Source: Clostridia bacterium (lineage in GTDB: Bacteria > Bacillota > Clostridia > JAAYHZ01). Taken from it: a stretch of 64,000 bases of DNA. Shown here piece by piece: positions 1 through 64,000 of this stretch. The DNA lies in the NCBI GenBank assembly GCA_050950825.1, contig JBMNIH010000007.1, positions 187,971-251,970 of the forward strand, in the 5' to 3' direction. A model generated the notes under the pieces. The model saw only the letters and a program-made list of their open reading frames with translations. It was not told the DNA's origin and did no database searches. The translations under genes were made by a program, and so were the position numbers. Positions within the stretch are counted from its first letter, which is position 1. The number at the start of each line of letters is the position of its first letter.

Positions 1-1
1 T

Positions 2-1063
2 CGAATCCAAAAAGAAGTCGAAGAAAAGTACCGAAAAAAGGATGAGAAGAAAGAAGCGACGGAAGGAGCCCAAAAACCTTGGCTTCGGTTTTTGGCTCGA
101 TTATTGGACTATTTTTCCTATGAAGTGTTATGGTCCGTTCTCCTTGTTTTTGTATTTCATGTTCGCTTGTCGGATCGATCCGTAGGAGGAAATATACTGG
201 ATACGGCAATATCGGTTATTCTGATGCTATTGATCGAACCCCTTTGGCTTCGTTTTATTGGGACAACCCTTGGAAAAGGAATTCTCGGAATTCGGATTAC
301 GGCAAAAAATCAAGAGCATCTTACCTATAAACAAGGATTTATCCGTACATGGAAGGTAATCGGCAGTGGGTTAGGGTACTTATTCCCTATATACAACTTG
401 GTTTGTCTTTGGAGAAGCTACAAAATGTGCAGCGCCAAAGAGACCTTACCTCAAGATAAAGAAGTTCGATATACCGTAAAAAAATCAAAATGGTTTCGAG
501 GAATTTTATATATCTTGGTTTTTTGGGCTCTCATCGCTCTTCTTTTAACGTCGGACGCTTACCAAAAGCTTCCGCCTCATCGAAGGGATTTGACCGAAGC
601 GAAATTTTCGGAAAATCGAGAATTTTATGCGATGATGTTAACCGATGAGGATATGCTCAACAGCGCTCCCGAATACGAGCTTATTATTGAAGGCGGTTAC
701 GTGACCGGTATCGTATGGGAGACGGATATTCGGAATACGAATGAAAAGATCTACTCCTACGACGCATATATGATACCCGGTGCTCTCGCTCTTTTAGGAG
801 CGCAGGATGAAGCGGGTTTGTTTTCGGAGATCCCCGATAAAGTAAAGGACTTTATCGCTTCCCATCCTTTTGAGAATTTTGAGATTGAGGAAGCGGGAAT
901 CCGAATTAAAAATGAAGTTACTTATTCGGGTCTTTCCTTGGAGGTTACGAATAAAGTCGGGAAGGGATATAGCAAAATCGTCTATTGTCTATACCCGGAA
1001 GAATATGAACCCGAAAACCGTTATTTTCAAAGGTTTGCCGTAATGAAAGCCGACAATCACTGA
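2..1063 (+). CDS. RDD-family membrane protein; 5' end lies upstream of the window
   Basis: The frame is open from base 2, with no stop before the TTG at 92. 'WLRFLARLLDYF' followed by hydrophobic helices and 'GKGILGIRI' resembles RDD-domain proteins. A terminator follows. Confidence 0.5.
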   Translation, partial: RIQKEVEEKYRKKDEKKEATEGAQKPWLRFLARLLDYFSYEVLWSVLLVFVFHVRLSDRSVGGNILDTAISVILMLLIEPLWLRFIGTTLGKGILGIRITAKNQEHLTYKQGFIRTWKVIGSGLGYLFPIYNLVCLWRSYKMCSAKETLPQDKEVRYTVKKSKWFRGILYILVFWALIALLLTSDAYQKLPPHRRDLTEAKFSENREFYAMMLTDEDMLNSAPEYELIIEGGYVTGIVWETDIRNTNEKIYSYDAYMIPGALALLGAQDEAGLFSEIPDKVKDFIASHPFENFEIEEAGIRIKNEVTYSGLSLEVTNKVGKGYSKIVYCLYPEEYEPENRYFQRFAVMKADNH

Positions 1064-1085
1064 AATATCATTTAAAAATACGAAA

Positions 1086-1113
1086 AGAGCCGAAAGAATT
1101 CGGTTCTTTTTTT
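1086..1113 (+). terminator. Rho-independent terminator
   Basis: Hairpin 'agagccgaa'/'ttcggttct' followed by a T-run. Confidence 0.7.
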
Positions 1114-1282
1114 GCAACGACGTTACGGATAATTGCGAGTCGGGGATTCGAAAGGCGAGTATTTCAATATATTGAAATCTTGGTAATAGTATTATGAAAT
1201 TCATATGTGTTTGGATTCTTCGGATTAACTGTCCGATATAGGCATCGATCATCATATGGATAGATAGTAAGGGATAGACGTA

Positions 1283-3085
1283 ATGAAAAACAATAAGCCT
1301 ACTCATTCGATTATCAGCAATGTGAAATACTTTTTCGGACTGCAATGGTCGTACAGCAAGCTGTCGGTAGTGTTTCTTATTTTACTGATTCCTATTAATA
1401 TCTCTATTTCTTTCATTAACATTTATCTGCCCAAGCTTGTGGTAAGCGAAATTATCAACCAAAGACCTTTTGAGCATATCGTCTTTTCTCTTTTGACGAT
1501 AGGAATAATCCTCATTCTATTAAACATTTCGAATAAAGCCATTAGCAGCAGCAACTCTGCGCTTATGCTGAAATTCCGTTACGGTTTACTGAACAGGAAG
1601 GTAAGCAAGGCTTTTAAGACGGATTACGAAAATATAGAAGCACCTCAATTCCGATACTTAATGAGCCGAGCCGACGAGTCCCTTTGGGGGTCCGGAAAGG
1701 GCTCCATTGTAGAAAGGATGACAAGCGGAATTACGGAGCTTATAACAAATATCTTAGGATACATATTATTCGGTTCCATTCTTTCCGTTATTAATCCGTG
1801 GATTGCCGTGGTGCTCACGTTATTTTCCTTGATACATTATTTTTCTCTTCGCCGAGTAAGGAAATTTCAACATGCAAACCGCGAAGAAATATCGAAATTG
1901 GATTATAAGCTTTGGTACATCGCTTCAAACAGCTCCTCCTTTGAGGGAGCCGCCGATGTCCGCATTTACGGAATGAACCGGTGGTTTATCAATATGTTTA
2001 AAACGTTAACGAAGGAACGTCTCGGCTGGGATCGAAAAATTTTATGGAGGACTTATATTACCCATATTATCGACGCATTGATCATTATTTTGCGAGACGG
2101 CTTTGCGTATGCGATTCTAATTACCAAGGTTTTGAACGGCGATTTGTCGATTGATAATTTTATATTCCATTTTGCCGCGGTAGGAAGCTTTGCACGCTTG
2201 GTGGGCGGTATTTTGGAAAAATATAACGATATCTATTCCGTCAGCCTTACCTCATGCGATTTACGTGATTACTTGGAATATCCGGAAAAAGAAAACCGCG
2301 GAGAAGGCGTTCAACCGCCGTCTTTGTCCGTACCATACGAAATTGAGTTACGGGATGTCTCTTATCGGTATCAAGGTGCCGAGGAAGACACCTTACGCCG
2401 CCTTTCCCTTAAGATCCGTAAAGGCGAAAAAGTGGCCATAGTAGGTTTAAACGGTGCGGGAAAAACCACGTTGGTTAAAATCATATGCGGCTTATACAAC
2501 CCCACCCAAGGCAAAGTGCTCATAAACGGTATTGAAAAGCAAAGGTTTAATATTTACGATTATTATTCGTTGTTTTCAACCGTTTTTCAAGATTATCATT
2601 TTCTTCCCGTCTCCATTGCATGTACCGTTTCCGGCAAATCGAAAGAGCAAACGGATACCGAAAGGGTTAAAAAGTGCCTTGAAGCCGCCGGGCTATGGGA
2701 AAAGGTTTCCAAGCTTGAGAAGGGAATGGATTCGATGCTCAACAAGCAGCTGAACGCCGACGGAATCGAGTTATCGGGCGGTGAAAAGCAGAAATTGATT
2801 TTGGCTCGTGCAATTTATAAGGATGCTCCCATTCTCATTCTTGACGAGCCGACTGCGGCACTTGATCCGATTGCGGAAAGCAATCTTTATCAAACATACA
2901 ATGAGCTGTCCAAGAATAAAACATCGATTTTCATTTCTCATCGGTTGGCTTCAACCCGATTTTGCGACCGCATCATCTTCATGGAAAACGGCGAGTTTGT
3001 TGAAACGGGTACTCACGATGAGCTGATGAAAAAAGACGGAAAATACGCGGAATTATTTAAAATTCAAAGCCGGTATTACAAATAG
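1283..3085 (+). CDS. ABC transporter, fused permease/ATP-binding protein (exporter type)
   Basis: N-terminal multi-TM domain. Walker A 'GLNGAGKTT', signature 'LSGGEKQK', Walker B 'ILILDEPT'. Confidence 0.9.
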   Translation: MKNNKPTHSIISNVKYFFGLQWSYSKLSVVFLILLIPINISISFINIYLPKLVVSEIINQRPFEHIVFSLLTIGIILILLNISNKAISSSNSALMLKFRYGLLNRKVSKAFKTDYENIEAPQFRYLMSRADESLWGSGKGSIVERMTSGITELITNILGYILFGSILSVINPWIAVVLTLFSLIHYFSLRRVRKFQHANREEISKLDYKLWYIASNSSSFEGAADVRIYGMNRWFINMFKTLTKERLGWDRKILWRTYITHIIDALIIILRDGFAYAILITKVLNGDLSIDNFIFHFAAVGSFARLVGGILEKYNDIYSVSLTSCDLRDYLEYPEKENRGEGVQPPSLSVPYEIELRDVSYRYQGAEEDTLRRLSLKIRKGEKVAIVGLNGAGKTTLVKIICGLYNPTQGKVLINGIEKQRFNIYDYYSLFSTVFQDYHFLPVSIACTVSGKSKEQTDTERVKKCLEAAGLWEKVSKLEKGMDSMLNKQLNADGIELSGGEKQKLILARAIYKDAPILILDEPTAALDPIAESNLYQTYNELSKNKTSIFISHRLASTRFCDRIIFMENGEFVETGTHDELMKKDGKYAELFKIQSRYYK

Positions 3086-3091
3086 ACAGGG

Positions 3092-4915
3092 GTGATGGCG
3101 TTGTTCAAGAAATTCATCGAAAATGTTTCCCTTATAAAACGCGGTGTTAAAATGCTGTTTCAAATAGAGAAAACCTATATGATTTTGTTGATTTTAACAT
3201 CGGTGATATCGGTCATCCCGAACTATATAAACATTTATTTCATGGCAAAAATAGTCGACGAATTGGTCGAGGGGAAAAATATAAATCGCATAATCCTGTA
3301 TGTGCTCGTTACCTTGATCGGAAATTTTGTGTTGTCTTTGCTTATCGGCGGATTAACGCAGCTTCGCGGTTACCGGCACAACCAATTCTTTAAAAACGAG
3401 CAAATGTTTCTTGCCGACAAGCTTTTATCCATGGATTACAGTGATATTGAAAACAGAGAGACGAAAATGCTGTTTGAACAGATAAAAGCGGAAAGCCGTT
3501 CAGGGTATAATACCTTTTACCTATACACATATTTCGGATCTTTAATTACAAGCGTTTCCAATATCATCGCATCCTTTCTTCTGACGTTTAACTTGTTTTT
3601 CGCTGCCGATATCTCAATCGCCGGCAAGCTGCTTTCGGTTGCTTTTATCATCCTTACGATATGCATTAATTTTTATACGACGAAAAAGCAGAATGAATAT
3701 AATTACATCATGTCGGCAAAAAACGTTATTTCCAATGCTTTTTCAAATTTTTATGACGGTTTTTACAGCGATTATAATGCCGGGAAAGACGTAAGAATCT
3801 ATCAAATGGAGAATTTCGCTGCTGCCGAACATCAAAAACAATGCGAATATTCATATAACCTGATCATGGAGAACAGAAAAAAGACTCTTCCCTTCATTCT
3901 TACGAATAGCATTTGTAATGATGTACTCAATCTTGTGATTTACCTATTTATAATCCGGGCTTGTGTTGCAGGAAGCGTTACCATAGGAAGCATTGCGAAA
4001 TACATAACCGGTATCACGCTTTTCATCAACGCAACGAAGGGACTCATTTCGCAAACGCAGTCTTTGTTTAATAATAATAAGTACTTGGTTCGATATTTTT
4101 CGTTTTTGGATATTCCGTCAAAAATGAGCCAAGGCGAGCGGCATCTTTACTTTTTACCGAATAAAGACCACATATTGGAGTTCCGCAATGTCTCGTTCAA
4201 ATATTCGGGTTCGAATGCATACGCCGTAAAAAATCTGAATTTAAAAATAAACTTCGGTGAAAAAACCGCGATTGTGGGATTAAACGGAAGCGGGAAAACC
4301 ACTTTTGTGAAACTGCTTTGTCGATTGTATGATCCTACCGAAGGTGAAATCTTGCTGGACGGGGTCAATATCAAGAACTACAGATATGAGGAGTATAAGG
4401 CACTTTTCTCGATCATCTTTCAGGATTTTAAGCTTTTCGCCTATCCGTTGGCTCAAAACATCGCGTGCAGTATGAGCTATTCGGCAGAGCGTGTCCATGA
4501 ATGCTTGGATAAAGCGGGATTCGGCAACAGGCTTGCCGCAATGAATAACGGCATCGAAACCTGTTTGTATAAAGACTTCGACCGGGACGGCGTTGAAATT
4601 TCGGGAGGGGAAGCACAAAAAATAGCATTCGCAAGATCTTTATACAAGGACGCTCCCATATTGATTTTTGACGAGCCTACCGCCGCCCTCGACCCCATTG
4701 CGGAATACGAATTCTATTTGCATCTGAATGATACGGTCGGCGATAAAATGGCCATTTACATATCTCACCGTATGGCTTCATGCAGATTTTGCGATCATAT
4801 CATTGTATTTAACGACGGTGAAATCGTCCAAAAAGGCAACCACGAATCCCTTTTGAGAGACGAAAGCGGTAAATATTTTGAGCTTTGGAACGCGCAGGCG
4901 CAATATTATGTTTAA
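3092..4915 (+). CDS. ABC transporter, fused permease/ATP-binding protein (probable heterodimer partner of the upstream gene)
   Basis: TM domain plus 'GLNGSGKTT', 'ISGGEAQK' and 'ILIFDEPT'. It starts 7 bp after the previous stop. The start could be GTG 3092 or ATG 3095. Confidence 0.9.
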   Translation: MMALFKKFIENVSLIKRGVKMLFQIEKTYMILLILTSVISVIPNYINIYFMAKIVDELVEGKNINRIILYVLVTLIGNFVLSLLIGGLTQLRGYRHNQFFKNEQMFLADKLLSMDYSDIENRETKMLFEQIKAESRSGYNTFYLYTYFGSLITSVSNIIASFLLTFNLFFAADISIAGKLLSVAFIILTICINFYTTKKQNEYNYIMSAKNVISNAFSNFYDGFYSDYNAGKDVRIYQMENFAAAEHQKQCEYSYNLIMENRKKTLPFILTNSICNDVLNLVIYLFIIRACVAGSVTIGSIAKYITGITLFINATKGLISQTQSLFNNNKYLVRYFSFLDIPSKMSQGERHLYFLPNKDHILEFRNVSFKYSGSNAYAVKNLNLKINFGEKTAIVGLNGSGKTTFVKLLCRLYDPTEGEILLDGVNIKNYRYEEYKALFSIIFQDFKLFAYPLAQNIACSMSYSAERVHECLDKAGFGNRLAAMNNGIETCLYKDFDRDGVEISGGEAQKIAFARSLYKDAPILIFDEPTAALDPIAEYEFYLHLNDTVGDKMAIYISHRMASCRFCDHIIVFNDGEIVQKGNHESLLRDESGKYFELWNAQAQYYV

Positions 4916-4955
4916 TATAAAAAACATACGGAACAAATGATGTCTTTAAAAGAAC

Positions 4956-4980
4956 GGCCAAGAGTACCGTACTCTTGGCC
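4956..4980. terminator. Hairpin between convergent genes; the T-run lies on the minus-strand side
   Basis: Perfect 12-bp arms 'ggccaagagtac'/'gtactcttggcc'. On the minus strand it is followed by 'ttctttt'. Confidence 0.6.
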
Positions 4981-5010
4981 GTAGTCGTAAAATGCTCTTT
5001 GCAGCAAGAT

Positions 5011-6231
5011 TTAAGCTTTTTTTGCTTTCGTTTTAACAAGCAGAACCAGAACAACGCTGACAAGGGCACAGCCTGCGGCAATGATAAAGGCAGGGGTCAT
5101 TAAAGAGATGTCCTGAGCCGCTACGTTTTTATAATGTCCGGCAATATAGGATGAAACGACGGCACCGAGTCCGAATCCGGTCAATACCATTCCGTAATTG
5201 GTAGCCATGTGGGTAGGTCCGAAAAGCACGGCTGTCAGGGTAGGGTAATTGCTCAAAAAACCGCCGTAGAAGAATCCGATCAATCCGATCAGGACGTATA
5301 TAAAATAGCCGTTGGCATTGTTGACTAATATGGAGAGAACTCCGGAGCCGATGAGAAGAACCAAAATGGTTTTCTTCGGACCCAGTTTGTCGGCGACAAC
5401 ACCCCAAGTCAAGCGGCCGAAGGAATTGCACATGGATATGACCAAAACACCGATGGTCGCCGTTTCGCCCAAGCCTTTGGCAACGGCAATGGGTTTGGCA
5501 AATCCGATCATCATCAACCCTCCCATACAAGCCAATGCCATGGAGATCGTGATCAAATAGAAACGGGCATCTTTCAATACTTGACCGGGAGACATGTTGT
5601 TGGGGTCATTAGCAAGAGCCGATTCTTTTTTGCTTTGCTCGCTATTTTCCGGCGGGTTTTTAAGAACAAGTCCCCCCAATGTGCAAACAACGAAAAAGAT
5701 ACCGCTTAGTACCGCAAATGTTTTCAGTTCGCCTACACCTTGGCCGCCGAAGTTTTTAATCAAGCGTTCAACGATGGGCGTGAAAACAACACCGCCAAAA
5801 CCTAAGGCGGAAACAATCAAGCCTGTGACCAAACCTTTCTTTTCAGGATACCATTTTTGAGCGCATGCGATGGTGGTGGAATATGTAAAGCCCATGCCGA
5901 CACCACCCATAAGCCCGTAGCCTAACCATAAAATCCAGTAGGCGGACGGTGTGGTAAAGGATGCGAGCAAAAAGCCTGCACTTAAAATAATACCGCCTAT
6001 AATCACGATGACACGGACGGAAAATTTCGCCGCAAGCTTTCCTCCTATAACGCTTCCTACGGTAAGCGTGGCTAACAACAGTGAAAAGGCAAGACCGGCA
6101 GCGGCATTGTCGCCGTTAAATATGCTGATTGCAATACCGGTCTGAAAGACACTCCAAATGTACGCCACACCGAGGCAAAGCTGGATGGCTATGGATGCTA
6201 CGATGGGTATGATTCGTTGATACGTCTTCAT
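5011..6231 (-). CDS. MFS transporter, oxalate/formate antiporter (OFA)-like family
   Basis: 406 aa with about 12 predicted TM helices and an OFA-like N-terminus 'IVASIAIQLCLGVAYIWSVF'. RBS 'aggagg' lies upstream on the minus strand. Confidence 0.8.
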   Translation of the reverse strand: MKTYQRIIPIVASIAIQLCLGVAYIWSVFQTGIAISIFNGDNAAAGLAFSLLLATLTVGSVIGGKLAAKFSVRVIVIIGGIILSAGFLLASFTTPSAYWILWLGYGLMGGVGMGFTYSTTIACAQKWYPEKKGLVTGLIVSALGFGGVVFTPIVERLIKNFGGQGVGELKTFAVLSGIFFVVCTLGGLVLKNPPENSEQSKKESALANDPNNMSPGQVLKDARFYLITISMALACMGGLMMIGFAKPIAVAKGLGETATIGVLVISMCNSFGRLTWGVVADKLGPKKTILVLLIGSGVLSILVNNANGYFIYVLIGLIGFFYGGFLSNYPTLTAVLFGPTHMATNYGMVLTGFGLGAVVSSYIAGHYKNVAAQDISLMTPAFIIAAGCALVSVVLVLLVKTKAKKA

Positions 6232-6583
6232 ATGATCCTCCTAATAAATATGTAAAAGGGCTGTTTAAGCATATTAGATGCTATAGTAAAGGAGACTTGG
6301 CCTTTCGTCAATAGTAAAATGTTTTATTTTACGAACAATTTTTGCATAAATATGCTTTTTTCTATGTATATTGTTTAGCCGGAGCTTTCATACGTCTTTC
6401 TTTATTGTTTCCATCATGCATAGTTCCGACGGATACTGCAAAAAATATGCATGATTACATTGATGAGGAGATGACATTATGCATTTTTGTTTACCGGCTA
6501 CCGGCATACGAATTTGGCTTAACACCGATCCGCACGTGAATAATTCCATATTGGAAGGAGTAATCAATAATATTCGTTATTAC

Positions 6584-6931
6584 ATGAACAGAAGCAAAGA
6601 CGAAATTATCGAAAGGCAATTGGAATTGGACGAAGAATGGGATATTGAACGGGTCGTTGAAACCGGTGCGGGAGCATTGACGGTTCTCGGAGCCCTTATG
6701 ACTTGGATTACCGAAAACAAAGGGTGGGCGATTTTGATGGGAATAAGCGGTGCTCTTTTGCTGCAGCATGCACTCCATGGCCGGACTCCCGTATTGTCTT
6801 GTATTCGTAAAAACGGTATTCGAACACAAACGGAGATCATGGCGGAAAAAACGCTTTTGGAAGTACTGAAGGAAGATCCCCAATTATTAACCGAGGAAAG
6901 AATCCGCGAAATCGTAAGAAGCGTAATATAA
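6584..6931 (+). CDS. Small membrane protein, DUF2892/YgaP-like (tentative)
   Basis: Two hydrophobic helices followed by 'HGRTPVLSCIRKNGI', resembling the YgaP-like TM domain. Start chosen at the ATG 'MNRSKDE'; the start is uncertain (the ORF is open from 6479). Confidence 0.4.
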   Translation: MNRSKDEIIERQLELDEEWDIERVVETGAGALTVLGALMTWITENKGWAILMGISGALLLQHALHGRTPVLSCIRKNGIRTQTEIMAEKTLLEVLKEDPQLLTEERIREIVRSVI

Positions 6932-6949
6932 ATATATGGATTTTGATAA

Positions 6950-6973
6950 GGGCCAAAAAAAGGCCCTTTTTTT
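6950..6973 (+). terminator. Rho-independent terminator
   Basis: 'gggcc aaaaaaa ggccc' followed by T7. Confidence 0.7.
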
Positions 6974-7009
6974 GTACAAGGCTTCTTTAACAAAATTGTA
7001 AAACAAGCG

Positions 7010-7038
7010 ACTTGTCCAAGATTGCCGTATAAGGTATA
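7010..7038 (+). promoter_or_regulatory. Sigma-A-like promoter for the spoIID-like/queA transcription unit
   Basis: 'ttgtcc', a 17-nt spacer, then 'tataat'. Confidence 0.5.
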
Positions 7039-7248
7039 ATAAACCCATGTGGGTAAATTAGGTAACGGATATTAAAAGGCGGCATGCAAACGACGGATCC
7101 TAAAACCGATGGGGGGAAATTCGGGAAGTCGATAGGGTCATGCGTTTCCCACATTTTTTGAATCGGAGCAAATATTCTATTCTTTTGTTTCATTGGAACT
7201 GAATAGGTTTGTGTCCGAAGTTTTTTATTTATCTTAATGGAGGGAAAT

Positions 7249-8868
7249 ATGAAAAGGGTAAAAAAGGGGATTTTGTACATATCTATTATCATGCTTATGT
7301 TTTCCATGATCATTACGGAGCCTGTTCCGGTTCATGCCTATATAAACGTGCCGAGTACGGTCCGAGTAGGCATCTATTATGTGAACTCCTACCAAAACAC
7401 AACCGTAACAAGCTTTACCGCATCGGCGTCAGGGGGAATTAATGTAGGCGTGAATATCAGCGGCAGTTATTATCCTCTGTACGAGCATTACGGCTCCGAT
7501 AACTTAAGCGTATTCTTGGATTCACCCGGAAGCAAATACTTTGTGCGCATCGGAGGAGTCTATTCCGATCGTAATTCGGCGGTTTCCGTTTTAAATATAT
7601 GCAAAGCCAACGGTCTGCCTGCGTACCTGGTGTTCGACAACAACTGGCAGGTTTGGGCCGGTTGCTTTAACGACGCGGCTTCCGCAAGCAATGCCGCAAC
7701 CGGCACATATGCTTCGAAAACGGGAGGCCAGCCCGTAACCGTTGTTACGTCACCGGTGAGAGACTTAAGAGTTACCCGATCCGACGGAACCGTGGTAGCG
7801 GTGTTGGTGAATTGCTCCGGCAACTTCCGAATCAATCCTAACAATTCCTACGACGTCGTTCGAATCAACGGAAAAGGCTATCGCGGCTACATCGACTGCT
7901 TCCGCTATTCCGACTCCCATATTACCGTGGTAAACGTTGTGGATTTCGAGGAGTATTTATACGGGGTGGTTCCTAATGAAATCGAAGGGGCTTCTCATCC
8001 GGAGGCTTTAAAGGCTCAAGCGGTGGCCGCAAGAACCTATTCGATCACCCAATTGGGCAAGCATATGAAATACGGATTCGACTTGTGCAACTCCGAATGC
8101 TGCCAAGTGTATAAAGGGTACGACAGCGAATATCCGACCACCAATGTTGCCGTTGATCAAACAAGAGGGGAGGTTGTTACCTTCCTAGGCGAGCCGGCCA
8201 CCATCTACTATTTCGCATCAAGCGGCGGTATGACGGAAAATTCGGAAAATGTCTGGTATTCGCAGGTTCCATACTTAAGAGCCGTGGAAGATCCTTACGA
8301 ATCTCCTTCCTATGCGTACTCGAATTGGAGCTATGAATACACTCCGCAGCAGATTAAGCAAATGCTAATCGATAAAGGCTACAATATCGGTGATATTCTT
8401 AATATCGAAATATCCCAAGTGACCGAATCCGGCCGCGCATTGGAATTAATCGTCACGGGAACCCAAGGAAAGGCGATTTTCACCAAGGAAAAGACCAGAC
8501 TAATGACGTCGCCTTCGCTGCCGAGCCAAAAGTTTTACATAGCCAACGACGCGGTATTGACGGTACAAAACGGGGAACACCAGATTTTATCCATTGATCC
8601 CGGGTCCGTCCGTATACAAACCTCTTTAACAAGCTATACTACAATTGATGCAAGAACGGCGGGCTTGACCGTTGCGGGAGCAAATTTGACTTTGGAATAC
8701 GTGCATTTTAACGGCAGTCCTTCTACGTATATCTTTATCGGAAAAGGAAAGGGACACGGTATCGGTATGAGCCAAGTAGGGGCAAAAGGATTGGCGGAAA
8801 ACGGATATACCTACAGACAAATCCTTACCCACTACTTCCAAGGTACCGAGATTCAAGCCTTGTCATAA
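7249..8868 (+). CDS. SpoIID/LytB domain-containing protein (secreted, cell-wall remodelling)
   Basis: RBS 'ggaggg' precedes the ATG at 7249 and a signal-like N-terminus. SpoIID-type motifs are present: 'YLYGVVPNEI', 'AVAARTY', 'CQVYKGY', 'YYFASSGG'. Confidence 0.85.
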   Translation: MKRVKKGILYISIIMLMFSMIITEPVPVHAYINVPSTVRVGIYYVNSYQNTTVTSFTASASGGINVGVNISGSYYPLYEHYGSDNLSVFLDSPGSKYFVRIGGVYSDRNSAVSVLNICKANGLPAYLVFDNNWQVWAGCFNDAASASNAATGTYASKTGGQPVTVVTSPVRDLRVTRSDGTVVAVLVNCSGNFRINPNNSYDVVRINGKGYRGYIDCFRYSDSHITVVNVVDFEEYLYGVVPNEIEGASHPEALKAQAVAARTYSITQLGKHMKYGFDLCNSECCQVYKGYDSEYPTTNVAVDQTRGEVVTFLGEPATIYYFASSGGMTENSENVWYSQVPYLRAVEDPYESPSYAYSNWSYEYTPQQIKQMLIDKGYNIGDILNIEISQVTESGRALELIVTGTQGKAIFTKEKTRLMTSPSLPSQKFYIANDAVLTVQNGEHQILSIDPGSVRIQTSLTSYTTIDARTAGLTVAGANLTLEYVHFNGSPSTYIFIGKGKGHGIGMSQVGAKGLAENGYTYRQILTHYFQGTEIQALS

Positions 8869-8892
8869 AGGCGGTAGGTAAAAAACAATATC

Positions 8893-11162
<2,270 letters not shown>

Positions 11163-11192
11163 TAAATAGTTAAAATTGGAGGTACAAAATTT

Positions 11193-11537
11193 ATGAATTG
11201 GTTTTTAACCAGGGTGTATGCGGAAACGGCAGGCACGGCACCTGTTGAAGAAGTAAGTATGGGAAGTTATTTATTATCGATGCTGCTGCCGGTAGCCATC
11301 ATTATCGGCCTTATGTATCTTATGGTATTTCGTCCCCAGAAGAAAAAAGAAAATGCTTTGAGGGATATGATTAACAACCTGAAGGTGGGAGATGAAATAA
11401 CCACCATCGGCGGTATTGTAGGCAAAGTCGTAGCGATCAAAGACGAAGAAGTAACCATTGAATCGTCCATTGAAAGAACCAAAATCCAAATGAACAAATA
11501 CGCCATCAAAGACGTAAAGCAATACGAAAAAGCTTAA
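11193..11537 (+). CDS. yajC: Preprotein translocase subunit YajC
   Basis: Single TM helix followed by 'FRPQKKK...LKVGDEITTIGGIVGKV'. The conserved queA-tgt-yajC order is kept. Confidence 0.85.
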   Translation: MNWFLTRVYAETAGTAPVEEVSMGSYLLSMLLPVAIIIGLMYLMVFRPQKKKENALRDMINNLKVGDEITTIGGIVGKVVAIKDEEVTIESSIERTKIQMNKYAIKDVKQYEKA

Positions 11538-11572
11538 AAACCTACAATAAAAAGAAAAACATTGGAAAAGAG

Positions 11573-11597
11573 AAAACCGGCTTACGCCGGTTTTTTG
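11573..11597. terminator. Hairpin terminator between convergent genes
   Basis: 'ccggc ttac gccgg' flanked by an A-run and a T-run. Confidence 0.6.
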
Positions 11598-12019
11598 GCA
11601 TTTGTTTTTCCTATGAAGGTACGGTTTCTTTTTGCCCTTTTATGGTCCATTCGGTTAATGCATAAAATTCCGCCTATGGTTCCCGCCGCAGCGCCGATGA
11701 CCAAAAGAAACAGGGTATTGTAGCCCACGGAAAAATCCTTATTCATTACGGAGCTTATGATATAGAGGATGATGATATAGAGCAGGCCGCACCAACAGCC
11801 GACGGAGGCTTTTTTCTGTCGGCTGAACAAAACGGCGGCATAGCCCGCTATGGGAACACTGATAATCAATCCGACCAATGTTGCAGGATACGTGTATTTG
11901 TTCGGAGACTCGAAGGTGGACATCAGGATGGAAAAGCCGGCATACAAAATGACAATGGCCGTGATTCCGGCTAAAAGCCCTTTCAATATCGCTACCAGAC
12001 CGCTTGTAAATTTATTCAT
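11582..12019 (-). CDS. Small multi-TM membrane protein (TIGR04086-like)
   Basis: 145 aa with four hydrophobic helices and a basic C-terminal tail. The family assignment is from memory of similar proteins next to yajC. Confidence 0.45.
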   Translation of the reverse strand: MNKFTSGLVAILKGLLAGITAIVILYAGFSILMSTFESPNKYTYPATLVGLIISVPIAGYAAVLFSRQKKASVGCWCGLLYIIILYIISSVMNKDFSVGYNTLFLLVIGAAAGTIGGILCINRMDHKRAKRNRTFIGKTNAKKPA

Positions 12020-12161
12020 ACAATCCCTCTTGTTCTTTCATTGTTATTAATACTTATGGCATGGCAAAAGGATTTATGACTTGTCTTTTTGAGGAAATCG
12101 TTTTGTACGGCGGGAAATTTGAGTATAATAATGGTAACGAATGAGAATGAGAGGGATCCGT

Positions 12162-13643
12162 ATGAATAAATATATTCTATCGCTGGACCAAGGAACCACC
12201 GCTTGCCGGTCGGTGATTTTTGACTTAAACGGCCGATTCGTTGCCATCTCCAAAAAGGAATTCAGGCAGATCTATCCGAAACCCGGGTGGGTGGAACACG
12301 ACCCGATGGAGATATTGGAAACCCAACTGGAAACCGTAAGAGAAGCGGTAAAATCGGCAGGTATCGAATTTGATCAAATAATGTCCATCGGAATCACCAA
12401 CCAAAGGGAAACGACGATCGTATGGGACAAGGATACGGGAAAACCCGTATACAACGCCATTGTATGGCAGTGCAGGCGAACCGCCGACATCTGCCGGCAA
12501 ATGCTGGCATCCGGTATGGAAGAATATATCCGAAACAATACCGGGTTGGTGATCGATGCCTATTTCAGCGCCACCAAGCTTAAATGGATCTTGGATAACG
12601 TACCGGGAGCAAGAGAAAAAGCTCTTTCGGGAAAGCTTTTATTCGGTACGGTGGATACTTGGCTTTTATGGAACTTATCTTCCGGTAAATGCCACATGAC
12701 CGATTATTCCAACGCTTCGAGAACCATGATGTACAACATCAAGAAGCTGCAATGGGACAAGGACATATTAAAAGAATTGGACATTCCGGAAAGCATGCTG
12801 CCCTCCGTTCACCCCTCTTCTTACGCTTACGGCAGTACGAAAAAAGAGCTATTCGGCGTATCCATACCCGTAGGAGGCATAGCGGGAGACCAGCAGGCCG
12901 CTTTGTTCGGACAAACCTGTTTTTGCGAGGGAGAGATCAAAAACACTTACGGTACCGGCTGCTTTATTCTCATGAATACCGGTAAAAAACCGGTGGTCTC
13001 TCAAAACGGTTTAATTACGACTCTTTGCGCTACCGACGGAGAAATCCAATACGCATTGGAAGGAAGCATCTTTACCGCGGGATCGGTAATCAAATGGCTT
13101 CGAGACCGGTTAGGCATTATATCAACCGCCGAGGAAAGTGAAAAAATGGCGAAGGAAGTAAAGGATACTAACGGCGTCGTGTTTGTACCGGCTTTCGTGG
13201 GCTTGGGTACCCCGTATTGGGATATGGGAGCAAGAGGAACCATCGTAGGCATTACGGAGGGCGTTAACAAAAACCATATCGTAAGAGCCGCATTGGAGTC
13301 CATTGCATGGCAGTCCGTGGATGTGATCCGATTGATGGAGAAGGAGGCAGGCGTTCAAATCCCCAAATTGAGAGTGGACGGCGGGGCCAGCGCCAATGAT
13401 TTTCTTATGCAGTTCCAAGCGGACACGGCTTCCGTAACCGTGGAACGACCCCTTATACGGGAAACCACCGCTTTAGGAGCGGCATACCTGGCAGGATTAA
13501 GTGCGGGAGCATACGATAAAGACAAGATTTGCACCGCTTGGGAAGCGGATGCCGTATTTACGCCGAAAAGATCCCGTTTGGAGGTCGAACGGGAATATGT
13601 ACAATGGAAAAAAGCCGTATCAAGGGCAACGGGGTGGTGTTAA
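12162..13643 (+). CDS. glpK: Glycerol kinase
   Basis: 'YILSLDQGTTACRSVIF', 'ITNQRETT' and 'GDQQAALFGQ' are present. RBS 'gagaggga' precedes the ATG at 12162 (the ORF is open from 12141). Confidence 0.95.
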   Translation: MNKYILSLDQGTTACRSVIFDLNGRFVAISKKEFRQIYPKPGWVEHDPMEILETQLETVREAVKSAGIEFDQIMSIGITNQRETTIVWDKDTGKPVYNAIVWQCRRTADICRQMLASGMEEYIRNNTGLVIDAYFSATKLKWILDNVPGAREKALSGKLLFGTVDTWLLWNLSSGKCHMTDYSNASRTMMYNIKKLQWDKDILKELDIPESMLPSVHPSSYAYGSTKKELFGVSIPVGGIAGDQQAALFGQTCFCEGEIKNTYGTGCFILMNTGKKPVVSQNGLITTLCATDGEIQYALEGSIFTAGSVIKWLRDRLGIISTAEESEKMAKEVKDTNGVVFVPAFVGLGTPYWDMGARGTIVGITEGVNKNHIVRAALESIAWQSVDVIRLMEKEAGVQIPKLRVDGGASANDFLMQFQADTASVTVERPLIRETTALGAAYLAGLSAGAYDKDKICTAWEADAVFTPKRSRLEVEREYVQWKKAVSRATGWC

Positions 13644-13646
13644 AGC

Positions 13647-14342
13647 TTGAAAAAAATAATAAAGACCTTCTTGGTCCTTCTCATGACGGTATCCGGTATT
13701 GTTGCGATTCTTCTTTTGACGCTCCGGCTTTACGCTTACAACGTATCTTGGTATACGAGCCGTATGGACAAGCTGGGTGTCAGCTTGGAGACGGGTATGA
13801 GCATAGAAGACATTGAGAGGATTAATGTAAAGCTTACGGACTATTTAAAAGGAAAAACCGACGATATTCGCATAACGGCAAAGGTATACGGGGTCGAAAG
13901 AGAAGTATTCAATGAAAAAGAAAAGGCGCATATGGTTGACGTACGTAAGCTTTTTGACCTGGTACGCATCCTGACTCCCTTATCCATCGTTCTTTTTGTA
14001 TTATCCGCCTTTGCTTTGGCAAAGGGATACGGCAAAAAGCTGTTTTACAAAGGGTTTCTTTTCATCGGCATTGTACCTTTTGCATTAATGGTTGTTCCGG
14101 TTATAGCCGCCTTCATTGACTTTCACGGCGTGTTTACGATTTTCCATGAGATTTTCTTTACCAACGAGTTGTGGATATTGGACCCGAGAACCGATATTTT
14201 AATTCAAATGATGCCCCAACCCTTTTTTGAAAGCACCGCACTTGCTTGGGGGATATCGGCGGGATTTTTCTTCATCCTCTTTGCCGTTGTCGGGATTACG
14301 GGGCTTTTGAAGTTAAAAGGGAAAAAGAAAAACATCCGATAA
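13647..14342 (+). CDS. TIGR01906/DUF1461-like integral membrane protein
   Basis: 231 aa with an N-terminal TM helix, a C-terminal TM cluster and 'FHEIFFTNELWILDPRTDILIQMMPQPFF'. Confidence 0.5.
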   Translation: MKKIIKTFLVLLMTVSGIVAILLLTLRLYAYNVSWYTSRMDKLGVSLETGMSIEDIERINVKLTDYLKGKTDDIRITAKVYGVEREVFNEKEKAHMVDVRKLFDLVRILTPLSIVLFVLSAFALAKGYGKKLFYKGFLFIGIVPFALMVVPVIAAFIDFHGVFTIFHEIFFTNELWILDPRTDILIQMMPQPFFESTALAWGISAGFFFILFAVVGITGLLKLKGKKKNIR

Positions 14343-14453
14343 CGGGAGGTCCGGAAGGAGAAAGCAAAGTTCATGTACAAACCCTTTCCTCTCTGTGCTA
14401 TAATGAGAGATGATGGTCTTCTTGATATCAATGGGTGATAGGAGTGAAACCGT

Positions 14454-15401
14454 ATGTATTATTTGGGTATTGATGTAGGAGGTATGTCCGTCAAGGTCGG
14501 TATCGTCGACGAGAAGGGCAACATTTTATTGAAAGACAAGTTCGAGACCGGAAGAGATCGAAGCTATGAAGAAATCATTCGGGATATTGGCGAGTTTTCC
14601 GTAAAGATGATTGAAAAGTCCGGAGTCGGCATGGAAAACATTAAAAGCGTCGGTATCGGTATTCCCGGAACGCCGGACTGTAAAAACGGCCTGTTGGTTT
14701 ATGCCAACAACTTAAGTTTTCGTAATGCCCCCTTCCGCGCAGACTTGAAGAAATACTTCGACTGCCCCATATACATTGACAACGACGCCAACGTAGCGGC
14801 GTTAGCGGAAGCCGTTGCGGGGGTTTGTAAGGGTGTTTCCGTTTCCATGACCATAACCTTAGGAACCGGTATCGGAAGCGGTTTGGTTATCGACGGTAAG
14901 ATCTTTGGCGGCTTTAACTACGCGGCCCCTGAGATCGGCCACATGGTCATCGTTCAGGACGGATACCCTTGTACCTGCGGTCGATACGGCTGTTGGGAAG
15001 CGTACGCTTCGGCGACCGGCTTGATTCGTATGACGAGAGAATACGCACAAAGATTCCCGGATTCCGAAATCCACCGCATTTGCGGCGGAGATTTATCAAA
15101 GGTAGACGCTCGTACGGCTTTCAAGGCGAAAAGAGCGGGAGATTTTGCGGCCAAGCTGGTTATTCAAGACTTTACAAAGTATTTGGCTACCGGAATCGTA
15201 AACTTAATCAACCTTTTCCAACCGGAAGTGTTGGCCGTAGGAGGCGGTCTTTCTCATGAGGGAGACTATTTAATGGACGATGTGAAGAAGATTGTGTACA
15301 GTGAAATTTACAGCAAGGACCCTGTACCTCAATGCCGAATTGAGTACGCGAAGATGGGAAATGACGCCGGTATTGTCGGTGCGGCATTCCTCGGACTCTA
15401 A
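14454..15401 (+). CDS. glcK: ROK-family glucokinase
   Basis: 'GIDVGGMSVKVG', 'DNDANVAALAE' and the zinc motif 'CTCGRYGCWE' are present. Confidence 0.8.
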   Translation: MYYLGIDVGGMSVKVGIVDEKGNILLKDKFETGRDRSYEEIIRDIGEFSVKMIEKSGVGMENIKSVGIGIPGTPDCKNGLLVYANNLSFRNAPFRADLKKYFDCPIYIDNDANVAALAEAVAGVCKGVSVSMTITLGTGIGSGLVIDGKIFGGFNYAAPEIGHMVIVQDGYPCTCGRYGCWEAYASATGLIRMTREYAQRFPDSEIHRICGGDLSKVDARTAFKAKRAGDFAAKLVIQDFTKYLATGIVNLINLFQPEVLAVGGGLSHEGDYLMDDVKKIVYSEIYSKDPVPQCRIEYAKMGNDAGIVGAAFLGL

Positions 15402-15456
15402 AAACGTGGTAAAATAAATATCAATAAAATATAAGCATAACAAACGGAGGTAATTT

Positions 15457-16854
15457 ATGTCCATAAAGTTACTGGGAAATCCAAAGGTTTTACCGCCGCT
15501 GGACCCGAATTTCAAACCTGTGATTTTAGAAAAAATCGCCTATGAAAAGCTGGTGAAAGAAAGCGGAAAAGAAGCCGTTTTAAAGATCGCCGTTGAAAGA
15601 AGCGGCGGAATGATTTCGGTAAAGGAAATCACCGTATTTGCAGATGACGCCCAATATGCCGATTTCTCCTGTTTCTATGCCGAACGCTACGTAAAAACAC
15701 TCCTGTGGGTTATGGGAGGTTTTAAAGTATATTTGTCCGGCCCGAGATATATATGCGATTATGTGAAGAAAGCCTTTGTTTTAGGCGGGTTGAGAGATTT
15801 TGACGTTAAAACCATGAGCCGCATCTACGAAAAACCTTTTGAGGTTGTTGTAGTGGAAGACAAAGATTTTCCGGAAGCAAAGGAACAATCCATCCCGGTA
15901 GGAAGACACTTGAACGGATGCCGTATCGGGTTTGATGCCGGCGGAAGCGATCGTAAGGTATCCGCCGTAATCGATGGGGAAGCGGTTTACAGCGAAGAAG
16001 TCATTTGGTACCCGAAAATACAGTCGGATCCGGATTACCATTTCAATGAAATCGTCAGCGCTTTTAAAGCCGCCGCCGCTCATATGCCCCGCGTAGACGG
16101 TATCGGAGTCAGTGCAGCCGGCGTGTATGTAAACAACAGAGCCATGATCGCATCCTTGTTTATTAAAGTGCCGGATGATTTGTTCGAAAAGAAGGTAAAG
16201 GATATCTTCTTAAGAGCTGCGAAGGAAATCGGAGATGTGCCCATTGAAGTGGCCAACGACGGCGACGTTACCGCCTTAGCCGGAGCCATGAGCTTGGAGG
16301 ACGACTGTGTTCTGGGTATTGCCATGGGTACCAGCGAAGCCGGCGGATATGTAAACGAACAAGGCTCGTTAACCGGCTGGCTGAACGAATTGGCCTTCGT
16401 TCCCGTGGACTTTTGCCAAGACGCTGCCGTTGACGAATGGTCCGGCGATTTCGGTTGCGGAGTGAAATATTTCTCCCAAGACGGAGTCATTAAATTGGCT
16501 CCCGCAGCGAATATTAAGCTGGACGGAAGCTTAAGCCCGGCGGAAAAGCTGAAGATTGTTCAAGAAGAGCTGGCAAAAGGAAACAAGGAAGCCGAAAAAA
16601 TCTTCGAAAGCATCGGCGTATATTTAGGATATGCCGTGGCATATTACGCGGAATTCTACAAAATAAAGCACGTTCTGGTGTTAGGAAGAGTCACCTCCGG
16701 AAAAGGCGGAGATTTGATTATCTCCAATGCAAAGAAAGTGTTGGAATTGGAATTCCCCGAGCTAGCAAGCAAAATGGAACTGCAATTGCCGGATGAAAAA
16801 TCCAGAAGAGTAGGACAATCCATTGCGGCCGCAAGCTTGCCGAACATTGAATAA
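15457..16854 (+). CDS. ROK-like sugar kinase-fold protein with an N-terminal extension
   Basis: 'GFDAGGSDRKVS' and 'ANDGDVTALAGA' are actin-fold ATPase/ROK motifs. Function unknown. Confidence 0.5.
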   Translation: MSIKLLGNPKVLPPLDPNFKPVILEKIAYEKLVKESGKEAVLKIAVERSGGMISVKEITVFADDAQYADFSCFYAERYVKTLLWVMGGFKVYLSGPRYICDYVKKAFVLGGLRDFDVKTMSRIYEKPFEVVVVEDKDFPEAKEQSIPVGRHLNGCRIGFDAGGSDRKVSAVIDGEAVYSEEVIWYPKIQSDPDYHFNEIVSAFKAAAAHMPRVDGIGVSAAGVYVNNRAMIASLFIKVPDDLFEKKVKDIFLRAAKEIGDVPIEVANDGDVTALAGAMSLEDDCVLGIAMGTSEAGGYVNEQGSLTGWLNELAFVPVDFCQDAAVDEWSGDFGCGVKYFSQDGVIKLAPAANIKLDGSLSPAEKLKIVQEELAKGNKEAEKIFESIGVYLGYAVAYYAEFYKIKHVLVLGRVTSGKGGDLIISNAKKVLELEFPELASKMELQLPDEKSRRVGQSIAAASLPNIE

Positions 16855-16902
16855 ATATGGGAAACCATATTCGAATTTTCGATAAAGGAAGTGTGAAACA
16901 AG

Positions 16903-17751
16903 ATGAAGCTATATAACGAAAGTGCGGAATTTTTTGTACCGGACGGGAAAAGCGTAGAAGAAGCATTGAAGAGAACTACCCATATGGGGATTTCCGCTCA
17001 TCAAGACGACATTGAAATCATGGCGTATGACGGAATATTGGAATGCTTCGGAAAAGACGACAAATGGTTTTTCGGAGTCGTGGTAACCAACGGAGCCGGA
17101 AGCCCGAGAGCCGACTTGTATGAAAAATACACCGACGAAGACATGATCATTGTCAGAAAGAAGGAGCAAAAAAAGGCCGCCTTCATAGGCGAATATTCCG
17201 GAGTAGCCCTTTTGGACTACACCAGCTCCCAAGTCAAGGACGCGAATAACGAAAAGCCGGTAGACGAATTGGAAGCACTGCTTCGCAAGGCCGCTCCGAA
17301 GGTTGTTTATACCCATAACTTGGCGGACAAACACGATACCCATGTAGGGGTAACCTTAAAGGTTATCAAAGCCATTCGCCGACTGCCTAAAGAATTAAGG
17401 CCGGAAAAGCTGTACGGCTGCGAAGTGTGGAGAAATTTAGACTGGATGTTGGATGAAGACAAGGTTTCATTCAATGTCAGCGGCCATCCGAATATTGCCT
17501 CCGCTTTAGTGGAAATACACGATTCCCAAGTATGCGGCGGAAAACGGTACGATTTGGCTACCATGGGCAGAAGAAAAGCTCATGCCACCTATGCCGCTTC
17601 TCACGGAACCGACGATGCCGAATACTTGATCTTCGGTATGGATTTGACCCCGTTGATTCAAGACGATTCCTTGGATGTTCTTGAGTATGTCCAAAGCTAC
17701 ATCAACCGCTTTGCAAACGATGTGGCAAGCAAGATAAAGAAAATGTCATGA
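16903..17751 (+). CDS. PIG-L/LmbE-family deacetylase (tentative)
   Basis: 'ISAHQDDIEIMA' resembles the PIG-L (A/P)HPDDE motif. 282 aa. Confidence 0.55.
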   Translation: MKLYNESAEFFVPDGKSVEEALKRTTHMGISAHQDDIEIMAYDGILECFGKDDKWFFGVVVTNGAGSPRADLYEKYTDEDMIIVRKKEQKKAAFIGEYSGVALLDYTSSQVKDANNEKPVDELEALLRKAAPKVVYTHNLADKHDTHVGVTLKVIKAIRRLPKELRPEKLYGCEVWRNLDWMLDEDKVSFNVSGHPNIASALVEIHDSQVCGGKRYDLATMGRRKAHATYAASHGTDDAEYLIFGMDLTPLIQDDSLDVLEYVQSYINRFANDVASKIKKMS

Positions 17752-18485
17752 CCAATATTAAGCTCGTTATAGCCTATGACGGGACGAATTATCACGGATG
17801 GCAGAGCCAGGCCAATGCAGTTACCGTGCAGGACACCTTGGTCTCTGCCATTTATCGTGGAATAGGGGAAAAGCCGATATTGATCGGAAGCGGCCGAACG
17901 GATGCCGGTGTCCATGCCATAGCGCAAGTAGCCAACTTTCACACCGAGTCCGATGTACCGCCGGATAAAATGAAATACGTTATCAATGCCTATTTGCCCA
18001 ACGATATTCATGTTATGGATTCGTCCCAAGTCCCCGACGATTTTCATGCCCAATTCAGTGCGGTAAGAAAAGAATATATGTACAAGATTCTCAATGCTCC
18101 CGATCCTTCGGTGTTTCATACCAATTACGCGTATTGGGTAGGCCGAAGGCTGTCCTTTGAAGATATGGCTTGTGCCTGCAAGGACTTTTTAGGAGAGCAT
18201 GATTTTTCGGCGTTTTGCGCCACGGGAAGCAAGGTTACGGATTTCACCCGCCGAATTTTTCGTTCGGAGCTTGAAAAGGACGGGGATTTTATTATCTATA
18301 CCGTCCAAGGAAGCGGCTTTTTGTACAACATGGTTCGTATTATCATAGGGACATTAATTGAAATCGGGATGGGGAAAATACCGAAGGACGCCATACCCTC
18401 TATTATTAAAGGTAAAGACCGAAGAAAAGCCGGACGAACGGCACCTCCTCAAGGATTGTACTTGAAAAACGTATATTATGAATAA
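17748..18485 (+). CDS. truA: tRNA pseudouridine(38-40) synthase
   Basis: 'IAYDGTNYHGWQSQ', 'GSGRTDAGVHA' and 'FLYNMVRIIIGTL' are present. Confidence 0.95.
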   Translation: MTNIKLVIAYDGTNYHGWQSQANAVTVQDTLVSAIYRGIGEKPILIGSGRTDAGVHAIAQVANFHTESDVPPDKMKYVINAYLPNDIHVMDSSQVPDDFHAQFSAVRKEYMYKILNAPDPSVFHTNYAYWVGRRLSFEDMACACKDFLGEHDFSAFCATGSKVTDFTRRIFRSELEKDGDFIIYTVQGSGFLYNMVRIIIGTLIEIGMGKIPKDAIPSIIKGKDRRKAGRTAPPQGLYLKNVYYE

Positions 18486-18583
18486 TAAATTGGGATGACG
18501 CACGATTAAACGAGAGAATACGAGAACTATTCTTTAAAAAACGAAGTATTCGGAAGGTAAATTAAATTTTTAAAAATATACCC

Positions 18584-18612
18584 TTGACACGGAATAATCC
18601 ATATATTAAAAT
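18584..18612 (+). promoter_or_regulatory. Promoter of the rplM-rpsI operon
   Basis: 'ttgaca', a 17-nt spacer, then 'taaaat'. Confidence 0.65.
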
Positions 18613-18660
18613 ACATGAGTGTCCTCGGGCGGGGAGACTAAAATTGATAAGACACCTTGA
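18613..18660 (+). promoter_or_regulatory. Structured 5' leader of rplM (candidate ribosomal protein L13 leader)
   Basis: Helix 'gtgtc...gacac' encloses a 'ctcgggcggggagac' element just before the RBS 'aggagg'. L13 leaders are known in Firmicutes. No covariance model was run. Confidence 0.4.
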
Positions 18661-18674
18661 AGGAGGTTAGATAT

Positions 18675-19103
18675 ATGAAGTCCTACATGGCAAAAGCAGA
18701 AAACATCGAACGCAAGTGGTACGTCATCGATGCGGAAGGCAAGGTATTAGGTAGATTGGCTTCGGAAGTCGCTCGAATTTTAATCGGTAAACATAAACCT
18801 GAATATACTCCTCATGTAGATACCGGTGATTATGTCATCGTTATCAATGCGGACAAGATCCAATTGACCGGCAAGAAGTGGGATCAAAAGACCCATAACT
18901 ATTTTACGGGGTATGTTGGCGGTTATAAAGAAGTGTCCTACAAGCACTTACTGCAAAAAAATCCCGTTAAGATTATCGAACTTGCCGTAAAAGGCATGCT
19001 TCCTAAAAACGCTTTGGGAAGAAAAATGTATAAGAAGCTGAAGGTTTATGCAGGAAATGAGCATCCTCATCAAGCCCAACAACCTCAACCTTGGGAAATA
19101 TGA
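18675..19103 (+). CDS. rplM: 50S ribosomal protein L13
   Basis: '[17 protein letters not shown]' and '[13 protein letters not shown]' are present. RBS 'aggagg' lies 8 nt upstream of the ATG at 18675. Confidence 0.95.
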
Positions 19104-19122
19104 GAAAGGAGGAGTAGCATAA

Positions 19123-19515
19123 ATGGCTAGTGTACAATATTACGGAACCGGAAGAAGAAAAAAATCGGTAGCACGTGTAAGATTGGTACCGGGAGAAGGA
19201 AACTTTGTAATCAATGAACGTTCCTTAGACGAATATTTCGGATTGGAAACGCTGAAGGTTATCGTTAAACAGCCTTTGGTTTTGACCAATACGCTGGACC
19301 GCTTTGATGTTTTGGTTAACGTAAAAGGAGGCGGTTTCACGGGTCAAGCGGGCGCTATTCGCCACGGTATTGCAAGAGCTTTGCTGGAAGCCGACGAAGC
19401 ATACAGACAGCCTTTGAAAAAAGCCGGTTTCTTGACAAGAGATCCGAGAATGAAGGAAAGAAAGAAATACGGTCTCAAGAAAGCAAGAAGAGCTCCTCAA
19501 TTCTCAAAGAGATAA
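19123..19515 (+). CDS. rpsI: 30S ribosomal protein S9
   Basis: '[14 protein letters not shown]', '[19 protein letters not shown]' and the C-terminal '[12 protein letters not shown]' are present. Confidence 0.95.
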
Positions 19516-19528
19516 AAAATTGTTTCAT

Positions 19529-19969
19529 TACACACGAGTTTGTTTACAATTACAAAGTTTGCTTATCGCAAGCGCCAACCGTCAGGGGGGAGAATTCCCT
19601 TTGGCGGTTTTTTGTTGTGTAAAAAAGCATATAAGAATGTATAAATTATTAAATCCGGACGCAGTTTTAATCCCTCGTAAGCCTGTATAATTCGTATGTG
19701 TAGGTGGTTTCGATATTTCCTCCCGTAGGTTATACCCTGCGTATGAATACTCATTACCTTCCACGAGCAAACTTTGTCATTCTTCACTGCTCACGAGCAA
19801 ACTCGCTTGTCATTTTCTCATTTTTTATATCTTTTTTTATATTTTTTAAGGTAATAAAACCCGAGAGCAAACTTTGTCACTACAAGGGAAGAAACAGCGA
19901 GAAGCCTTGCAACAACTACATTTCAACACGAGCAAACTTTGTCACTCCGTGAGCAAACTTATTTGTAAC
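19529..19969. repeat. Cluster of about 18-bp repeats (core AGCAAACTTTGT) at the island border
   Basis: Direct copies lie at 19762-19779, 19792-19812 (variant), 19861-19880, 19927-19945 and 19948-19969 (variant). An inverted copy lies at 19551-19568 and a deleted variant at 19533-19548. Confidence 0.8.
19572..19614 (+). terminator. rpsI terminator
   Basis: 'cgccaa...aggg...ccct...ttggcg' hairpin followed by T7. Confidence 0.7.
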
Positions 19970-20052
19970 TACACATAGTAATAAATAAAAAATGAAATAA
20001 AAATAAGGGTAAATCTCAGAAAAAAATTTCAAATAACCAAACGCCAATATTA

Positions 20053-21444
20053 GATAGTGTCTTGTCAAGTGGTGTAAAATGATTTCTACTTTATCTTCCC
20101 TTCGTTTCATTTATGTAAGATAGCAATCGGAGCTAATGAAAACCCATTAGCCTGTGTAAGCTTTTCCATAGATTCTAAACTGAAGTATCGCCGCCCTACC
20201 TGCCATTCATCGTTCTGCTCCATAAGCATAGTACCTACAAGGCGAATAACGGCATCACGATTAGGAAATATGCATACAACATCAGTCCGACGGCGTATCT
20301 CACGATTAAGCCGTTCCAATGGATTCGTAGAATGAATCTGTATCCAATGCTCACGGGGAAAGGCCATATACGCCAATATATCCTCTTCGGCTGCTTCAAG
20401 GATTTCCATTGCTTTCGGAAAACGCCCCCTCAGTTCATCTACCACATGTCTTAGCTGTTCCCTTGCGGATTCCTGATCATTTTGTGCAAAAATGGTGCGT
20501 ATGATTGAGGAGACCATTCCTTGGCACTTCTTCGGCACTTGGCTTAATACGTTCCGCATAAAATGTACTCGGCATCTTTGCCATGTGCTCCCGGTTAAAA
20601 CCTTCTTTATGGCGGATTTTAACCCCTCATGGGCATCACTTACAACTAACTTCACCCCTTTAAGTCCCCTTGCTACAAGCTTTCTCAGAAACTCTTCCCA
20701 AAAAGCTCCGTCTTCACTCATGCCGACATCAAAACCTAGTATCTCTCGTTCACCGGACTGATTTACACCTACGGCTATTACAAGTGCCATACTGCATACT
20801 CTTCCACCTTCACGAACCTTAGGAAAAGTAGCATCAAGCCAAAGATAAGGGTATTCTCCTTCGAGTATGCGGTTCTTGAACTCGGTGACAAAGCCATCCA
20901 ATTGCTTGCTGATCCCGGAAACTTCGCTTTTATCCATCCCTTTAATTCCGAGAGATTCTACCAACTCATCTACTTTTCTAGTGCTGACACCGTGCACATA
21001 AGCTTCCTGCACCACATTTAATAAAGCTTTTTCTGACATCTTCCGAGGCTCTAATAAACTTGGGAAATAGCTTCCATGCCTCAATTTGGGTATGCTTAAC
21101 TGTAACGTACCAAGGCGAGTATCCCATTCTCTTTGTCGGTATCCATTACGATGATTGTTCCGATTCTCACTTCGTTCATACTTTTCCGCACCGATCATCG
21201 ACGTAACTTCCGCATCCATCAGAGCATTGATTAACAGCGTAAGCGCTTCCTTTAAAAAATCCTTATCTTTTTCAACAACATACTTGCTAAGTTGCTCTAA
21301 AAGTGACATTCTATTTTTAGTAGCCACGGTATGACCTCCTTTACTTTATCTTTTTTGTTTGAATCTAATAAAGTAAAAATCATATCGTGGTTACTCTTGT
21401 CAAGCATACTCCACGAAATTTACACCACTACTTAAGACTATAAC
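20053..21444 (-). mobile_element. IS256-family insertion sequence, copy A (1392 bp)
   Basis: Imperfect terminal IRs: 'GATAGTGTCTTGTCAAGTGGTGTAAAAT' at one end and, reverse-complemented, 'GTTATAGTCTTAAGTAGTGGTGTAAATT' at the other. The same sequence recurs at 46692-48083. Confidence 0.9.
20107..21327 (-). CDS. IS256-family (mutator-type) transposase
   Basis: 406 aa. 'NGYRQREWDTRLGTLQLSIPKLR', 'YLWLDATF' and 'WQRCRVHFMRN' are IS256 transposase hallmarks. Confidence 0.95.
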   Translation of the reverse strand: MATKNRMSLLEQLSKYVVEKDKDFLKEALTLLINALMDAEVTSMIGAEKYERSENRNNHRNGYRQREWDTRLGTLQLSIPKLRHGSYFPSLLEPRKMSEKALLNVVQEAYVHGVSTRKVDELVESLGIKGMDKSEVSGISKQLDGFVTEFKNRILEGEYPYLWLDATFPKVREGGRVCSMALVIAVGVNQSGEREILGFDVGMSEDGAFWEEFLRKLVARGLKGVKLVVSDAHEGLKSAIKKVLTGSTWQRCRVHFMRNVLSQVPKKCQGMVSSIIRTIFAQNDQESAREQLRHVVDELRGRFPKAMEILEAAEEDILAYMAFPREHWIQIHSTNPLERLNREIRRRTDVVCIFPNRDAVIRLVGTMLMEQNDEWQVGRRYFSLESMEKLTQANGFSLAPIAILHK

Positions 21445-21558
21445 TGTAAGCCTGTTAGATAGTGGTTAATAACAGTTAAGAACCATTGTTAGTAGTTATT
21501 ACTGGGTATAAACTGTTAAGGGCTATTAGTGATAATTATTAACTTTCAATATTGGCGG
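21445..21558. repeat. GTTA-rich degenerate repeat tract abutting IS256 copy A
   Basis: Three loosely similar units of about 33-38 bp (TTAGATAGTGGTTAATAAC / TTAGTAGTTATTAC / TTAGTGATAATTATTAAC). 'aatattggcg' at its end is the inverse of 'cgccaatatt' at 20042-20051. Confidence 0.4.
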
Positions 21559-21776
21559 ATATACTGAGATATACTGCCTGCTTAAGCGTAGAGGGAGTTG
21601 ATTTTCCTAATTATTTTATTCGTGCCGAAAAAAATCGCTATAGAGGATGACTATGCTATAAATAAAATAATTAAAAGGAACAAAATCAAAAGAAATAGAA
21701 AGAAATTGATATAAAATCCCAGTAGGCTAATATAGGGCTAAATCAGTATAAATCGGCTAAAATAGACTTTTTTAAA

Positions 21777-21818
21777 ATAACCATTTTGTTTATCAACGTA
21801 CAAAACGGTTATTTTTTT
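21777..21818 (+). terminator. Terminator-like hairpin in the long AT-rich region upstream of brxA
   Basis: 13-bp arms 'ataaccattttgt'/'acaaaacggttat' with one mismatch, followed by T7. Confidence 0.5.
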
Positions 21819-22033
21819 GACTCAATTTTCGATGTGCTCCTAAAATATAATGGAAGATTACATCAATGAAAAATCCTATCAAAAATAAATAAAATAGATT
21901 TAATGAGGAAAAAGGAAGAAAAAAATTGAATAAAGGAGATAAAAAATCTAATCACCTAATAATCGCAGTATATCAAGTTTCTATAAGGGGAGGATTTTAT
22001 ATTAAAGAATTAACTCACAATTAATTCTGGTTT

Positions 22034-22066
22034 TTCAATGCATTTATGATTAAATAGTGGTATAAT
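22034..22066 (+). promoter_or_regulatory. Candidate promoter of the BREX operon
   Basis: -10 'tataat' at 22061-22066 preceded by 'tgg' (an extended -10 TGn arrangement). There is only a weak -35-like 'ttcaat'. Confidence 0.4.
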
Positions 22067-22113
22067 GTTTATATAAAAGAATGGCCACGAGAAAGAGGCG
22101 ATGATGGTAAAAC

Positions 22114-22710
22114 ATGTTAGAATATAAGTCAACAATTAAGGCTAGATCTTATCTTTATTTAGAGTTGAAAAAGGCATCAAACCTATACTTACAAGGATTT
22201 TCTATAGATGACATAAGACAAAAAGCATTAGATGAAAATATATTTTCATTAAATTCAGAGAGCAGAATTAAGGAAATTGCTTCAACCGTCTCGGAAAGAC
22301 TAGAAGCCTTGGATGAAATGTTACTTGATAAATTAGTAAATGGAAACCTTGAAACAAGCAAACAGGTAGCCCTATATGCTATTTTGAAAACAGACAGGCT
22401 TTTTTTTGAGTTCATGCAGGAGGTATATAGAGATAAATACCTTATAAGAGATTATTTAATTACAGATAAGGATTTTGCTATTTTCTACCAAAGAAAAGCA
22501 GAACAAAGTCAAAAAGTGGCAGAGTGGAAAGATTATACCTTTTATAAATTAAAGCAGGTTTACAAAAGAATCTTAACTGAAGCCGGATTTGTAAAGAAGA
22601 ATAAAAAAGATGTTGAAATAACCAGACCCTTAATGGAGCAAGAATTAATAGAACATTTAAATGCAAAAGGTGATGGCATATACCTGCAGGCTATGTTAGG
22701 AGGGATATAA
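22114..22710 (+). CDS. brxA: BREX protein BrxA (DUF1819-like)
   Basis: 198 aa and first gene of the cassette. The 'DENIFSLNSESRIKEI...' and 'LFFEFMQEVYRDKY' pattern is typical of BrxA. Confidence 0.8.
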   Translation: MLEYKSTIKARSYLYLELKKASNLYLQGFSIDDIRQKALDENIFSLNSESRIKEIASTVSERLEALDEMLLDKLVNGNLETSKQVALYAILKTDRLFFEFMQEVYRDKYLIRDYLITDKDFAIFYQRKAEQSQKVAEWKDYTFYKLKQVYKRILTEAGFVKKNKKDVEITRPLMEQELIEHLNAKGDGIYLQAMLGGI

Positions 22711-23292
22711 ATGAAGACCATTTATGAAAGGCTTGATGAGATTCTACCTATTATTACAGATAAAAGATTTAGGGAGAACAAAGGATTAGGCAATGAAATA
22801 GGCTACTACATTTTTGATTATGATCCTGAACATGAAATCATTGTTAGAGAACATATAAAGTTCTTAAAGCAGAAAATAAATAATGATGGCATGGATTTTT
22901 CTATTAGAGAAATTGACCTTTATGAAATAATGATTGAAATATTAGCGGAAAAGGGATATTTGAAGAAAGTCTTTGAAATGGAGAAGAAAAAAGGTACAGA
23001 TGCAATCCTTAAGCCTATAAAGAATACTTTAAGACTCACCCAGAAAAATGATTTAGTTGTAGAGTATATCAGGGAAAGAGTACAGGAAAATGATATTGTT
23101 TTCTTAACAGGTGTGGGGAAAATATGGCCAATTATCCGATCTCACACTATTTTAAATGTTCTACATTCTGTAATAGATCATATACCTTTAATCATGTTTT
23201 ATCCTGGGACTTATTCAGGACAAGACTTAAATCTTTTTGATGAAATTTCTGACCAAAACTATTATAGGGCTTTTAAACTGGTAGAAAGATAG
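22711..23292 (+). CDS. brxB: BREX protein BrxB (DUF1788-like)
   Basis: 193 aa, starting immediately after the brxA stop. 'YYIFDYDPEHE', 'GVGKIWPIIRSHTILN' and 'FYPGTYSGQDLNLF...NYYRAF' are present. Confidence 0.9.
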   Translation: MKTIYERLDEILPIITDKRFRENKGLGNEIGYYIFDYDPEHEIIVREHIKFLKQKINNDGMDFSIREIDLYEIMIEILAEKGYLKKVFEMEKKKGTDAILKPIKNTLRLTQKNDLVVEYIRERVQENDIVFLTGVGKIWPIIRSHTILNVLHSVIDHIPLIMFYPGTYSGQDLNLFDEISDQNYYRAFKLVER

Positions 23293-23308
23293 GGGAGGGA
23301 ATTGGACT

Positions 23309-26300
23309 ATGAAATTAAAGAAAATGTTTTATAAGGAAATTGATAGGGATATTAAGGGCGTTATTAAGATTGGACAAGATGATGATACCAATGTTCACCA
23401 AGAGTTGGAGGAATATGTAGTTACTCGAGAATTGGCTAGACATTTTAGCACTTTTTTTGAGGCCTACAGAGAAGCGATTAATAATTATACTGACAAAATG
23501 GGAGTCTGGATATCAGGATTCTTTGGTTCTGGTAAATCCCATTTCTTAAAGATTTTATCTTATCTTCTTGAGAATAAAGAGGTAAAGGGTAAACGTGCTA
23601 TATCCTATTTTGACGATAAAATAGAGGATGCTTCCGTTTTAGCAGATATGAAAGCCTCAGGGGATGTAAGTGCCGATGTTATTTTATTTAACATAGATTC
23701 AAAAGCCGATTCAGATTCTAGAACTAATAAGGAATCAATAGTTAATGTATTCAATAAAGTGTTCAATGAAATGCAAGGTTTCTGCGGATCTTTGCCATGG
23801 CTTGCAGATCTTGAAGCACAAATGGTTAAAGAAGGTTCTTATGAAGCCTTTAAGTCAAGATTTGAGGAATTATCAGGGGAATCATGGATTGAAGCAAGAG
23901 AAGATTTTTATTTTGAAGAAGATAATATAGTTCAGGCACTGGCAGATACAACTAAAATGAGTATAGAAGCAGCCCGAAATTGGTACAACAAGGCTGAAGA
24001 TAACTACTCTTTAAGTGTTGAAAAGTTCGCTAACAAAGTAAAAGAATATATTGAGTCCAAGGACAGAGAGCACCATGTCATCTTTTTGGTGGATGAGATG
24101 GGTCAATACATAGGGGATGATGTAGGTTTAATGCTTAACCTGCAGACAGTTGTTGAAGATTTAGGAACTTATTGTGGGGGTAAAGCGTGGGTTATTGTAA
24201 CCTCACAGCAAGATATAGATACTGTTACGAAGGTAAGGGGTAATGACTTTTCTAAAATCCAAGGTAGATTTAATACAAGGCTTAGTTTATCCAGTGCCAA
24301 CGTGGATGAAGTAATTAAAAGGAGAATCCTTTATAAAAACGAAACCGCTAAAGAGACTTTAAAACTCTACTATGCAGACAAGGAAGCAATTATAAAAAAC
24401 CTTATTACCTTTTCTGCTGATACACCGGAAATGAAAATCTTCAAAACAGCAGAAGACTTTATAGATGTGTATCCCTTTATACCTTATCAATTTAGATTGC
24501 TGCAGTCTGTTTTTACAGCAATTAGACAGCATGGTGCTAGTGGAAAACATCTTTCAGAAGGAGAGAGGTCTCTTTTATCTGCATTTCAAGAGGCTGCTAT
24601 CAAATATATGGATAAAGAAGTGGGAGCATTAGTACCATTTTCCGCATTCTACGAAACTATAGAGACTTTCTTGGATCATAATATCAAGACAGTTTTTATT
24701 CATGCAGAAGATAACGATAGGCTCAGTAGTATGGATGTAGAAGTACTGAAGGTCCTATTTTTAATAAAATGGGTAAAAGAAATGCCAAAGAACTTGGAAA
24801 ACATTGCAACATTAATGGTTTCACATATTGACGAAGACAAAATTGAATTAAAGAAAAAAATAGAAGCCTCTTTAGACAGGCTTGTAAAAGAGACACTGGT
24901 TCAGAAAAATGGAAATGAATATATCTTCTTAACTCATGAAGAACAGGACGTAAATAAAGAAATACAGAATATTTCAATTGATATCAGTGAAATAATACTG
25001 AAGATTGGTGAGGAAATATACACAGGAATTTACAGTGAAAAGAAGTTTCGCTATAACGTTAGATACCATTTTGATTTTAACAAAATCATAGACGATAGGT
25101 ATATGTCCTCCCAAAAACACGATATAGGAGTAAAAATAATTACCCCTTATTATGATACTGGTGTTGAACTTACTGACCATGAATTAAGAATGATGTCAGC
25201 CAGAGAGAATAATCTAATAATCAAACTACCTCAAGATACTTCTTTCCTTGAAGAGATGGAGAATATATTAAAGATACAGACCTACCTTACAAGGAAAGCA
25301 GGGACTATACAAACGGAAGAAATTGAGGAAATAAAGATACGAAAATCAAGAGAAGTTGCTGAGAGAAAGGACAGAGTTGTATCCTTACTTAAGGAAGCAT
25401 TGCAAGAAGCAGACTTCTATGTAAATATGCAAAAAATTGATATAAAATCAAAAAATCCTGTTGAAAGAATAAACAGTGGGTTGAAAATACTTATTGAAAA
25501 TATCTATGACAAGTTAAACTATATTACTGATTTTATTGAAAGCACCAAAGAACTTCATGACCTGCTGTTTGATGAAAATACTCAGATAAATATATTTGGG
25601 GAAGAAGAAATCCCAAACAAACTAGCCATAGATGAGATGCTCCACTATATCGAAAGAAACACCCAACGGCATATTCCTGTAACTATGAAAACTCTATTGG
25701 AACTATATGATAAACCGCCTTATGGCTGGCTGCCAGATGATATCAGGGGGCTAGTGATTAGATTATTTAGAGCACAGGAAATTAAGATACAATTAGGTAG
25801 CGAATATATTAATCCTTCGGATAAAAACCTAATCCAATATATGACGAAAAAAGATTATATAGATAGATTGCTAATAAAGAAAAGAACTAAAACCCCTGAA
25901 AAGTATTTGAATAATGCCAGGATGTTGATTAGAGAAGTTTTCAATTATGCATCAGTGCCAGGGGATGAAGATGGATTAATGATTCGTTTCAAGGAGTTAT
26001 CTAACTATGAATTATCAAATATAAGAGAACTATTAGTCCGTTATGAAGAGAGAAACTATCCCGGCAAAGATGTGTTAGAAAGAGGCAAGAGTCTTTTCGA
26101 GGACATTTTGCAGATTAGTGATGCTACAGCCTTCTTTGAAAAACTATATGAAGTAAAAGAAGAATTAATGGACTATGAGGAAGAAGTTTTTGACGTTAAA
26201 AAATTCTTTAAAAACCAAAAAGAGCAGTTTGATAAAGCCCTTAAACAACTCAATATATATGAAAAGAACAAAACCTATGTTTTAGATCCGGAGACTATAA

Positions 26301-26863
26301 ATATCGTTAAGGAAATAGAAACAATAGTTAAATCACCAAAACCATATAATCAGATTTCAAAACTGCCTAGCCTAATAAATGACTTTGTTGACAAATTTGT
26401 TATGTTGTTAGAAGAAGAGTGCAAACCTGTAAGGGCTGTGATAGAAAGTGATTGGAACAAGGTTAAGGATGAACTTGAATTATATGATTTTAAGGATGAA
26501 TTGGCAGGTGCGTTTAACAATAAGTTTAGGGATCTTTTGGTCAGATTAGATTCATCCCACAATTTCTATGAAGCCATCGCCATGAAGGAAGAGTCAGATA
26601 GGCTGAAAATGAGATGTTTTGAGGAAATTAAAAAAACTGCCTTGGAAAAGAGAAAAAAAAGGGACAGTGAAAAACAACCAGTTACCACTAGGGAAGGCAA
26701 TGGAGTTTATGTTACCAAAAAAACAGTCAATATAAGCATAGCAAATATATTCCATGGAGCAAAAACCATTGAAAGTGAAGAAGATATAGAAGAATTACTT
26801 GATTATTTAAGAAAGCAATTAAAAACGGAACTAAAGGAGAATACCATATTGAAATTAATTTAA
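23309..26863 (+). CDS. brxC: BREX ATPase BrxC/PglY
   Basis: 1184 aa. Walker A 'GFFGSGKSHF' and Walker B-like 'IFLVDEMGQY'. Size and position match BrxC. Confidence 0.9.
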   Translation: MKLKKMFYKEIDRDIKGVIKIGQDDDTNVHQELEEYVVTRELARHFSTFFEAYREAINNYTDKMGVWISGFFGSGKSHFLKILSYLLENKEVKGKRAISYFDDKIEDASVLADMKASGDVSADVILFNIDSKADSDSRTNKESIVNVFNKVFNEMQGFCGSLPWLADLEAQMVKEGSYEAFKSRFEELSGESWIEAREDFYFEEDNIVQALADTTKMSIEAARNWYNKAEDNYSLSVEKFANKVKEYIESKDREHHVIFLVDEMGQYIGDDVGLMLNLQTVVEDLGTYCGGKAWVIVTSQQDIDTVTKVRGNDFSKIQGRFNTRLSLSSANVDEVIKRRILYKNETAKETLKLYYADKEAIIKNLITFSADTPEMKIFKTAEDFIDVYPFIPYQFRLLQSVFTAIRQHGASGKHLSEGERSLLSAFQEAAIKYMDKEVGALVPFSAFYETIETFLDHNIKTVFIHAEDNDRLSSMDVEVLKVLFLIKWVKEMPKNLENIATLMVSHIDEDKIELKKKIEASLDRLVKETLVQKNGNEYIFLTHEEQDVNKEIQNISIDISEIILKIGEEIYTGIYSEKKFRYNVRYHFDFNKIIDDRYMSSQKHDIGVKIITPYYDTGVELTDHELRMMSARENNLIIKLPQDTSFLEEMENILKIQTYLTRKAGTIQTEEIEEIKIRKSREVAERKDRVVSLLKEALQEADFYVNMQKIDIKSKNPVERINSGLKILIENIYDKLNYITDFIESTKELHDLLFDENTQINIFGEEEIPNKLAIDEMLHYIERNTQRHIPVTMKTLLELYDKPPYGWLPDDIRGLVIRLFRAQEIKIQLGSEYINPSDKNLIQYMTKKDYIDRLLIKKRTKTPEKYLNNARMLIREVFNYASVPGDEDGLMIRFKELSNYELSNIRELLVRYEERNYPGKDVLERGKSLFEDILQISDATAFFEKLYEVKEELMDYEEEVFDVKKFFKNQKEQFDKALKQLNIYEKNKTYVLDPETINIVKEIETIVKSPKPYNQISKLPSLINDFVDKFVMLLEEECKPVRAVIESDWNKVKDELELYDFKDELAGAFNNKFRDLLVRLDSSHNFYEAIAMKEESDRLKMRCFEEIKKTALEKRKKRDSEKQPVTTREGNGVYVTKKTVNISIANIFHGAKTIESEEDIEELLDYLRKQLKTELKENTILKLI

Positions 26864-26880
26864 GTTGAGGAGGGGATATA

Positions 26881-29800
26881 GTGGATAAAACAGCCATTAG
26901 AAACTTTGCGGTAAAAGCAAGGCGTAAACTAATAGAAGATATAACCCATAAGGCCTATGAGATAGGGATAACAAAAGATAAAATCTTAGATATTGAAACC
27001 TTTGAGGGTGGTTTTAGAGTAAAGGGTAGAGAAAACGGCAAAACCTTTAAGAAATATGAATTAAAGCAGCGTAATAAGTTGATTCAAAATATTAAACATA
27101 AAGGCTTTGAGCAAGTTATAGAAGAGGTTGCCTATACATGGTTTAACCGTTTTATTGCTCTGCGTTTTATGGAAGTTAACAACTATCTTCCTACTGGGGT
27201 TAGGGTATTATCCTCAATAGAAGAAGGTAAGACTGAGCCTGATATTATCCAAGAGGCTCTAAACATAGACTTAGATCTTGATCCTGAAATAGTGTATAGA
27301 CTTCAAGACAGTAACGATACAGAGGATTTATATAGATATTTGTTAGTTAAGCAATGCAATCAATTAGGAAAAATTATGCCTAATGTTTTTGAGGAAATCG
27401 CTGATTATACAGAATTACTCCTTCCTGACAAACTTCTTGCTGAAGGTTCTGTAATTAGAGATTTAGTGGAAGAAATAGAGGAATATGATTGGAAAATAGA
27501 ACTGAATGAGGAAGAACAGAAGCGGGAACCAGAAAAGGGAGAACACGGTATAGAAATTATTGGTTGGCTATATCAGTATTATATTTCTGAAAAGAAAGAC
27601 GAAGTTTTTGCTGGCCTTAAAAAGAATAAGAAGATTACCAAGGAAAATATTCCTGCTGCCACCCAACTCTTTACACCTAAATGGATAGTAAAGTATATGG
27701 TAGAGAATTCATTAGGCAGGCTATGGCTGGAATCTCATCCAAATGATCAATTAAAGGCTCAATGGAAATATTATTTGAAAGAAGCCGAACAAGAACCGGA
27801 AGTTCAAAAACAATTAGATGCACTCAAAGACCCCAACTTAAATCCAGAAGATATTAAGGTATTGGATCCTGCCATGGGTAGTGGCCATATTTTAGTTTAT
27901 GCTTTTGATGTTCTATATGAAATATACCTATCTACAGGTTATTCAGAAAGGGAAATACCCACTCTTATATTGGAAAAAAACCTTTATGGTCTTGATATAG
28001 ACGATCGTGCAGGCCAATTAGCCACTTTTGCCATTTTAATGAAGGCAAGAAGTAAAAATAGAAGGATTTTTAGACACAAATCAAGGATGAACTTGTGCTC
28101 CATTCAGGAAAGTAACCATATTCCTAAAGAGGCTATCGAATATTTGGTTAATCCAAAAGAGACTGAACTAGAAAAACATATTCACAGGGAGGACGTTGAA
28201 TACCTAATAGAAGTTTTTCATGATGCAAAAGAATATGGCTCAATTTTAGATGTGAAAAAAATAGATTTTGACGCTTTAGAAAAAAGGATTGAAGAGATAA
28301 GGAATAATGTTCCAGAAGACCTATTTGAACTGCAATATAGAGAGATAATATTAGAAAAAATTCCACCATTGATTCAACAGGCAAAGATAATGAGTCAAAA
28401 ATATGATGTTGTGTGTACAAATCCGCCGTATATGGGGAATAGGGGGATGAATTCTAAACTATCAAAATACATAGGTCAACATTTTCCAAACACAAAAACT
28501 GATTTTTTCGCAGTATTTATAGAAGTATGTGGTGCTTATACACGAGCCAGGGGATTGTTTTCATTGATTACACAGCCTACATGGTTGTTTTTAAGTGCTT
28601 TTGAAAAATTAAGAAAAAGTATAATTGAAAACAAGTCTATTTGTAGTCTTCTACACATAGGGAGAGGTATTTTTGGAATAGATTGGGGATCAGTTGCCTT
28701 TACATTAAGAAACATACTGGTAAATAATTATTATGGTCAATATTTTAGGCTACATACGAGGCTATTCCAGTATATAGATCCAAATGATATAAAAGACTTG
28801 TTTTTAAAAGCCAAGAATGACCATAGTTTTAAATTCAATTTTGATAACTATGGAAACAATTCTGAATTATTTAATGATGGCAAATTAAGAATGATAGGTG
28901 ACTGCAATGGTCAAAAAATACACTACATTTATAATCAAGAAAACTTTAAGTTAATTCCAGGATACCCTATTGCGTATTGGGCAAATTCTAACCTACTTGA
29001 TGCATTTAGATCTAAAAAAATTATATCTAAAATTGCCATACCAAGAACAGGTATTATGACTGGAGATAATGCTAGATTTTTACGATTATGGTGGGAGCCT
29101 TACTATGGTAAATTAAACTTGGATGCAAAAGACTATGAAAGTGCGATAAAATCAAAATTAAAATGGTATCCATATAACAAGGGGGGAGATTTTAGGAGAT
29201 GGTATGGAAATAATGAATATGTAGTTAATTGGGAAAATGGAGGATATGAAATATTTGGGTGTGCAAAATTAGATAGCCGAAACTCACAGGACTATCCAAA
29301 CGAACTTAAATTTAAAAGGGCAATTTCATGGGCACTAGTATCATCTAAGAAACCATCTTTTAGAATAATCAATAACAGTTTATCAGATATTGGTGGGCCT
29401 TCCTTGTTTGTAAGTAGTAATAATTTATATTATATTTTGGCATTTTGTAATTCATTAATAGCCATAGAAATATTAAATATATTAAATCCAACAGTAAACT
29501 TTCAAGCAGGGAATATAGGAAATTTACCAATAATTTTAAATAAGGACAATTTTCATGTTGTTACTTCAAATGCTATGCAGAATATAAGAATTTCACAACA
29601 AGACTGGGATTCTTTTGAAACCTCATGGGATTTCAAAGTACACCCATTAGCAAACTTTAATAAGTACATGGATAATTATTATGATACCTTATTAGAATCA
29701 GGTATATTGGCTGATAAGGAGCCTATATATGTAGCCAATTTGGAACATGCCTATGAACAATATAAAGAATTTACTGAGGTTCAATTCAACCAACTTAAAT

Positions 29801-30150
29801 CCAACGAAGAAGAACTAAACCGTATTTTCATTGAAATCTATGGTCTCCAGGACGAACTAACTCCTGATGTAGATGACAAAGACGTAACTATTACAAGGAT
29901 ATATGATTCTAAAGAAGATATCCCAGAGTGTATGAAGGGAAATAAATATGTACTTACAAGGGAAGATGTAATAAAATCCTTTATCTCTTATGCTGTTGGC
30001 TGTATGTTTGGACGCTACTCTTTAGATGAAGAAGGTCTAATCTATGCTGGTGGAGATTTTGATGACAAGTTTAGGTTGCGTGATGGACAATGGGAGATTA
30101 AGACTAAAGAAGGTTGGAAAAAGTCGATCGATAAACATAGTAGAACATAA
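26881..30150 (+). CDS. pglX: BREX adenine methyltransferase PglX, N-terminal 1089-codon segment (gene interrupted by a frameshift)
   Basis: SAM motif '[12 protein letters not shown]' and catalytic 'TNPPY' (28419-28430). The frame terminates at 30148-30150 while homology continues in the +1 frame. Confidence 0.9.
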
Positions 30151-30622
30151 TGTTATTCCTATTGCTGATGGAGATTATTTTGAAGATGGTATACTGGAGC
30201 GTTTTGTAGACTTTGTAAAGGTATCTTTTGGTGAAGAAACATTGGAGGAGAATCTAGATTACATTGCTGAAACTTTAGGTAGGAAGGCCAATGAAACTTC
30301 AAGACAGGCTATTAGAAGATACTTCTTAAAAGATTTCTATAAAGACCATGTAAGAACATATAAAAGTCGTCCTATTTACTGGCTCTTTGATAGTGGAAGA
30401 CAGGACGGGTTTAAAGCCCTTATTTACATGCACCGTTACGAGCCTTCTACTGTTGCAAGGGTGAGGACCGATTATTTGCATAGTTTGCAGAAAAAGTATG
30501 AAGCAGAAATAAACCATCTTGATATTTTAATAGATTCGGATATCTCTCAAAGGGAAAAGGCTGCTGCAAGGAAAAAGAAAGAGACAATTTTAAAGCAGAT
30601 TGAGGAATGCAGGATTATATGA
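30044..30622 (+). pseudogene. pglX: pglX middle segment (frame +1 relative to the N-terminal segment)
   Basis: '[25 protein letters not shown]...[24 protein letters not shown]' is the conserved PglX C-terminal region. It is not an independent gene. Confidence 0.85.
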
Positions 30623-30770
30623 TGAGGCTATAGCCCATGTGGCCAATCAAAGAATTGAGATTGATTTAGATGATGGCGTAAAAGTTAATTATGCTAAATT
30701 CCAAGGGGTTGAGATTCCTCAAGGTAAAGGCAGAAAGCCACTAAAAGCAGATTTATTAGCAAAGATATAA
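30618..30770 (+). pseudogene. pglX: pglX C-terminal segment (a second +1 shift)
   Basis: It translates to '[50 protein letters not shown]', the canonical PglX tail, in the third frame. Confidence 0.85.
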
Positions 30771-30783
30771 AGTAGGTGAACAT

Positions 30784-33339
30784 ATGAATTTTTTAGAAGT
30801 TAAAAAGAGGTTAGAGGAAATCTTTAATAAAGAACCTATGGATGGGAAAAAGAGACATATAGTTTTTTGGTATGATGATGAGGGAGAATTCATTGAAGAC
30901 ATTAACGAACTTAAACTAGATAATGCCAAGATTCTCAAACTTGCTGATAATAATTCTTTCTATATAAAGTATCTTCTTGAAAAAGAAGATATTGAATCTA
31001 ATTATCTTTTATATTCTCCTTCATCTAAACCAATACCACGGGATAATTGGGTGTTGGATATTCTGAAATATAGTGAGGAGTTTTCAACTGACAAGGCAAC
31101 TTTAATTATGAGGGACTTCAAGGTGGAAGATCCCTCATTAAGAAATGTGTTTAAGGGATATTTAAAGTTCTTTGGAAATAAAGAGAGATATAAAAAATTT
31201 GCCTCATACAATATAGATAAATTTACTAAAGAAAAGGTAGATATAGCAGTTCTATCTGCTCTACGCAGATTACCCGTAGCAGATTTTGAACAAGTTGTAA
31301 AAAAGATTCTGATTGAAGAATTAGAAGGAGAGAACAAATATCTAGAGGCTATTGAGAACGTTGGTAATATAGATGCCTTTTGGGATTTAGTTGAGAAAAG
31401 ATATGGTTATAATTTCGAGGAGAGATCATTAGAAAAATTAACGATTATGCTTCTTGTTACTCATTTATCCTATACTCTCGAAGAGGATATGCCAACTACA
31501 TGGGTAGAGTATGTATCTCCTAAAAGATCAGATTCTGTAGTGTTTATAAGTAATTTTATGAATCATGCTACCGACGGTAAATACTATGATTTATTGGCGG
31601 ATAAAGTCCAAGAGACATTAAATGTAAGAGTGTATTTAAATAAATGGGATATAGATAAGTATATTGAATGTGATACATTTAGGGCTTTTGATGAAGCAAT
31701 AATGGAAAGGATAATTGGCAACTTAGTAGAAGGTGTCGGAGAATTTGAAAGATACCGTAAACTGATTAATAGAAGAAGGACAAGTCATTGGTTTAAAACC
31801 TATAGAAACGAATATGAAGCCCTATATTTTGCTAATGAACTCCTTGAAATGGAAAAGAGAATGGGTGGAGTTATTAGAGGTGGATCTGCCTATGATTTGA
31901 TCAATGCTTATGTTAAAGAATATTATCTGTTTGATTATTTCTATCGGAAGTTTTATTACTATTACGATAAAATTACTGACAAAGATCCATTTGAAAAACT
32001 AGCAGAGAGAATTGAAAACACCTATACTCACTGGTATCTAAACGAACTTTCAATAAAATGGTCTGCAGCGGTTCAGGAGGAATTACTAGAAGACTACTCT
32101 TTGGCAGGTATTAGGCAGCAAAAAGATTTTTATAAAGACTTTGTTTTGCCATTTATAAGGAATAATGAAAGATTATTTGTAATTATTTCTGATGCTTTAA
32201 GATATGAAGCAGCAAGAGAACTCCTTAATCTAATTAATAAAGAGGTGAGGGGTATGGCAGAGATTGGCTTTATGCAAGGAGTCATCCCTTCAAATACAAA
32301 ATATGGTATGGCAAGTTTGCTTCCAAGAAAGGAATTGGTAGTCAATGATAAATCAGATATTATTATTGACGGTATAAGCACCCAGGGGACAGTAAATAGG
32401 GGGAAAATAATCGCCAATTATAGTGATAATGCTCAGGCAATATCATTTAGTGACATGGTAGATATGCGTAGGGCAGATTACAAGAAAGCCTTTGAAGGGA
32501 AAAAACTAATTTATATATACCATGACACAATAGATGCCGTTGGGGAAGTGCCTCAGACGGAAAGAGAGGTTTTTGATGCCGTAGAAAAGGGTTTTGAAGA
32601 TTTAGTATCGCTAATCAAAAACCTAATAAACCATGTAAGTGCTACAAACATAATAATTACTGCAGATCATGGTTTCATATACAGACGTTCTCAATTAACA
32701 GAAGTAGACAAGATTAGCAGATTTAATGCTGAAACCATAGATGCCGGCAGGAGATATATGCTTGCAGAAATTGATGAAGATATTCCAGATACATTACCTA
32801 TTTCTATGAAATATCTTTTGGGACAGGAGACAAAATTAAAAGCCATTGTTCCAAAAGGCATGATTAGATACAAGGTTCAAGGGGCAGGAGCAAATTATGT
32901 CCATGGAGGAGCATCTTTGCAGGAGATAATTGTTCCTGTAATAAGATTTAAGAATATCCGTAAAGATGAGTATAAAGCCACTAAGGTCGAAGTGAAGTTA
33001 ACCAATATTTCAAGGAAGATTACAAATAGAATCACCTATTTGGAGTTTTTCCAAACAGAAGTGGTAGACGAAAAGAAAGTGCCATTAAAACTAAAACTTT
33101 ATTTTGTAGATAAAGAAGGTAACCGTATCTCTAATGAAAACATTATAATTGCTGATAGTAGGTCGAAAAATCCTGAGGATCGAACCTTTAGGGAGAAGTT
33201 TACATTAAGAGATATGGCTTATGACAAGAACAAGGAATATTATTTAATTTTAGAAGATGAAGATGAAACCGTAGAAAAAATATATGAGCGAATACCTTTT
33301 AAGATAGATTTGCTATTTACAGATGACTTTGGTTTATAG
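30784..33339 (+). CDS. pglZ: BREX alkaline-phosphatase-family protein PglZ
   Basis: 851 aa. N-terminal 'IVFWYDDEGEF' and the PglZ-domain region 'FVIISDALRYEAA...ITADHGF' are present. Confidence 0.9.
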   Translation: MNFLEVKKRLEEIFNKEPMDGKKRHIVFWYDDEGEFIEDINELKLDNAKILKLADNNSFYIKYLLEKEDIESNYLLYSPSSKPIPRDNWVLDILKYSEEFSTDKATLIMRDFKVEDPSLRNVFKGYLKFFGNKERYKKFASYNIDKFTKEKVDIAVLSALRRLPVADFEQVVKKILIEELEGENKYLEAIENVGNIDAFWDLVEKRYGYNFEERSLEKLTIMLLVTHLSYTLEEDMPTTWVEYVSPKRSDSVVFISNFMNHATDGKYYDLLADKVQETLNVRVYLNKWDIDKYIECDTFRAFDEAIMERIIGNLVEGVGEFERYRKLINRRRTSHWFKTYRNEYEALYFANELLEMEKRMGGVIRGGSAYDLINAYVKEYYLFDYFYRKFYYYYDKITDKDPFEKLAERIENTYTHWYLNELSIKWSAAVQEELLEDYSLAGIRQQKDFYKDFVLPFIRNNERLFVIISDALRYEAARELLNLINKEVRGMAEIGFMQGVIPSNTKYGMASLLPRKELVVNDKSDIIIDGISTQGTVNRGKIIANYSDNAQAISFSDMVDMRRADYKKAFEGKKLIYIYHDTIDAVGEVPQTEREVFDAVEKGFEDLVSLIKNLINHVSATNIIITADHGFIYRRSQLTEVDKISRFNAETIDAGRRYMLAEIDEDIPDTLPISMKYLLGQETKLKAIVPKGMIRYKVQGAGANYVHGGASLQEIIVPVIRFKNIRKDEYKATKVEVKLTNISRKITNRITYLEFFQTEVVDEKKVPLKLKLYFVDKEGNRISNENIIIADSRSKNPEDRTFREKFTLRDMAYDKNKEYYLILEDEDETVEKIYERIPFKIDLLFTDDFGL

Positions 33340-33363
33340 AATTACAAAGGTGGTGAAAAGGCA

Positions 33364-35406
33364 GTGGACAGGGAGAATAGAGATTTAAATGAAAAATTGA
33401 ACAAATATTTTCCAGGCAGAGTTGTCCGTAAGGATTTGACTCAAAAAATAAAGGAAGGGGCCAATGTACCAGTATATGTCCTTGAATATTTACTTGGTAT
33501 GTACTGTGCTACTGATGATGAAGATTCCATAAATGAAGGAGTAAATAGAGTAAAAGCAATACTTGCAGAAAATTATGTAAGGCCCGATGAAGCGGAAAAG
33601 ATTAAATCTAAAATTCGAGAATTAGGCCAGTATACAGTTATTGATAAACTGACAGTAAGGCTAAATGAAAAAAGAGACATTTATGAGGCGGAGTTTTCTA
33701 ATTTAGGGTTAAAAGGTGTAGAAGTAGAAGCAGATTATGTTAAAAAATTTGAGAAACTTCTTGCTGGAGGTATATGGTGTATTCTTAAAATACAATACTA
33801 TTATGATGAAGAGTTAAGAAATGCTAACCCTTTTATCATAAATAGTTTGAAGCCCATCCAAATTCCAAACTTGGATATGGATGAGATATTGAATGGAAGA
33901 AAACATTTCACCAAAGATGAATGGATTGATATCCTTTTAAGATCCGTGGGCATGGAACCTACACAATTGGAGGAAAAAGTTAAGTGGCACCTTCTTGCTC
34001 GCATGATTCCTCTTGTTGAGAATAATTATAATCTTTGTGAGTTAGGGCCAAGAGGGACAGGTAAATCACATATATATAAGGAAATATCACCTAACTCTAT
34101 TCTAATATCCGGTGGGCAAACTACTGTAGCCAATTTATTTTACAATATGAATACCAGAAAAATCGGATTAGTTGGCTTATGGGATGTAGTAGCATTTGAT
34201 GAAGTGGCTGGAATTACCTTTAAAGATAAAGACGGCATTCAGATTATGAAGGATTATATGGCTTCAGGCTCATTTGCCAGAGGAAAAGAATTAAAAAATG
34301 CTTCTGCTTCTATGGTTTTTGTTGGTAATATCAATCAATCAGTGGACGTTCTTTTAAAAACATCCCATTTATTTGAACCATTCCCAGAAGCAATGGCTTA
34401 TGACACGGCTTTTTTTGACAGGATGCACTGTTATATTCCCGGCTGGGAGATACCTAAATACAGACCGGATTTTTTCACTCACGAATATGGCTTTATTACT
34501 GATTATATTGCAGAATTTTTCAGGGAAATGAGAAAAACATCCTATGGCGACAGCATAGATAAATACTTTAGACTTGGAAATAACCTTAATCAAAGAGATG
34601 TTATAGCGGTAAGAAAGACTGTATCGGGATTGGTCAAACTAATTTATCCTCATGGAGAATTTAACAAAGAAGATATAGAAGAAATCCTAAGGTATGCCTT
34701 AGTTGGAAGAAGACGAGTAAAAGAACAATTAAAGAAAATTGGTGGTATGGAATTTTATGATGTTCATTTTTCTTACATAGATAATGAAACATTTGAGGAA
34801 GAATTTGTATCGGTTCCAGAACAGGGTGGCGACAAACTGATACCTGAAGGAATGGGAAAACCAGGACATATATACACAGTTGCCCATGGTGATTCAGGGA
34901 TGATTGGAGTATATAAAATAGAAACCGAGGTTGTCTCTGGAACAGGAAAATTTGAAAGAACAGGATTGGGGACTAGCAGGGAAGCAAAAGAGAATTTGAA
35001 TACAGCCTTCAACTATTTTAAAGCAAACAAAAAGAATATCAGTGGAACAATTTCCTTAAACAATAATGATTTTTTAATGCATGTTCAAGATTTACAGGGA
35101 ATTGGTATGACTTCTCAATTGACATTAGCAGCCTTTATTGCCCTTTGTTCTGGAGCATTAAAAAAACCTGTATTAAGTCAATTGGTGGTATTAGGGTCAA
35201 TGAGCATAGGGGGAACCATTAATAAGGTGGAGGAACTGGCATCCACACTTCAAGTTTGTTTTGATGCAGGAGCGAAAAAAGTACTCCTACCTATGGCTTC
35301 TGCCGCAGACATTAACACAGTTCCGCCAGAATTATTCTCTAAATTTCAGATATCCTTTTATCAAAGCCCTGAAGATGCGGTATTTAAAGCATTAGGAGTT
35401 GAGTAA
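33364..35406 (+). CDS. brxL: BREX Lon-like protease BrxL
   Basis: 680 aa, GTG start after RBS 'ggtggtga'. 'FPGRVVRKDL', the AAA motif 'GPRGTGKSH' and a Lon-protease-like C-terminus are present. Confidence 0.9.
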   Translation: MDRENRDLNEKLNKYFPGRVVRKDLTQKIKEGANVPVYVLEYLLGMYCATDDEDSINEGVNRVKAILAENYVRPDEAEKIKSKIRELGQYTVIDKLTVRLNEKRDIYEAEFSNLGLKGVEVEADYVKKFEKLLAGGIWCILKIQYYYDEELRNANPFIINSLKPIQIPNLDMDEILNGRKHFTKDEWIDILLRSVGMEPTQLEEKVKWHLLARMIPLVENNYNLCELGPRGTGKSHIYKEISPNSILISGGQTTVANLFYNMNTRKIGLVGLWDVVAFDEVAGITFKDKDGIQIMKDYMASGSFARGKELKNASASMVFVGNINQSVDVLLKTSHLFEPFPEAMAYDTAFFDRMHCYIPGWEIPKYRPDFFTHEYGFITDYIAEFFREMRKTSYGDSIDKYFRLGNNLNQRDVIAVRKTVSGLVKLIYPHGEFNKEDIEEILRYALVGRRRVKEQLKKIGGMEFYDVHFSYIDNETFEEEFVSVPEQGGDKLIPEGMGKPGHIYTVAHGDSGMIGVYKIETEVVSGTGKFERTGLGTSREAKENLNTAFNYFKANKKNISGTISLNNNDFLMHVQDLQGIGMTSQLTLAAFIALCSGALKKPVLSQLVVLGSMSIGGTINKVEELASTLQVCFDAGAKKVLLPMASAADINTVPPELFSKFQISFYQSPEDAVFKALGVE

Positions 35407-35451
35407 CATAGATATAAATGGAGTTAAATATAGTTTATGCAATATTAAAGT

Positions 35452-35486
35452 CAAAGGCAAAATTTGCCCTTGGCTTTTTATTTTTT
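35452..35486 (+). terminator. Terminator of the BREX operon
   Basis: 'caaaggcaaa...tttgcccttgg' hairpin followed by T-runs. Confidence 0.7.
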
Positions 35487-35707
35487 GTGTTTACGCTGAG
35501 TTAAAATGTCCAAAAACTGATGGAATTGCCTGTCCAGATATTGCTGGTATATAATGGCCATATACATTCTATAGAAAGAAAAAAGCGTCCTTGTTTCAAT
35601 GTGATACTGTTACAGCAGTAGCACCAAGGACGTCCCCAAACTATGATCATTATATCAAAATATGAACTAGAAGAAAAGGCAGAAGAACAAGTTTTTATGT
35701 AAGAAGT

Positions 35708-36205
35708 TTGGAGCAGTTTCTATGTCCCTGCTGCAGGAGTAACCGTATGAAGGTTGTAGGGAGCAGGCCCAGGAAGTACCTGCAGGAGGATGCCTCGCAA
35801 GTGATATTGATAATACGCAGGCTGCGCTGCCTGGAATGTAACAAGATACATCACGAATTGCCCGATATACTGGTTCCATACAAACGGTACAAAAGCGAAT
35901 GCATAGAGACAGTTGTAGCAGAAGATAACAACACTCCGCTAGCAATAGCATGTGATGAATCTACGCTATACCGGTGGAAAAAGTGGTTTAACTCTTTAAG
36001 CAGGTATTTTGCAGGTTGCTTGCAGTCCATAGCAATACAGCTGGGAAGAGAAACTGAAGAAGCTTCAGGACCAATATCCGTCCTCCATAGGATATGGTTT
36101 TATGTTGGTGAAGCACCAGGATGGCTGGCGCGAATTGTCCATACGCTTGTAAATTGGAATTTATGGGTACAGACCCGTTCTGCATTCCTGTCCGGATATG
36201 CATAG
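35708..36205 (+). CDS. Zinc-ribbon protein, DUF6431-like transposon accessory protein
   Basis: 'CPCC...' and 'CLECNKIHH' cysteine pairs. This protein type is commonly found upstream of Mu-like transposase/ExeA-like ATPase pairs in Firmicutes (from memory). Confidence 0.55.
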   Translation: MEQFLCPCCRSNRMKVVGSRPRKYLQEDASQVILIIRRLRCLECNKIHHELPDILVPYKRYKSECIETVVAEDNNTPLAIACDESTLYRWKKWFNSLSRYFAGCLQSIAIQLGRETEEASGPISVLHRIWFYVGEAPGWLARIVHTLVNWNLWVQTRSAFLSGYA

Positions 36206-36244
36206 TATACACTCATGTTGAATCAATCAAAGGGGGTATTCAAC

Positions 36245-37600
36245 ATGAGAGATCAGAGAAAAGCAGAGACAATAGCACAGCAGCGGATGGAACTGATATC
36301 GCCACTGCTGGCCGAGGGCCTGGATCCTGCAAAAGCGAAAGAGATCAAAGCCCGTATATGTGAACAAACCGGTATATCAGAGCGTACTCTCCGAAGATAT
36401 GTGGCACAATACCGGGAAGCCGGATTCGACGGTTTAAAGCCTAAAGGAAAGAGCCAAAGAAAAACAGAGGATGCCATACCATCCCATGTATTGGAGCAGG
36501 CTATTCTTCTGCGCAGGCAGGTTCCAAGCCGTAGCGTATCACAGTTGATAAACATCCTGGAGTGGGAAGGAATTGTAGAGCCGGGCCGGATAAAGCGCAG
36601 CACACTGCAGGAGCAATTGGCAAACCGGGGGTACAGTGCAAGACAGATGAAAATGTACACATCAACGGGAGTAGCAGCGCGCAGGTTCCAACATCGGTAT
36701 CGCAATAAGCTCTGGCATTCGGACATCAAGTATGGCCCTTATCTTCCTATCGGCAGGGATGGAGAAAAAAAGCAGGTGTTTTTGGTTCTCTTCGTGGATG
36801 ATGCTACCAGATACGTTCTTCATGGAGAATTTTATCCCACCCTGGATAAAGTCATCGTAGAGGATTGCTTCCGGAAGTCCATTCTTAAGCATGGTGTGCC
36901 CGAAGCCGTATTTTTTGATAACGGCAGCCAATACAGGAACAAGTGGATGACACGGGCATGTGCAAAAATGGGCATTCGTCTGCTCTATGCCCGCCCCTAC
37001 TCGCCGGAAGCAACCGGCAAAGTTGAGAGGCTGAACCGGGTAGTGGATTCCTTTCTTACAGAGGCCGCTTTGGAGAAACCACAGACCCTGGAAAGGTTGA
37101 ACGAGCTGTTCCAGGTATGGCTTACCGAATGCTATCAGAACAGGCCCCATTCCGCCCTGGTGAATCACATGAGTCCGGAGGTTGCATACCGAAGTGATAC
37201 GAAACCCCAAAGGTTTATTGACCCGGACGTCCTGGCTCAGGCGTTTTTGCATTTTGAGGAACGCAAGGTGGATAAAGCAGGCTGTATCAGCTTCAACGGC
37301 CAAAAGTATGAGGTTGGCCTTCCCTTTATTGGCTGCACTGTAGATGTGATCTATGATCCGGCATGCACGGATGAGCTTACCATTGAGTATGAAGGCCATA
37401 ACCCATGGAAGGCTAAAAAGCTGGTGATTGGTGAACGGGCCGGTAGGCGGCCTGGTTTACCGGAACATCTTACCACCGAAAAAGCGGAGGCATCCCGCTT
37501 GCTAAGAGCAGCCAAAAAGAAGAACGAGCAGCGCATAGAACAGTACATGCCTGCCGTCTCTTACAGAAACGTGGCCAAGGGTGGTGAGCAGAATGTTTGA
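36245..37600 (+). CDS. DDE (rve/Mu-type) transposase
   Basis: N-terminal HTH region followed by the integrase core 'LWHSDIKY...FVDDATRY...FFDNGSQY...PEATGKVERLN'. RBS 'aaaggggg' precedes the ATG at 36245 (the ORF is open from 36215). Confidence 0.85.
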   Translation: MRDQRKAETIAQQRMELISPLLAEGLDPAKAKEIKARICEQTGISERTLRRYVAQYREAGFDGLKPKGKSQRKTEDAIPSHVLEQAILLRRQVPSRSVSQLINILEWEGIVEPGRIKRSTLQEQLANRGYSARQMKMYTSTGVAARRFQHRYRNKLWHSDIKYGPYLPIGRDGEKKQVFLVLFVDDATRYVLHGEFYPTLDKVIVEDCFRKSILKHGVPEAVFFDNGSQYRNKWMTRACAKMGIRLLYARPYSPEATGKVERLNRVVDSFLTEAALEKPQTLERLNELFQVWLTECYQNRPHSALVNHMSPEVAYRSDTKPQRFIDPDVLAQAFLHFEERKVDKAGCISFNGQKYEVGLPFIGCTVDVIYDPACTDELTIEYEGHNPWKAKKLVIGERAGRRPGLPEHLTTEKAEASRLLRAAKKKNEQRIEQYMPAVSYRNVAKGGEQNV

Positions 37601-38393
37601 AGCCTTTTATGGGTTTAAACGCACACCCTTCACACGTGATATTCCTACTGACCAGCTTTATCAGCCCATCATACTGGAAGAGACATTAGGGCGCCTGCAA
37701 TATGCTGCAGATCGTCAGTTGTTCGCTGTTGTTACCGGGGACTGCGGTACCGGCAAAACCACAGCTATCCGCCGTTTCCGGGATATTCTGGACTCTTCAC
37801 GATTTCATGTTATGTACCTTGCCGATTCCAAACTGACGCCCAGGCATTTCTACAAGGGTTTACTGGAGCAGCTGGGGTGTGAGGCAAAATTCTACCGTGG
37901 AGATGCCAAACGCCAGCTGCACCGGGAAATTGAGCTTATGAAGGGAATCCATAAACTGCAGCCTGTTGTCATTGTTGATGAGGCTCACCTGTTGGACCGT
38001 GAGATGCTGGAAGAGGTTCGTTTCCTGCTGAACTTCAAGATGGACTCAGAAAGCCCAATGGCTTTAATTCTGGTGGGACAGTCAGAGCTGTGGGACAAGT
38101 TCCAGCTCCAGGCATATGCCGCCATCAAGCAACGTATTGATATTCAGTGCAAACTGAATCATTATGATCGGGCTCAGGTGGGTGAATACGTACACAGACA
38201 TTTAGAGTATGCAGCTTGCGACAGGGAAATTTTCTCTGATGCAGCGTTGGATGAGATATTTAAGTATTCCAGTGGCTCTGCCAGGCTCATAAACAAGCTT
38301 TGCACCCATTGCCTGCTGTTCGGTGCTCAAAATGGCCGTAAAATCATTGATGACCATATGGTAAAGCTCGTGATACAGGGGGAATTGGCGTGA
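37593..38393 (+). CDS. AAA+ ATPase, TniB/ExeA-like transposition protein
   Basis: Walker A 'GDCGTGKTT' and Walker B 'VVIVDEAHLL'. It overlaps the transposase stop (the ORF is open from GTG 37581). Confidence 0.8.
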   Translation: MFEAFYGFKRTPFTRDIPTDQLYQPIILEETLGRLQYAADRQLFAVVTGDCGTGKTTAIRRFRDILDSSRFHVMYLADSKLTPRHFYKGLLEQLGCEAKFYRGDAKRQLHREIELMKGIHKLQPVVIVDEAHLLDREMLEEVRFLLNFKMDSESPMALILVGQSELWDKFQLQAYAAIKQRIDIQCKLNHYDRAQVGEYVHRHLEYAACDREIFSDAALDEIFKYSSGSARLINKLCTHCLLFGAQNGRKIIDDHMVKLVIQGELA

Positions 38394-38716
38394 TACAATT
38401 CCACTGTTCTTATCAATGGGATGATGGTAGTAAAGACATATGGTATGGTACTGTTAACCAGGTTATTAATTTCGGCAGCCACTATGAGGTTTTTATTTTA
38501 AGCCGGAGCAGCTTGCGGGTACTGGTTGGTCAATCAACCTCAGGGTTGTTTGCCTGTCTTCCTGATTTTAGCGCTGGATGCCATCTGAGTGCACTGAATG
38601 ATACTTTCTACAACAGTGAGAAGTTGATTTATGCTTTAGGAAATGTTGTAGACGGTATGACAATAGCTTATGCTTTCAAAGCATTGGAACCATTTTTAAA
38701 CTTCAATAACGACTAA
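38390..38716 (+). CDS. Hypothetical 108-aa protein, last gene of the transposon
   Basis: The GTG start overlaps the ATPase stop (gtGA), suggesting translational coupling. I recognise no family. Confidence 0.45.
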   Translation: MIQFHCSYQWDDGSKDIWYGTVNQVINFGSHYEVFILSRSSLRVLVGQSTSGLFACLPDFSAGCHLSALNDTFYNSEKLIYALGNVVDGMTIAYAFKALEPFLNFNND

Positions 38717-38836
38717 ATACATAGCGGATAACCTTTTAGTTATCCGCTCATGCCTTCGCTTTATTGGCAGTTATACCGTCAACTTTTGGTCAATTAACAA
38801 CATCTATTTCGGGACAATTTGAGCTAGCATTAACAC

Positions 38837-39453
38837 TTAACATCGCAAGGAAAAAGCGAGAATACTATCAATAGTTATTATTTGCATATAAAAGGTTACC
38901 ACCAATGGTATTTGGTATCCTTTGGCAGAGAATGTTCGGTGCTATACCGGGAAAACATCTTAGATTATATCAGTTATCTTCGTAATATTAAGAAAGATAC
39001 TGGTAGAACAATAAATTGCAAGATTAGTGCATTGATAAAGTATAATGAATTTTTGATTGAGAAAGGAATACAGCAAGACCAAGTAGTTTCAAAGAAAGAT
39101 AATATTAATGTACAGCAGACATATGCAAACCCTTCGGATATAACTAAACAGGAAGTAGATGCTTTTAGACAACAACTATTAGAGAATGGGCATCGAGATA
39201 TTTATTGTTTGGCCACATTATTAGCATATGCAGGTTTAAGAATTAGTGAAGCACTTAATATTCAGTTAACAGACTTCAATTTAACAGTTGGAGAGTTAAA
39301 GGTTAGGGGTAAGGGAGATAAAGATAGAGTTGTTTATTTAAATGATAAGATTATTAATAGTATAAGTGAGTTCTTAAGAGTGAGAGAAAGTGAAAGTCCG
39401 TATTTATTTGCAAATAGTAATGGAAAGATAATTCATAGGTCAACAGTTAATAA
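38837..39453 (+). pseudogene. Tyrosine recombinase, N-terminal/core part (5' end missing, 3' part displaced by IS4)
   Basis: The frame is open right from the transposon border with no start codon. 'ENTINSYYLHIKGYHQWYL' and 'ILDYISYL' form a SAM-like core-binding domain. 'LLAYAGLRISEAL' contains the catalytic Arg. Confidence 0.8.
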
Positions 39454-41072
39454 CTCAAACTTCGCAGTAAATTAATATAATAAATTCCTAGATAATTTAA
39501 TATAAGCTTTTTAAGTAATATATGTAACTAAGCGACTTTTGACTTGGGTAATCTTAGTTTTAAATATTCAGGAAGTCTAGAAATGAAAATTCTAAGAAAC
39601 CCATTTACTCGCTTATCATCAATCATGAAATACTCCATTAAGCATTCTGACAGTATTTCGAGAATCAGTTGTATTACTTCATCGAACTTTATGTCTTGCA
39701 ATTCATCGTAGCATAAATAAAACAACTCACCTATAGTTCGATTATCCATATTGTTCCGATTTTCTATTGCCAGCATGATATACCTACTGAGGACTACTGC
39801 GGTATGAGCCGTCATCATATCATATGACAAGCCTTGAAACTCTCTACCTAAATTGAGATATGTCTTGCACATTTTATAGAAAACTTCTATATCCCAACGT
39901 TTGCCATACGTTTGAATTATTTGCTCTTCCGAAAGCGCCAAATCGGTTGAAATGATGGCTATCCATTTCTTCCTGTTATTCCGATCCCGTACGAATACAA
40001 TGCGAGCATCCATAGTCTCTTCTTCTTTGTTGTGAATGGATACGACAACCGACAAAAGGTATTTGGAACGACCACGTCTCTTTTTTTGAGAATTATAGAT
40101 TTCCTTAAGGGTCATTTTCTTTCCGTTAAAGGAATACTTGATATTAGGAGTATCTTTAAGCCGCCCGATGCTGTGAAGCTTCAACTTCGCAATGTCCATG
40201 AGTATTGCAGGATAGGAAAACCAACTGTCGAACAGCACGTGCTTTGCAGGTATGTGTTGCTCGACTGCTTGCCGAAGCATCGCTATCATTAAATCAGGGG
40301 CTTTCTGCATGGCTTGCATTCTTCGTTTGTATCCATTGGTGTTTTTATGGATATCATCTCTCATTTTACACAAATGTTTTTCAACTTTGCCGGATGTGAG
40401 CAAACAAAAATTAAACGGAATAAGTGTGTTGCCATCTGACCATGCAAGAGTAAGCAACCTGAATCCTTTTTTACACTTGTTGTCGGTATGATCTCTGACA
40501 AACGAAAGCATCTCTACACATTTGCTTCGTAAACGGCCGTAGAAGGTATCATCTACAACAATGACATTAATACGGTCATCCGATGTCAAATCCTTTACAT
40601 GGCTGTTTATAACCGTGGATGCCAATGTCATAACAAATGTCTGCCAGTTAATATATATAGAGTTTAGGAAACGATATACAGTATCTTTTTTAAAATCGAC
40701 ATTTTTGTCTCTGTTGCTGTCTTTATTTTTTATCAGGTTCATATACATACTTCTGTTTGTGAAAACCAATTGAAACAAATAGAGAAAAATTTGAATTACC
40801 GGTACACCTCTTTTTTTATAAGCATTGGCATGTTGCAGAGCTTGATAAATTTTAAACTTTCTAAAAAAAAGATTGATTCTATCGTTAAACTGCTTTTCTT
40901 CGATATAATTTTCCGGTATACTATTCATGGCAAGGGGCTCCTTCGTTGTGATATTATGTTTTATTTGTTAATTAATATTATACCACAATCCAGGTCTCCT
41001 TGTCATACTTTTTTGCACTAAACTATTGAATTATCTAGGTTCGAACGCACTTTTTCAAGTGCGAAGTTTGAG
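39454..41072 (-). mobile_element. IS4-family insertion sequence (1619 bp)
   Basis: Terminal IRs 'CTCAAACTTCGCAGT' and, reverse-complemented, 'CTCAAACTTCGCACT'. Flanked by a direct TTAATAA duplication (39447-39453 and 41073-41079). Confidence 0.9.
39528..40928 (-). CDS. IS4-family DDE transposase
   Basis: 466 aa. 'VVDDTFYGR' and the Y-x2-R-x3-E-x6-K signature in 'YGKRWDIEVFYKMCK'. Confidence 0.85.
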   Translation of the reverse strand: MNSIPENYIEEKQFNDRINLFFRKFKIYQALQHANAYKKRGVPVIQIFLYLFQLVFTNRSMYMNLIKNKDSNRDKNVDFKKDTVYRFLNSIYINWQTFVMTLASTVINSHVKDLTSDDRINVIVVDDTFYGRLRSKCVEMLSFVRDHTDNKCKKGFRLLTLAWSDGNTLIPFNFCLLTSGKVEKHLCKMRDDIHKNTNGYKRRMQAMQKAPDLMIAMLRQAVEQHIPAKHVLFDSWFSYPAILMDIAKLKLHSIGRLKDTPNIKYSFNGKKMTLKEIYNSQKKRRGRSKYLLSVVVSIHNKEEETMDARIVFVRDRNNRKKWIAIISTDLALSEEQIIQTYGKRWDIEVFYKMCKTYLNLGREFQGLSYDMMTAHTAVVLSRYIMLAIENRNNMDNRTIGELFYLCYDELQDIKFDEVIQLILEILSECLMEYFMIDDKRVNGFLRIFISRLPEYLKLRLPKSKVA

Positions 41073-41269
41073 TTAATAAGATTTTTAATAAATATAGTGA
41101 TAAGATCACGCCTCATGCATTGCGACATTATTTTTGCACGATTGCTTTGGAGGGCGGGCTATCAGTTCATGAGGTTGCCTATTTGGCAGGCCATAGCAAT
41201 ATTCACACTACGCTTATATATTTGAATCCGAGTAGAGAGGCAATTAGGGGAAAAATAAATAACCTGTAA
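41073..41269 (+). pseudogene. Tyrosine recombinase, C-terminal catalytic part
   Basis: Removing the IS and one TSD copy joins '...HRSTVN' in frame to 'KIFNKYSDKITPHALRHYF...LAGHSNIHTTLIYL' (the H-x-x-R, H and Y catalytic residues). Confidence 0.85.
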
Positions 41270-41303
41270 TTAAAGGGGTGCTTTGGCCCCTTAAAATTGG
41301 ACA

Positions 41304-42257
41304 TTAACTTGCTTTTTCTATTACTTTTTCAGTTTTTTGAGCATATTCTTTATATGCCTGTTTAGGTGTTTTTAACTTAAGTCCCCAGTGTAATCTCCTG
41401 TTATTGTAAAAATCTTCCCAGTCTAATAAAGCAGCTCTCGCCTCTTCTAAACTGTCAAATTCACTTCTACTCAATAATTTTTCCTCAAGAATTCCATGAT
41501 ACGCTTCTATATGACCGTTTTCTTCCGGACATCTTACATGAGTAAATTCATGATAAATTCCTTTTATTTTGCAATATTCCGCGAAGTTCTCACTTATGTA
41601 TTGAGACCCATTATCGCTCCTTAAAATAAGTCCTAACGGATCAATTCCCCTATCCTTAATTGCTTTATCTAAAGCCCTGACCGCTTTCTTTGAATTTATA
41701 CTATAATCAGCATAGCTTCCAACAAGCTCTCTTGTAAAAACATCTATATAATTAATAATGTAAAATGTCCTGCCTTTTCCTGCAATATAGCCATACTTAA
41801 TGTCCGTAGCCCACATTTGATTCGGTCTTCCAACTTTTCTGTCATCTACCCTTCTTCTATGTGCATGTTTCCTGTTAACTGGCTTTAAAAGTCCATTTTC
41901 GCGCATCAACCGATATACTTTCTTCTTGTTTATTTTTATCTTGTATAATACCCTGAGATGTGCAGTTACTTTCTTGTAACCATAGCAACTGCACTCTCCA
42001 CTCAAAATTTCCCGAATTATTGAAACTATCTCTTCATCTTTAATTTTTCTACCTGTCTCATCCAAAGAATATCCTTCTGGCTTTCTTCCTTTTCTGTTCC
42101 CTTCAGACGAGTCCCTTCGGTTTCTATTTCTCTTCCAGTAATAGTATGTACTGCGCGCTACTTTAACTAACTTTAATACTGTTTTCGCAGCATGCCCTGC
42201 TTTTATGTATTTATCTGCTACCCCTAATCTATCTTCAAGCCCGGGCTCGTTTTTTTT
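41304..42257 (-). CDS. IS3-family transposase OrfB (expressed as OrfAB by programmed -1 frameshift)
   Basis: Slippery A8 on the minus strand at 42250-42257. The -1 frame is open from there into the rve core 'WATDIKY...LRSDNGSQY...PEENGHIEAYH'. Confidence 0.85.
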   Translation of the reverse strand, partial: KKNEPGLEDRLGVADKYIKAGHAAKTVLKLVKVARSTYYYWKRNRNRRDSSEGNRKGRKPEGYSLDETGRKIKDEEIVSIIREILSGECSCYGYKKVTAHLRVLYKIKINKKKVYRLMRENGLLKPVNRKHAHRRRVDDRKVGRPNQMWATDIKYGYIAGKGRTFYIINYIDVFTRELVGSYADYSINSKKAVRALDKAIKDRGIDPLGLILRSDNGSQYISENFAEYCKIKGIYHEFTHVRCPEENGHIEAYHGILEEKLLSRSEFDSLEEARAALLDWEDFYNNRRLHWGLKLKTPKQAYKEYAQKTEKVIEKAS

Positions 42258-42553
42258 AATAGATCCTTATATATCTTAATTGCTAATTCTTTTTCACCCA
42301 GGAGTTTCTTCAATTCTTCATTTTCTCTCCGTAGTTCATACTCTTTCGAGGTAATGGAGCTTATTGCCTTTGGCGCAAGACCATCTACTCCTGTTTCCTC
42401 ATATTTAGCTCTCCATTTATAGAAGGTATTAGGGCTAATATTATGCTTTCTGCATATCTCCGCTACTCTAACTCCTGCCTCATAATCCTTAATTGCTGCT
42501 AATTTTTGTTCAACTGTGAATCTCTTCCTCATACTTTCTTCCCCCTTGAACAA
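42224..42553 (-). CDS. IS3-family transposase OrfA (HTH)
   Basis: 109 aa. 'RKRFTVEQKLAAIKDYEAG...ISPNTFYKWRAKY' followed by a leucine-zipper-like tail. Confidence 0.9.
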   Translation of the reverse strand: MFKGEESMRKRFTVEQKLAAIKDYEAGVRVAEICRKHNISPNTFYKWRAKYEETGVDGLAPKAISSITSKEYELRRENEELKKLLGEKELAIKIYKDLLKKTSPGLKID

Positions 42554-42604
42554 ATTGTATTACATTTTTATACAATCTGTCCAACCGTCTAAGGGGTCCT
42601 TAAC

Positions 42605-44510
42605 AAGGGGCTGTTGCACTAAAAAGAAATAGTGCACAGCCTCTTTTTAATTGATAAAAAATAAATCCCGATGCCCAAGAAGCAAGGGATTTATGATAAA
42701 ATAACAATATGAAAACCTTAAAACTTAATAAGAAGTATACATTTAAACGAAGAAATTATCAACTAAAACTTCCAATAGAATTGGAATATAAAATTCCTGA
42801 CGATGATCCGGTTCGCTTGTTGAGTCATTTTGTGGAGGAGATGGATTTAGAAGATTTGTATTCGACTTATTCTCGTATAAAGAGAAACCAAGCAAGCCCG
42901 CGTCAGATGCTTAAAATCTTAATTTACGCATACATGAATCATATTTATTCATCAAGAGACATAGAAAAAGCATGTCGTCGCGATGTAAATTTTATGTACC
43001 TTTTAGAGGGTATGCTGGTACCTGATCATGCAACGTTTTCCAGGTTTCGAAGCTTGCATTTCACACCTTGTGCCAAAAGAATTTTGAGTGAAATGTCCGA
43101 ATTTCTCTATGATATCGGAGAATTATCCGGCGACGCCATATTTATTGACGGCACGAAAATAGAGGCGTGTGCAAACAAATACACTTTTGTCTGGAAAAGA
43201 GCGGTCACAAAAAATCAAGAGAAGTTGCTTGCAAAATTGGCGGATTTCTTCGCGGAATGCGAGGAAAAGTACGGAATCAAAATAGTATACAATAATCAAG
43301 TCGAAATGAAACACGTTAAAAAGTTACGCAAGAGACTGTATGCCATAAAGAAGGAAGAAAACATCGAGTTCGTACATGGAAAAGGGAAGAGAAAAACACC
43401 TTTCCAACGATCCATTGAGACTTTGGAGAATGATTTGGATAAGCTGAAGGAATATACGAAAAACATACATGTATGCGGAGACCGCAACAGTTTTTCAAAA
43501 ACGGATCACGATGCGACGTTTATGAGAATGAAAGAGGACGCTATGGGCAACGGTCAGCTGAAAGCGGCATATAACATTCAGCATGGCGTTGACTCCGAGT
43601 ACATAACATGGGTAACGGTGAATCAATGCACAACGGATGCACCGACTCTAATACCTTTTTTGAATGAAATGAGATCCCATTTAAAATTCAAATACAAAAA
43701 AGTTGTCGCGGACGCAGGATACGAAAGCGAAGAAAACTATATTTACTTGGATAAAAACGGCCAATCGGCGTATATTAAACCGTTAAATTTACGAACAATC
43801 CAAAACCAAGAAATATAAAAATGACATTGGTCTTATGGAAAATATGGAATACCATGCAGAAGGAGATTATTACGTCTGTCATAACAAGAGAAAACTTGTC
43901 GTTAGCGATATAATAAAGAAAAGAAGCAAAAACGGATTTTTGAGCGAGAAAACGGTTTATACATGCGAAGATTGCAGTGATTGCTCCTTCAAAAGTAAAT
44001 GTATAAAAGGAAATAGCAAGATTCCGTTGACTGAAAGGGTAAAAAGACTTCACGTGGCGAAGGAATTTATCCGACAACGAGAAAAAGCCATGGAAAGAAT
44101 ACGGAGCGAAGAAGGCTGCATGCTTAGAATAAACAGAAGCATACAGGCGGAAGGATCTTTCGGAACAATAAAGCAGGACATGGGATTTCGGAGATTTTTG
44201 TGCAGAGGTAAGGCGAATGTACTTGCCGAGAGCATACTACTGGCTATGGCTTTTAACGTAAATAAGCTTCACAGTAAAATTCAAGCCGGACGAACCGGTA
44301 CACATCTTTTTCAATTTGAAAATAGTGCTTAAGTGAAAACAAATTAAAGAAAAAGCCGATTATTACAAAAGGTGTATTAAGTGCACCCTTTTTTAGTAAT
44401 CGGCTTCTTTGTTGATTAAAATTAATTAAAATTCCTTAAATTCAAGGTAAAATATTGAAAAAGAGGCAGTGCATCAGAAGTTTAAAAAACCTCTAATGCA
44501 ACAACCCCTT
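42605..44510 (+). mobile_element. IS1182-family insertion sequence, decayed copy
   Basis: IRs 'AAGGGGCTGTTGCA...' and, reverse-complemented, 'AAGGGGTTGTTGCA...'. Near-identical to 53188-55089. Confidence 0.9.
42709..44332 (+). pseudogene. IS1182-family transposase, frameshifted
   Basis: Relative to the intact copy there is one extra T in the run at 43788-43790, which splits the ORF into 42709-43818 and 43835-44332. There are also two amino-acid substitutions and a 3-nt in-frame insertion near 43955. Confidence 0.9.
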
Positions 44511-44667
44511 TTTTGATCAGATTCCAATAACGATACTTTGTACCTACATTATACATAATATAGTAAAAAATCTTATAAATTATGAACTTTAAATTGGAAT
44601 AGTGTATAATATTGTTAAAGAATTAATGGAACGTTATGGGATTATATGAATTTTAAGGGGTGAAAAT

Positions 44668-45672
44668 ATGGCGACAACTGTAAATAATGCATTTAAAGAG
44701 TTTATGCGAGATAAGGTCAACTTGGATCCGGACAAAACAAAAACTGCAAGAAAAAGCAGGGACAATCTTATAGATAATATACATAGTTTGGGTTCTAATG
44801 AAGATTTTTTCAATTTATATCATGACATTGATATTGCATTTGGCTCATTTGCAAGAAAAACAAAAATAAGACCCTTAGATGATATTGATATAATGATTGG
44901 GATTAACGGTGACGGTAGCACTTATTATGATTCAGGCTATGAGGTTAAAATTTATGTAAATGATGATAATTCTCCACAAAAGAGTTGTTGCAATGACAAT
45001 ACTAACATACTCAATTCAACAAAAGTTATTAACAAATTTATAAAAGAACTTAAAAATTTAAACGATTATAAGAAAGCGGAGACCCATAAGAATGGTGCGG
45101 CAGCCACCCTTCAACTAAAATCTTATGAATGGAATTTTGATATTGTACCATGTTTTCGAACAACTAAAGAATCTGATGGCCGAGATTATTATTTAATACC
45201 AGATGGAAAGGGAAATTGGCAAAAAACAGATCCACGCAAAGATAGGGATAAAGTAACTACTTTGAACCAAAAACATAATGGATTAATGTTAGAGACTATA
45301 AGATTGGTAAAGTATTGGAATAGAAGACCTACAATGCCATTGATGCCATCTTATGCATTAGAATGTTTATTACTACAATATTTTGATAGCGTAGATAGTG
45401 TAAGTGATTATATTGATTTAAGATTTAGAGATGTTTTATATTATATCAAAGATAACATTTGGTATTCCATTAATGATCCAAAAGAAATTCAAGGAGATTT
45501 AAACACACTTACATATGATGAAAAACTGAAAATTTCAAACAAAGCAGAAAGTGATTATGAAAAAGCAAAAGAAGCGATTTCTGCAGAAATAGATGATAAA
45601 GATCATGAGAAAGCCATTAAAAAATGGGCTGAAATATTCGGAAGCGAATTTCCAGAATATAGCGAGGATTAG
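44668..45672 (+). CDS. SMODS/CD-NTase-like nucleotidyltransferase
   Basis: 334 aa. Pol-beta NTase motifs 'GSFARKT' and 'DDIDI', the third acidic residue in 'WNFDIVPCF', and 'YLIPDGKGNWQKTDP...IRLVKYWN'. Strong RBS 'aagggg'. Confidence 0.75.
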   Translation: MATTVNNAFKEFMRDKVNLDPDKTKTARKSRDNLIDNIHSLGSNEDFFNLYHDIDIAFGSFARKTKIRPLDDIDIMIGINGDGSTYYDSGYEVKIYVNDDNSPQKSCCNDNTNILNSTKVINKFIKELKNLNDYKKAETHKNGAAATLQLKSYEWNFDIVPCFRTTKESDGRDYYLIPDGKGNWQKTDPRKDRDKVTTLNQKHNGLMLETIRLVKYWNRRPTMPLMPSYALECLLLQYFDSVDSVSDYIDLRFRDVLYYIKDNIWYSINDPKEIQGDLNTLTYDEKLKISNKAESDYEKAKEAISAEIDDKDHEKAIKKWAEIFGSEFPEYSED

Positions 45673-46578
45673 ATGGATATGGATAGTAGTAATGATATTA
45701 ATATAAAGCAAAACACCGAAGAAATTCTTTTATATTTGTTTGCCCAGAGGAAATTGTACTCATTGAGTAAAAGAGCACTTCATATAATGTTATTTGTTAA
45801 TCTTATTTTTTATGTTTTAGGATTAATCAATACGATTCAGAGCAATAATTATTTTAAAGCGATATATGTTATTTGGGGGGTAACTTTTTGTATATTATAT
45901 ATTAGAGAAGGTGAAAGAATAAATACTGCTGCTACAATGCAGGAACTTATAGACAGAAAATTATATGGGTTCGATACATACGCTCCTTTTCTGAAAGTGA
46001 CGAGCCTGCATAAAATAGCATTGGAATTAAAAACAAAGTTTCCAAAAGAGTTTATTGAACAAACAAGTCGTAATGGGCAGCAAAAAGGGGTTAAGGATTG
46101 GTATTCAGATGTATCAGGAGTTTCTATTGAAAAAGCAATTATACTTTGTCAAATAGAAAATAGTGATTGGGAAACTCAACTAAGAATGAAGTATCAAAAA
46201 CTAAATATATTATTGCTTGTAATTTTGCTATCAGTATATGTTGTTATTTTTTGGAATAATAGTGTAGAAAATTTAATAATAAAACTATACCCCATATTAA
46301 CAATTGTAGTAGATAGACTTTCTTATATATATAAGAACTATAAAAACATTAAAAGTAGTAAAGATATTAACGATAGCCTATATCAAATTTATGAAAACAT
46401 TGAGGAATTCACCAAAGAAGACATTTTAAATAAAGCCAAAGAGATTCAACATTGTATTTATGAAAGAAGAAAAAACTTTTCTCCCATTCCCAATTTATTC
46501 TATCACCTAAATAGGGAGAAGTATCAAAGTTATTCGAACCAGTATATTTTGGATCTAAAGGAAAAACTAAAAAAGTAG
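45673..46578 (+). CDS. S-4TM-type membrane effector (SMODS-associated 4TM)
   Basis: 301 aa, starting immediately after the NTase stop. It has two N-terminal TM helices, the soluble 'QELIDRKLYGF...CQIENSDWE' region, two further TM helices and a charged tail. Confidence 0.65.
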   Translation: MDMDSSNDINIKQNTEEILLYLFAQRKLYSLSKRALHIMLFVNLIFYVLGLINTIQSNNYFKAIYVIWGVTFCILYIREGERINTAATMQELIDRKLYGFDTYAPFLKVTSLHKIALELKTKFPKEFIEQTSRNGQQKGVKDWYSDVSGVSIEKAIILCQIENSDWETQLRMKYQKLNILLLVILLSVYVVIFWNNSVENLIIKLYPILTIVVDRLSYIYKNYKNIKSSKDINDSLYQIYENIEEFTKEDILNKAKEIQHCIYERRKNFSPIPNLFYHLNREKYQSYSNQYILDLKEKLKK

Positions 46579-46582
46579 GCCA

Positions 46583-46691
46583 TGGTAATGTTCATACTAC
46601 ACTTATCTGACTATTATGATTACATAATGTCAAAAGTACCAGAAAGTGAAAAAATTCCGCTTATATTATCCGGTGCACCCTTTTATTTAAC
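46583..46691 (+). pseudogene. 5' stub of an unknown gene truncated by IS256 copy B
   Basis: The ATG at 46583 opens 'MVMFILHLSDYYDYIMSKVPESEKIPLILSGAPFYLT', which runs straight into the IS end at 46692. Confidence 0.35.
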
Positions 46692-48083
46692 GATAGTGTC
46701 TTGTCAAGTGGTGTAAAATGATTTCTACTTTATCTTCCCTTCGTTTCATTTATGTAAGATAGCAATCGGAGCTAATGAAAACCCATTAGCCTGTGTAAGC
46801 TTTTCCATAGATTCTAAACTGAAGTATCGCCGCCCTACCTGCCATTCATCGTTCTGCTCCATAAGCATAGTACCTACAAGGCGAATAACGGCATCACGAT
46901 TAGGAAATATGCATACAACATCAGTCCGACGGCGTATCTCACGATTAAGCCGTTCCAATGGATTCGTAGAATGAATCTGTATCCAATGCTCACGGGGAAA
47001 GGCCATATACGCCAATATATCCTCTTCGGCTGCTTCAAGGATTTCCATTGCTTTCGGAAAACGCCCCCTCAGTTCATCTACCACATGTCTTAGCTGTTCC
47101 CTTGCGGATTCCTGATCATTTTGTGCAAAAATGGTGCGTATGATTGAGGAGACCATTCCTTGGCACTTCTTCGGCACTTGGCTTAATACGTTCCGCATAA
47201 AATGTACTCGGCATCTTTGCCATGTGCTCCCGGTTAAAACCTTCTTTATGGCGGATTTTAACCCCTCATGGGCATCACTTACAACTAACTTCACCCCTTT
47301 AAGTCCCCTTGCTACAAGCTTTCTCAGAAACTCTTCCCAAAAAGCTCCGTCTTCACTCATGCCGACATCAAAACCTAGTATCTCTCGTTCACCGGACTGA
47401 TTTACACCTACGGCTATTACAAGTGCCATACTGCATACTCTTCCACCTTCACGAACCTTAGGAAAAGTAGCATCAAGCCAAAGATAAGGGTATTCTCCTT
47501 CGAGTATGCGGTTCTTGAACTCGGTGACAAAGCCATCCAATTGCTTGCTGATCCCGGAAACTTCGCTTTTATCCATCCCTTTAATTCCGAGAGATTCTAC
47601 CAACTCATCTACTTTTCTAGTGCTGACACCGTGCACATAAGCTTCCTGCACCACATTTAATAAAGCTTTTTCTGACATCTTCCGAGGCTCTAATAAACTT
47701 GGGAAATAGCTTCCATGCCTCAATTTGGGTATGCTTAACTGTAACGTACCAAGGCGAGTATCCCATTCTCTTTGTCGGTATCCATTACGATGATTGTTCC
47801 GATTCTCACTTCGTTCATACTTTTCCGCACCGATCATCGACGTAACTTCCGCATCCATCAGAGCATTGATTAACAGCGTAAGCGCTTCCTTTAAAAAATC
47901 CTTATCTTTTTCAACAACATACTTGCTAAGTTGCTCTAAAAGTGACATTCTATTTTTAGTAGCCACGGTATGACCTCCTTTACTTTATCTTTTTTATTTG
48001 AATCTAATAAAGTAAAAATCATATCGTGGTTACTCTTGTCAAGCATACTCCACGAAATTTACACCACTACTTAAGACTATAAC
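46692..48083 (-). mobile_element. IS256-family insertion sequence, copy B
   Basis: Same ends and length as copy A at a constant offset of 26639 bp. The only difference I noticed is A at 47996 versus G at 21357. Confidence 0.9.
46746..47966 (-). CDS. IS256-family transposase (identical protein to 20107-21327)
   Basis: The 406-aa translations are identical in the ORF track. Confidence 0.95.
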   Translation of the reverse strand: MATKNRMSLLEQLSKYVVEKDKDFLKEALTLLINALMDAEVTSMIGAEKYERSENRNNHRNGYRQREWDTRLGTLQLSIPKLRHGSYFPSLLEPRKMSEKALLNVVQEAYVHGVSTRKVDELVESLGIKGMDKSEVSGISKQLDGFVTEFKNRILEGEYPYLWLDATFPKVREGGRVCSMALVIAVGVNQSGEREILGFDVGMSEDGAFWEEFLRKLVARGLKGVKLVVSDAHEGLKSAIKKVLTGSTWQRCRVHFMRNVLSQVPKKCQGMVSSIIRTIFAQNDQESAREQLRHVVDELRGRFPKAMEILEAAEEDILAYMAFPREHWIQIHSTNPLERLNREIRRRTDVVCIFPNRDAVIRLVGTMLMEQNDEWQVGRRYFSLESMEKLTQANGFSLAPIAILHK

Positions 48084-48309
48084 CAACCAACCGACTGCTG
48101 TTTTGATGTCGATTGAAAACTACAAGCAAATTAAAAAATTACAAGAATTTTTTGAAAAGCTTGAGACACAAATATTACTTGAGCAAGCAATAGAAATTCA
48201 GAATAAATTAGATGAAAATCAAATGTTGACTATGGAAGATGTTATGAATAAACATAACATTTCCGAAGAAGAACTGAAAAAGGCTATGGAAAGTGTGGAA
48301 ATTGAATGA
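48084..48309 (+). pseudogene. Phd/YefM-type antitoxin, N-terminally truncated by IS256 copy B
   Basis: The frame is open from the IS boundary: 'NQPTAVLMSIENYKQIKKL...' is the mid-part of Phd/YefM antitoxins. About 30-40 N-terminal residues are missing. Internal TTG/ATG at 48103/48106. Confidence 0.65.
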
Positions 48310-48695
48310 TGTGGACCATAAAGTTTTCACCTGAAGCAGATATAGACATTTCCAAATTGGATAGATCTTTAGTGTTACAAGTATTAGCAGAAATAAAAAA
48401 AGTTCGTTCTAATCCATTACCACATCCGAATGGATATGGGAAACCTCTTGGTAACAAAGCAGGGAATAATTTGACAGGATTTTTTAAAATCAAGTATCGG
48501 GGAATCGGTATACGGGTAGTATACTCATTAGTTTTAAACAAACAAATTATGAATATTTTAATCATCTCAAAAAGGGATGATGATGAATGCTATAAAATGG
48601 CAGGGGCTCTTTATAAAAAGTATGGAAGTTCATTATTTGATGTAATTGGCATAAGAAGACGAACAGTTTTAGAGAAATTATCCCTAGCAGACTAA
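48306..48695 (+). CDS. RelE/ParE-family toxin
   Basis: The ATGA overlap with the antitoxin stop is typical. The pattern 'W.I.FS..A..D..KLD', 'NP...G..KPL...L.G....K.....R..Y' and 'ILIISKRDD' matches RelE/ParE. Confidence 0.7.
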   Translation: MMWTIKFSPEADIDISKLDRSLVLQVLAEIKKVRSNPLPHPNGYGKPLGNKAGNNLTGFFKIKYRGIGIRVVYSLVLNKQIMNILIISKRDDDECYKMAGALYKKYGSSLFDVIGIRRRTVLEKLSLAD

Positions 48696-48836
48696 CGTAT
48701 TGCTGTTAAGTACCTAAAATGACTGTTTTTTATTGTCTTTTATTAACAACCATTATGTAATAGCTTTGTTTGCGTGCCTACCTTTGGATTAGATGGACGG
48801 CGCCCCTTTGGGAATCATCCGCGATACCCGAAAAAA

Positions 48837-50246
48837 TCAATTCATTGTTATGAAAACACCGTCGCAGGAGCCGGGGGTAACCGTAATTTCATCCGTGTTT
48901 TCCGTTCTTGTCCGTTCGCCGTGTTCATATACCGAAACCGTATATTTCCGTGCGAATTTAACCGTGATATTCTGTGAAGCGTACGGGTCGTAAATGTTCC
49001 GGCAGTTTACCAGCATAAGCGCGTTTCTTCCCTGCGTGTTTGCAAAATATCCCGCCAGCGCGGTACTTTCGCTTTCAATGCTTTTTACCGCGGGAATACC
49101 CGTAAAGCCCTGCGCCTTGTTGTTCTTTTTCTGCTTTCTGCAGGCAAAAACGAAATGATGATTAAGTCTTTTTGCCTTTGCGAATTCGACTCCAAGGCTT
49201 CGGTAATCCTTCAGCACGGGCGACAGCTTGGCAATTTCCGCATTGACTCTTTTCACATAGAGGTACTGCTCCGTAAGGTTGCCGTTGTAGTCTATAATGC
49301 CGATGGCGTCCCTGCCCCAGACGGGATTGTAGGATGCATGGATAATGCTTCGGCAGCCGTAGCAAAGGGAGGCGTAAACCTGCCATTTTATCATTTCGAA
49401 GGTTGTCATGGTATATAAATGCGAAAACCACCTCATCTGACTCTGGATGTAAAGCCAAAAATCCTTTCCGTCGCGGCGGCAGGCGTTGCCGATTGTGTGG
49501 TAGGTATTCAGGTACAATGACATTCCGATCTTGTTCAATATCCTTGACGGATGGAAGGGATAGACGTCAACCGAAAGATAATCGGATTCCACCATGGAAG
49601 GAAACTTATCGACGTATTCCGCATAGGAATTTTCGCCCCACACGCTCTTTATCCCCCAGTCGGGCAGCAGATTCGTAAAGACGAATCGGTCGGGAAAATG
49701 CTTCCGATATGCGCGATGGAATTTTTGGACAAACCCGAAATCGCTTGAATGGGGCTCGTCGGAACAACAGTCGCCCACGGATGCCGGATGCGGCACGAAA
49801 CGGTCTAACGGCGACGGATTTTCAACATCGGCACTCAAAAGGATACTCTTTAGAAATTTGCGGTTCTCTTTGCCGATAACGGCGATATTGTATTTTTCGC
49901 ACCAATCGAGGATTTTCTTCGCATACTCCCCGTCGTTGCCGTTGATGATGAAATCAAAGCCCGCCTCCGAAATCAGCTTGATGTCGTTTTCCGTCACCTC
50001 GGGAACCCTTCCGAAAATCGTTGTACCGGAAAGAATTCTGTTCCTGTCGAGTCTTCCCCCGATATTCGCGGGCTTTCTCTCAACCGGCTGTCCTAGCTTT
50101 CCTTCGATAATCAGTTTTTTGTCCCGCTTTCGAATTTCCGTTTCGTTCTTCGTTTTTGCGGGCGACACAAACGCCATAAAATCCATCAGCGCCGTCAGAT
50201 ATTTATTGTCAAAGATGTCCGCCGCAATCTTAAGCTTTTTCTTCAT
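48837..50246 (-). CDS. Hypothetical protein, possibly TIM-barrel glycoside-hydrolase-like
   Basis: 469-aa ORF with backbone-like GC and RBS 'ggaggaagg'. The fold assignment is only an impression. Confidence 0.6.
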   Translation of the reverse strand: MKKKLKIAADIFDNKYLTALMDFMAFVSPAKTKNETEIRKRDKKLIIEGKLGQPVERKPANIGGRLDRNRILSGTTIFGRVPEVTENDIKLISEAGFDFIINGNDGEYAKKILDWCEKYNIAVIGKENRKFLKSILLSADVENPSPLDRFVPHPASVGDCCSDEPHSSDFGFVQKFHRAYRKHFPDRFVFTNLLPDWGIKSVWGENSYAEYVDKFPSMVESDYLSVDVYPFHPSRILNKIGMSLYLNTYHTIGNACRRDGKDFWLYIQSQMRWFSHLYTMTTFEMIKWQVYASLCYGCRSIIHASYNPVWGRDAIGIIDYNGNLTEQYLYVKRVNAEIAKLSPVLKDYRSLGVEFAKAKRLNHHFVFACRKQKKNNKAQGFTGIPAVKSIESESTALAGYFANTQGRNALMLVNCRNIYDPYASQNITVKFARKYTVSVYEHGERTRTENTDEITVTPGSCDGVFITMN

Positions 50247-50548
50247 AGAACTACACCCTTCCTCCGCCCCGCGTTTTGTAGGGCCGACCTCTGTTGAAGA
50301 ATATTCACCTGTTTCTACTTGTTGTTTGTCCTCCGGATTATTCTACCTTAGGAACATCACAATTTCAATAAAAAGGATTTGTATCCTTTTTTGTGTAACC
50401 GCAAAAAAGGGCTGCAGAGAGCTTTATAATACATATTTTCAATCTTCCATTTTCCGTCCCGTTTATATACAATAATCCTGTACAACTTAAGTTTATTCAG
50501 CCTTACGGTCGGTACCGACATCATATCAAAGGTAAGGAGAATCGAATT

Positions 50549-52789
50549 ATGAGCAGGAAAATTCCGTGGGGAACTCGTGTAGCATGGTATTTCTACAACA
50601 ATCCCGAGTTTTTTGAAAAAACCGATGAAGATTTTGAGAACGATGCCAAGGAGCTTGCCGAAAGGGGCATAACGGTCGTGATCTTATTTACCATGACCCA
50701 TTTTCGCTGGAGCTTCTACCCTTATTGGGATCGTATCAACAATCTTTTGCGAAGGATTTGCAATGCCTTCCATAAGTACGGCATCAAAGTGGTGGAGCAC
50801 CACAGTACAAGTCTTTGCGAATGCCCTCTTCCCGAAGAGGAATGGGAAGACCGGGTAGGAGGCATCTTCCGTGAAAGAGGCTTGTATTTTACCTCCGACA
50901 AAGCCCGCTACGGACCTTATCTTGACCGTTGGTCGAAAATCAAGCCGTTTTTGTGCAATCCGGATTCCAAGGTGGAGGGGGTTCCCTTCTTATCTATAGT
51001 CCAAGTAGACGGCCGCACGGGGGCTCGCTCCGTATCCAATTACCAAACGAGCACCGTTTGCTACAATAACGAAGACTTCAGGCGTATCTATTTTTCCTAT
51101 CTGGAATCCCTGTACAAATGCGGAATCGACGGAATCATGACGGACGACGTACAGTTTTTTAGCGGCGGGAACGCCTGCGCTTGTTCCGTATGCCGCCGTC
51201 TTTTCAAAGAACAAACCGGATACGATTTGCCTTCTCCCGAGGAGTGGAACCAAGGTTTTATCGGCAATTACGACAATCCGGTGTTTGTTGCTTTTAACAG
51301 GTTTAAGCTGGAGAGCGCAAAGCGCTTTCAATTGGACGTGGATGCTCATTTTCGGTCTTTGGGATACGATATGATTCGCATCGACTATTTCGGATGCTCT
51401 CTTTCTTGGCCGAATACCACCTCCTATCCTTTTCATCAATGTGCCCACGCAAAAGACCTCATATTCCAAGAGAATACCCGCTTAAATGTAACAAAGCTTT
51501 CTTGGCCTTCCTATTACTGTGCCGCGGTTTACCTGTACGAATTGGGAAAGATGTATGACATTCCTTCCATGTCCGTCTTTTACGATTCGAAGGACTTTAG
51601 CATCTATTTCGGTTGGGCCATGTCCATAGCATGGGGGCAGATGTTCAACGGTTCTTTCCCTTATACCCAAGAAACGAAAAGGGCCATAAAGCTGCTTCAT
51701 AATTTTGAACGCCGTTACCCCGACATTGTGTATAACCAAAAAAAGCGGGCCGATGCCGCCGTGTTCTTTTCCACGGACATGCAAGATATTTGGCATGATA
51801 CGTCCTTGGACATATGGAAAGCCGTTCCCGCTTGGCTTCAAGCCGGTGCCTTTTCCGGATTGTGCATGAGCATTGTAACCCACAAACAAGCGGAGCAGGT
51901 ATCGGAGCTTAGCAAAAACAAAATCATTATTGTTCCGAACACCTTAATGCTAAAGGACAGTGAAATTCAAAATTTAGGCGCTTATGCGAAAGAGGGAGGA
52001 CGTCTGGTTTTATGCGGACAAGTCGGTATTTATGATGAAAATATGCGCCCTCGGCCCTACGATCGTATTAAAGAATTGCTGCAAAGTACCGTTACCCTAA
52101 AGCCTCTTTCGGAAAGCTTGTCCGTAACCCTTCCGGATTTAAGCCCCATGCCCTTTAATACCGTATACGAAGGCGGGGAAGTGTTGTACAACACGGATAA
52201 AGGCGCCGCCTGTGTTCGCGAAAAAGTGGGCTTAGGTGAAATCATATACATCGGTGTGGAATCCCAAAAGATTCCCGTCCACGGGACCGCACGAGGCAAT
52301 CGTCCTACGGCCATAAAAGCCTCGCAGGACGCCGAGCAGCTGGCACGGCCGAATCTTGCTCCGAGATACGCCGTTGATACATTACGAGCCACATTGGGAC
52401 GTTTCTTGCTCGGCTTGGTTTCCGAGCCTGTCCTTTATGCGGACAAACAGAAAGAATACTTTACCGCCGTTTTCGATTCTCACGACGGCAAAAGCCGTAT
52501 TGTCCATTTGGTGAATATTAAGGATACGCTGCAAGCGGAAGGAACGCCATATGCCTTTGAAACGGTGATTCGTGCCTTTGACATATTCAACGAGAACGGA
52601 AACGTACCCGAAAAGAACGGGGCCATAACGCTGGATGTGGAATGCGATTTTACGCCTTCCGCCGTTCGGATTCTAACGCCGGAGCGAACGGAACCCGTTG
52701 AAGTGTCTTTTGATTACGGCAAAAGACTGCAAATTCGTATTCCCGAAAACATATTCTCCGGGTATGCGGCGGTGGAAATATGCAAATAG
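50549..52789 (+). CDS. Hypothetical protein, GH42-like architecture (TIM-barrel-like N-terminus plus trimerisation/GATase-like middle domain), tentative
   Basis: 746 aa with RBS 'aaggag'. The segment 'IIIVPNTLMLKDSEIQNLGAYAKEGGRLVLCG' resembles the GH42 middle domain. Confidence 0.6.
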   Translation: MSRKIPWGTRVAWYFYNNPEFFEKTDEDFENDAKELAERGITVVILFTMTHFRWSFYPYWDRINNLLRRICNAFHKYGIKVVEHHSTSLCECPLPEEEWEDRVGGIFRERGLYFTSDKARYGPYLDRWSKIKPFLCNPDSKVEGVPFLSIVQVDGRTGARSVSNYQTSTVCYNNEDFRRIYFSYLESLYKCGIDGIMTDDVQFFSGGNACACSVCRRLFKEQTGYDLPSPEEWNQGFIGNYDNPVFVAFNRFKLESAKRFQLDVDAHFRSLGYDMIRIDYFGCSLSWPNTTSYPFHQCAHAKDLIFQENTRLNVTKLSWPSYYCAAVYLYELGKMYDIPSMSVFYDSKDFSIYFGWAMSIAWGQMFNGSFPYTQETKRAIKLLHNFERRYPDIVYNQKKRADAAVFFSTDMQDIWHDTSLDIWKAVPAWLQAGAFSGLCMSIVTHKQAEQVSELSKNKIIIVPNTLMLKDSEIQNLGAYAKEGGRLVLCGQVGIYDENMRPRPYDRIKELLQSTVTLKPLSESLSVTLPDLSPMPFNTVYEGGEVLYNTDKGAACVREKVGLGEIIYIGVESQKIPVHGTARGNRPTAIKASQDAEQLARPNLAPRYAVDTLRATLGRFLLGLVSEPVLYADKQKEYFTAVFDSHDGKSRIVHLVNIKDTLQAEGTPYAFETVIRAFDIFNENGNVPEKNGAITLDVECDFTPSAVRILTPERTEPVEVSFDYGKRLQIRIPENIFSGYAAVEICK

Positions 52790-52858
52790 TTATATAAATT
52801 GAGTAACACCTTGATATATTTTTTATATATCGACATCAAACATCTTTAGGAGGATAAA

Positions 52859-53176
52859 ATGATCGTTACAACTACACCGAATATTGAGGGAAAAAGGATT
52901 GTCGCTTACAAGGGCATCGTTTTCGGCGAAGTGGTCTCCGGCGTCAACTTTATAAAGGATTTTGCCGCAGGCTTGGCTAACTTTTTCGGAGGCCGTTCCG
53001 GCTCATACGAAGGCGAATTGATCGAAGCAAGGGAGGCGGCCATAAGGGAAATGAGCCAAAGGGCAATGAGCATAGGAGCCAATGCCGTTGTGGGAGTAGA
53101 CATTGATTACGAAGTGCTAGGCCAAGGAAACATGCTGATGGTGACGGCGTCCGGCACCGCGGTGGTGGTCGAATAA
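52859..53176 (+). CDS. ybjQ: YbjQ/UPF0145-family protein
   Basis: 105 aa. '[11 protein letters not shown]', 'GGRSGSYE' and '[13 protein letters not shown]' are present. Confidence 0.9.
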
Positions 53177-53187
53177 ACGGCAAAAAG

Positions 53188-55089
53188 AAGGGGCTGTTGC
53201 ACTAAAAAGAAATAGTGCACAGCCTCTTTTTAATTGATAAAAAATAAATCCCGATGCCCAAGAAGCAAGGGATTTATGATAAAATAACAATATGAAAACC
53301 TTAAAACTTAATAAGAAGTATACATTTAAACGAAGAAATTATCAACTAAAACTTCCAATAGAATTGGAATATAAAATTCCTGACGATGATCCGGTTCGCT
53401 TGTTGAGTCATTTTGTGGAGGAGATGGATTTAGAAGATTTGTATTCGACTTATTCTCGTATAAAGAGAAACCAAGCAAGCCCGCGTCAGATGCTTAAAAT
53501 CTTAATTTACGCATACATGAATCATATTTATTCATCAAGAGACATAGAAAAAGCATGTCGTCGCGATGTAAATTTTATGTACCTTTTAGAGGGTATGCCG
53601 GTACCTGATCATGCAACGTTTTCCAGGTTTCGAAGCTTGCATTTCACACCTTGTGCCAAAAGAATTTTGAGTGAAATGTCCGAATTTCTCTATGATATCG
53701 GAGAATTATCCGGCGACGCCATATTTATTGACGGCACGAAAATAGAGGCGTGTGCAAACAAATACACTTTTGTCTGGAAAAGAGCGGTCACAAAAAATCA
53801 AGAGAAGTTGCTTGCAAAATTGGCGGATTTCTTCGCGGAATGCGAGGAAAAGTACGGAATCAAAATAGTATACAATAATCAAGTCGAAATGAAACACGTT
53901 AAAAAGTTACGCAAGAGACTGTATGCCATAAAGAAGGAAGAAAACATCGAGTTCGTACATGGAAAAGGGAAGAGAAAAACACCTTTCCAACGATCCATTG
54001 AGACTTTGGAGAATGATTTGGATAAGCTGAAGGAATATACGAAAAACATACATGTATGCGGAGACCGCAACAGTTTTTCAAAAACGGATCACGATGCGAC
54101 GTTTATGAGAATGAAAGAGGACGCTATGGGCAACGGTCGGCTGAAAGCGGCATATAACATTCAGCATGGCGTTGACTCCGAGTACATAACATGGGTAACG
54201 GTGAATCAATGCACAACGGATGCACCGACTCTAATACCTTTTTTGAATGAAATGAGATCCCATTTAAAATTCAAATACAAAAAAGTTGTCGCGGACGCAG
54301 GATACGAAAGCGAAGAAAACTATATTTACTTGGATAAAAACGGCCAATCGGCGTATATTAAACCGTTAAATTACGAACAATCCAAAACCAAGAAATATAA
54401 AAATGACATTGGTCTTATGGAAAATATGGAATACCATGCAGAAGGAGATTATTACGTCTGTCATAACAAGAGAAAACTTGTCGTTAGCGATATAATAAAG
54501 AAAAGAAGCAAAAACGGATTTTTGAGCGAGAAAACGTATACATGCGAAGATTGCAGTGATTGCTCCTTCAAAAGTAAATGTATAAAAGGAAATAGCAAGA
54601 TTCCGTTGACTGAAAGGGTAAAAAGACTTCACGTGGCGAAGGAATTTATCCGACAACGAGAAAAAGCCATGGAAAGAATACGGAGCGAAGAAGGCTGCAT
54701 GCTTAGAATAAACAGAAGCATACAGGCGGAAGGATCTTTCGGAACAATAAAGCAGGACATGGGATTTCGGAGATTTTTGTGCAGAGGTAAGGCGAATGTA
54801 CTTGCCGAGAGCATACTACTGGCTATGGCTTTTAACGTAAATAAGCTTCACAGTAAAATTCAAGCCGGACGAACCGGTACACATCTTTTTCAATTTGAAA
54901 ATAGTGCTTAAGTGAAAACAAATTAAAGAAAAAGCCGATTATTACAAAAGGTGTATTAAGTGCACCCTTTTTTAGTAATCGGCTTCTTTGTTGATTAAAA
55001 TTAATTAAAATTCCTTAAATTCAAGGTAAAATATTGAAAAAGAGGCAGTGCATCAGAAGTTTAAAAAACCTCTAATGCAACAGCCCCTT
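53188..55089 (+). mobile_element. IS1182-family insertion sequence, intact copy (1902 bp)
   Basis: IRs 'AAGGGGCTGTTGCA' at both ends (the right one reverse-complemented). It is inserted between ybjQ and the TetR gene. Confidence 0.9.
53292..54911 (+). CDS. IS1182-family transposase
   Basis: 539 aa. 'IPDDDPVRLLSHFVEEMDL', 'SSRDIEKACRRDVNFMYL' and 'PDHATFSRFR' are present. Confidence 0.9.
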   Translation: MKTLKLNKKYTFKRRNYQLKLPIELEYKIPDDDPVRLLSHFVEEMDLEDLYSTYSRIKRNQASPRQMLKILIYAYMNHIYSSRDIEKACRRDVNFMYLLEGMPVPDHATFSRFRSLHFTPCAKRILSEMSEFLYDIGELSGDAIFIDGTKIEACANKYTFVWKRAVTKNQEKLLAKLADFFAECEEKYGIKIVYNNQVEMKHVKKLRKRLYAIKKEENIEFVHGKGKRKTPFQRSIETLENDLDKLKEYTKNIHVCGDRNSFSKTDHDATFMRMKEDAMGNGRLKAAYNIQHGVDSEYITWVTVNQCTTDAPTLIPFLNEMRSHLKFKYKKVVADAGYESEENYIYLDKNGQSAYIKPLNYEQSKTKKYKNDIGLMENMEYHAEGDYYVCHNKRKLVVSDIIKKRSKNGFLSEKTYTCEDCSDCSFKSKCIKGNSKIPLTERVKRLHVAKEFIRQREKAMERIRSEEGCMLRINRSIQAEGSFGTIKQDMGFRRFLCRGKANVLAESILLAMAFNVNKLHSKIQAGRTGTHLFQFENSA

Positions 55090-55094
55090 TCTTC

Positions 55095-55715
55095 TTAATC
55101 GGTCTTATTCTGCTGATTAATCATAGCCGCCTGCATGGGCAGTCCGGTAGGTCCGATGATTTTGGTTACAAATCCGGCCATTTCCTTCGGCTGCTGTTTG
55201 CGTCCGGTTTTCAGCCATGTCTCCAAAAGTCCGATGTATCCGTTAATGATAAAGGAATTGAACAATTCGTATTCTTCCGGGCTTAAGGATAGCCCCACTT
55301 CCTTCCAAATACTCGAGCATTTTTCATCCACCAGCTTCTTTACACGTTGCAAAAAGGCCATATCTCCGTTAGGTCCAAGCATGATTTGGCACCACTCGTG
55401 GTTTTTATCAAAGAAGGCAAATACTTTGGTTAGGATATAATACGGATCGGCTTCTTGGAAAAAAGGGGCTTTGATGGGGTCGATCAGTTCGTAAAACTCG
55501 TTAAAAAATTCTTCCTCCACCTTTTTGATCATATCAAAGATATCCGTATAGTGGTAGTAGAAAGTACCCCGATTCACGTCCGCCAGATCGCATAACTCCT
55601 TTACCGTGATACTCGAATAAGGCTTTTTTTTAAGCAAAGCAATCAAGCATTCTTTTAGTCTTTTTTTTGTGTGTCGGACGCTTCTGTTCTCCGCTTTCTT
55701 GTTTTCCATATCCAT
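55095..55715 (-). CDS. TetR/AcrR-family transcriptional regulator
   Basis: N-terminal HTH 'ITVKELCDLADVNRGTFYYHY'. Confidence 0.85.
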   Translation of the reverse strand: MDMENKKAENRSVRHTKKRLKECLIALLKKKPYSSITVKELCDLADVNRGTFYYHYTDIFDMIKKVEEEFFNEFYELIDPIKAPFFQEADPYYILTKVFAFFDKNHEWCQIMLGPNGDMAFLQRVKKLVDEKCSSIWKEVGLSLSPEEYELFNSFIINGYIGLLETWLKTGRKQQPKEMAGFVTKIIGPTGLPMQAAMINQQNKTD

Positions 55716-55860
55716 ATCTTTACCCTTCTTTCGACATAAATATTTATGCTTGTTGAGATTTCACCTTTTATAAAAAAGTTGATGATTTAATAAAATGGAT
55801 AAATATGCTAGACTTGATTGTAGTTCAAAATTCAACACTTGTCAAGTTGGGAGGGGATCT

Positions 55861-56565
55861 ATGGACTCTTTTGTCCGTTTTGAAAATGTTACCAAGGAAT
55901 ACCGTGCAGGAGATGTAGTCGTTACCGCACTACAGGGTGTTTCTTTTGAAATCATGAAAGGCGAAATCTGCATTATACTCGGTGAATCCGGAGCCGGAAA
56001 GACCACCGTTTTAAATATATTAGGGGGAATGGATACCCTGACTTCAGGGAAAGCGTATTTAGGAGAAAAAGAGATATCTTTATTGAACAAAAAGGAATTA
56101 ACCGCGTATCGGCGGGAAGATATCGGATTTGTATTCCAATTCTATAATCTGATTCCGAACCTTACCGCCATAGAAAACGTGGAAATTGTGACCCAGATGA
56201 TTAAAGATCCTCTGCCTGCGGAACAAGTCTTAAAAGACGTAGGCTTGGAGGACCGCATGTATCATTTTCCTGCCCAGCTTTCCGGAGGCGAGCAGCAGCG
56301 GGTGGCCATTGCCCGAGCATTGGCAAAAAGGCCTCGGCTTTTGTTGTGCGACGAGCCTACGGGCGCCTTGGATTATCGCACCGGAAGGCAGATCTTAAAG
56401 CTTTTACAGGACCAAAGCCGTAACAACGGAATATCCGTTGTTATCGTTACCCATAACTCGGCTCTTACGGGGATGGCGGACCGCATCATTCGGTTGAAAA
56501 GCGGAAAAGTCGTTTCCATTAAGGAAAACGAACGTGTTCTGTCTGTAGAGGAGATCGAATGGTAA
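55861..56565 (+). CDS. ABC transporter ATP-binding protein (MacB/FtsE-like)
   Basis: 'GESGAGKTT', '[15 protein letters not shown]' and '[12 protein letters not shown]' are present. RBS 'gggagggg' precedes the ATG at 55861 (the ORF is open from 55795). Confidence 0.9.
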
Positions 56566-59500
56566 TGAGAAGAAGTTCGGCATGGAGAAAAAACAACCTA
56601 CGGGAAATTAAAAAAACACCGGGCCGCTATTTTGCCATTCTTGCCATCATCGCATTGGGAGTGGGCTTTTTTTCAGGGTTAATAATTACAAAACCGGCCA
56701 TGGTAAAAACATTGGACAAATACGTAACGGAGCATAAGATGTATGACTTCCGTTTGTTGTCGACGTTAGGCCTTACCGATGAAGACGTAAGCTTTTTCAA
56801 TGCAAAAGAAGGAATGACGGCGGAAGGCGCCCTATCCGTCGATTTTATGGCCGCTTTGGATGCAGGGGAAGAGGAAATCATTCTAAAAGCCCATTCCGTA
56901 ACCGAATCGGTAAGCTTGCTTTCGGTCCGGCAGGGTAGGCTTCCGAAGGCCGCTAACGAGTGCGTGCTGGATGCTCGGATGTTTTCGGATGACGTTATAG
57001 GCACTAAAATTAAAGTATCCGAATCCAACGACAAGGATACGAAGGACCTTTTCGCTTACGACGAATACGAGGTCGTAGGTCTTGTCAATTCGGTCCATTA
57101 TATCAGCTACGACCGCGGTACCACCGGCATCGGTACCGGGTCCGTCCATGCCTTCGCATTTATTCCGATTGAAGGCTTTGACGTTGAATATTTTACGGAA
57201 ATTCAGCTTTGGCTGCCTCATGATTTTGAAATCTACAGCGAGGAATACGAAGACTTTATATCCTCACGCGAAGAGATTGTAAAGGCCGCTTTGGAGGAAA
57301 GAGCCGATCTTCGCTACAAAAGTATTGTGGACGAAGCAATGGAGAAAATTGCGGACGGCCAAAAGGAATACGATGAGGCGTACGAGGAATATTTGAAAGA
57401 AAAAGCCGATGCGGAAAAAGAATTGGAAGATGCAAAAAAGGAATTGGAGGATGCCGAAAAGAAAATCCGTGAAGAAGAAGAAAAACTGCTGGACGGAGAG
57501 AAGAAGCTTCTTGACGGGGAAAAAGAATACCTTGAAGCGGTTAAAGAATACGAGGAATCCTTGGCGGATTTTACTCAAAAGGAAAAGGATGCTTATGCCG
57601 CCTTGGATGCGGCGAAGCAAGAGCTTCAACAACAGCGCCTCCAAGTGGAATCCGGTATATCGCAAATAGAGAAAAGCGGCGTTTTGGAGCAGTTTGCGCA
57701 ATTGACGGAAACCATTGCTTCTCTTAAGGAAGCCCTATCGATGATCTCTCCGAGCCTTCCGCAGTACCAAGCATTTAAAATGCAGCTGGCTCAAGCGGAG
57801 GTAGCCCTTCAAAGGATTCATGAATCCGGAGCTCTTGTGCAATACGAGCAATTAAAAGGCGCTCTTGTTCAGATCGAAGAAGGAGAAGTCCGTTGGGAAA
57901 GAGAAAAAGAAATGACCGTCCAAATGCTGGAGGAGGGAAAAGCAAAGCTTTCGGAGGGAAAGATCAGGCTGGATGATGCAAAAGCGGAAATCGATAAAAA
58001 CAAAAAGGACATTGAGGAAGGCAAGAAAGCCATCCAAGAGGCAAAGGAGGAATACGAAAAAGGCCTTTTGGACTATGAGAAGGGTAAAAAGGAAGCCGAC
58101 GAGGCATTTCAAGAAGCGGAAGAAGAATTGGCCAAGGCTTTAAAAGATTTGGAGAATGCTCGTAAAGAGGTGGAAGACATTCCGAAGCCGAAAACCTTCA
58201 TTTTGGACCGTACCTACAACCAAGGATATGCGTCTTTTGAAAACGATTCCTCCATCTTGGAGGGTATCGGAAAGGTCCTTCCCGTTTTCTTTTTCTTGGT
58301 GGCCGCCATGGTATGCTCCGTCACCATGACCCGAATGACCGATGAACACCGTACCCAAATCGGTACGCTAAAAGCTTTAGGGTACGGCGACTTTAAGATC
58401 GCGCGAAAATACATGACCTATGCCGGCAGTGCCGCGTTGATCGGCTGTGTGATCGGGTATTTTATGGGAACGAAATATTTCCCGATGGCCATATGGGCAG
58501 CCTACAGCATGATTTACGATATTTCTTCCATTGCATATATCCACGACATACGGCTGGCAGTCATTTCTTTGGCGGTTTCTTTCCTTTGCTCAGTAGGGGT
58601 TACGTATGTATCCTGCAAAAGCGAGCTTTTACAGATGCCGGCCGAGTTAATAAGGCCGAAGGCGCCCAAGCCCGGAAAACGGGTTTTATTGGAGAGAATT
58701 CCCGTCATTTGGAGTCGACTTCGGTTTGTACAAAAAGTGTCCATTCGCAATATATTCCGGTATAAGCGGAGGCTTTTGATGACGGTTTTGGGGGTTGCAG
58801 GGTGCATGTCCATGGTTGTGGCGGCTCTTGGAATCAAGAACTCCGTCAGCAATGTGGTCAACGACCAGTTTGACAACATCATGATTTACGACTTTAACAT
58901 CCGGTTTTCCGAAGGACAAACCTCGGCGGAAAGAGCGGAATTCATAAAAACCTACAAGGACGTATTATCGGAATGCGCATTCGTTTTGGAAAGCGATATC
59001 GAAGCGGTGAAAGGCGAAAGTATAAAAACCGTTACGATGGTGGCTACCGATGACCCGAATATCACTTCCGTGGTTCGGCTGTATTCGAAAAGCGGAAATA
59101 TGCCCTATCCTTCCGACGGAAAAGCGGTGTTAAGCCATCGATTGGCGGAAAATTTCAATATTGCGGTAGGAGATACGATCACCGTTCGGATCAATGACCT
59201 TGAAACGGCGGATATTCCCGTGGAGGGCATCTTTGAAAACTATATGGGCAACTTCTTGTTTATGACCGGTAATACCTACAAAGCCTTTTTCGAAAAAGAG
59301 CCCTCTTACCAAAACGCCTATGCTTCTACCGACAAGGAGGATCTGTATTCCGTATCCGCCTTGCTGACCAACGACGACAGCGTGGCCTCCGTAACGGTTC
59401 TTTACGATTTGAGAGTGATGGTGGACAATATGATGGAAAGCCTGAACCGAGTCGTAACCTTGGTCATCTTTTGCGCGGCGGCCTTAAGCTTTGTCGTGAT

Positions 59501-59843
59501 TTACAATCTGAATAACATCAACATTACGGAACGGGCTCGGGAGATTGCCACCATAAAAGTGCTAGGCTTTTATCCTTATGAGACGGAAGAATATATTTTC
59601 CGCGAAACGCTCATATTGACGGCTATCAGTGTCATAATAGGATTAGGCTTGGGTAAATTGCTCCATCAATTTGTGATGGACCAAATCCGGGTGGATGCGG
59701 TTTCCTTTAAGTATCGAATTTTATGGAGCAGCTATTTCATCGGTGCCGCGGTCACCTTCGTTATCACCTTCCTTGTGAATTTGATGCTGAGGAAGAAGAT
59801 CGACAACATTAAACCGGCGGAATCGCTGAAATCCGTTGAATAG
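56559..59843 (+). CDS. FtsX-family ABC permease with a very large extracytoplasmic/coiled-coil insertion
   Basis: 1094 aa. There are two FtsX-type 4-TM blocks (around aa 560-690 and 960-1090). The region of about aa 250-540 is E/K/L-rich with a heptad-like pattern. Confidence 0.8.
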   Translation: MVMRRSSAWRKNNLREIKKTPGRYFAILAIIALGVGFFSGLIITKPAMVKTLDKYVTEHKMYDFRLLSTLGLTDEDVSFFNAKEGMTAEGALSVDFMAALDAGEEEIILKAHSVTESVSLLSVRQGRLPKAANECVLDARMFSDDVIGTKIKVSESNDKDTKDLFAYDEYEVVGLVNSVHYISYDRGTTGIGTGSVHAFAFIPIEGFDVEYFTEIQLWLPHDFEIYSEEYEDFISSREEIVKAALEERADLRYKSIVDEAMEKIADGQKEYDEAYEEYLKEKADAEKELEDAKKELEDAEKKIREEEEKLLDGEKKLLDGEKEYLEAVKEYEESLADFTQKEKDAYAALDAAKQELQQQRLQVESGISQIEKSGVLEQFAQLTETIASLKEALSMISPSLPQYQAFKMQLAQAEVALQRIHESGALVQYEQLKGALVQIEEGEVRWEREKEMTVQMLEEGKAKLSEGKIRLDDAKAEIDKNKKDIEEGKKAIQEAKEEYEKGLLDYEKGKKEADEAFQEAEEELAKALKDLENARKEVEDIPKPKTFILDRTYNQGYASFENDSSILEGIGKVLPVFFFLVAAMVCSVTMTRMTDEHRTQIGTLKALGYGDFKIARKYMTYAGSAALIGCVIGYFMGTKYFPMAIWAAYSMIYDISSIAYIHDIRLAVISLAVSFLCSVGVTYVSCKSELLQMPAELIRPKAPKPGKRVLLERIPVIWSRLRFVQKVSIRNIFRYKRRLLMTVLGVAGCMSMVVAALGIKNSVSNVVNDQFDNIMIYDFNIRFSEGQTSAERAEFIKTYKDVLSECAFVLESDIEAVKGESIKTVTMVATDDPNITSVVRLYSKSGNMPYPSDGKAVLSHRLAENFNIAVGDTITVRINDLETADIPVEGIFENYMGNFLFMTGNTYKAFFEKEPSYQNAYASTDKEDLYSVSALLTNDDSVASVTVLYDLRVMVDNMMESLNRVVTLVIFCAAALSFVVIYNLNNINITERAREIATIKVLGFYPYETEEYIFRETLILTAISVIIGLGLGKLLHQFVMDQIRVDAVSFKYRILWSSYFIGAAVTFVITFLVNLMLRKKIDNIKPAESLKSVE

Positions 59844-60062
59844 ATCGAAGATAAGGAAGAATTTACCAAATGAACGCTCACTCACTAAATTTTACCATAA
59901 CAAAATTAGACTGCCAATTTCTTAAAAAACGTATTAAATGTTACGGACATAAAAGACAAGTTATGGTAAGATAAGAAGGGAATGACGTTCGAAGGCATGA
60001 TTTTCGAATAGTCGGAAACCGTAAGGGAGTACACCTTTTCTAAACGACGGGAGGTTTGCAGT

Positions 60063-61256
60063 ATGAGCTTTAAAATTAGCGATACGATTACTTGGACGGG
60101 TAAAATCGATTGGGAATTGAACCGATTTCACGGAGACGAGTACTCCGTTCATCGAGGAACATCCTACAACTCGTATTTAATTCGTGACGAAAAGACCGTT
60201 TTGATCGATACGGTTTGGGCGCCTTTTGCCAAAGAATTCGTTGAAAACTTGAAAAAAGAAATCGATCTTGACGAAATCGACTATATAATCGCCAACCACG
60301 GTGAAATCGATCACAGCGGGGCCCTTCCCGAATTGATGCGATATATACCGGACAAGCCCATTTACTGCACAAAAAATGCCGTTCGATCCATCAAAGGCCA
60401 CCATCATGAGGATTGGAATTTTGTTGAAGTAAAGACGGGAGATACGCTGGATATCGGGAAGAACAAGCTGGTTTTCGTGGAAGCCCGCATGCTGCATTGG
60501 CCGGATACCATGATGACGTATATGGCCGGAGAAAACGTTTTGTTCAGCAACGACGCTTTTGGGCAGCATTACGCCTCGGAGCTCATGTTTAACGATTTGG
60601 TTGACCGAGAGGAATTGTACCGTGAGGCCATGAAGTATTACGCCAACATATTGACGCCTTTCAGCCCTTTGGTGACGAAGAAGATTCAAGAAGTGATAGA
60701 CATGAATATACCCATCAACATGATTTGTCCGAGTCACGGAATCATTTGGAGGGACAACCCCTTACAGATCGTAGAGACCTATCTGAAGTGGGCGGCCGAT
60801 TACCAAGAAAACCAAATCGTCATCGTATACGATACCATGTGGAACGGCACACGCAAAATGGCGGAGGCCATTGCGGAAGGGATCAAGGAAGCGGACAAGG
60901 ATGTGACCGTAAAGCTTTTCAACAGCGCAAAACGAGATAAGAACGACATCTTGACCGAGATTTTTAAATCCAAAGCATTCTTGATCGGTTCACCTACCAT
61001 CAACAAGGGATTGGCTCATTCGATCGGCGGACTTTTGGAAATGATGAGAGGATTAGGCTTCAAGAATAAGAAAGCGGCAAGCTTCGGAAGCTACGGCTGG
61101 AGTGGGGAAGGTATAAAATTAATTACCCAAGCTTTGAAGGAAGCGGGTATAGCGACGGTGGACGACGGCATAAGGGAATTGTGGAACCCGGATGATGAAG
61201 CGAAAGAGCGCTTGAAAGCGTACGGGAAAAATTTCGTAGAAGCGATAAAGGCTTAA
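60063..61256 (+). CDS. Flavodiiron protein (FprA-type A-type flavoprotein)
   Basis: Metallo-beta-lactamase-like N-terminus with 'NHGEIDHSG' and a flavodoxin-like C-terminus 'IVYDTMWNGT...GSPTIN'. Confidence 0.85.
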   Translation: MSFKISDTITWTGKIDWELNRFHGDEYSVHRGTSYNSYLIRDEKTVLIDTVWAPFAKEFVENLKKEIDLDEIDYIIANHGEIDHSGALPELMRYIPDKPIYCTKNAVRSIKGHHHEDWNFVEVKTGDTLDIGKNKLVFVEARMLHWPDTMMTYMAGENVLFSNDAFGQHYASELMFNDLVDREELYREAMKYYANILTPFSPLVTKKIQEVIDMNIPINMICPSHGIIWRDNPLQIVETYLKWAADYQENQIVIVYDTMWNGTRKMAEAIAEGIKEADKDVTVKLFNSAKRDKNDILTEIFKSKAFLIGSPTINKGLAHSIGGLLEMMRGLGFKNKKAASFGSYGWSGEGIKLITQALKEAGIATVDDGIRELWNPDDEAKERLKAYGKNFVEAIKA

Positions 61257-61282
61257 CGAGCTTGCGGCAAGCTTATTTAACA

Positions 61283-61306
61283 AGAGGCGGAAAAGCCTCT
61301 TTTCTT
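61283..61306 (+). terminator. Rho-independent terminator
   Basis: 'agaggc ggaaaa gcctct' followed by 'tttctt'. Confidence 0.6.
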
Positions 61307-61473
61307 GTGGATTTTTGGCGAATCGAGGCCAAGTTTTTCGGTTTCCTCGGTTCCTCCGGTCCTTTGCTTGAAAGGGAAGCTTTCGGTGTGATAGAATACT
61401 TAATAATAATAAGGAACAACAAAGCAAAGAACCTAAATAGGTGCATTTTGATACGGCACGGTAGGGGGTACAT

Positions 61474-62643
61474 ATGATACTGATTAAAAATGCCAAGATC
61501 TTGACCATGGCGGGTAAAAATATCGAATCCGGATATATTATTATCCGAGACGGAAAAATTCGACAACTGGGAACCGATGCGGACATGCCGTCGGAAACCG
61601 GATTTGAAAAGGTGATTGACGCCCACGGAGGCTACGTTTTGCCCGGGTTTGTGGATGCCCACTGTCATATCGGAATGTGGGAAGACGGAGTCGGCCAAGA
61701 AGGAGCCGACGGAAACGAAGCGACGGATCCGGTAACGCCTCAATTGAAGGCCATTGACGGCATCTTTTTTAAAGACAATTGCTTTAACGAAGCAAGAGAA
61801 GCCGGAGTCACCGTCTGCGTCACCGGTCCCGGGAGCGCTAACGTCATAGGCGGCCAATTTGCCGCGGTGAAAACACTGCCGGGTACCCCGGACGATATGA
61901 TCTTAAGCGACTGTATTGCCATGAAGATGGCTTTCGGCGAAAATCCGAAGAGAGTGTACGGCGGACAGAATAAATGCCCTTCCACCCGTATGGGAACGGC
62001 GGCCATTATCCGAGAAAGCCTGTTAATGGCGGATGAATACCAAAGAAAAATCGAACAGGCGAAGGAAAGCAACGAATCCAAAAAGCCGGATTTTAATTAT
62101 AAATATGAGAGCTTGGCGAAGGTACTGGGCGGAAGGCTTCTTGTAAAGGCTCATGCCCACAGGCAGGACGACATCATAACCGCCATTCGTGTTGCAAGAG
62201 AATTCAATCTTCATATGACGATTGAACACGGTACCGAAGGATACTTGATTTCGGAGTACATAAAGAATGCGAATTTCGGCGTCATAGCAGGGCCGATCAT
62301 AAGCGATCGCAGTAAAATCGAGCTTCGAAACCAAAGTCCGAAAAATCCCGGAATATTGGCGAAAGCCGGAATCTTAACCGCCATTATGACGGACCATCCG
62401 GTGATTCCCATCCAATACCTTCCCTTGTGCGCCACCGTGGCTTACAAGGCGGGAATGGACGAGGAAGAAGCGTTGAAGGCCATTACCATCAATGCGGCGA
62501 AGCTCACAGGAATCGACCATCGGGTAGGAAGCATAGAGCCCGGAAAGGATGCGGATATTTCCGTATTCGACGGACATCCTTTCGAATTCCGAACAAAATT
62601 ACGCTATGTATTTATAAACGGTAAATTGGTACATGAGGGATAA
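61474..62643 (+). CDS. Metal-dependent amidohydrolase
   Basis: 'PGFVDAHCHIG', 'TDHPV' and 'GSIEPGKDADI' are typical of the amidohydrolase superfamily. Confidence 0.8.
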   Translation: MILIKNAKILTMAGKNIESGYIIIRDGKIRQLGTDADMPSETGFEKVIDAHGGYVLPGFVDAHCHIGMWEDGVGQEGADGNEATDPVTPQLKAIDGIFFKDNCFNEAREAGVTVCVTGPGSANVIGGQFAAVKTLPGTPDDMILSDCIAMKMAFGENPKRVYGGQNKCPSTRMGTAAIIRESLLMADEYQRKIEQAKESNESKKPDFNYKYESLAKVLGGRLLVKAHAHRQDDIITAIRVAREFNLHMTIEHGTEGYLISEYIKNANFGVIAGPIISDRSKIELRNQSPKNPGILAKAGILTAIMTDHPVIPIQYLPLCATVAYKAGMDEEEALKAITINAAKLTGIDHRVGSIEPGKDADISVFDGHPFEFRTKLRYVFINGKLVHEG

Positions 62644-63127
62644 ATATATTCGGACAATTGAAACCCGCAACGAAGAAGAAACGAAGGCGTTCGGGAAGTT
62701 TTTAGGTGAACATGCCAAGGCCGGGGATACCTTTTGTTTGACCGGCGATTTGGGCAGCGGAAAAACCGTATTGACAAAAGGAATAGCGGAAGGCTTGGGG
62801 TTGTCCGACGAAGTGACAAGCCCTACATTCGCCTTAATGAACATTTATCAAGGCGAGGTTCCGCTGTATCATTTCGATGTTTATCGCTTGGAGGATCCCT
62901 CCATGATCGCGGATATCGGTTTTTACGATTTCGTAGGAAGCGACGGCGTATCGGTTATCGAATGGGCGGACCTTATACAAGACTATTTGCCGGACGGATA
63001 CATTCGACTGGATATCAAAAGGGATTTTAAAACCGGAAGCGACCGAAGGGTCATAACGGTGTATCAAAAAGGAGAGAGCATGGCCCACGTCCTGCATGCA
63101 TTAGAGGAACGGGAGAAAGAACTATGA
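62633..63127 (+). CDS. tsaE: tRNA t6A37 biosynthesis ATPase TsaE
   Basis: 'LTGDLGSGKT', 'SPTFALMN', 'HFDVYRL' and 'IEWAD' are present. Confidence 0.9.
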   Translation: MRDKYIRTIETRNEEETKAFGKFLGEHAKAGDTFCLTGDLGSGKTVLTKGIAEGLGLSDEVTSPTFALMNIYQGEVPLYHFDVYRLEDPSMIADIGFYDFVGSDGVSVIEWADLIQDYLPDGYIRLDIKRDFKTGSDRRVITVYQKGESMAHVLHALEEREKEL

Positions 63128-63813
63128 TTGTATTGGCCGTTGATACTGCAACCAAAGCGGCTTCGGCCGCCTTAATTGATAACGGGGAAATCCGTTCGGA
63201 GTTTTTGATCAACAATCGAACGATGCATTCGAGAAATTTAATGCCTTTGGTGGAGGAAGCGGTCAAGGCCGCCGGCATCAAGAAGTCGGATATCGATTTG
63301 TTTGCTTCCACCGTCGGACCCGGATCCTTTACCGGAGTTCGAATCGGGGTTGCAACCGTGAAGGCTATGGCATACGCATTGAAAAAGCCCGTCGTAGGCA
63401 TCAACACGTTGGACTGCTTGGCATATGATGTCTGCGAATACGAGAAATTGATTTGCCCCGTTTTGGATGCGAGAAACGAACAGGTTTTTTGTGCCGTATA
63501 TCGTAAGGACGAGAACAATACCTTGGAACGCCTGACCGACTACATGGGTATTCCCATAGAGGAGCTGATGGAACTTTTGGAAGGCTATCAAAAAGACGTC
63601 ATTTTTACGGGAGATGCCTATGAAATGTGCCTCCGCCGAGAGCCTTCTCGAAAATTTAGAAAGTACGGTGTTCACCGCGGCGCCTATATGCCTAAAGCTT
63701 CTACGGTAGGACTGATGGCCCTTCATGAGCCTTTCACGGATCCCGCTCTTTTAAAGCCGTTTTATCTACGAATGTCTCAAGCCGAAAGATTAATGGGTAG
63801 CAAAAATGAGTGA
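63124..63813 (+). CDS. tsaB: tRNA t6A37 biosynthesis protein TsaB
   Basis: 'LAVDTATKAASAAL' and 'GPGSFTGVRIGVATVKA' are present. It overlaps the tsaE stop. Confidence 0.9.
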   Translation: MIVLAVDTATKAASAALIDNGEIRSEFLINNRTMHSRNLMPLVEEAVKAAGIKKSDIDLFASTVGPGSFTGVRIGVATVKAMAYALKKPVVGINTLDCLAYDVCEYEKLICPVLDARNEQVFCAVYRKDENNTLERLTDYMGIPIEELMELLEGYQKDVIFTGDAYEMCLRREPSRKFRKYGVHRGAYMPKASTVGLMALHEPFTDPALLKPFYLRMSQAERLMGSKNE

Positions 63814-64000
63814 TCGAATACGCATCGTAAGAAGCAATGATAGTCATATTGACGGTATCTATGAAATTGAAAAGTCCGTATTCGCCGTTCCTTGGTCGAA
63901 AAAGGCTTTGTATGAAGATATCGTGGAAAATATCTTATCCTATTACGTTACCGCTTTGTCGGAAAAGGAAAAACGCGTTGTGGGATACGGCGGAATGTGG
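63806..64000 (+). CDS. rimI: Ribosomal-protein-alanine N-acetyltransferase, 3' end outside the window
   Basis: The ATG overlaps the tsaB stop. 'IYEIEKSVFAVPWS' is GNAT RimI-like. The conserved tsaE-tsaB-rimI order is kept. Confidence 0.75.
   Translation, partial: MSDRIRIVRSNDSHIDGIYEIEKSVFAVPWSKKALYEDIVENILSYYVTALSEKEKRVVGYGGMW

Follow-up and report, generated by a model that had tools for sequence, protein, structure and literature searches.

The locus raises the question of whether a cluster of six BREX genes, one of them split between three reading frames, represents a working phage-exclusion cassette, an inactivated one, or an intact one misrepresented in the assembly. All positions refer to the window, the whole 64,000-nucleotide stretch of DNA that was analysed, and the features are collected in Table 1. 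Judged from profile matches and gene order, the locus is almost certainly a type 1 BREX system, and as such it is one more example, in a defence island, of an ordinary and known kind of system.

Gene content of the cassette

The six genes lie in the order brxA-brxB-brxC-pglX-pglZ-brxL, which is canonical for type 1. This order, together with the overall coordinates and the product lengths of the five intact genes, had been given in the first-pass annotation and is confirmed by the ORFs and their translations. As that annotation proposed, all six products match the profiles for BrxA, BrxB, BrxC, PglX, PglZ and BrxL in both Pfam and PADLOC (E-values from 1e-46 down to 0), and a PDB search finds relatives of all six among solved BREX structures. 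The motifs that it listed are all present in the translations. BrxC contains the Walker A sequence GFFGSGKSHF, and PglX contains the SAM motif LDPAMGSGH and TNPPY, the hallmarks of a gamma-class N6-adenine methyltransferase. BrxL, the product of the type-1-specific last gene, has an N-terminal domain, an AAA+ ATPase domain with the motif GPRGTGKSH, and a Lon-like C-terminal domain. PglZ is an alkaline-phosphatase-family protein of which 12 other contigs carry an identical copy, and the public collection lists a protein identical to BrxB in 194 of its blocks.

The genes are closely packed, with intergenic gaps of 0, 16, 17, 13 and 24 nt provided that pglX is read across both of its frameshifts to the stop at 30770; the earlier claim of 0-24 bp gaps stands for this reading and fails for the frames as recorded. 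The cassette is AT-rich, as had been remarked, with a GC content of 30-36 % over 21-35 kb compared with 41-49 % in the flanking backbone. The ORF survey also bears out the reported absence of a BrxR/WYL regulator and of an embedded nuclease: between the upstream IS and brxA the largest ORF is at most 41 aa, and the ORF list of the window contains no nuclease gene inside the cassette. Within the island, BREX is indeed the largest coherent multi-gene system.

Similarity to the relative L001 stops at 35485, shortly past a candidate terminator, while the promoter and terminator scan as a whole gave no enrichment over shuffles. Neither the Rfam nor the tRNA scan of the window returned a match. When the plasmid database was searched with the cassette DNA, the sole match was a Bacillus mycoides brxL of 71.8 % identity.

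Table 1. Positions of the BREX genes and associated features in the window
Feature	Position	Strand	Remarks
Tn7-like transposon end	19521..20052	+	begins TGT, 5 nt past rpsI stop codon (19515)
IS256-family copy 1	20053..21444	-	406-aa Mutator-type transposase; directly upstream of BREX leader
BREX operon leader/promoter region, non-coding	21445..22113	+	extended -10-like TGGTATAAT
brxA	22114..22710	+	198 aa; Pfam BrxA 3.9e-60; PADLOC BrxA 5.7e-78; PDB 3bhw 1.8e-8
brxB	22711..23292	+	193 aa; Pfam BrxB 2.1e-46; PADLOC 9.5e-76; PDB 9zll_E 5e-49
brxC/pglY, P-loop ATPase	23309..26863	+	1184 aa; PADLOC BrxC 1529 bits, full length; Pfam BrxC domains; PDB 9zdx_C 1e-209
pglX, N6-adenine methyltransferase and specificity subunit	26881..30770	+	PADLOC PglX; PDB 8c45, 9ewz 1e-220 or better
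Exchangeable pglX specificity module	28450..29770	+	aa ~520-970; begins just past NPPY at aa 514
G6 tract, NKGG codons of pglX	29181..29186	+	only G or C run of at least 6 in cassette; in frame in window
First window-only extra base (G)	30126	+	frame 1 to 2; alleles differ there by a multi-nucleotide change
Second window-only extra base (A)	30617	+	frame 2 to 0; window GGATTATATG unites GGATTTATG (allele A) and GGTTATATG (allele B)
pglZ	30784..33339	+	851 aa; Pfam PglZ 1.6e-55; PADLOC 1102 bits, 1-850 of 855; PDB 9nv3_C 6e-110
brxL	33364..35406	+	680 aa; Pfam BrxL_N, BrxL_ATPase 1.7e-148, Lon_C; PADLOC 1188 bits; PDB 8emc 1048 bits
Hairpin and T-run, candidate terminator	35452..35472	.	just 3' of brxL
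IS256-family copy 2	46692..48083	-	99.9 % identical to copy 1, same orientation

Frame breaks in pglX

The cassette had been described as complete, and in this respect the description fails: as recorded, pglX carries two +1 frameshifts and is split. The first-pass annotation hinted at a pglX defect in mentioning 'pglX repair', without stating the frameshifts. The pieces run from 26881 to 30150 (1089 aa, frame 1), from 30044 to 30622 (frame 2) and from 30621 to 30770 (frame 0), and match consecutive stretches of the PADLOC PglX profile (positions 1-968, 975-1134 and 1137-1166). Deleting both extra bases yields an uninterrupted ORF of 3888 nt encoding 1295 aa, with 5 amino acid differences from relatives, and a PglX of 1295 aa is encoded by all three relatives that cover the whole of pglX and carry no lesion of their own (L001, L002 and L005). 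Both insertions are absent from 10 metagenome contigs of 99.6-99.9 % identity. Their sequence contexts are GTCGATCGAT and GGATTATATG, neither of which lies in a repeat, a homopolymer or a slippery run.

Further inserted bases are found upstream of the operon, where two upstream alleles are interleaved on a fine scale over 21790-22113, a stretch that contains 8 bases present only in the window. Over 330 bp of the leader the window alternates between the alleles about 16 times, and in all six conflicts between a base and a gap it has the base. Across leader and pglX, every one of the 10 window-only insertions falls within 1-2 nt of a difference between alleles A and B (permutation P = 0.008 upstream and 0.04-0.13 in pglX, depending on the B-type contig used). 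At each insertion site alleles A and B do not differ in length, and the window sequence is a common superstring of the two. Because the insertions sit at allele microsites at which the window is the union of both alleles, we favour a mixed-allele origin, and conclude with modest confidence that the two pglX and eight leader insertions are most likely consensus artefacts that arose when two co-existing cassette alleles were merged during assembly. The actual cassette would then probably be intact and functional.

The substitutions in the window have a different character. It has no private substitutions in the 3' region of pglX, and differs from the commonest allele by 20 coding substitutions, with G or C in the window at 18 of these sites and no change from AT to GC. 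Since they are so strongly polarised, these substitutions look like real lineage divergence, and the window allele is therefore likely to be, at least in part, a genuine distinct allele. Random read mixing was accordingly rejected as their origin, and only the indels look artefactual. We also considered and rejected the possibility that the window is the ancestor of both upstream alleles, which fits GC-to-AT and deletion biases, yet requires both alleles to have undergone deletions of equal length at eight shared microsites. Exact look-ups of the window BrxA, BrxC and truncated PglX (with a V or M start) found no record elsewhere, so that no independent assembly confirms or refutes the insertions; exact-string scans of metagenome_contigs gave no match, not even for the common allele, and so carry no weight either way. 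Counted against an artefact were the polarised substitutions, the alleles unrecorded elsewhere, the standing of pglX as the BREX gene most often disrupted in nature, and the real-looking pglX lesions of two relatives, L003 and L004.

That the frameshifts are genuine is a serious alternative, to which we assign somewhat less than an even chance. The pglX of this strain would then be inactivated with the other five genes intact; PglX would be cut after about residue 1082, losing its final C-terminal region, and neither motif methylation nor phage exclusion would be expected. The lost region holds the residues by which Salmonella PglX binds Ocr and DNA (PMC11341690), and pglX is reported as a frequently disrupted or phase-variable BREX gene (PMC9122589, PMC6326788, PMC11341690). 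Near-identical cassettes provide direct parallels, with pglX frameshifted in L003 by expansion of the G6 tract to G7 and interrupted in L004 by a nonsense codon (TAC to TAA), the other genes being intact in both; B-type relatives also have a broken pglX or pglZ. The window shows damage elsewhere too, in that one of the leader insertions changes the brxA ribosome-binding site from GAGG to GATGG, and IS elements have left the island heavily decayed. Against genuine mutation, the placement of all 10 insertions on allele-difference microsites, as unions of two alleles, is not expected of independent events. Moreover, every one of the 10 indels is an insertion, contrary to the usual bacterial deletion bias, neither pglX insertion is in a homopolymer, and the truncated product is absent from every other assembly looked up.

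It is very improbable that the interruptions are programmed, whether through ribosomal or transcriptional frameshifting or as contingency loci for on/off phase variation. Homopolymer-based phase variation of pglX is known in Streptomyces and has been proposed for BREX generally (PMC6326788, PMC9122589), and the cassette does possess a G6 tract that is G7 in L003. In the window, however, this tract is in frame, the insertions lie outside repeats and slippery runs, and restoring the frame needs two separate +1 events. The idea that the cluster is another methyltransferase system (type IIG/IIL restriction-modification or DISARM) with unrelated neighbours is effectively refuted, since the matches of the PglX pieces to PADLOC REase_MTase_IIG (1072 bits) and DrmMI (818 bits) and to Pfam Eco57I and MmeI_Mtase are set against a best match to PADLOC PglX (1203 bits; Pfam Eco57I and N6_Mtase are also matched), five full-length BREX-specific partner genes, and the absence of drmA, drmB, drmC and a nuclease domain from the Pfam and PADLOC searches.

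Returning to the favoured explanation by merged alleles, a practical caution follows. Owing to the frameshifts in the record, a defence-system finder would call this system pseudogenised or incomplete, and the frameshifts should not be taken as biology before the reads have been checked.

The Tn7-like island and the exchangeable pglX module

The BREX operon is AT-rich, horizontally acquired cargo of a decayed Tn7-like island that lies immediately 3' of rpsI on a chromosome of Bacillota type. The earlier description of BREX as island cargo is thereby upheld, and the island can now be specified as a Tn7-like remnant starting 5 nt past the rpsI stop. The end sequence adjoining rpsI is TGTTTCATTACACACGAGTTTG. 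The end contains five direct 18-nt copies or variants of CACGAGCAAACTTTGTCA, and is cut off by the first IS256-like copy. The same end of ~460 bp follows rpsI in other taxa in which the rpsI DNA itself is only 73-88 % identical, and in L100, L013 and L109 tnsA and tnsB come next. The TGT terminus, the repeat array and the tnsA/tnsB adjacency, the last seen in relatives, identify the element as Tn7-like. The window itself lacks tns genes, as well as any inverted copy of the motif that would mark a second (left) end. A complete complement of tnsABC and tniQ/tnsD was not seen in any element; IS21 interrupts tnsB in the relatives, which also showed no tnsC or tniQ. Insertion at rpsI +5 nt is absent from PMC8649781 and from the literature searched, and the rpsI-adjacent end may represent a further safe site at which defence-carrying transposons attach.

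IS elements are scattered throughout the island, and a type I CBASS is present in addition to BREX. The second IS256-family copy forms the right-hand limit of the DNA missing from relatives that retain only a relic at this site. A composite IS256 transposon was considered and rejected: the two copies are direct repeats, but 8-bp target duplications are absent for each copy and for the pair. L012 and L016 were likewise rejected as empty sites; both retain a relic of the Tn7-like end, and 19971 is therefore not the true left boundary of the island.

In related cassettes DNA identity is 94-98 % from brxA through brxC into the 5' part of pglX, and 87-93 % across the 3' part of pglX, pglZ and the start of brxL. 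Between these two stretches lies the specificity module of pglX, which, when compared with cassettes that are otherwise 87-98 % identical, has zero nucleotide similarity and 16-48 % amino acid identity. L100 and L106 are examples of B-type cassettes, and in L103-L107 the BREX locus lies on a plasmid with an Alp7A-like partition gene. Among the genome_contigs species representatives PglX identity is at most 73 %, except in one 1.6-kb Lachnospiraceae-labelled fragment at 98 %. We tentatively propose, while rating it somewhat below an even chance, that one BREX cassette has been moved among different Bacillota classes by a Tn7-like family whose insertion point is 5 nt past the rpsI stop, with brxA, brxB, brxC, pglZ and brxL kept nearly constant, the 1.3-kb PglX specificity module exchanged, and pglX switched off in some lineages through the G6 tract of the module. 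These comparative data are of greater interest than the locus itself: near-identical cassettes with swapped PglX modules and independent pglX knock-outs form a natural series for mapping changes of BREX target motif.

Predicted mode of action and relation to known systems

In characterised systems neither methylation nor defence occurs without pglX, which also determines the motif (PMC11341690, PMC6326788, PMC9122589). By extension from characterised type 1 systems, PglX in complex with BrxB, BrxC and PglZ would N6-methylate a single adenine, strand-specifically, within a non-palindromic 6-bp motif in host DNA. Unmethylated copies of the motif on incoming phage DNA would be recognised via the PglX specificity region, and phage replication would be blocked without cleavage or abortive infection, a step predicted to require the BrxC ATPase, PglZ and the AAA+/Lon-like ring of BrxL. 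The target motif would be set by PglX residues ~520-970, the region swapped among otherwise near-identical cassettes.

The founding type 1 system is reportedly that of Bacillus cereus H3081.97, described by Goldfarb et al. in 2015 (summarised in PMC9122589 and PMC6326788). It is said to have a two-operon organisation. The cassette analysed here agrees with it in its set of six genes and their order, in its Bacillota host and in the absence of BrxR, but has a longer PglX (1295 aa) with another specificity module, and the recorded pglX is frame-broken. The Acinetobacter sp. NEB394 system (8emc/8emh; PMC9122589) has the same six core genes and a BrxL that aligns over its full length (1048 bits). 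Its operon starts with the WYL regulator BrxR (PMC9122589), whereas the present cassette is without one. Salmonella D23580 and E. coli HS PglX (8c45, 9ewz; PMC11341690, PMC6326788) have in common with PglX here the methyltransferase, target-recognition domain, helical spacer and C-terminal region. The match of the N-terminal methyltransferase half reaches E = 1e-220 or better, but the best alignment is confined to residues 4-642, and the specificity half is divergent. The Salmonella island has embedded extra defence genes, whereas none lies inside this cassette. BREX has previously been found as Tn7-like cargo by Benler et al. (2021), who reported 40 BrxC-bearing elements (PMC8649781). In common with those elements, BREX here lies behind a Tn7-like end, and in L100 it directly follows tnsA and tnsB.

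Composition of the operon and the reading frame of pglX

The six genes from brxA to brxL (22114-35406, plus strand) almost certainly constitute a type 1 BREX operon, as judged by their composition, order and orientation. Profile-HMM searches matched each of the six products to its BREX family, bearing out the assignment made in the first-pass annotation. The Pfam matches are BrxA (3.9e-60), BrxB (2.1e-46), three BrxC-specific domains for BrxC, Eco57I, N6_Mtase and MmeI_Mtase for PglX, PglZ (1.6e-55), and BrxL_N, BrxL_ATPase (1.7e-148) and Lon_C for BrxL. The best PADLOC matches are full-length (BrxA, BrxB, BrxC 1529 bits, PglX 1203, PglZ 1102, BrxL 1188). Solved BREX structures include relatives of all six proteins, with matches of BrxL to 8emc (1048 bits), PglX to 8c45 and 9ewz, BrxC to 9zdx, PglZ to 9nv3 and BrxB to 9zll. 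The motifs quoted in that annotation, GPRGTGKSH among them, were all recovered in the translations, and the cassette is indeed AT-rich (30-36 % GC versus 41-49 % in the backbone). An ORF scan likewise agreed that the cassette has neither a WYL/BrxR regulator gene nor an embedded nuclease gene; the 670-nt leader contains no ORF longer than 41 aa.

The cassette had also been described as complete. All six genes are present and profile-matched, but pglX is broken in the record: the brxC-pglZ interval is not a single ORF, and three frames are needed, whose pieces consecutively cover positions 1-968, 975-1134 and 1137-1166 of the PADLOC PglX profile. Exact look-up of the window PglZ retrieved ten JGI metagenome contigs (the A-type relatives, L001-L010) that match the window at 99.6-99.9 % identity across as much as 17.8 kb. 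In three of these (L001, L002 and L005) pglX is one 1295-aa ORF, and all ten lack the G at window position 30126 and the A at 30617. Removing both bases from the window gives a 1295-aa ORF with five residue differences from the relatives. Taken literally, the recorded PglX would end after about residue 1082, without its final C-terminal region. In Salmonella PglX, binding of Ocr and DNA depends on residues in the C-terminal region (PMC11341690), and in the E. coli, Acinetobacter and Salmonella systems methylation and defence both require PglX (PMC6326788, PMC9122589, PMC11341690).

Features of the BREX cassette and the surrounding island (window coordinates; identities in the mosaic rows are nucleotide identities to B-type cassettes)
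Feature	Position	Strand	Details
Tn7-like end	19521-20052		
IS256-family copy 1	20053-21444		1392 bp
brxA	22114-22710	+	198 aa
brxB	22711-23292	+	193 aa
brxC	23309-26863	+	1184 aa
pglX piece 1	26881-30150	+	1089 aa
pglX piece 2	30044-30622	+	next frame; overlaps piece 1
pglX piece 3	tail to TAA at 30768-30770	+	third frame
pglZ	30784-33339	+	851 aa
brxL	33364-35406	+	680 aa
Mosaic: leader, brxA, brxB, brxC, pglX 5' part	21445-28450		94-98 %
Mosaic: pglX specificity module	28450-29770		none detectable
Mosaic: pglX 3' part, pglZ, start of brxL	29770-33500		87-93 %
Four-gene module	35708-38716		DUF6431; 461-aa rve integrase with HTH; 270-aa AAA_22/TniB-like ATPase; DUF6618
Tyrosine-recombinase gene, split	38837-39450 + 41071-41276		92-93 % identical to intact 287-aa gene in L001
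IS4-like insertion splitting the recombinase	transposase 39528-40928		1.6 kb; transposase on minus strand
IS3 orfB fragment	41304-42065		
IS1182/IS5-like, island copy	42602-44511		1-nt and 3-nt insertions; split transposase
Type I CBASS-like module, two genes	44668-46578		SMODS cyclase 334 aa; S_4TM membrane effector 301 aa
IS256-family copy 2	46692-48083		1392 bp; same orientation as copy 1
ParE-like toxin gene	48306-48695		129 aa, intact; downstream of truncated antitoxin
IS1182/IS5-like, copy outside island	53185-55090		intact 539-aa transposase

Origin of the extra bases

Searching for exact copies of the BrxB protein yielded a second, B-type set of contigs (L098-L107). The A and B alleles are equal in length at each of the two pglX sites and differ there by a short multi-nucleotide change; the window has one base more and forms the union of the two. 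At the first site A reads GTCATCTAT, B GTCGAGGGT and the window GTCGATCGAT; at the second the corresponding sequences are GGATTTATG, GGTTATATG and GGATTATATG. The pattern is stronger in the 330 nt 5' of brxA, where there are two alleles, U1 (L002, L103) and U2 (L098, L104). Here the window changes from one allele to the other some 16 times, has the base in all six base-versus-gap conflicts, and carries eight private bases, each within 1-2 nt of a U1/U2 difference; one leader insertion changes the brxA ribosome-binding site from GAGG to GATGG. Co-location of insertions with allele differences has a permutation P value of 0.008 upstream; for pglX it is 0.04-0.13, varying with the B-type contig chosen. 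In the 3' kilobase of pglX the window follows A in 74 of the 80 differing columns and B in 6, and has no private substitutions.

These sites hold ten window insertions and no window-only deletions, and every insertion is a superstring of two co-circulating alleles. Pile-up consensus or polishing over two merged haplotypes or gene copies gives such a pattern, and from these sequence comparisons we lean towards regarding the insertions as a consensus artefact.

That the bases instead record a genuine inactivation of pglX is quite possible, if at rather less than even chances. Among A-type relatives, L003 has G7 (L003:7614-7620) in place of the window's G6 (29181-29186) in the NKGG codons, which breaks its pglX, and in L004 a TAC codon has become TAA (30262). 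A broken pglX or pglZ is also found in several B-type contigs, to be read with caution as some of them come from a sample with linked MAGs named 'LR', which we take to be long-read data. The lesions agree with published observations that pglX is often disrupted or phase-variable, more so than other BREX genes (PMC9122589, PMC6326788, PMC11341690). The G6 tract lies in the pglX specificity module, is the sole run of six or more G or C in the 13-kb, 33 % GC cassette, and could be a slippage hotspot. Exact look-ups found the window's BrxA, BrxC and truncated PglX in no independent assembly. A programmed event behind the insertions, none of which lies in a homopolymer, seems very improbable. Neither independent mutation nor ordinary long-patch recombination would yield ten superstring insertions.

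The window itself is probably a real, separate allele in which only the indels look artefactual, because its coding substitutions are strongly polarised. Of the 20 that distinguish it from allele A, 18 have G or C in the window, two are A/T transversions and none runs from AT to GC; A/B differences overall are about balanced (107 versus 87). The common A allele has the look of a clone that arose recently and has drifted towards AT. At each of the 20 substitutions against L001-L010 (22212-30598), one or more B-type cassettes have the same base as the window. The description as complete probably fails for a technical rather than a biological reason.

Exchange of the PglX specificity module

Relative to the B-type cassettes the window is a mosaic, with its break in similarity inside pglX. 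Amino acid identity is mostly 86-100 % up to PglX residue 500 (with a local dip in L103), 16-48 % over residues 550-950 with transitional windows on both sides, and mostly above 88 % from the swapped block to the end (with a dip in L101). The NPPY motif is at residue 514, and PglX ranges from 1219 to 1295 aa across cassettes. In the Salmonella PglX structure the target-recognition domain spans residues 662-849 and the spacer helices 850-960 (PMC11341690). By analogy, the swapped block would cover both elements, and we infer that swapping the PglX module is how cassettes of this family acquire a new recognition motif.

The island and its Tn7-like end

The backbone shared by the window and same-species contigs ends at 19970 and resumes at 48081; between these flanks the contigs have about 250 bp, in which a Phd-family antitoxin gene begins. 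These loci are not pristine empty sites, since Tn7-like end sequence is present there. In the window this end begins with TGTTTCATTACACACGAG (TGT) 5 nt 3' of the rpsI stop (19515) and carries the 18-nt CACGAGCAAACTTTGTCA five times in direct orientation, as copies or variants; it has counterparts at L100:2505-3000, L098:6600-6920 and L013:3400-3917. The ~460-nt end is near-identical in L098, L099 and L100, which are from other taxa (L100 is labelled a Desulfitobacteriia MAG) with rpsI DNA just 73-88 % identical, and same-species contigs, L013 for example, have a version with ~81 % identity in the repeat-array part. Genes tnsA and tnsB come after the end in L100, L013 and L109, and L098-L100 have a BREX with an identical BrxB a few kilobases further on. 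Because of this arrangement we read the island, which runs from 19521 to 48083 or beyond, as a decayed element of the Tn7-like kind that carries BREX as its cargo. The first IS256-like copy would have removed the transposition genes; a left end was not found in the window.

The two IS256 copies differ by 1 nt (99.9 % identical) and bracket 25 kb including BREX. Target-site duplications flank neither the individual copies nor the pair; this points to deletion or recombination driven by the IS and not to simple insertion. Copy 2 bounds the far side of the island and cuts a Phd/YefM-type antitoxin gene, of which the last ~230 nt are left (remnant and toxin gene together occupy 48081-48695); the ParE-like toxin orphaned by this truncation would need explaining. 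The four-gene module lies 3' of brxL in the window, L002 and L006-L008, is absent from L001, and appears in inverse orientation close to tnsB in L109. The module probably represents a transposon in its own right. The two IS1182/IS5-like copies are 99.6 % identical. In place of the CBASS-like module, L001 has a DncV-like cyclase and an E1/E2 (Cap2-like) gene 3' of its BREX. The leaders of four B-type contigs (L103, L104, L106 and L107) are homologous from window position 21445 onward, and 5' of the leader these four have a partition gene of the actin-like ALP_N/MreB-like type (305 aa). Some cassette copies may therefore reside on plasmids.

We found no description in the literature of rpsI as a Tn7-like attachment site. 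The carriage of BREX by Tn7-like elements is already known (PMC8649781), and the BREX system here is ordinary in kind; its points of interest are that the PglX module is exchangeable, that relatives have independent knock-outs of pglX, and that a Tn7-like end adjoins rpsI.

Follow-up and report, generated by a model that had tools for sequence, protein, structure and literature searches.

Does a BREX cassette whose pglX gene runs through three reading frames still protect its host, has it been silenced for good or reversibly, or is the split an error of the assembly? We addressed this question in a 64,000-nt stretch of a Clostridia bacterium genome (hereafter, the window), starting from the anatomy of the cassette and then comparing the interrupted gene with its closest relatives and with PglX proteins of known structure.

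A type 1 BREX cassette with pglX in three frames

Pfam and PADLOC matches for six of six genes identified a type 1 BREX cassette in the order brxA-brxB-brxC-pglX-pglZ-brxL, all on the forward strand at 22114-35406. Five genes are intact and span their profiles end to end, namely brxA (22114-22710, 198 aa; Pfam BrxA, E 3.9e-60, and the whole PADLOC BrxA profile), brxB (22711-23292, 193 aa; Pfam BrxB and PADLOC BrxB positions 2-191 of 193), brxC (23309-26863, 1184 aa, a length as in relatives; PADLOC BrxC positions 1-1189 of 1190, 1529 bits), pglZ (30784-33339, 851 aa; PADLOC PglZ positions 1-854 of 855) and brxL (33364-35406, 680 aa; PADLOC BrxL positions 3-680 of 680, with Pfam BrxL_N, BrxL_ATPase and Lon_C). 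The sixth gene, pglX, is spread over three frames at 26881-30770 on the same strand, and the cassette therefore lacks a full set of intact genes. PglX is the methyltransferase and specificity subunit of type 1 BREX, and it is needed for both BREX methylation and BREX defence.

The first pglX fragment (26881-30150, +) begins at a GTG codon preceded by the ribosome-binding site GAGGAGGGG and encodes 1089 aa, the last part of which consists of seven out-of-frame codons before a TAA at 30148-30150. It contains the N-terminal domain, the methyltransferase core (NPPY), the target-recognition domain and the first part of the C-terminal domain, and it matches the Pfam families Eco57I, N6_Mtase and MmeI_Mtase. 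The second fragment lies in the +1 frame of the same strand, with PglX homology from about 30127 to 30622 inside an ORF at 30044-30622 that ends in a TGA at 30620-30622; in the alignment to 9ewz BrxX it is equivalent to residues ~994-1159. The third fragment (30618-30770 within an ORF at 30600-30770, +, +2 frame) carries the conserved tail. The three ORFs match successive parts of one PADLOC PglX profile, PDLC02521, at positions 1-968 (1202.6 bits), 975-1134 (E 1.7e-72) and 1135-1166 (E 1.1e-12). Likewise, a tblastn search with the intact relative P0121 returned three HSPs in three frames, covering aa 1-1082, 1073-1245 and 1231-1295, the last of which corresponds to the third fragment. A match of this kind is far beyond chance. 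These results confirm the first-pass annotation in its description of PglX homology running through three frames, of two independent +1 insertions splitting the gene, and of a 1089-aa product that retains the whole methyltransferase core; the core is of the gamma-class N6-adenine type (Eco57I, N6_Mtase, motif TNPPYMG). Coding sequence for the C-terminal domain is present as well, but from the counterpart of BrxX residue ~994 onward it is out of frame. No other obviously split long ORF was seen in the window.

The insertions lie outside the A5 run and outside repeats

The first shift had been attributed to an extra A in the A5 run at 30118-30122 (+), which was proposed to act as an on/off switch. 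A comparison of tract lengths among relatives, suggested at the time, gave no polymorphism: the run is A5 in 14/14 sequences covering it, that is, in the window and 13 related loci, intact 1295-aa alleles included. Since the DNA of every intact orthologue compared reads GGTTGGAAAAAGTC, with A5 as in the window, five is the wild-type length and the run is neither the lesion nor a switch. Instead, DNA alignments placed frameshift site 1 at 30124-30130 (+), 2-8 nt downstream of the run, where the window reads TCGATCG and is one base too long. In the nearest intact allele this stretch is TCATCT, and relative to it the window shows +G at 30126 and T>G at 30130; more distant orthologues have TCGAGAG. 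In their wider context these are TCGATCGATAAAC for the window (13 nt), TCATCTATAAAC for the nearest intact allele and TCGAGAGTAAAC for more distant alleles. Intact orthologue proteins read EGWKKSRVNIVEHNV across site 1 in 40 fetched homologues, with an alternative reading in others; the peptide obtained earlier by shortening the run to A4 is thus not the one that intact genes encode.

Frameshift site 2 lies at 30614-30617 (+), where one extra A is present in AGGATTATAT; the nearest intact allele has AGGATTTAT, and other orthologues have AGGTTATAT or AGGCTTTAT. Here the alignment to intact PglX orthologues agreed with the original placement of the second shift in AGGATTATATGAT (30611-30623), a stretch that is not a homopolymer, while for site 1 it moved the lesion out of the A5 run. 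Neither site falls in a homopolymer or tandem repeat (TCGATCG at site 1, ATTATAT at site 2).

Near-identical relatives encode an intact PglX

The exact PglZ protein of the window is on record in 12 metagenome contigs, and through it we found ten JGI metagenome contigs (L083-L092) that share 99.6-99.9% identity with the window along 5-17.8 kb. Both insertions are absent from 10/10 of these contigs, and three of them (L083, L084 and L087) encode an intact PglX of 1295 aa (P0121), exactly the length expected after taking two bases out of the window gene. Within its 90%-identity cluster the 1089-aa form occurs once only, on one 307-kb NCBI contig. In a search of 5.8 billion proteins, the best 120 homologues are, bar three, single proteins of ~1180-1440 aa covering at least 98% of the repaired query; the three shorter entries (1126-1188 aa) cover 91-93% of it.

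Exact look-up of the window pglX fragments returned nothing on record. A homology search with the 192-aa second-frame ORF retrieved only ordinary C-terminal PglX fragments starting at an internal Met, none with a window-type junction. Sequence of the window type or of its nearest relatives at sites 1 and 2 had zero matches in metagenome and genome contigs and so gave no independent sighting of the lesion; evidently this lineage is missing from those collections. The target-recognition domain was found on one short species-representative contig only (L003), which ends before both sites.

Compared with the intact genes of L084 and L089, the window shows only 8 differences in 852 nt, two of which are the +1 insertions. 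This is the pattern of a recent pseudogene, in which a disabling lesion stands against near-identical intact orthologues and the rest of the sequence is highly conserved. Over the 17.8 kb shared with L084, the other indels are confined to the intergenic stretch 21800-22105. Because these match a real haplotype, that of the more distant contig L001, the assembly is not noisy with random indels. At 21792-22113, upstream of brxA, 27 positions differ from the near-identical contigs, 12 of them indel columns, and the window equals L001 at 26/27 of these, every one of the 12 indel columns among them. Haplotypes have therefore exchanged the BREX promoter region.

These comparisons also bear on whether full-length PglX might still be made, either through slippage in the A5 run or through +1 ribosomal frameshifting at both sites. 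All that speaks for such a mechanism is that the frames join on paper. The invariance of A5 among intact alleles argues against slippage, as does the length of the run, since known slippage tracts are much longer than five adenines. For programmed recoding, a three-frame organisation shared by orthologues had been named beforehand as the telling sign, and it was found in none of the 10 near-identical contigs and in none of the 120 listed homologues; without conservation of the layout, recoding lacks support. Moreover, no prfB-type slippery motif could be read at either site. With both indels outside hypermutable repeats and present in no relative, phase variation by a repeat at the lesion sites does not hold either, and we regard this whole family of explanations as scarcely credible.

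The truncation removes the metal site and DNA-contacting residues

The repaired PglX matches Salmonella PglX (8C45, E 1.9e-224) and E. coli BrxX (9EWZ, E 4.7e-220). In the C-terminal alignment (BrxX 946-1188), site 1 corresponds to about BrxX residue 994 and site 2 to about residue 1159, and the region lost from the 1089-aa product aligns with E. coli BrxX residues ~994-1205, or ~214 residues of the C-terminal domain. In PMC11842806, this domain of BrxX comprises residues 838-1205; D997, D999, I1001, D1012 and Y1113 form a metal site; the K1076E/K1077E substitution abolishes defence; and the positively charged groove in which R1145 and K1152 hold the 3′ tail of the DNA is called essential for stable binding. 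By alignment, the equivalents of the metal site, of K1076/K1077 and of R1145/K1152 all lie past the premature stop of the window. Because both BREX activities depend on PglX and the lost part holds the metal site and the DNA-contacting residues, we infer that BREX does not work in this genome, with methylation and defence most likely both lost. The earlier proposal of a probably silenced BREX thus gains support: pglX is broken, and the C-terminal region used in defence is lost.

A different outcome would be a separation of function, in which the 1089-aa PglX still methylates host DNA together with BrxB, BrxC and PglZ and defence alone is lost (R- M+). In favour of this, neither the SAM-binding and NPPY core nor the target-recognition domain is damaged, and some C-terminal variants of Salmonella PglX keep methylation and lose restriction (Wozniak 2023, as cited in PMC12707154 and PMC11842806), which also weighs against a complete loss of methylation. 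However, those variants are point or scanning mutants and not a truncation of ~214 residues, and the truncation would remove the metal-binding core and the positively charged groove for the DNA 3′ tail (PMC11842806). Retained methylation by the truncated protein therefore seems very improbable.

A recent loss of function probably explains the split gene

The reading that we favour, with a probability of roughly 60%, is a recent and ordinary loss of function of pglX that silences an otherwise intact BREX cassette. Two single-base insertions, neither in a repeat, would displace the reading frame, first at 30124-30130 and then at 30614-30617; translation would stop at 30148-30150; and the predicted product, which keeps the methyltransferase core and the target-recognition domain, would be missing the final ~214 residues of the conserved C-terminal domain and leave BREX off. 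The other five BREX genes would still be intact because the event in pglX is recent.

This reading presupposes that the insertions are real, which we infer from the comparisons above. The lesion is seen in one assembly only, and two consensus errors could produce it. The real genome would then carry an intact pglX, with the extra bases introduced by sequencing or polishing, for example if one consensus was built from two pglX 3′ alleles present together. The window does resemble, at both sites, a hybrid of two allele types present in the gene pool, as a mixed-strain consensus could in principle generate: site 1 interleaves the natural types TCGAGAG and TCATCT into TCGATCG, and site 2 interleaves AGG-TTATAT and AGGATT-TAT into AGGATTATAT. 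The window also has the consensus-type base at all five flanking SNPs, and in these communities related alleles are clearly found together and exchange sequence. On the other hand, the two sites are not homopolymers, comparison with the near-identical contigs over 17.8 kb gave no further coding indel, and the densely polymorphic stretch at 21792-22113 is cleanly of one haplotype and not a hybrid. At each site the two natural alleles have the same length, which by argument makes a +1 through simple column voting or heteroduplex repair less likely, and the second parental allele that a mixture requires was found in no collection searched. We therefore consider an artefact unlikely, though it is the strongest competitor of the reading that we favour.

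The distribution of differences also speaks against two independent random hits. Between the window and L089 there are nine differences over 11.4 kb, and eight of them lie within 29979-30617, an interval of 640 bp at the 3′ end of pglX (binomial estimate about 1e-9); such clustering points to recombination or a local process. At the five SNPs in this interval the window agrees with the outgroups L001 and L002, and it is the ten contigs that are derived; in the direction from the window to the ten contigs, 4/5 of these changes, plus the G>T at 30130, run from GC to AT. The cluster suggests either a tract of recombination or a pseudogene that was repaired. For the C-terminal module of PglX the alleles visibly form a recombining pool, in which SSIN/SRVN, D/G, Q/E and I/L states are shuffled. 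As to the ancestral state of the window versus its intact relatives, parsimony is tied at site 1 and at site 2 depends on an unsampled ancestor. Three histories fit these data: the ten contigs may have received a recombination patch, with the window separately gaining two insertions; a window-like pseudogene may be ancestral, with the intact contigs repaired; or the window consensus may have been built over an allele mixture. A diversity-generating retroelement was also considered for the A-to-N pattern of the SNP cluster and was set aside, as the window contains no second pglX copy or cassette, whether of the shufflon, inversion or DGR-template type.

Further variants of pglX and a possible reversible inactivation

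Further variation of the same allele was seen in a G6 run at 29181-29186 (+; codons AAG GGG GGA), which lies in the conserved PYNKGG motif of the target-recognition domain and is in frame in the window. The run is G6 in the window and 12 loci. In L085 it is G7 (7619-7625), and pglX is split there into 771 + 443 aa; in the Logan fragment P0131 a tail in the -1 frame implies G5, and the frame is again broken. This length variation is suggestive only as a sign of slippage. The same motif carries G7 in frame in Acetivibrio saccincola and G8 in L116, and most other alleles avoid the run.

Other sister contigs differ from the window in their own ways. L086 has a TAC>TAA nonsense change at the equivalent of 30262. 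L001, which was the closest relative in our first protein search (98% protein identity), has an in-frame deletion of 321 nt in the same C-terminal region of pglX, and its pglZ and brxL calls are shortened (13537-15955). L092 has an inverted join inside brxL (5065-6268); in L093 the brxC call is a single product of 804 aa that includes a reverse-transcriptase (RVT_1) domain; and in L093-L095 pglX abuts unrelated genes. The rearrangements in L001 and L092-L095 may be either real decay or chimeric assemblies. The truncated forms P0125, P0126 and P0127 were not counted as further lesions, because their pglX is joined to unrelated DNA (L093-L095) and may be chimeric. PglX could have been hit repeatedly in this population, and we do not lean on the sister-contig lesions because several of these contigs (L092-L095) show chimera-like joins.

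PglX alleles are also mosaic. Across the homologues P0002-P0120, the N-terminal ~560 aa and the C-terminal ~300 aa are 90-100% identical in several Clostridia genera, and the target-recognition domain in the middle is swapped; overall identity to P0002 is 75%, and in that domain identity to the next relatives is only about 40%.

One might then ask whether the window represents the 'off' state of a pglX that cycles under fluctuating selection, with the intact near-identical alleles being revertants through one-base compensatory deletions or recombinational repair. Deleting G30126 from the window gives TCATCGATAAAC (K-K-S-S-I-N), and deleting A30617 gives exactly the AGGATTTAT of the relatives. 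At all five neighbouring SNPs the outgroup state is in the window and the derived state in the relatives, and both frameshift sites lie inside the tract of differences (29979-30617). The same allele is damaged otherwise in sister contigs (G6 to G7, G6 to G5 and the TAC>TAA nonsense change), and the literature describes pglX disruption as frequent (PMC9122589, citing Goldfarb 2015) and documents G-tract phase variation (PMC4365076). Against such cycling, two separate compensations would be needed to restore function; the SSIN motif together with the N and D states also occurs in allele P0132, so these may be recombination imports; the direction of change needs an outgroup with an intermediate sequence; and amplification or assembly may have produced the sister-contig lesions artificially, given the inverted join in L092 and the pglX of L093-L095 joined to unrelated DNA. 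We think it improbable that the window is such an 'off' state. The broader proposal is that pglX of this Clostridia lineage is a recurrent, reversible target, with the window 'off', the intact alleles restored by compensatory deletions or by a patch exactly at both insertion sites, the G6 run adding slippage, and BREX toggled without a dedicated switch; this we hold to be rather doubtful. Recent loss of function remains our preferred account of the window.

The island around the cassette

Three ORFs of equal length (406 aa) lie on the reverse strand at 5011-6231, 20107-21327 and 46746-47966. The one at 20107-21327, the only one of the three that was scanned, is a Mutator/IS256-family transposase directly upstream of the BREX cassette, and the near-identical metagenome contigs break at about this transposase. 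Downstream of the cassette, a XerC-like integrase (38882-39475) is cut short by the insertion of a DDE transposase (39528-40928), which is the decay noted elsewhere in the island by the first-pass annotation; in L083 the sequences at 38837-39450 and 41071-41276 of the window are contiguous, and the integrase there has 287 aa. L083 carries a CBASS-like pair downstream of BREX (17312-20079), consisting of a DncV-like nucleotidyltransferase and an E2/ThiF protein, and the window has a Tn-like rve/TniB-like module at that place; the right flank of the island is therefore variable. The BREX island lies directly downstream of rplM-rpsI both in the window (18657-19515) and in Acetivibrio saccincola (L002 1-726). 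The ribosomal genes of the two are only 84% identical, whereas the BREX genes are 93-96% identical, which points to a common integration spot or to horizontal exchange of the BREX cassette.

Meaning and comparison with known systems

For annotation, the locus is best called an inactive BREX or a pseudogene and should not be counted as a working defence, and the idea of an A-tract switch is best not carried forward. Provided that the insertions are real, one expects this strain to show no BREX methylation motif and to admit the phages and plasmids that BREX would exclude. The wider point, that pglX is the weak link of BREX, is modest and known in outline; the sister contigs hint, without proof, at repeated damage to the same pglX allele in one population.

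The window resembles the type 1 systems of PglX/BrxX with known structures (E. coli HS BrxX, PDB 9EWZ/8ZEK; Salmonella PglX, PDB 8C45) in having the same six-gene cassette in the same order. It differs from them in that the gene is interrupted twice, its product ending near the equivalent of BrxX residue 994, and in that its target-recognition domain is another allele, only about 40% identical to the next-best relatives. Disruption of pglX in BREX is a kind of finding that is already known: PMC9122589, citing the BREX survey of Goldfarb 2015, records disrupted pglX genes in BREX loci, and the window shares with them a damaged pglX in an otherwise complete locus; it differs in having no duplicated pglX cassette and no recombinase-linked inversion partner. 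In the Pgl system of Streptomyces coelicolor (BREX type 2), pglX phase-varies by a G tract (Sumby & Smith 2003, as cited in PMC4365076). The likeness is inactivation by frameshift, and the window allele also has a G run (G6, 29181-29186) that varies between assemblies; however, the two lesions of the window lie outside this run or any repeat, and G6 is shorter than classical contingency tracts. Finally, the Salmonella PglX mutants (Wozniak 2023, as cited in PMC12707154 and PMC11842806) resemble the window in that the damage is confined to the C-terminal region, but they are non-toxic point or scanning variants, whereas the window loses about 214 residues.

Follow-up and report, generated by a model that had tools for sequence, protein, structure and literature searches.

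Gene content of the locus

Two open reading frames lie on the forward strand of the window (the whole stretch of 64,000 nucleotides that was analysed), between an IS1182-type and an IS256-type element. The reading frames proposed in the initial annotation, encoding 334 and 301 aa, were both found, and they abut as it had described: the TAG stop codon of the first (45670-45672) is directly followed by the ATG of the second, at 45673. The cassette is self-contained and about 2.1 kb in size. GC content is about 30% here. The features of the locus are as follows.

42602 to 44514, forward strand: IS1182-type element, context (Pfam DUF772, DDE_Tnp_1 and DDE_Tnp_1_6)
44515 to 46691, forward strand: whole cassette, from the IS1182-type right end to the IS256-type left end (IS ends deduced from repeats within the window)
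about 44505 to 46604, forward strand: block conserved in relatives (blastn against L005, L007 and L008)
44562 to 44667, forward strand: conserved upstream region (alignment of six loci), containing a -10 box, a weak -35-like sequence, a leader motif and a ribosome binding site (RBS)
44582 to 44587, forward strand: weak -35-like ATGAAC, 3 of 6 consensus positions
44668 to 45672, forward strand: CD-NTase (SMODS) cyclase, 334 aa (Pfam, PADLOC, catalytic residues, AF2/Foldseek, dN/dS)
45664 to 45667, forward strand: GAGG Shine-Dalgarno sequence of the effector, inside the cyclase 3' end, 5 nt 5' of the effector ATG
45673 to 46578, forward strand: S-4TM membrane effector, 301 aa (Pfam, PADLOC, hydropathy, AF2, dN/dS)
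effector residues about 36-55, 62-79, 177-195 and 199-216, forward strand: hydrophobic helices (hydropathy)
46603 to 46691, forward strand: downstream remnant of 89 bp (blastn to L007 5724-5812, 95.5%), cut by the IS256-type element
46692 to 48083, reverse strand: IS256-type element, context (Pfam Transposase_mut, E 3.5e-137)

The first gene encodes a CD-NTase

The 334-aa protein matched the Pfam SMODS family PF18144 (E 3e-14, 54 bits for a gathering cut-off of 26.5) as well as 35 PADLOC models of CBASS cyclases, the best being PDLC00802 (E 6.5e-148, positions 1-331 of 332). In the NCBIfam search, CBASS cyclase models were the sole credible matches (E 6e-33 to 1e-7), the one other match having an E-value of 0.16. 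Scores were below the cut-offs of the CBASS_cyclase_a, CBASS_cyclase_b and cGAS equivalogs (114.6 versus 200, 73.7 versus 200 and 31.1 versus 150 bits, respectively), which places the protein in a related subfamily, outside the curated equivalogs. All the motifs quoted in the initial annotation are present, namely G59-S60, D72-x-D74, D158 in WNFDIVPCF, YLIPDGKGNWQKTDP and IRLVKYWN. Residues G59, S60, D72, D74 and D158 do not vary among 32 aligned family sequences, and the GS and DxD motifs align to the GS and DID of PaCdnD in the PDB sequence search.

The AF2 model of the cyclase (pLDDT 84.8) has a bilobed, cGAS-like fold. When it was compared to the PDB with Foldseek, the top 50 matches were CD-NTases, cGAS/cGLRs and the cGAS-like MiD51, with PaCdnD (6p82) as the best. 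PaCdnD was the best PDB match whichever the search (sequence E 1.4e-13, profile E 5.9e-22, fold E 4e-14). Taking profile E-values of PDB chains as the proxy, in place of a tree, the series obtained (PaCdnD 6e-22, EcCdnC 7e-9, EclCdnD 2e-7, CdnE 3e-3, DncV 0.44) points to clade D and C enzymes as the nearest ones.

The model revealed a family-specific, beta-rich insert at about residues 80-115, with a Cys-Cys pair. It contained no protease-tripwire activation loop, that is, a central, disordered and surface-exposed segment of about 30 aa: pLDDT falls below 50 only at residues 60-71, a segment of 12 aa that is invariant in sequence, and the loop after the D158 strand has about 10 aa. According to the paper on protease-tripwire CD-NTases (Hobbs & Kranzusch 2026, PMC12991175), no more than about 18% of the enzymes in clade D possess such loops.

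The second gene encodes an S-4TM protein

Over positions 1-285 of 291, the 301-aa protein matched the Pfam S_4TM family PF18159 (E 3.4e-32, 112.4 bits for a cut-off of 26.9). It also matched nine PADLOC 4TM effector models, the best being PDLC00715 (E 6.6e-34). Each of the two proteins thus matches its own family end to end, which supports the proposal that a SMODS nucleotidyltransferase and an S-4TM effector form a CBASS-like module here.

The topology of the effector was derived from hydropathy and the AF2 model. Four 17-residue Kyte-Doolittle peaks, at 36-52 (2.35), 61-77 (1.86), 177-193 (2.96) and 197-213 (1.57), bear out the predicted 2+2 pattern, helices 2 and 4 being weaker. The second protein therefore has both the hydrophobic helices and the S_4TM similarity expected of it. 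Its AF2 model (pLDDT 89.4) is all-helical, with long helices at 16-50, 59-98, 152-196 and 206-241. By the positive-inside rule, the N-terminus, a central domain (80-176) and the C-terminal helices (217-301) should face the cytoplasm; 36 of the 38 invariant positions lie outside the transmembrane helices, in these predicted cytoplasmic segments, examples being Q90, E91, D94, R95, W143, Y144, R265 and R266. PDB sequence and profile searches with the effector gave no match, and Foldseek of the confident model against solved structures gave no meaningful one (best E 0.24), so no known pore or channel could be linked to this fold. Pore-forming activity, understood as nucleotide-gated membrane permeabilisation, is a prediction for the S-4TM family as a whole.

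Compared to relatives at dS 0.3-2, the cyclase had dN/dS values of 0.03-0.11 and the effector of 0.15-0.17, which indicates that both genes are under purifying selection.

Upstream region and coupling of the two genes

The TATAAT box and the RBS reported upstream of the cyclase were recovered, the former at 44605-44610 and the latter as AAGGGG at 44655-44660, 7 nt 5' of the ATG. Across six aligned homologous loci, whose sequences have diverged elsewhere, TATAAT, ATGAA and the RBS do not vary. A conserved leader motif is also seen in this upstream region. A scan for consensus promoters in this AT-rich region was not above chance (14 found, for 16.2 expected), so that the putative promoter function of the conserved region is argued for solely by its conservation across loci. 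The abutting cyclase stop and effector start suggest translational coupling of the two genes. The scan for intrinsic terminators 3' of the effector found none. An Rfam scan of 44300-46800 returned chance-level matches only, hence no riboswitch or known RNA in this interval.

Insertion sequences and defence island

The flanking IS1182 and IS256 copies are real, and each is near-identical to a second copy in the window. The upstream IS1182-type copy is 99.5% identical to an intact copy at 53185-55093, its transposase being interrupted by an insertion of 1 nt at 43788. The downstream IS256-type copy is 99.93% identical to 20053-21444. Only about 90 bp separate the end of the former from the -10 box, and the latter lies about 110 bp downstream; these adjacent elements could alter expression of the cassette. 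The 89-bp remnant preceding the IS256-type element shares homology with a portion of a 193-aa ORF, which in L007 is found 3.5 kb further downstream.

Directly upstream of the cassette, within the same IS-riddled defence island, lies a full type 1 BREX system. This BREX-CBASS island is being actively reshuffled by several IS families. No 8-bp target-site duplications were found around the two IS256 copies, taken singly or as a composite element; transposition of BREX and CBASS as one unit is therefore not supported. The location looks chromosomal. A tRNA search of the whole window found none, and no tRNA-linked island boundary can thus be defined.

The cassette in related loci

Beyond the cyclase, CBASS operons may contain accessory genes: Cap2 and Cap3 define type II, HORMA and TRIP13 type III, and OGG/QueC-like genes type IV. 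The ORFs of at least 120 aa located outside other genes between 35.7 and 50.2 kb include no accessory gene of types II to IV; they correspond to transposases, an integrase fragment, a ParE-like toxin and a 469-aa ORF without assignment. The statement that no Cap2/Cap3-like or SAVED gene accompanies the module was hence borne out by the ORF survey, HORMA and TRIP13 being absent as well.

The initial annotation had also suggested that the module could be part of a larger system, now truncated. Its relatives do not agree with this, as those lacking the IS elements carry this two-gene unit too, amid unrelated neighbours, and show no conserved accessory gene beside the pair. We conclude that the unit corresponds to a complete type I CBASS, and not to a larger system that was truncated. 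The pair is kept in at least eight other contexts (L005, L007-L010, L012 and the plasmid loci L014 and L015), next to an integrase fragment, IS21, DUF4145, a glycosyltransferase, type I restriction-modification, ISNCY, NACHT-like or Mokosh-like genes. The closest synteny is with a Lachnoclostridium MAG; in L008, a syntenic relative, the gene after the cassette is Mokosh-like. Two cyclases with one S-4TM recur in L001-L004 and L013. A clear recombination breakpoint is visible at the cyclase/effector junction.

Pairing of the cyclase with S-4TM is conserved across phyla. Pairs with 44-53% identity were found on 972 sequenced plasmids, of which 708 are predicted to be conjugative, and they are often flanked by IS; in NCBI records of these plasmids the partner already bears the name "S-4TM family putative pore-forming effector". 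A search of a phage collection returned one match only, at 44% identity, on an unannotated faecal phage contig, which suggests that the cyclase family is not typically phage-borne.

Comparison with known systems

This is a well-known and very widespread kind of two-gene anti-phage system, composed of a cGAS-like signalling enzyme and a membrane-damaging S-4TM effector. A 4TM system of Bacillus cereus VD146 is said to have been validated by Millman in 2020. Most type I operons combine a cyclase of clade D, E or F with a 2TM or 4TM effector, and in E. coli a type I operon made of a clade-D cyclase and a 4TM protein restricts phages from five families at least 10,000 fold, for which it needs the active site of the cyclase (Richmond-Buccola et al., 10.1101/2023.05.21.541620). 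As in EcCdnD12-4TM of E. coli SLK172, the CD-NTase is here followed by a four-TM effector, without accessory genes or AGS-C fusion; among solved structures, those of clade D are the nearest to the present cyclase. The host is a Clostridia-like Firmicute instead of a gammaproteobacterium.

Plasmid pairs of Enterobacterales and Fusobacterium (for example NZ_CP047640.1, and NZ_CP096850.1, IncHI2) share with the cassette the families of both cyclase and partner, the gene order and near-abutting genes; their cyclases are 44-53% identical over the full length, and transposases often flank these pairs too. They differ by about 50% sequence divergence, and by the apparently chromosomal defence island in which the present pair resides. 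With CdnD of P. aeruginosa ATCC27853 (6P82) and CdnC of E. coli MS115-1 (6P80), which scored best in the sequence, profile and fold searches, the cyclase shares the bilobed CD-NTase fold and the active-site motifs, at an identity of only about 20%. These two enzymes belong to type III systems, in which HORMA and TRIP13 regulate the cyclase and the signal goes to the NucC nuclease, whereas all those genes are absent here; in addition, PaCdnD leaves the beta-rich insert at about 80-115 unaligned. The beta-barrel 2TM protein Cap15, SLATT and the 2TM-SAVED protein Cap14 are likewise presumed nucleotide-activated, membrane-disrupting effectors encoded beside a cyclase. They belong to different protein families, however, the present effector matching only the PADLOC 4TM models and Pfam PF18159, and the module contains no SAVED or beta-barrel domain. 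A lactococcal plasmidome type I CBASS was set aside as a comparison, its effector being SLATT.

Function and alternative explanations

The cassette is very probably a complete type I CBASS anti-phage operon, and a probably functional one. It is unlikely that it is instead a silenced or decaying relic, with intact genes left unexpressed or useless by IS insertions and rearrangements. Such decay would fit with the heavy IS load of the island (IS21, DDE_5, IS3, IS1182 and IS256 types within 12 kb), with the missing target-site duplications of both IS256 copies, which imply later rearrangement, with the loss of the downstream sequence present in L007, and with the degraded copies of the module elsewhere (truncated in L011, devoid of effector in L001-L004). 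Neither ORF is shortened, however, and each retains every residue that is catalytic or invariant in its family; the conserved sequence upstream, with -10 box and RBS, has not been disturbed either. Moreover, cyclase copies from independent samples are 100% identical to this one at the protein level, and the 99.5-99.9% identity of the IS copies to their second copies indicates that the insertions are recent. The presence of IS on both sides, together with the type III (HORMA/TRIP13) origin of PaCdnD and EcCdnC, to which the cyclase is structurally closest, could also suggest a remainder of a type II or III CBASS from which IS activity removed Cap2/Cap3 or HORMA/TRIP13. We consider this very improbable: none of the relatives examined has such genes beside the pair, the neighbours differ in every context, and in L005 and L008, both free of the IS, the cassette begins at the same point (about 44505), just 3' of a terminator-like hairpin.

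The strong link of the family to mobile DNA (the 972 plasmids mentioned above), and the growth delay caused by EcCdnD12-4TM over-expressed alone (10.1101/2023.05.21.541620), would be compatible with a mainly selfish role, where the module stabilises mobile DNA as an addiction cassette, low basal signalling keeping a toxic membrane protein in check. The likelihood of this is very small, as there is no antitoxin-like component, published toxicity needs the cyclase active site and a phage protein, a related operon strongly restricts phages, and defence systems generally travel on mobile elements. As for a non-signalling pol-beta enzyme, either an MNT/HEPN antitoxin-type or an aminoglycoside NTase, adjacent to an unrelated membrane protein, the GS...DxD...D pattern by itself is indeed common to all pol-beta NTases. 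This proposal is effectively refuted and retains next to no probability: neither type was matched in Pfam or NCBIfam, nor when the PDB was searched by sequence, profile or fold, the matches being all CD-NTase or cGAS-like, and the partner is an S_4TM family member whose pairing with the cyclase holds across phyla.

From knowledge of the family, we infer that the cyclase would stay inactive until a cue of phage infection is received. Once activated, it would use its GS / DxD / D site to turn NTPs into a cyclic di- or trinucleotide, which may bind the cytoplasmic part of the co-translated S-4TM protein, formed by the conserved N-terminus, the central domain and the C-terminal helices. Membrane damage by the two transmembrane hairpins would follow, and the infected cell would no longer support phage replication, through abortive infection or growth arrest. 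One may further speculate that this Firmicute CdnD-like subfamily senses infection in an undescribed way, with a beta-rich insert and no cleaved loop, perhaps with an uncatalogued signal and a three-part S-4TM binding site, the two-cyclase, one-S-4TM arrangement being a real dual sensor and not the decay of tandem operons; we regard this as unlikely.

Significance

The locus adds one intact type I CBASS, with a CdnD-like cyclase and an S-4TM effector, and matters little beyond annotation. Pfam, PADLOC and NCBI naming already recognise this family, and experiments in E. coli have validated it. What modest value the locus has is that of a clean, self-contained example in an IS-reshuffled BREX-CBASS island, in which the breakpoint at the cyclase/effector junction illustrates the exchange of effector alleles. 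Questions for the family as a whole concern the activator of loop-less clade D cyclases, the nucleotide that these produce, its binding by S-4TM proteins and the manner in which the latter damage the membrane. Because its effector has a confident model and no solved structural relative, this small Firmicute pair is a reasonable subject for addressing them.

Genes, motifs and upstream region of the cassette

Two genes had been placed here by the initial annotation, and both open reading frames were found exactly where it put them, on the same strand:

44668-45672, + strand, cyclase gene, ORF of 334 aa
45673-46578, + strand, effector gene, ORF of 301 aa

As claimed, the TAG stop of the cyclase is followed immediately by the ATG of the effector, and all the cyclase motifs quoted are present in the sequence. 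In an alignment of 32 homologues (52-89% identity), residues G59, S60, D72, D74 and D158 were invariant. The promoter-like TATAAT and the ribosome binding site (RBS) also proposed were found as sequences: a perfect TATAAT lies at 44605-44610, with AAGGGG 7 nt 5′ of the cyclase ATG and GAGG 5 nt 5′ of the effector ATG. A generic promoter scan of this 30% GC stretch gave 14 sites against 16.2 expected, which is not above chance. We infer that a promoter upstream of the cyclase is nevertheless plausible, because six homologous loci, diverged in the surrounding bases, all keep unchanged the TATAAT, the RBS and, at the -35 position, an ATGAA. The 5′ leader between the -10 box and the RBS (44611-44654) carries a motif, TGGAAC-N-T-ATGG-AT-TAT, largely kept in six loci diverged elsewhere; it had no Rfam match, and may be an operator or leader element.

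Identity of the cyclase

The first protein is a CD-NTase, as the initial annotation had it. It scores above the Pfam SMODS gathering threshold (E 3e-14) and matches PDLC00802, a PADLOC cyclase model, over the full length (E 6.5e-148), 34 further PADLOC CBASS cyclase models matching more weakly. Three NCBIfam CBASS cyclase models also matched, each under its strict equivalog cut-off, and the remaining NCBIfam match was at chance level (E 0.16). A PDB sequence search returned CD-NTases only, P. aeruginosa CdnD being the best (PaCdnD, 6P82, E 1.4e-13), with GSYARYTKTKPLKDIDI of PaCdnD aligned to GSFARKTKIRPLDDIDI of the cyclase. With the family profile, PaCdnD came first (6e-22), followed by an unnamed CD-NTase (9SA4/9SA5, 3e-15), EcCdnC (7e-9), E. 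cloacae CdnD (2e-7), a clade E enzyme (3e-3) and DncV (0.44). Alternatively, the protein could have belonged with MNT or aminoglycoside NTases, a case raised at the outset. Such structures were looked for, and none were among the Foldseek matches of the AlphaFold2 (AF2) model (pLDDT 84.8), which retrieved PaCdnD, EcCdnC, cGAS, CdnB and CdnD structures. These sequence, profile and fold matches in the PDB, rather than a labelled tree, therefore place the enzyme closest to the CD-NTase clades D and C.

Residues 60-71 (window 44845-44880), which separate the GS and DxD motifs, read SFARKTKIRPLD and are nearly invariant in sequence. These 12 residues are the only cyclase segment modelled with pLDDT <50, and may form a mobile regulatory loop. 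At about residues 80-115 the model confidently shows a beta-rich insert with a Cys-Cys pair, to which nothing in PaCdnD was aligned.

Identity of the effector

The assignment of the second protein to the S-4TM class was borne out by Pfam S_4TM (285 of 291 profile positions, E 3.4e-32) and by nine PADLOC 4TM effector models. Its predicted 2+2 transmembrane topology was recovered as four hydropathy peaks in that layout (36-52, 61-77, 177-193 and 197-213), with the weaker peak of each hairpin at its second helix. Both inter-helix loops are uncharged and 3-6 residues long, and the N-terminus, central domain and C-terminus are Lys/Arg-rich; the positive-inside rule would place these three soluble parts in the cytoplasm. 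Across 21 homologues, 36 of the 38 invariant residues fall in the soluble parts and 2 in the transmembrane helices, a pattern consistent with a putative ligand-binding module on the cytoplasmic side, attached to membrane hairpins that tolerate sequence change. The AF2 model was confident (pLDDT 89.4, pTM 0.87); a PDB fold search with it found nothing alike (best E 0.24), and PDB sequence and profile searches with the effector gave no match.

Completeness of the cassette

IS1182 and IS256 copies had been reported on either side of the cassette. Both are real, with boundaries set from intra-window repeats, and they enclose 2177 bp:

42602-44514, IS1182-type element; second copy at 53185-55093, 99.5% identical
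46692-48083, IS256-type element; second copy at 20053-21444, 99.93% identical

In L005, a relative with a 100% identical cyclase, little more than a terminator-like hairpin separates the counterparts of window 41276 and 44507, which shows the IS3-type and IS1182-type elements (41277-44506) to be insertions upstream of the cassette. Synteny (BrxL, integrase fragment, cassette) is kept at L008, a Lachnoclostridium MAG locus free of both elements.

The slot 3′ of the cassette varies among relatives and holds other defence-like genes. The L007 genes lie between the cassette and the counterpart of an 89-bp remnant, which in the window lies directly against IS256; in L008, Mokosh-like genes occupy the slot downstream of the cassette:

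L007, 2438-5222, 409-aa AAA/NACHT-like ATPase and IS66 transposase
L008, 7392-10687, Mokosh MkoA-like kinase and helicase ORFs (PADLOC E 1e-149 to 1e-158)

In the more distant L009, L010, L012 and plasmid loci L014 and L015, the pair is kept beside DUF4145, IS21, glycosyltransferase, type I R-M/Tn7-like or ISNCY genes.

The initial annotation had suggested the remains of a larger, truncated system. This is not supported: the relatives' neighbours differ, and no conserved accessory gene was found among L005, L007-L010, L012, L014 and L015. Nor does the window region contain Cap2/Cap3, HORMA/TRIP13 or SAVED genes, in agreement with the reported absence of Cap2/Cap3-like and SAVED genes. Judged by gene content, the two-gene unit is the whole system, a predicted type I CBASS.

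The surrounding island

A complete type 1 BREX system, BrxA to BrxL (22114-35406), lies just upstream of the cassette, followed by a pile-up of mobile-element genes (35708-42601):

22114-22710, BrxA
22711-23292, BrxB
23309-26863, BrxC
26881-30150, PglX methylase
30784-33339, PglZ
33364-35406, BrxL
35708-38393, DUF6431 and IS21 istA/istB
38882-39475, truncated tyrosine-integrase fragment
39528-40928, minus strand, DDE_5 transposase
about 41284-42601, IS3-type element, abutting the IS1182 copy

Of these mobile-element genes, the syntenic L008 has the integrase fragment only. BREX and CBASS form one defence island. The two IS256-type copies (20053-21444 and 46692-48083), in direct orientation, bracket the whole segment of about 28 kb. 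No matching 8-bp target-site duplication was found around either copy or around the pair as a composite, which suggests later IS-mediated rearrangement. In the IS1182 copy beside CBASS, an extra T at 43788 splits the transposase into ORFs of 369 and 165 aa, and GTT is inserted in frame at 43955-43957; the transposase of the second copy is intact (539 aa, 53292-54911).

Just past the IS256 copy, two small overlapping ORFs of 68 and 129 aa (48103-48695) are a possible type II toxin-antitoxin pair, the 129-aa ORF matching ParE_toxin weakly, under the threshold (E 7e-4, 20.6 bits vs 23). Beyond them lies an ORF without Pfam or PADLOC match, adjoined by a GH42-like protein:

48837-50246, minus strand, 469-aa ORF in a 48% GC region
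50549-52789, GH42-like beta-galactosidase-domain protein

A mosaic cassette of a well-known kind

Compared to L005, the cassette is 99-100% identical from 44506 to about 45545 and only 80-89% identical beyond 45684; compared to L007, it is 97-100% identical from about 45100 on. Since identity to L005 falls where identity to L007 stays high, the cassette is a recombinant, with its breakpoint at the cyclase/effector junction (window 45546-45683). Effector alleles have thus been swapped by recombination near the gene junction. In several relatives, the cyclase homologue is accompanied by another SMODS gene, a divergent one, and by only one S-4TM gene:

L001-L004, 3924-7047, SMODS-S4TM-SMODS, cyclase homologue 89% (close)
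L013, 5001-7855, SMODS-SMODS-S4TM, cyclase homologue 49% (distant)

In L001-L004, the cyclase is followed by about 70 nt left over from the 5′ end of an effector gene since lost, which suggests decayed tandem operons.

The cyclase family gave 2449 matches at E <= 1e-10 among 3065 word-index candidates of the protein collection. Homologues (44-53% identity, nearly all full length) are carried by 972 sequenced plasmids, mainly from Escherichia (615), Salmonella (117) and Klebsiella (109), and 708 of the 972 are predicted conjugative. At both of the plasmid loci that were examined, the adjoining gene carries the NCBI name "S-4TM family putative pore-forming effector". On one of them the IS-bracketed layout of the window is repeated:

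L015 (NZ_CP096850.1, conjugative IncHI2 plasmid), 1400-6354, cyclase/S-4TM pair between two ISNCY transposase genes

Because its cyclase relatives are many and the plasmid pairs already named, the cassette belongs to a well-known kind.

Functional state and proposed action

Against relatives at dS 0.3-2, dN/dS was 0.03-0.11 for the cyclase and 0.15-0.17 for the effector, and the IS elements leave the conserved upstream region untouched; for these reasons the cassette is regarded as functional. With one such element 90 bp 5′ of the -10 box and another 110 bp 3′ of the stop codon, transcription of the cassette could be affected.

A direct precedent, the E. coli SLK172 type I operon EcCdnD12-4TM, restricts phages of five families at least 10,000 fold; its toxicity is triggered by the scaffold domain of a phage prohead protease and requires the cyclase active site (10.1101/2023.05.21.541620). 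According to a 2026 preprint, a phage-protease cut in a ~30-aa disordered loop activates many cyclases of clades A and G and, within clade D, about 18% (PMC12991175); the model of the window cyclase shows no loop of this kind. By analogy with characterised CBASS, the cyclase would stay inactive until infection and would then make a cyclic oligonucleotide; this signal would bind the cytoplasmic face of the S-4TM protein, which would compromise the membrane and halt phage production.
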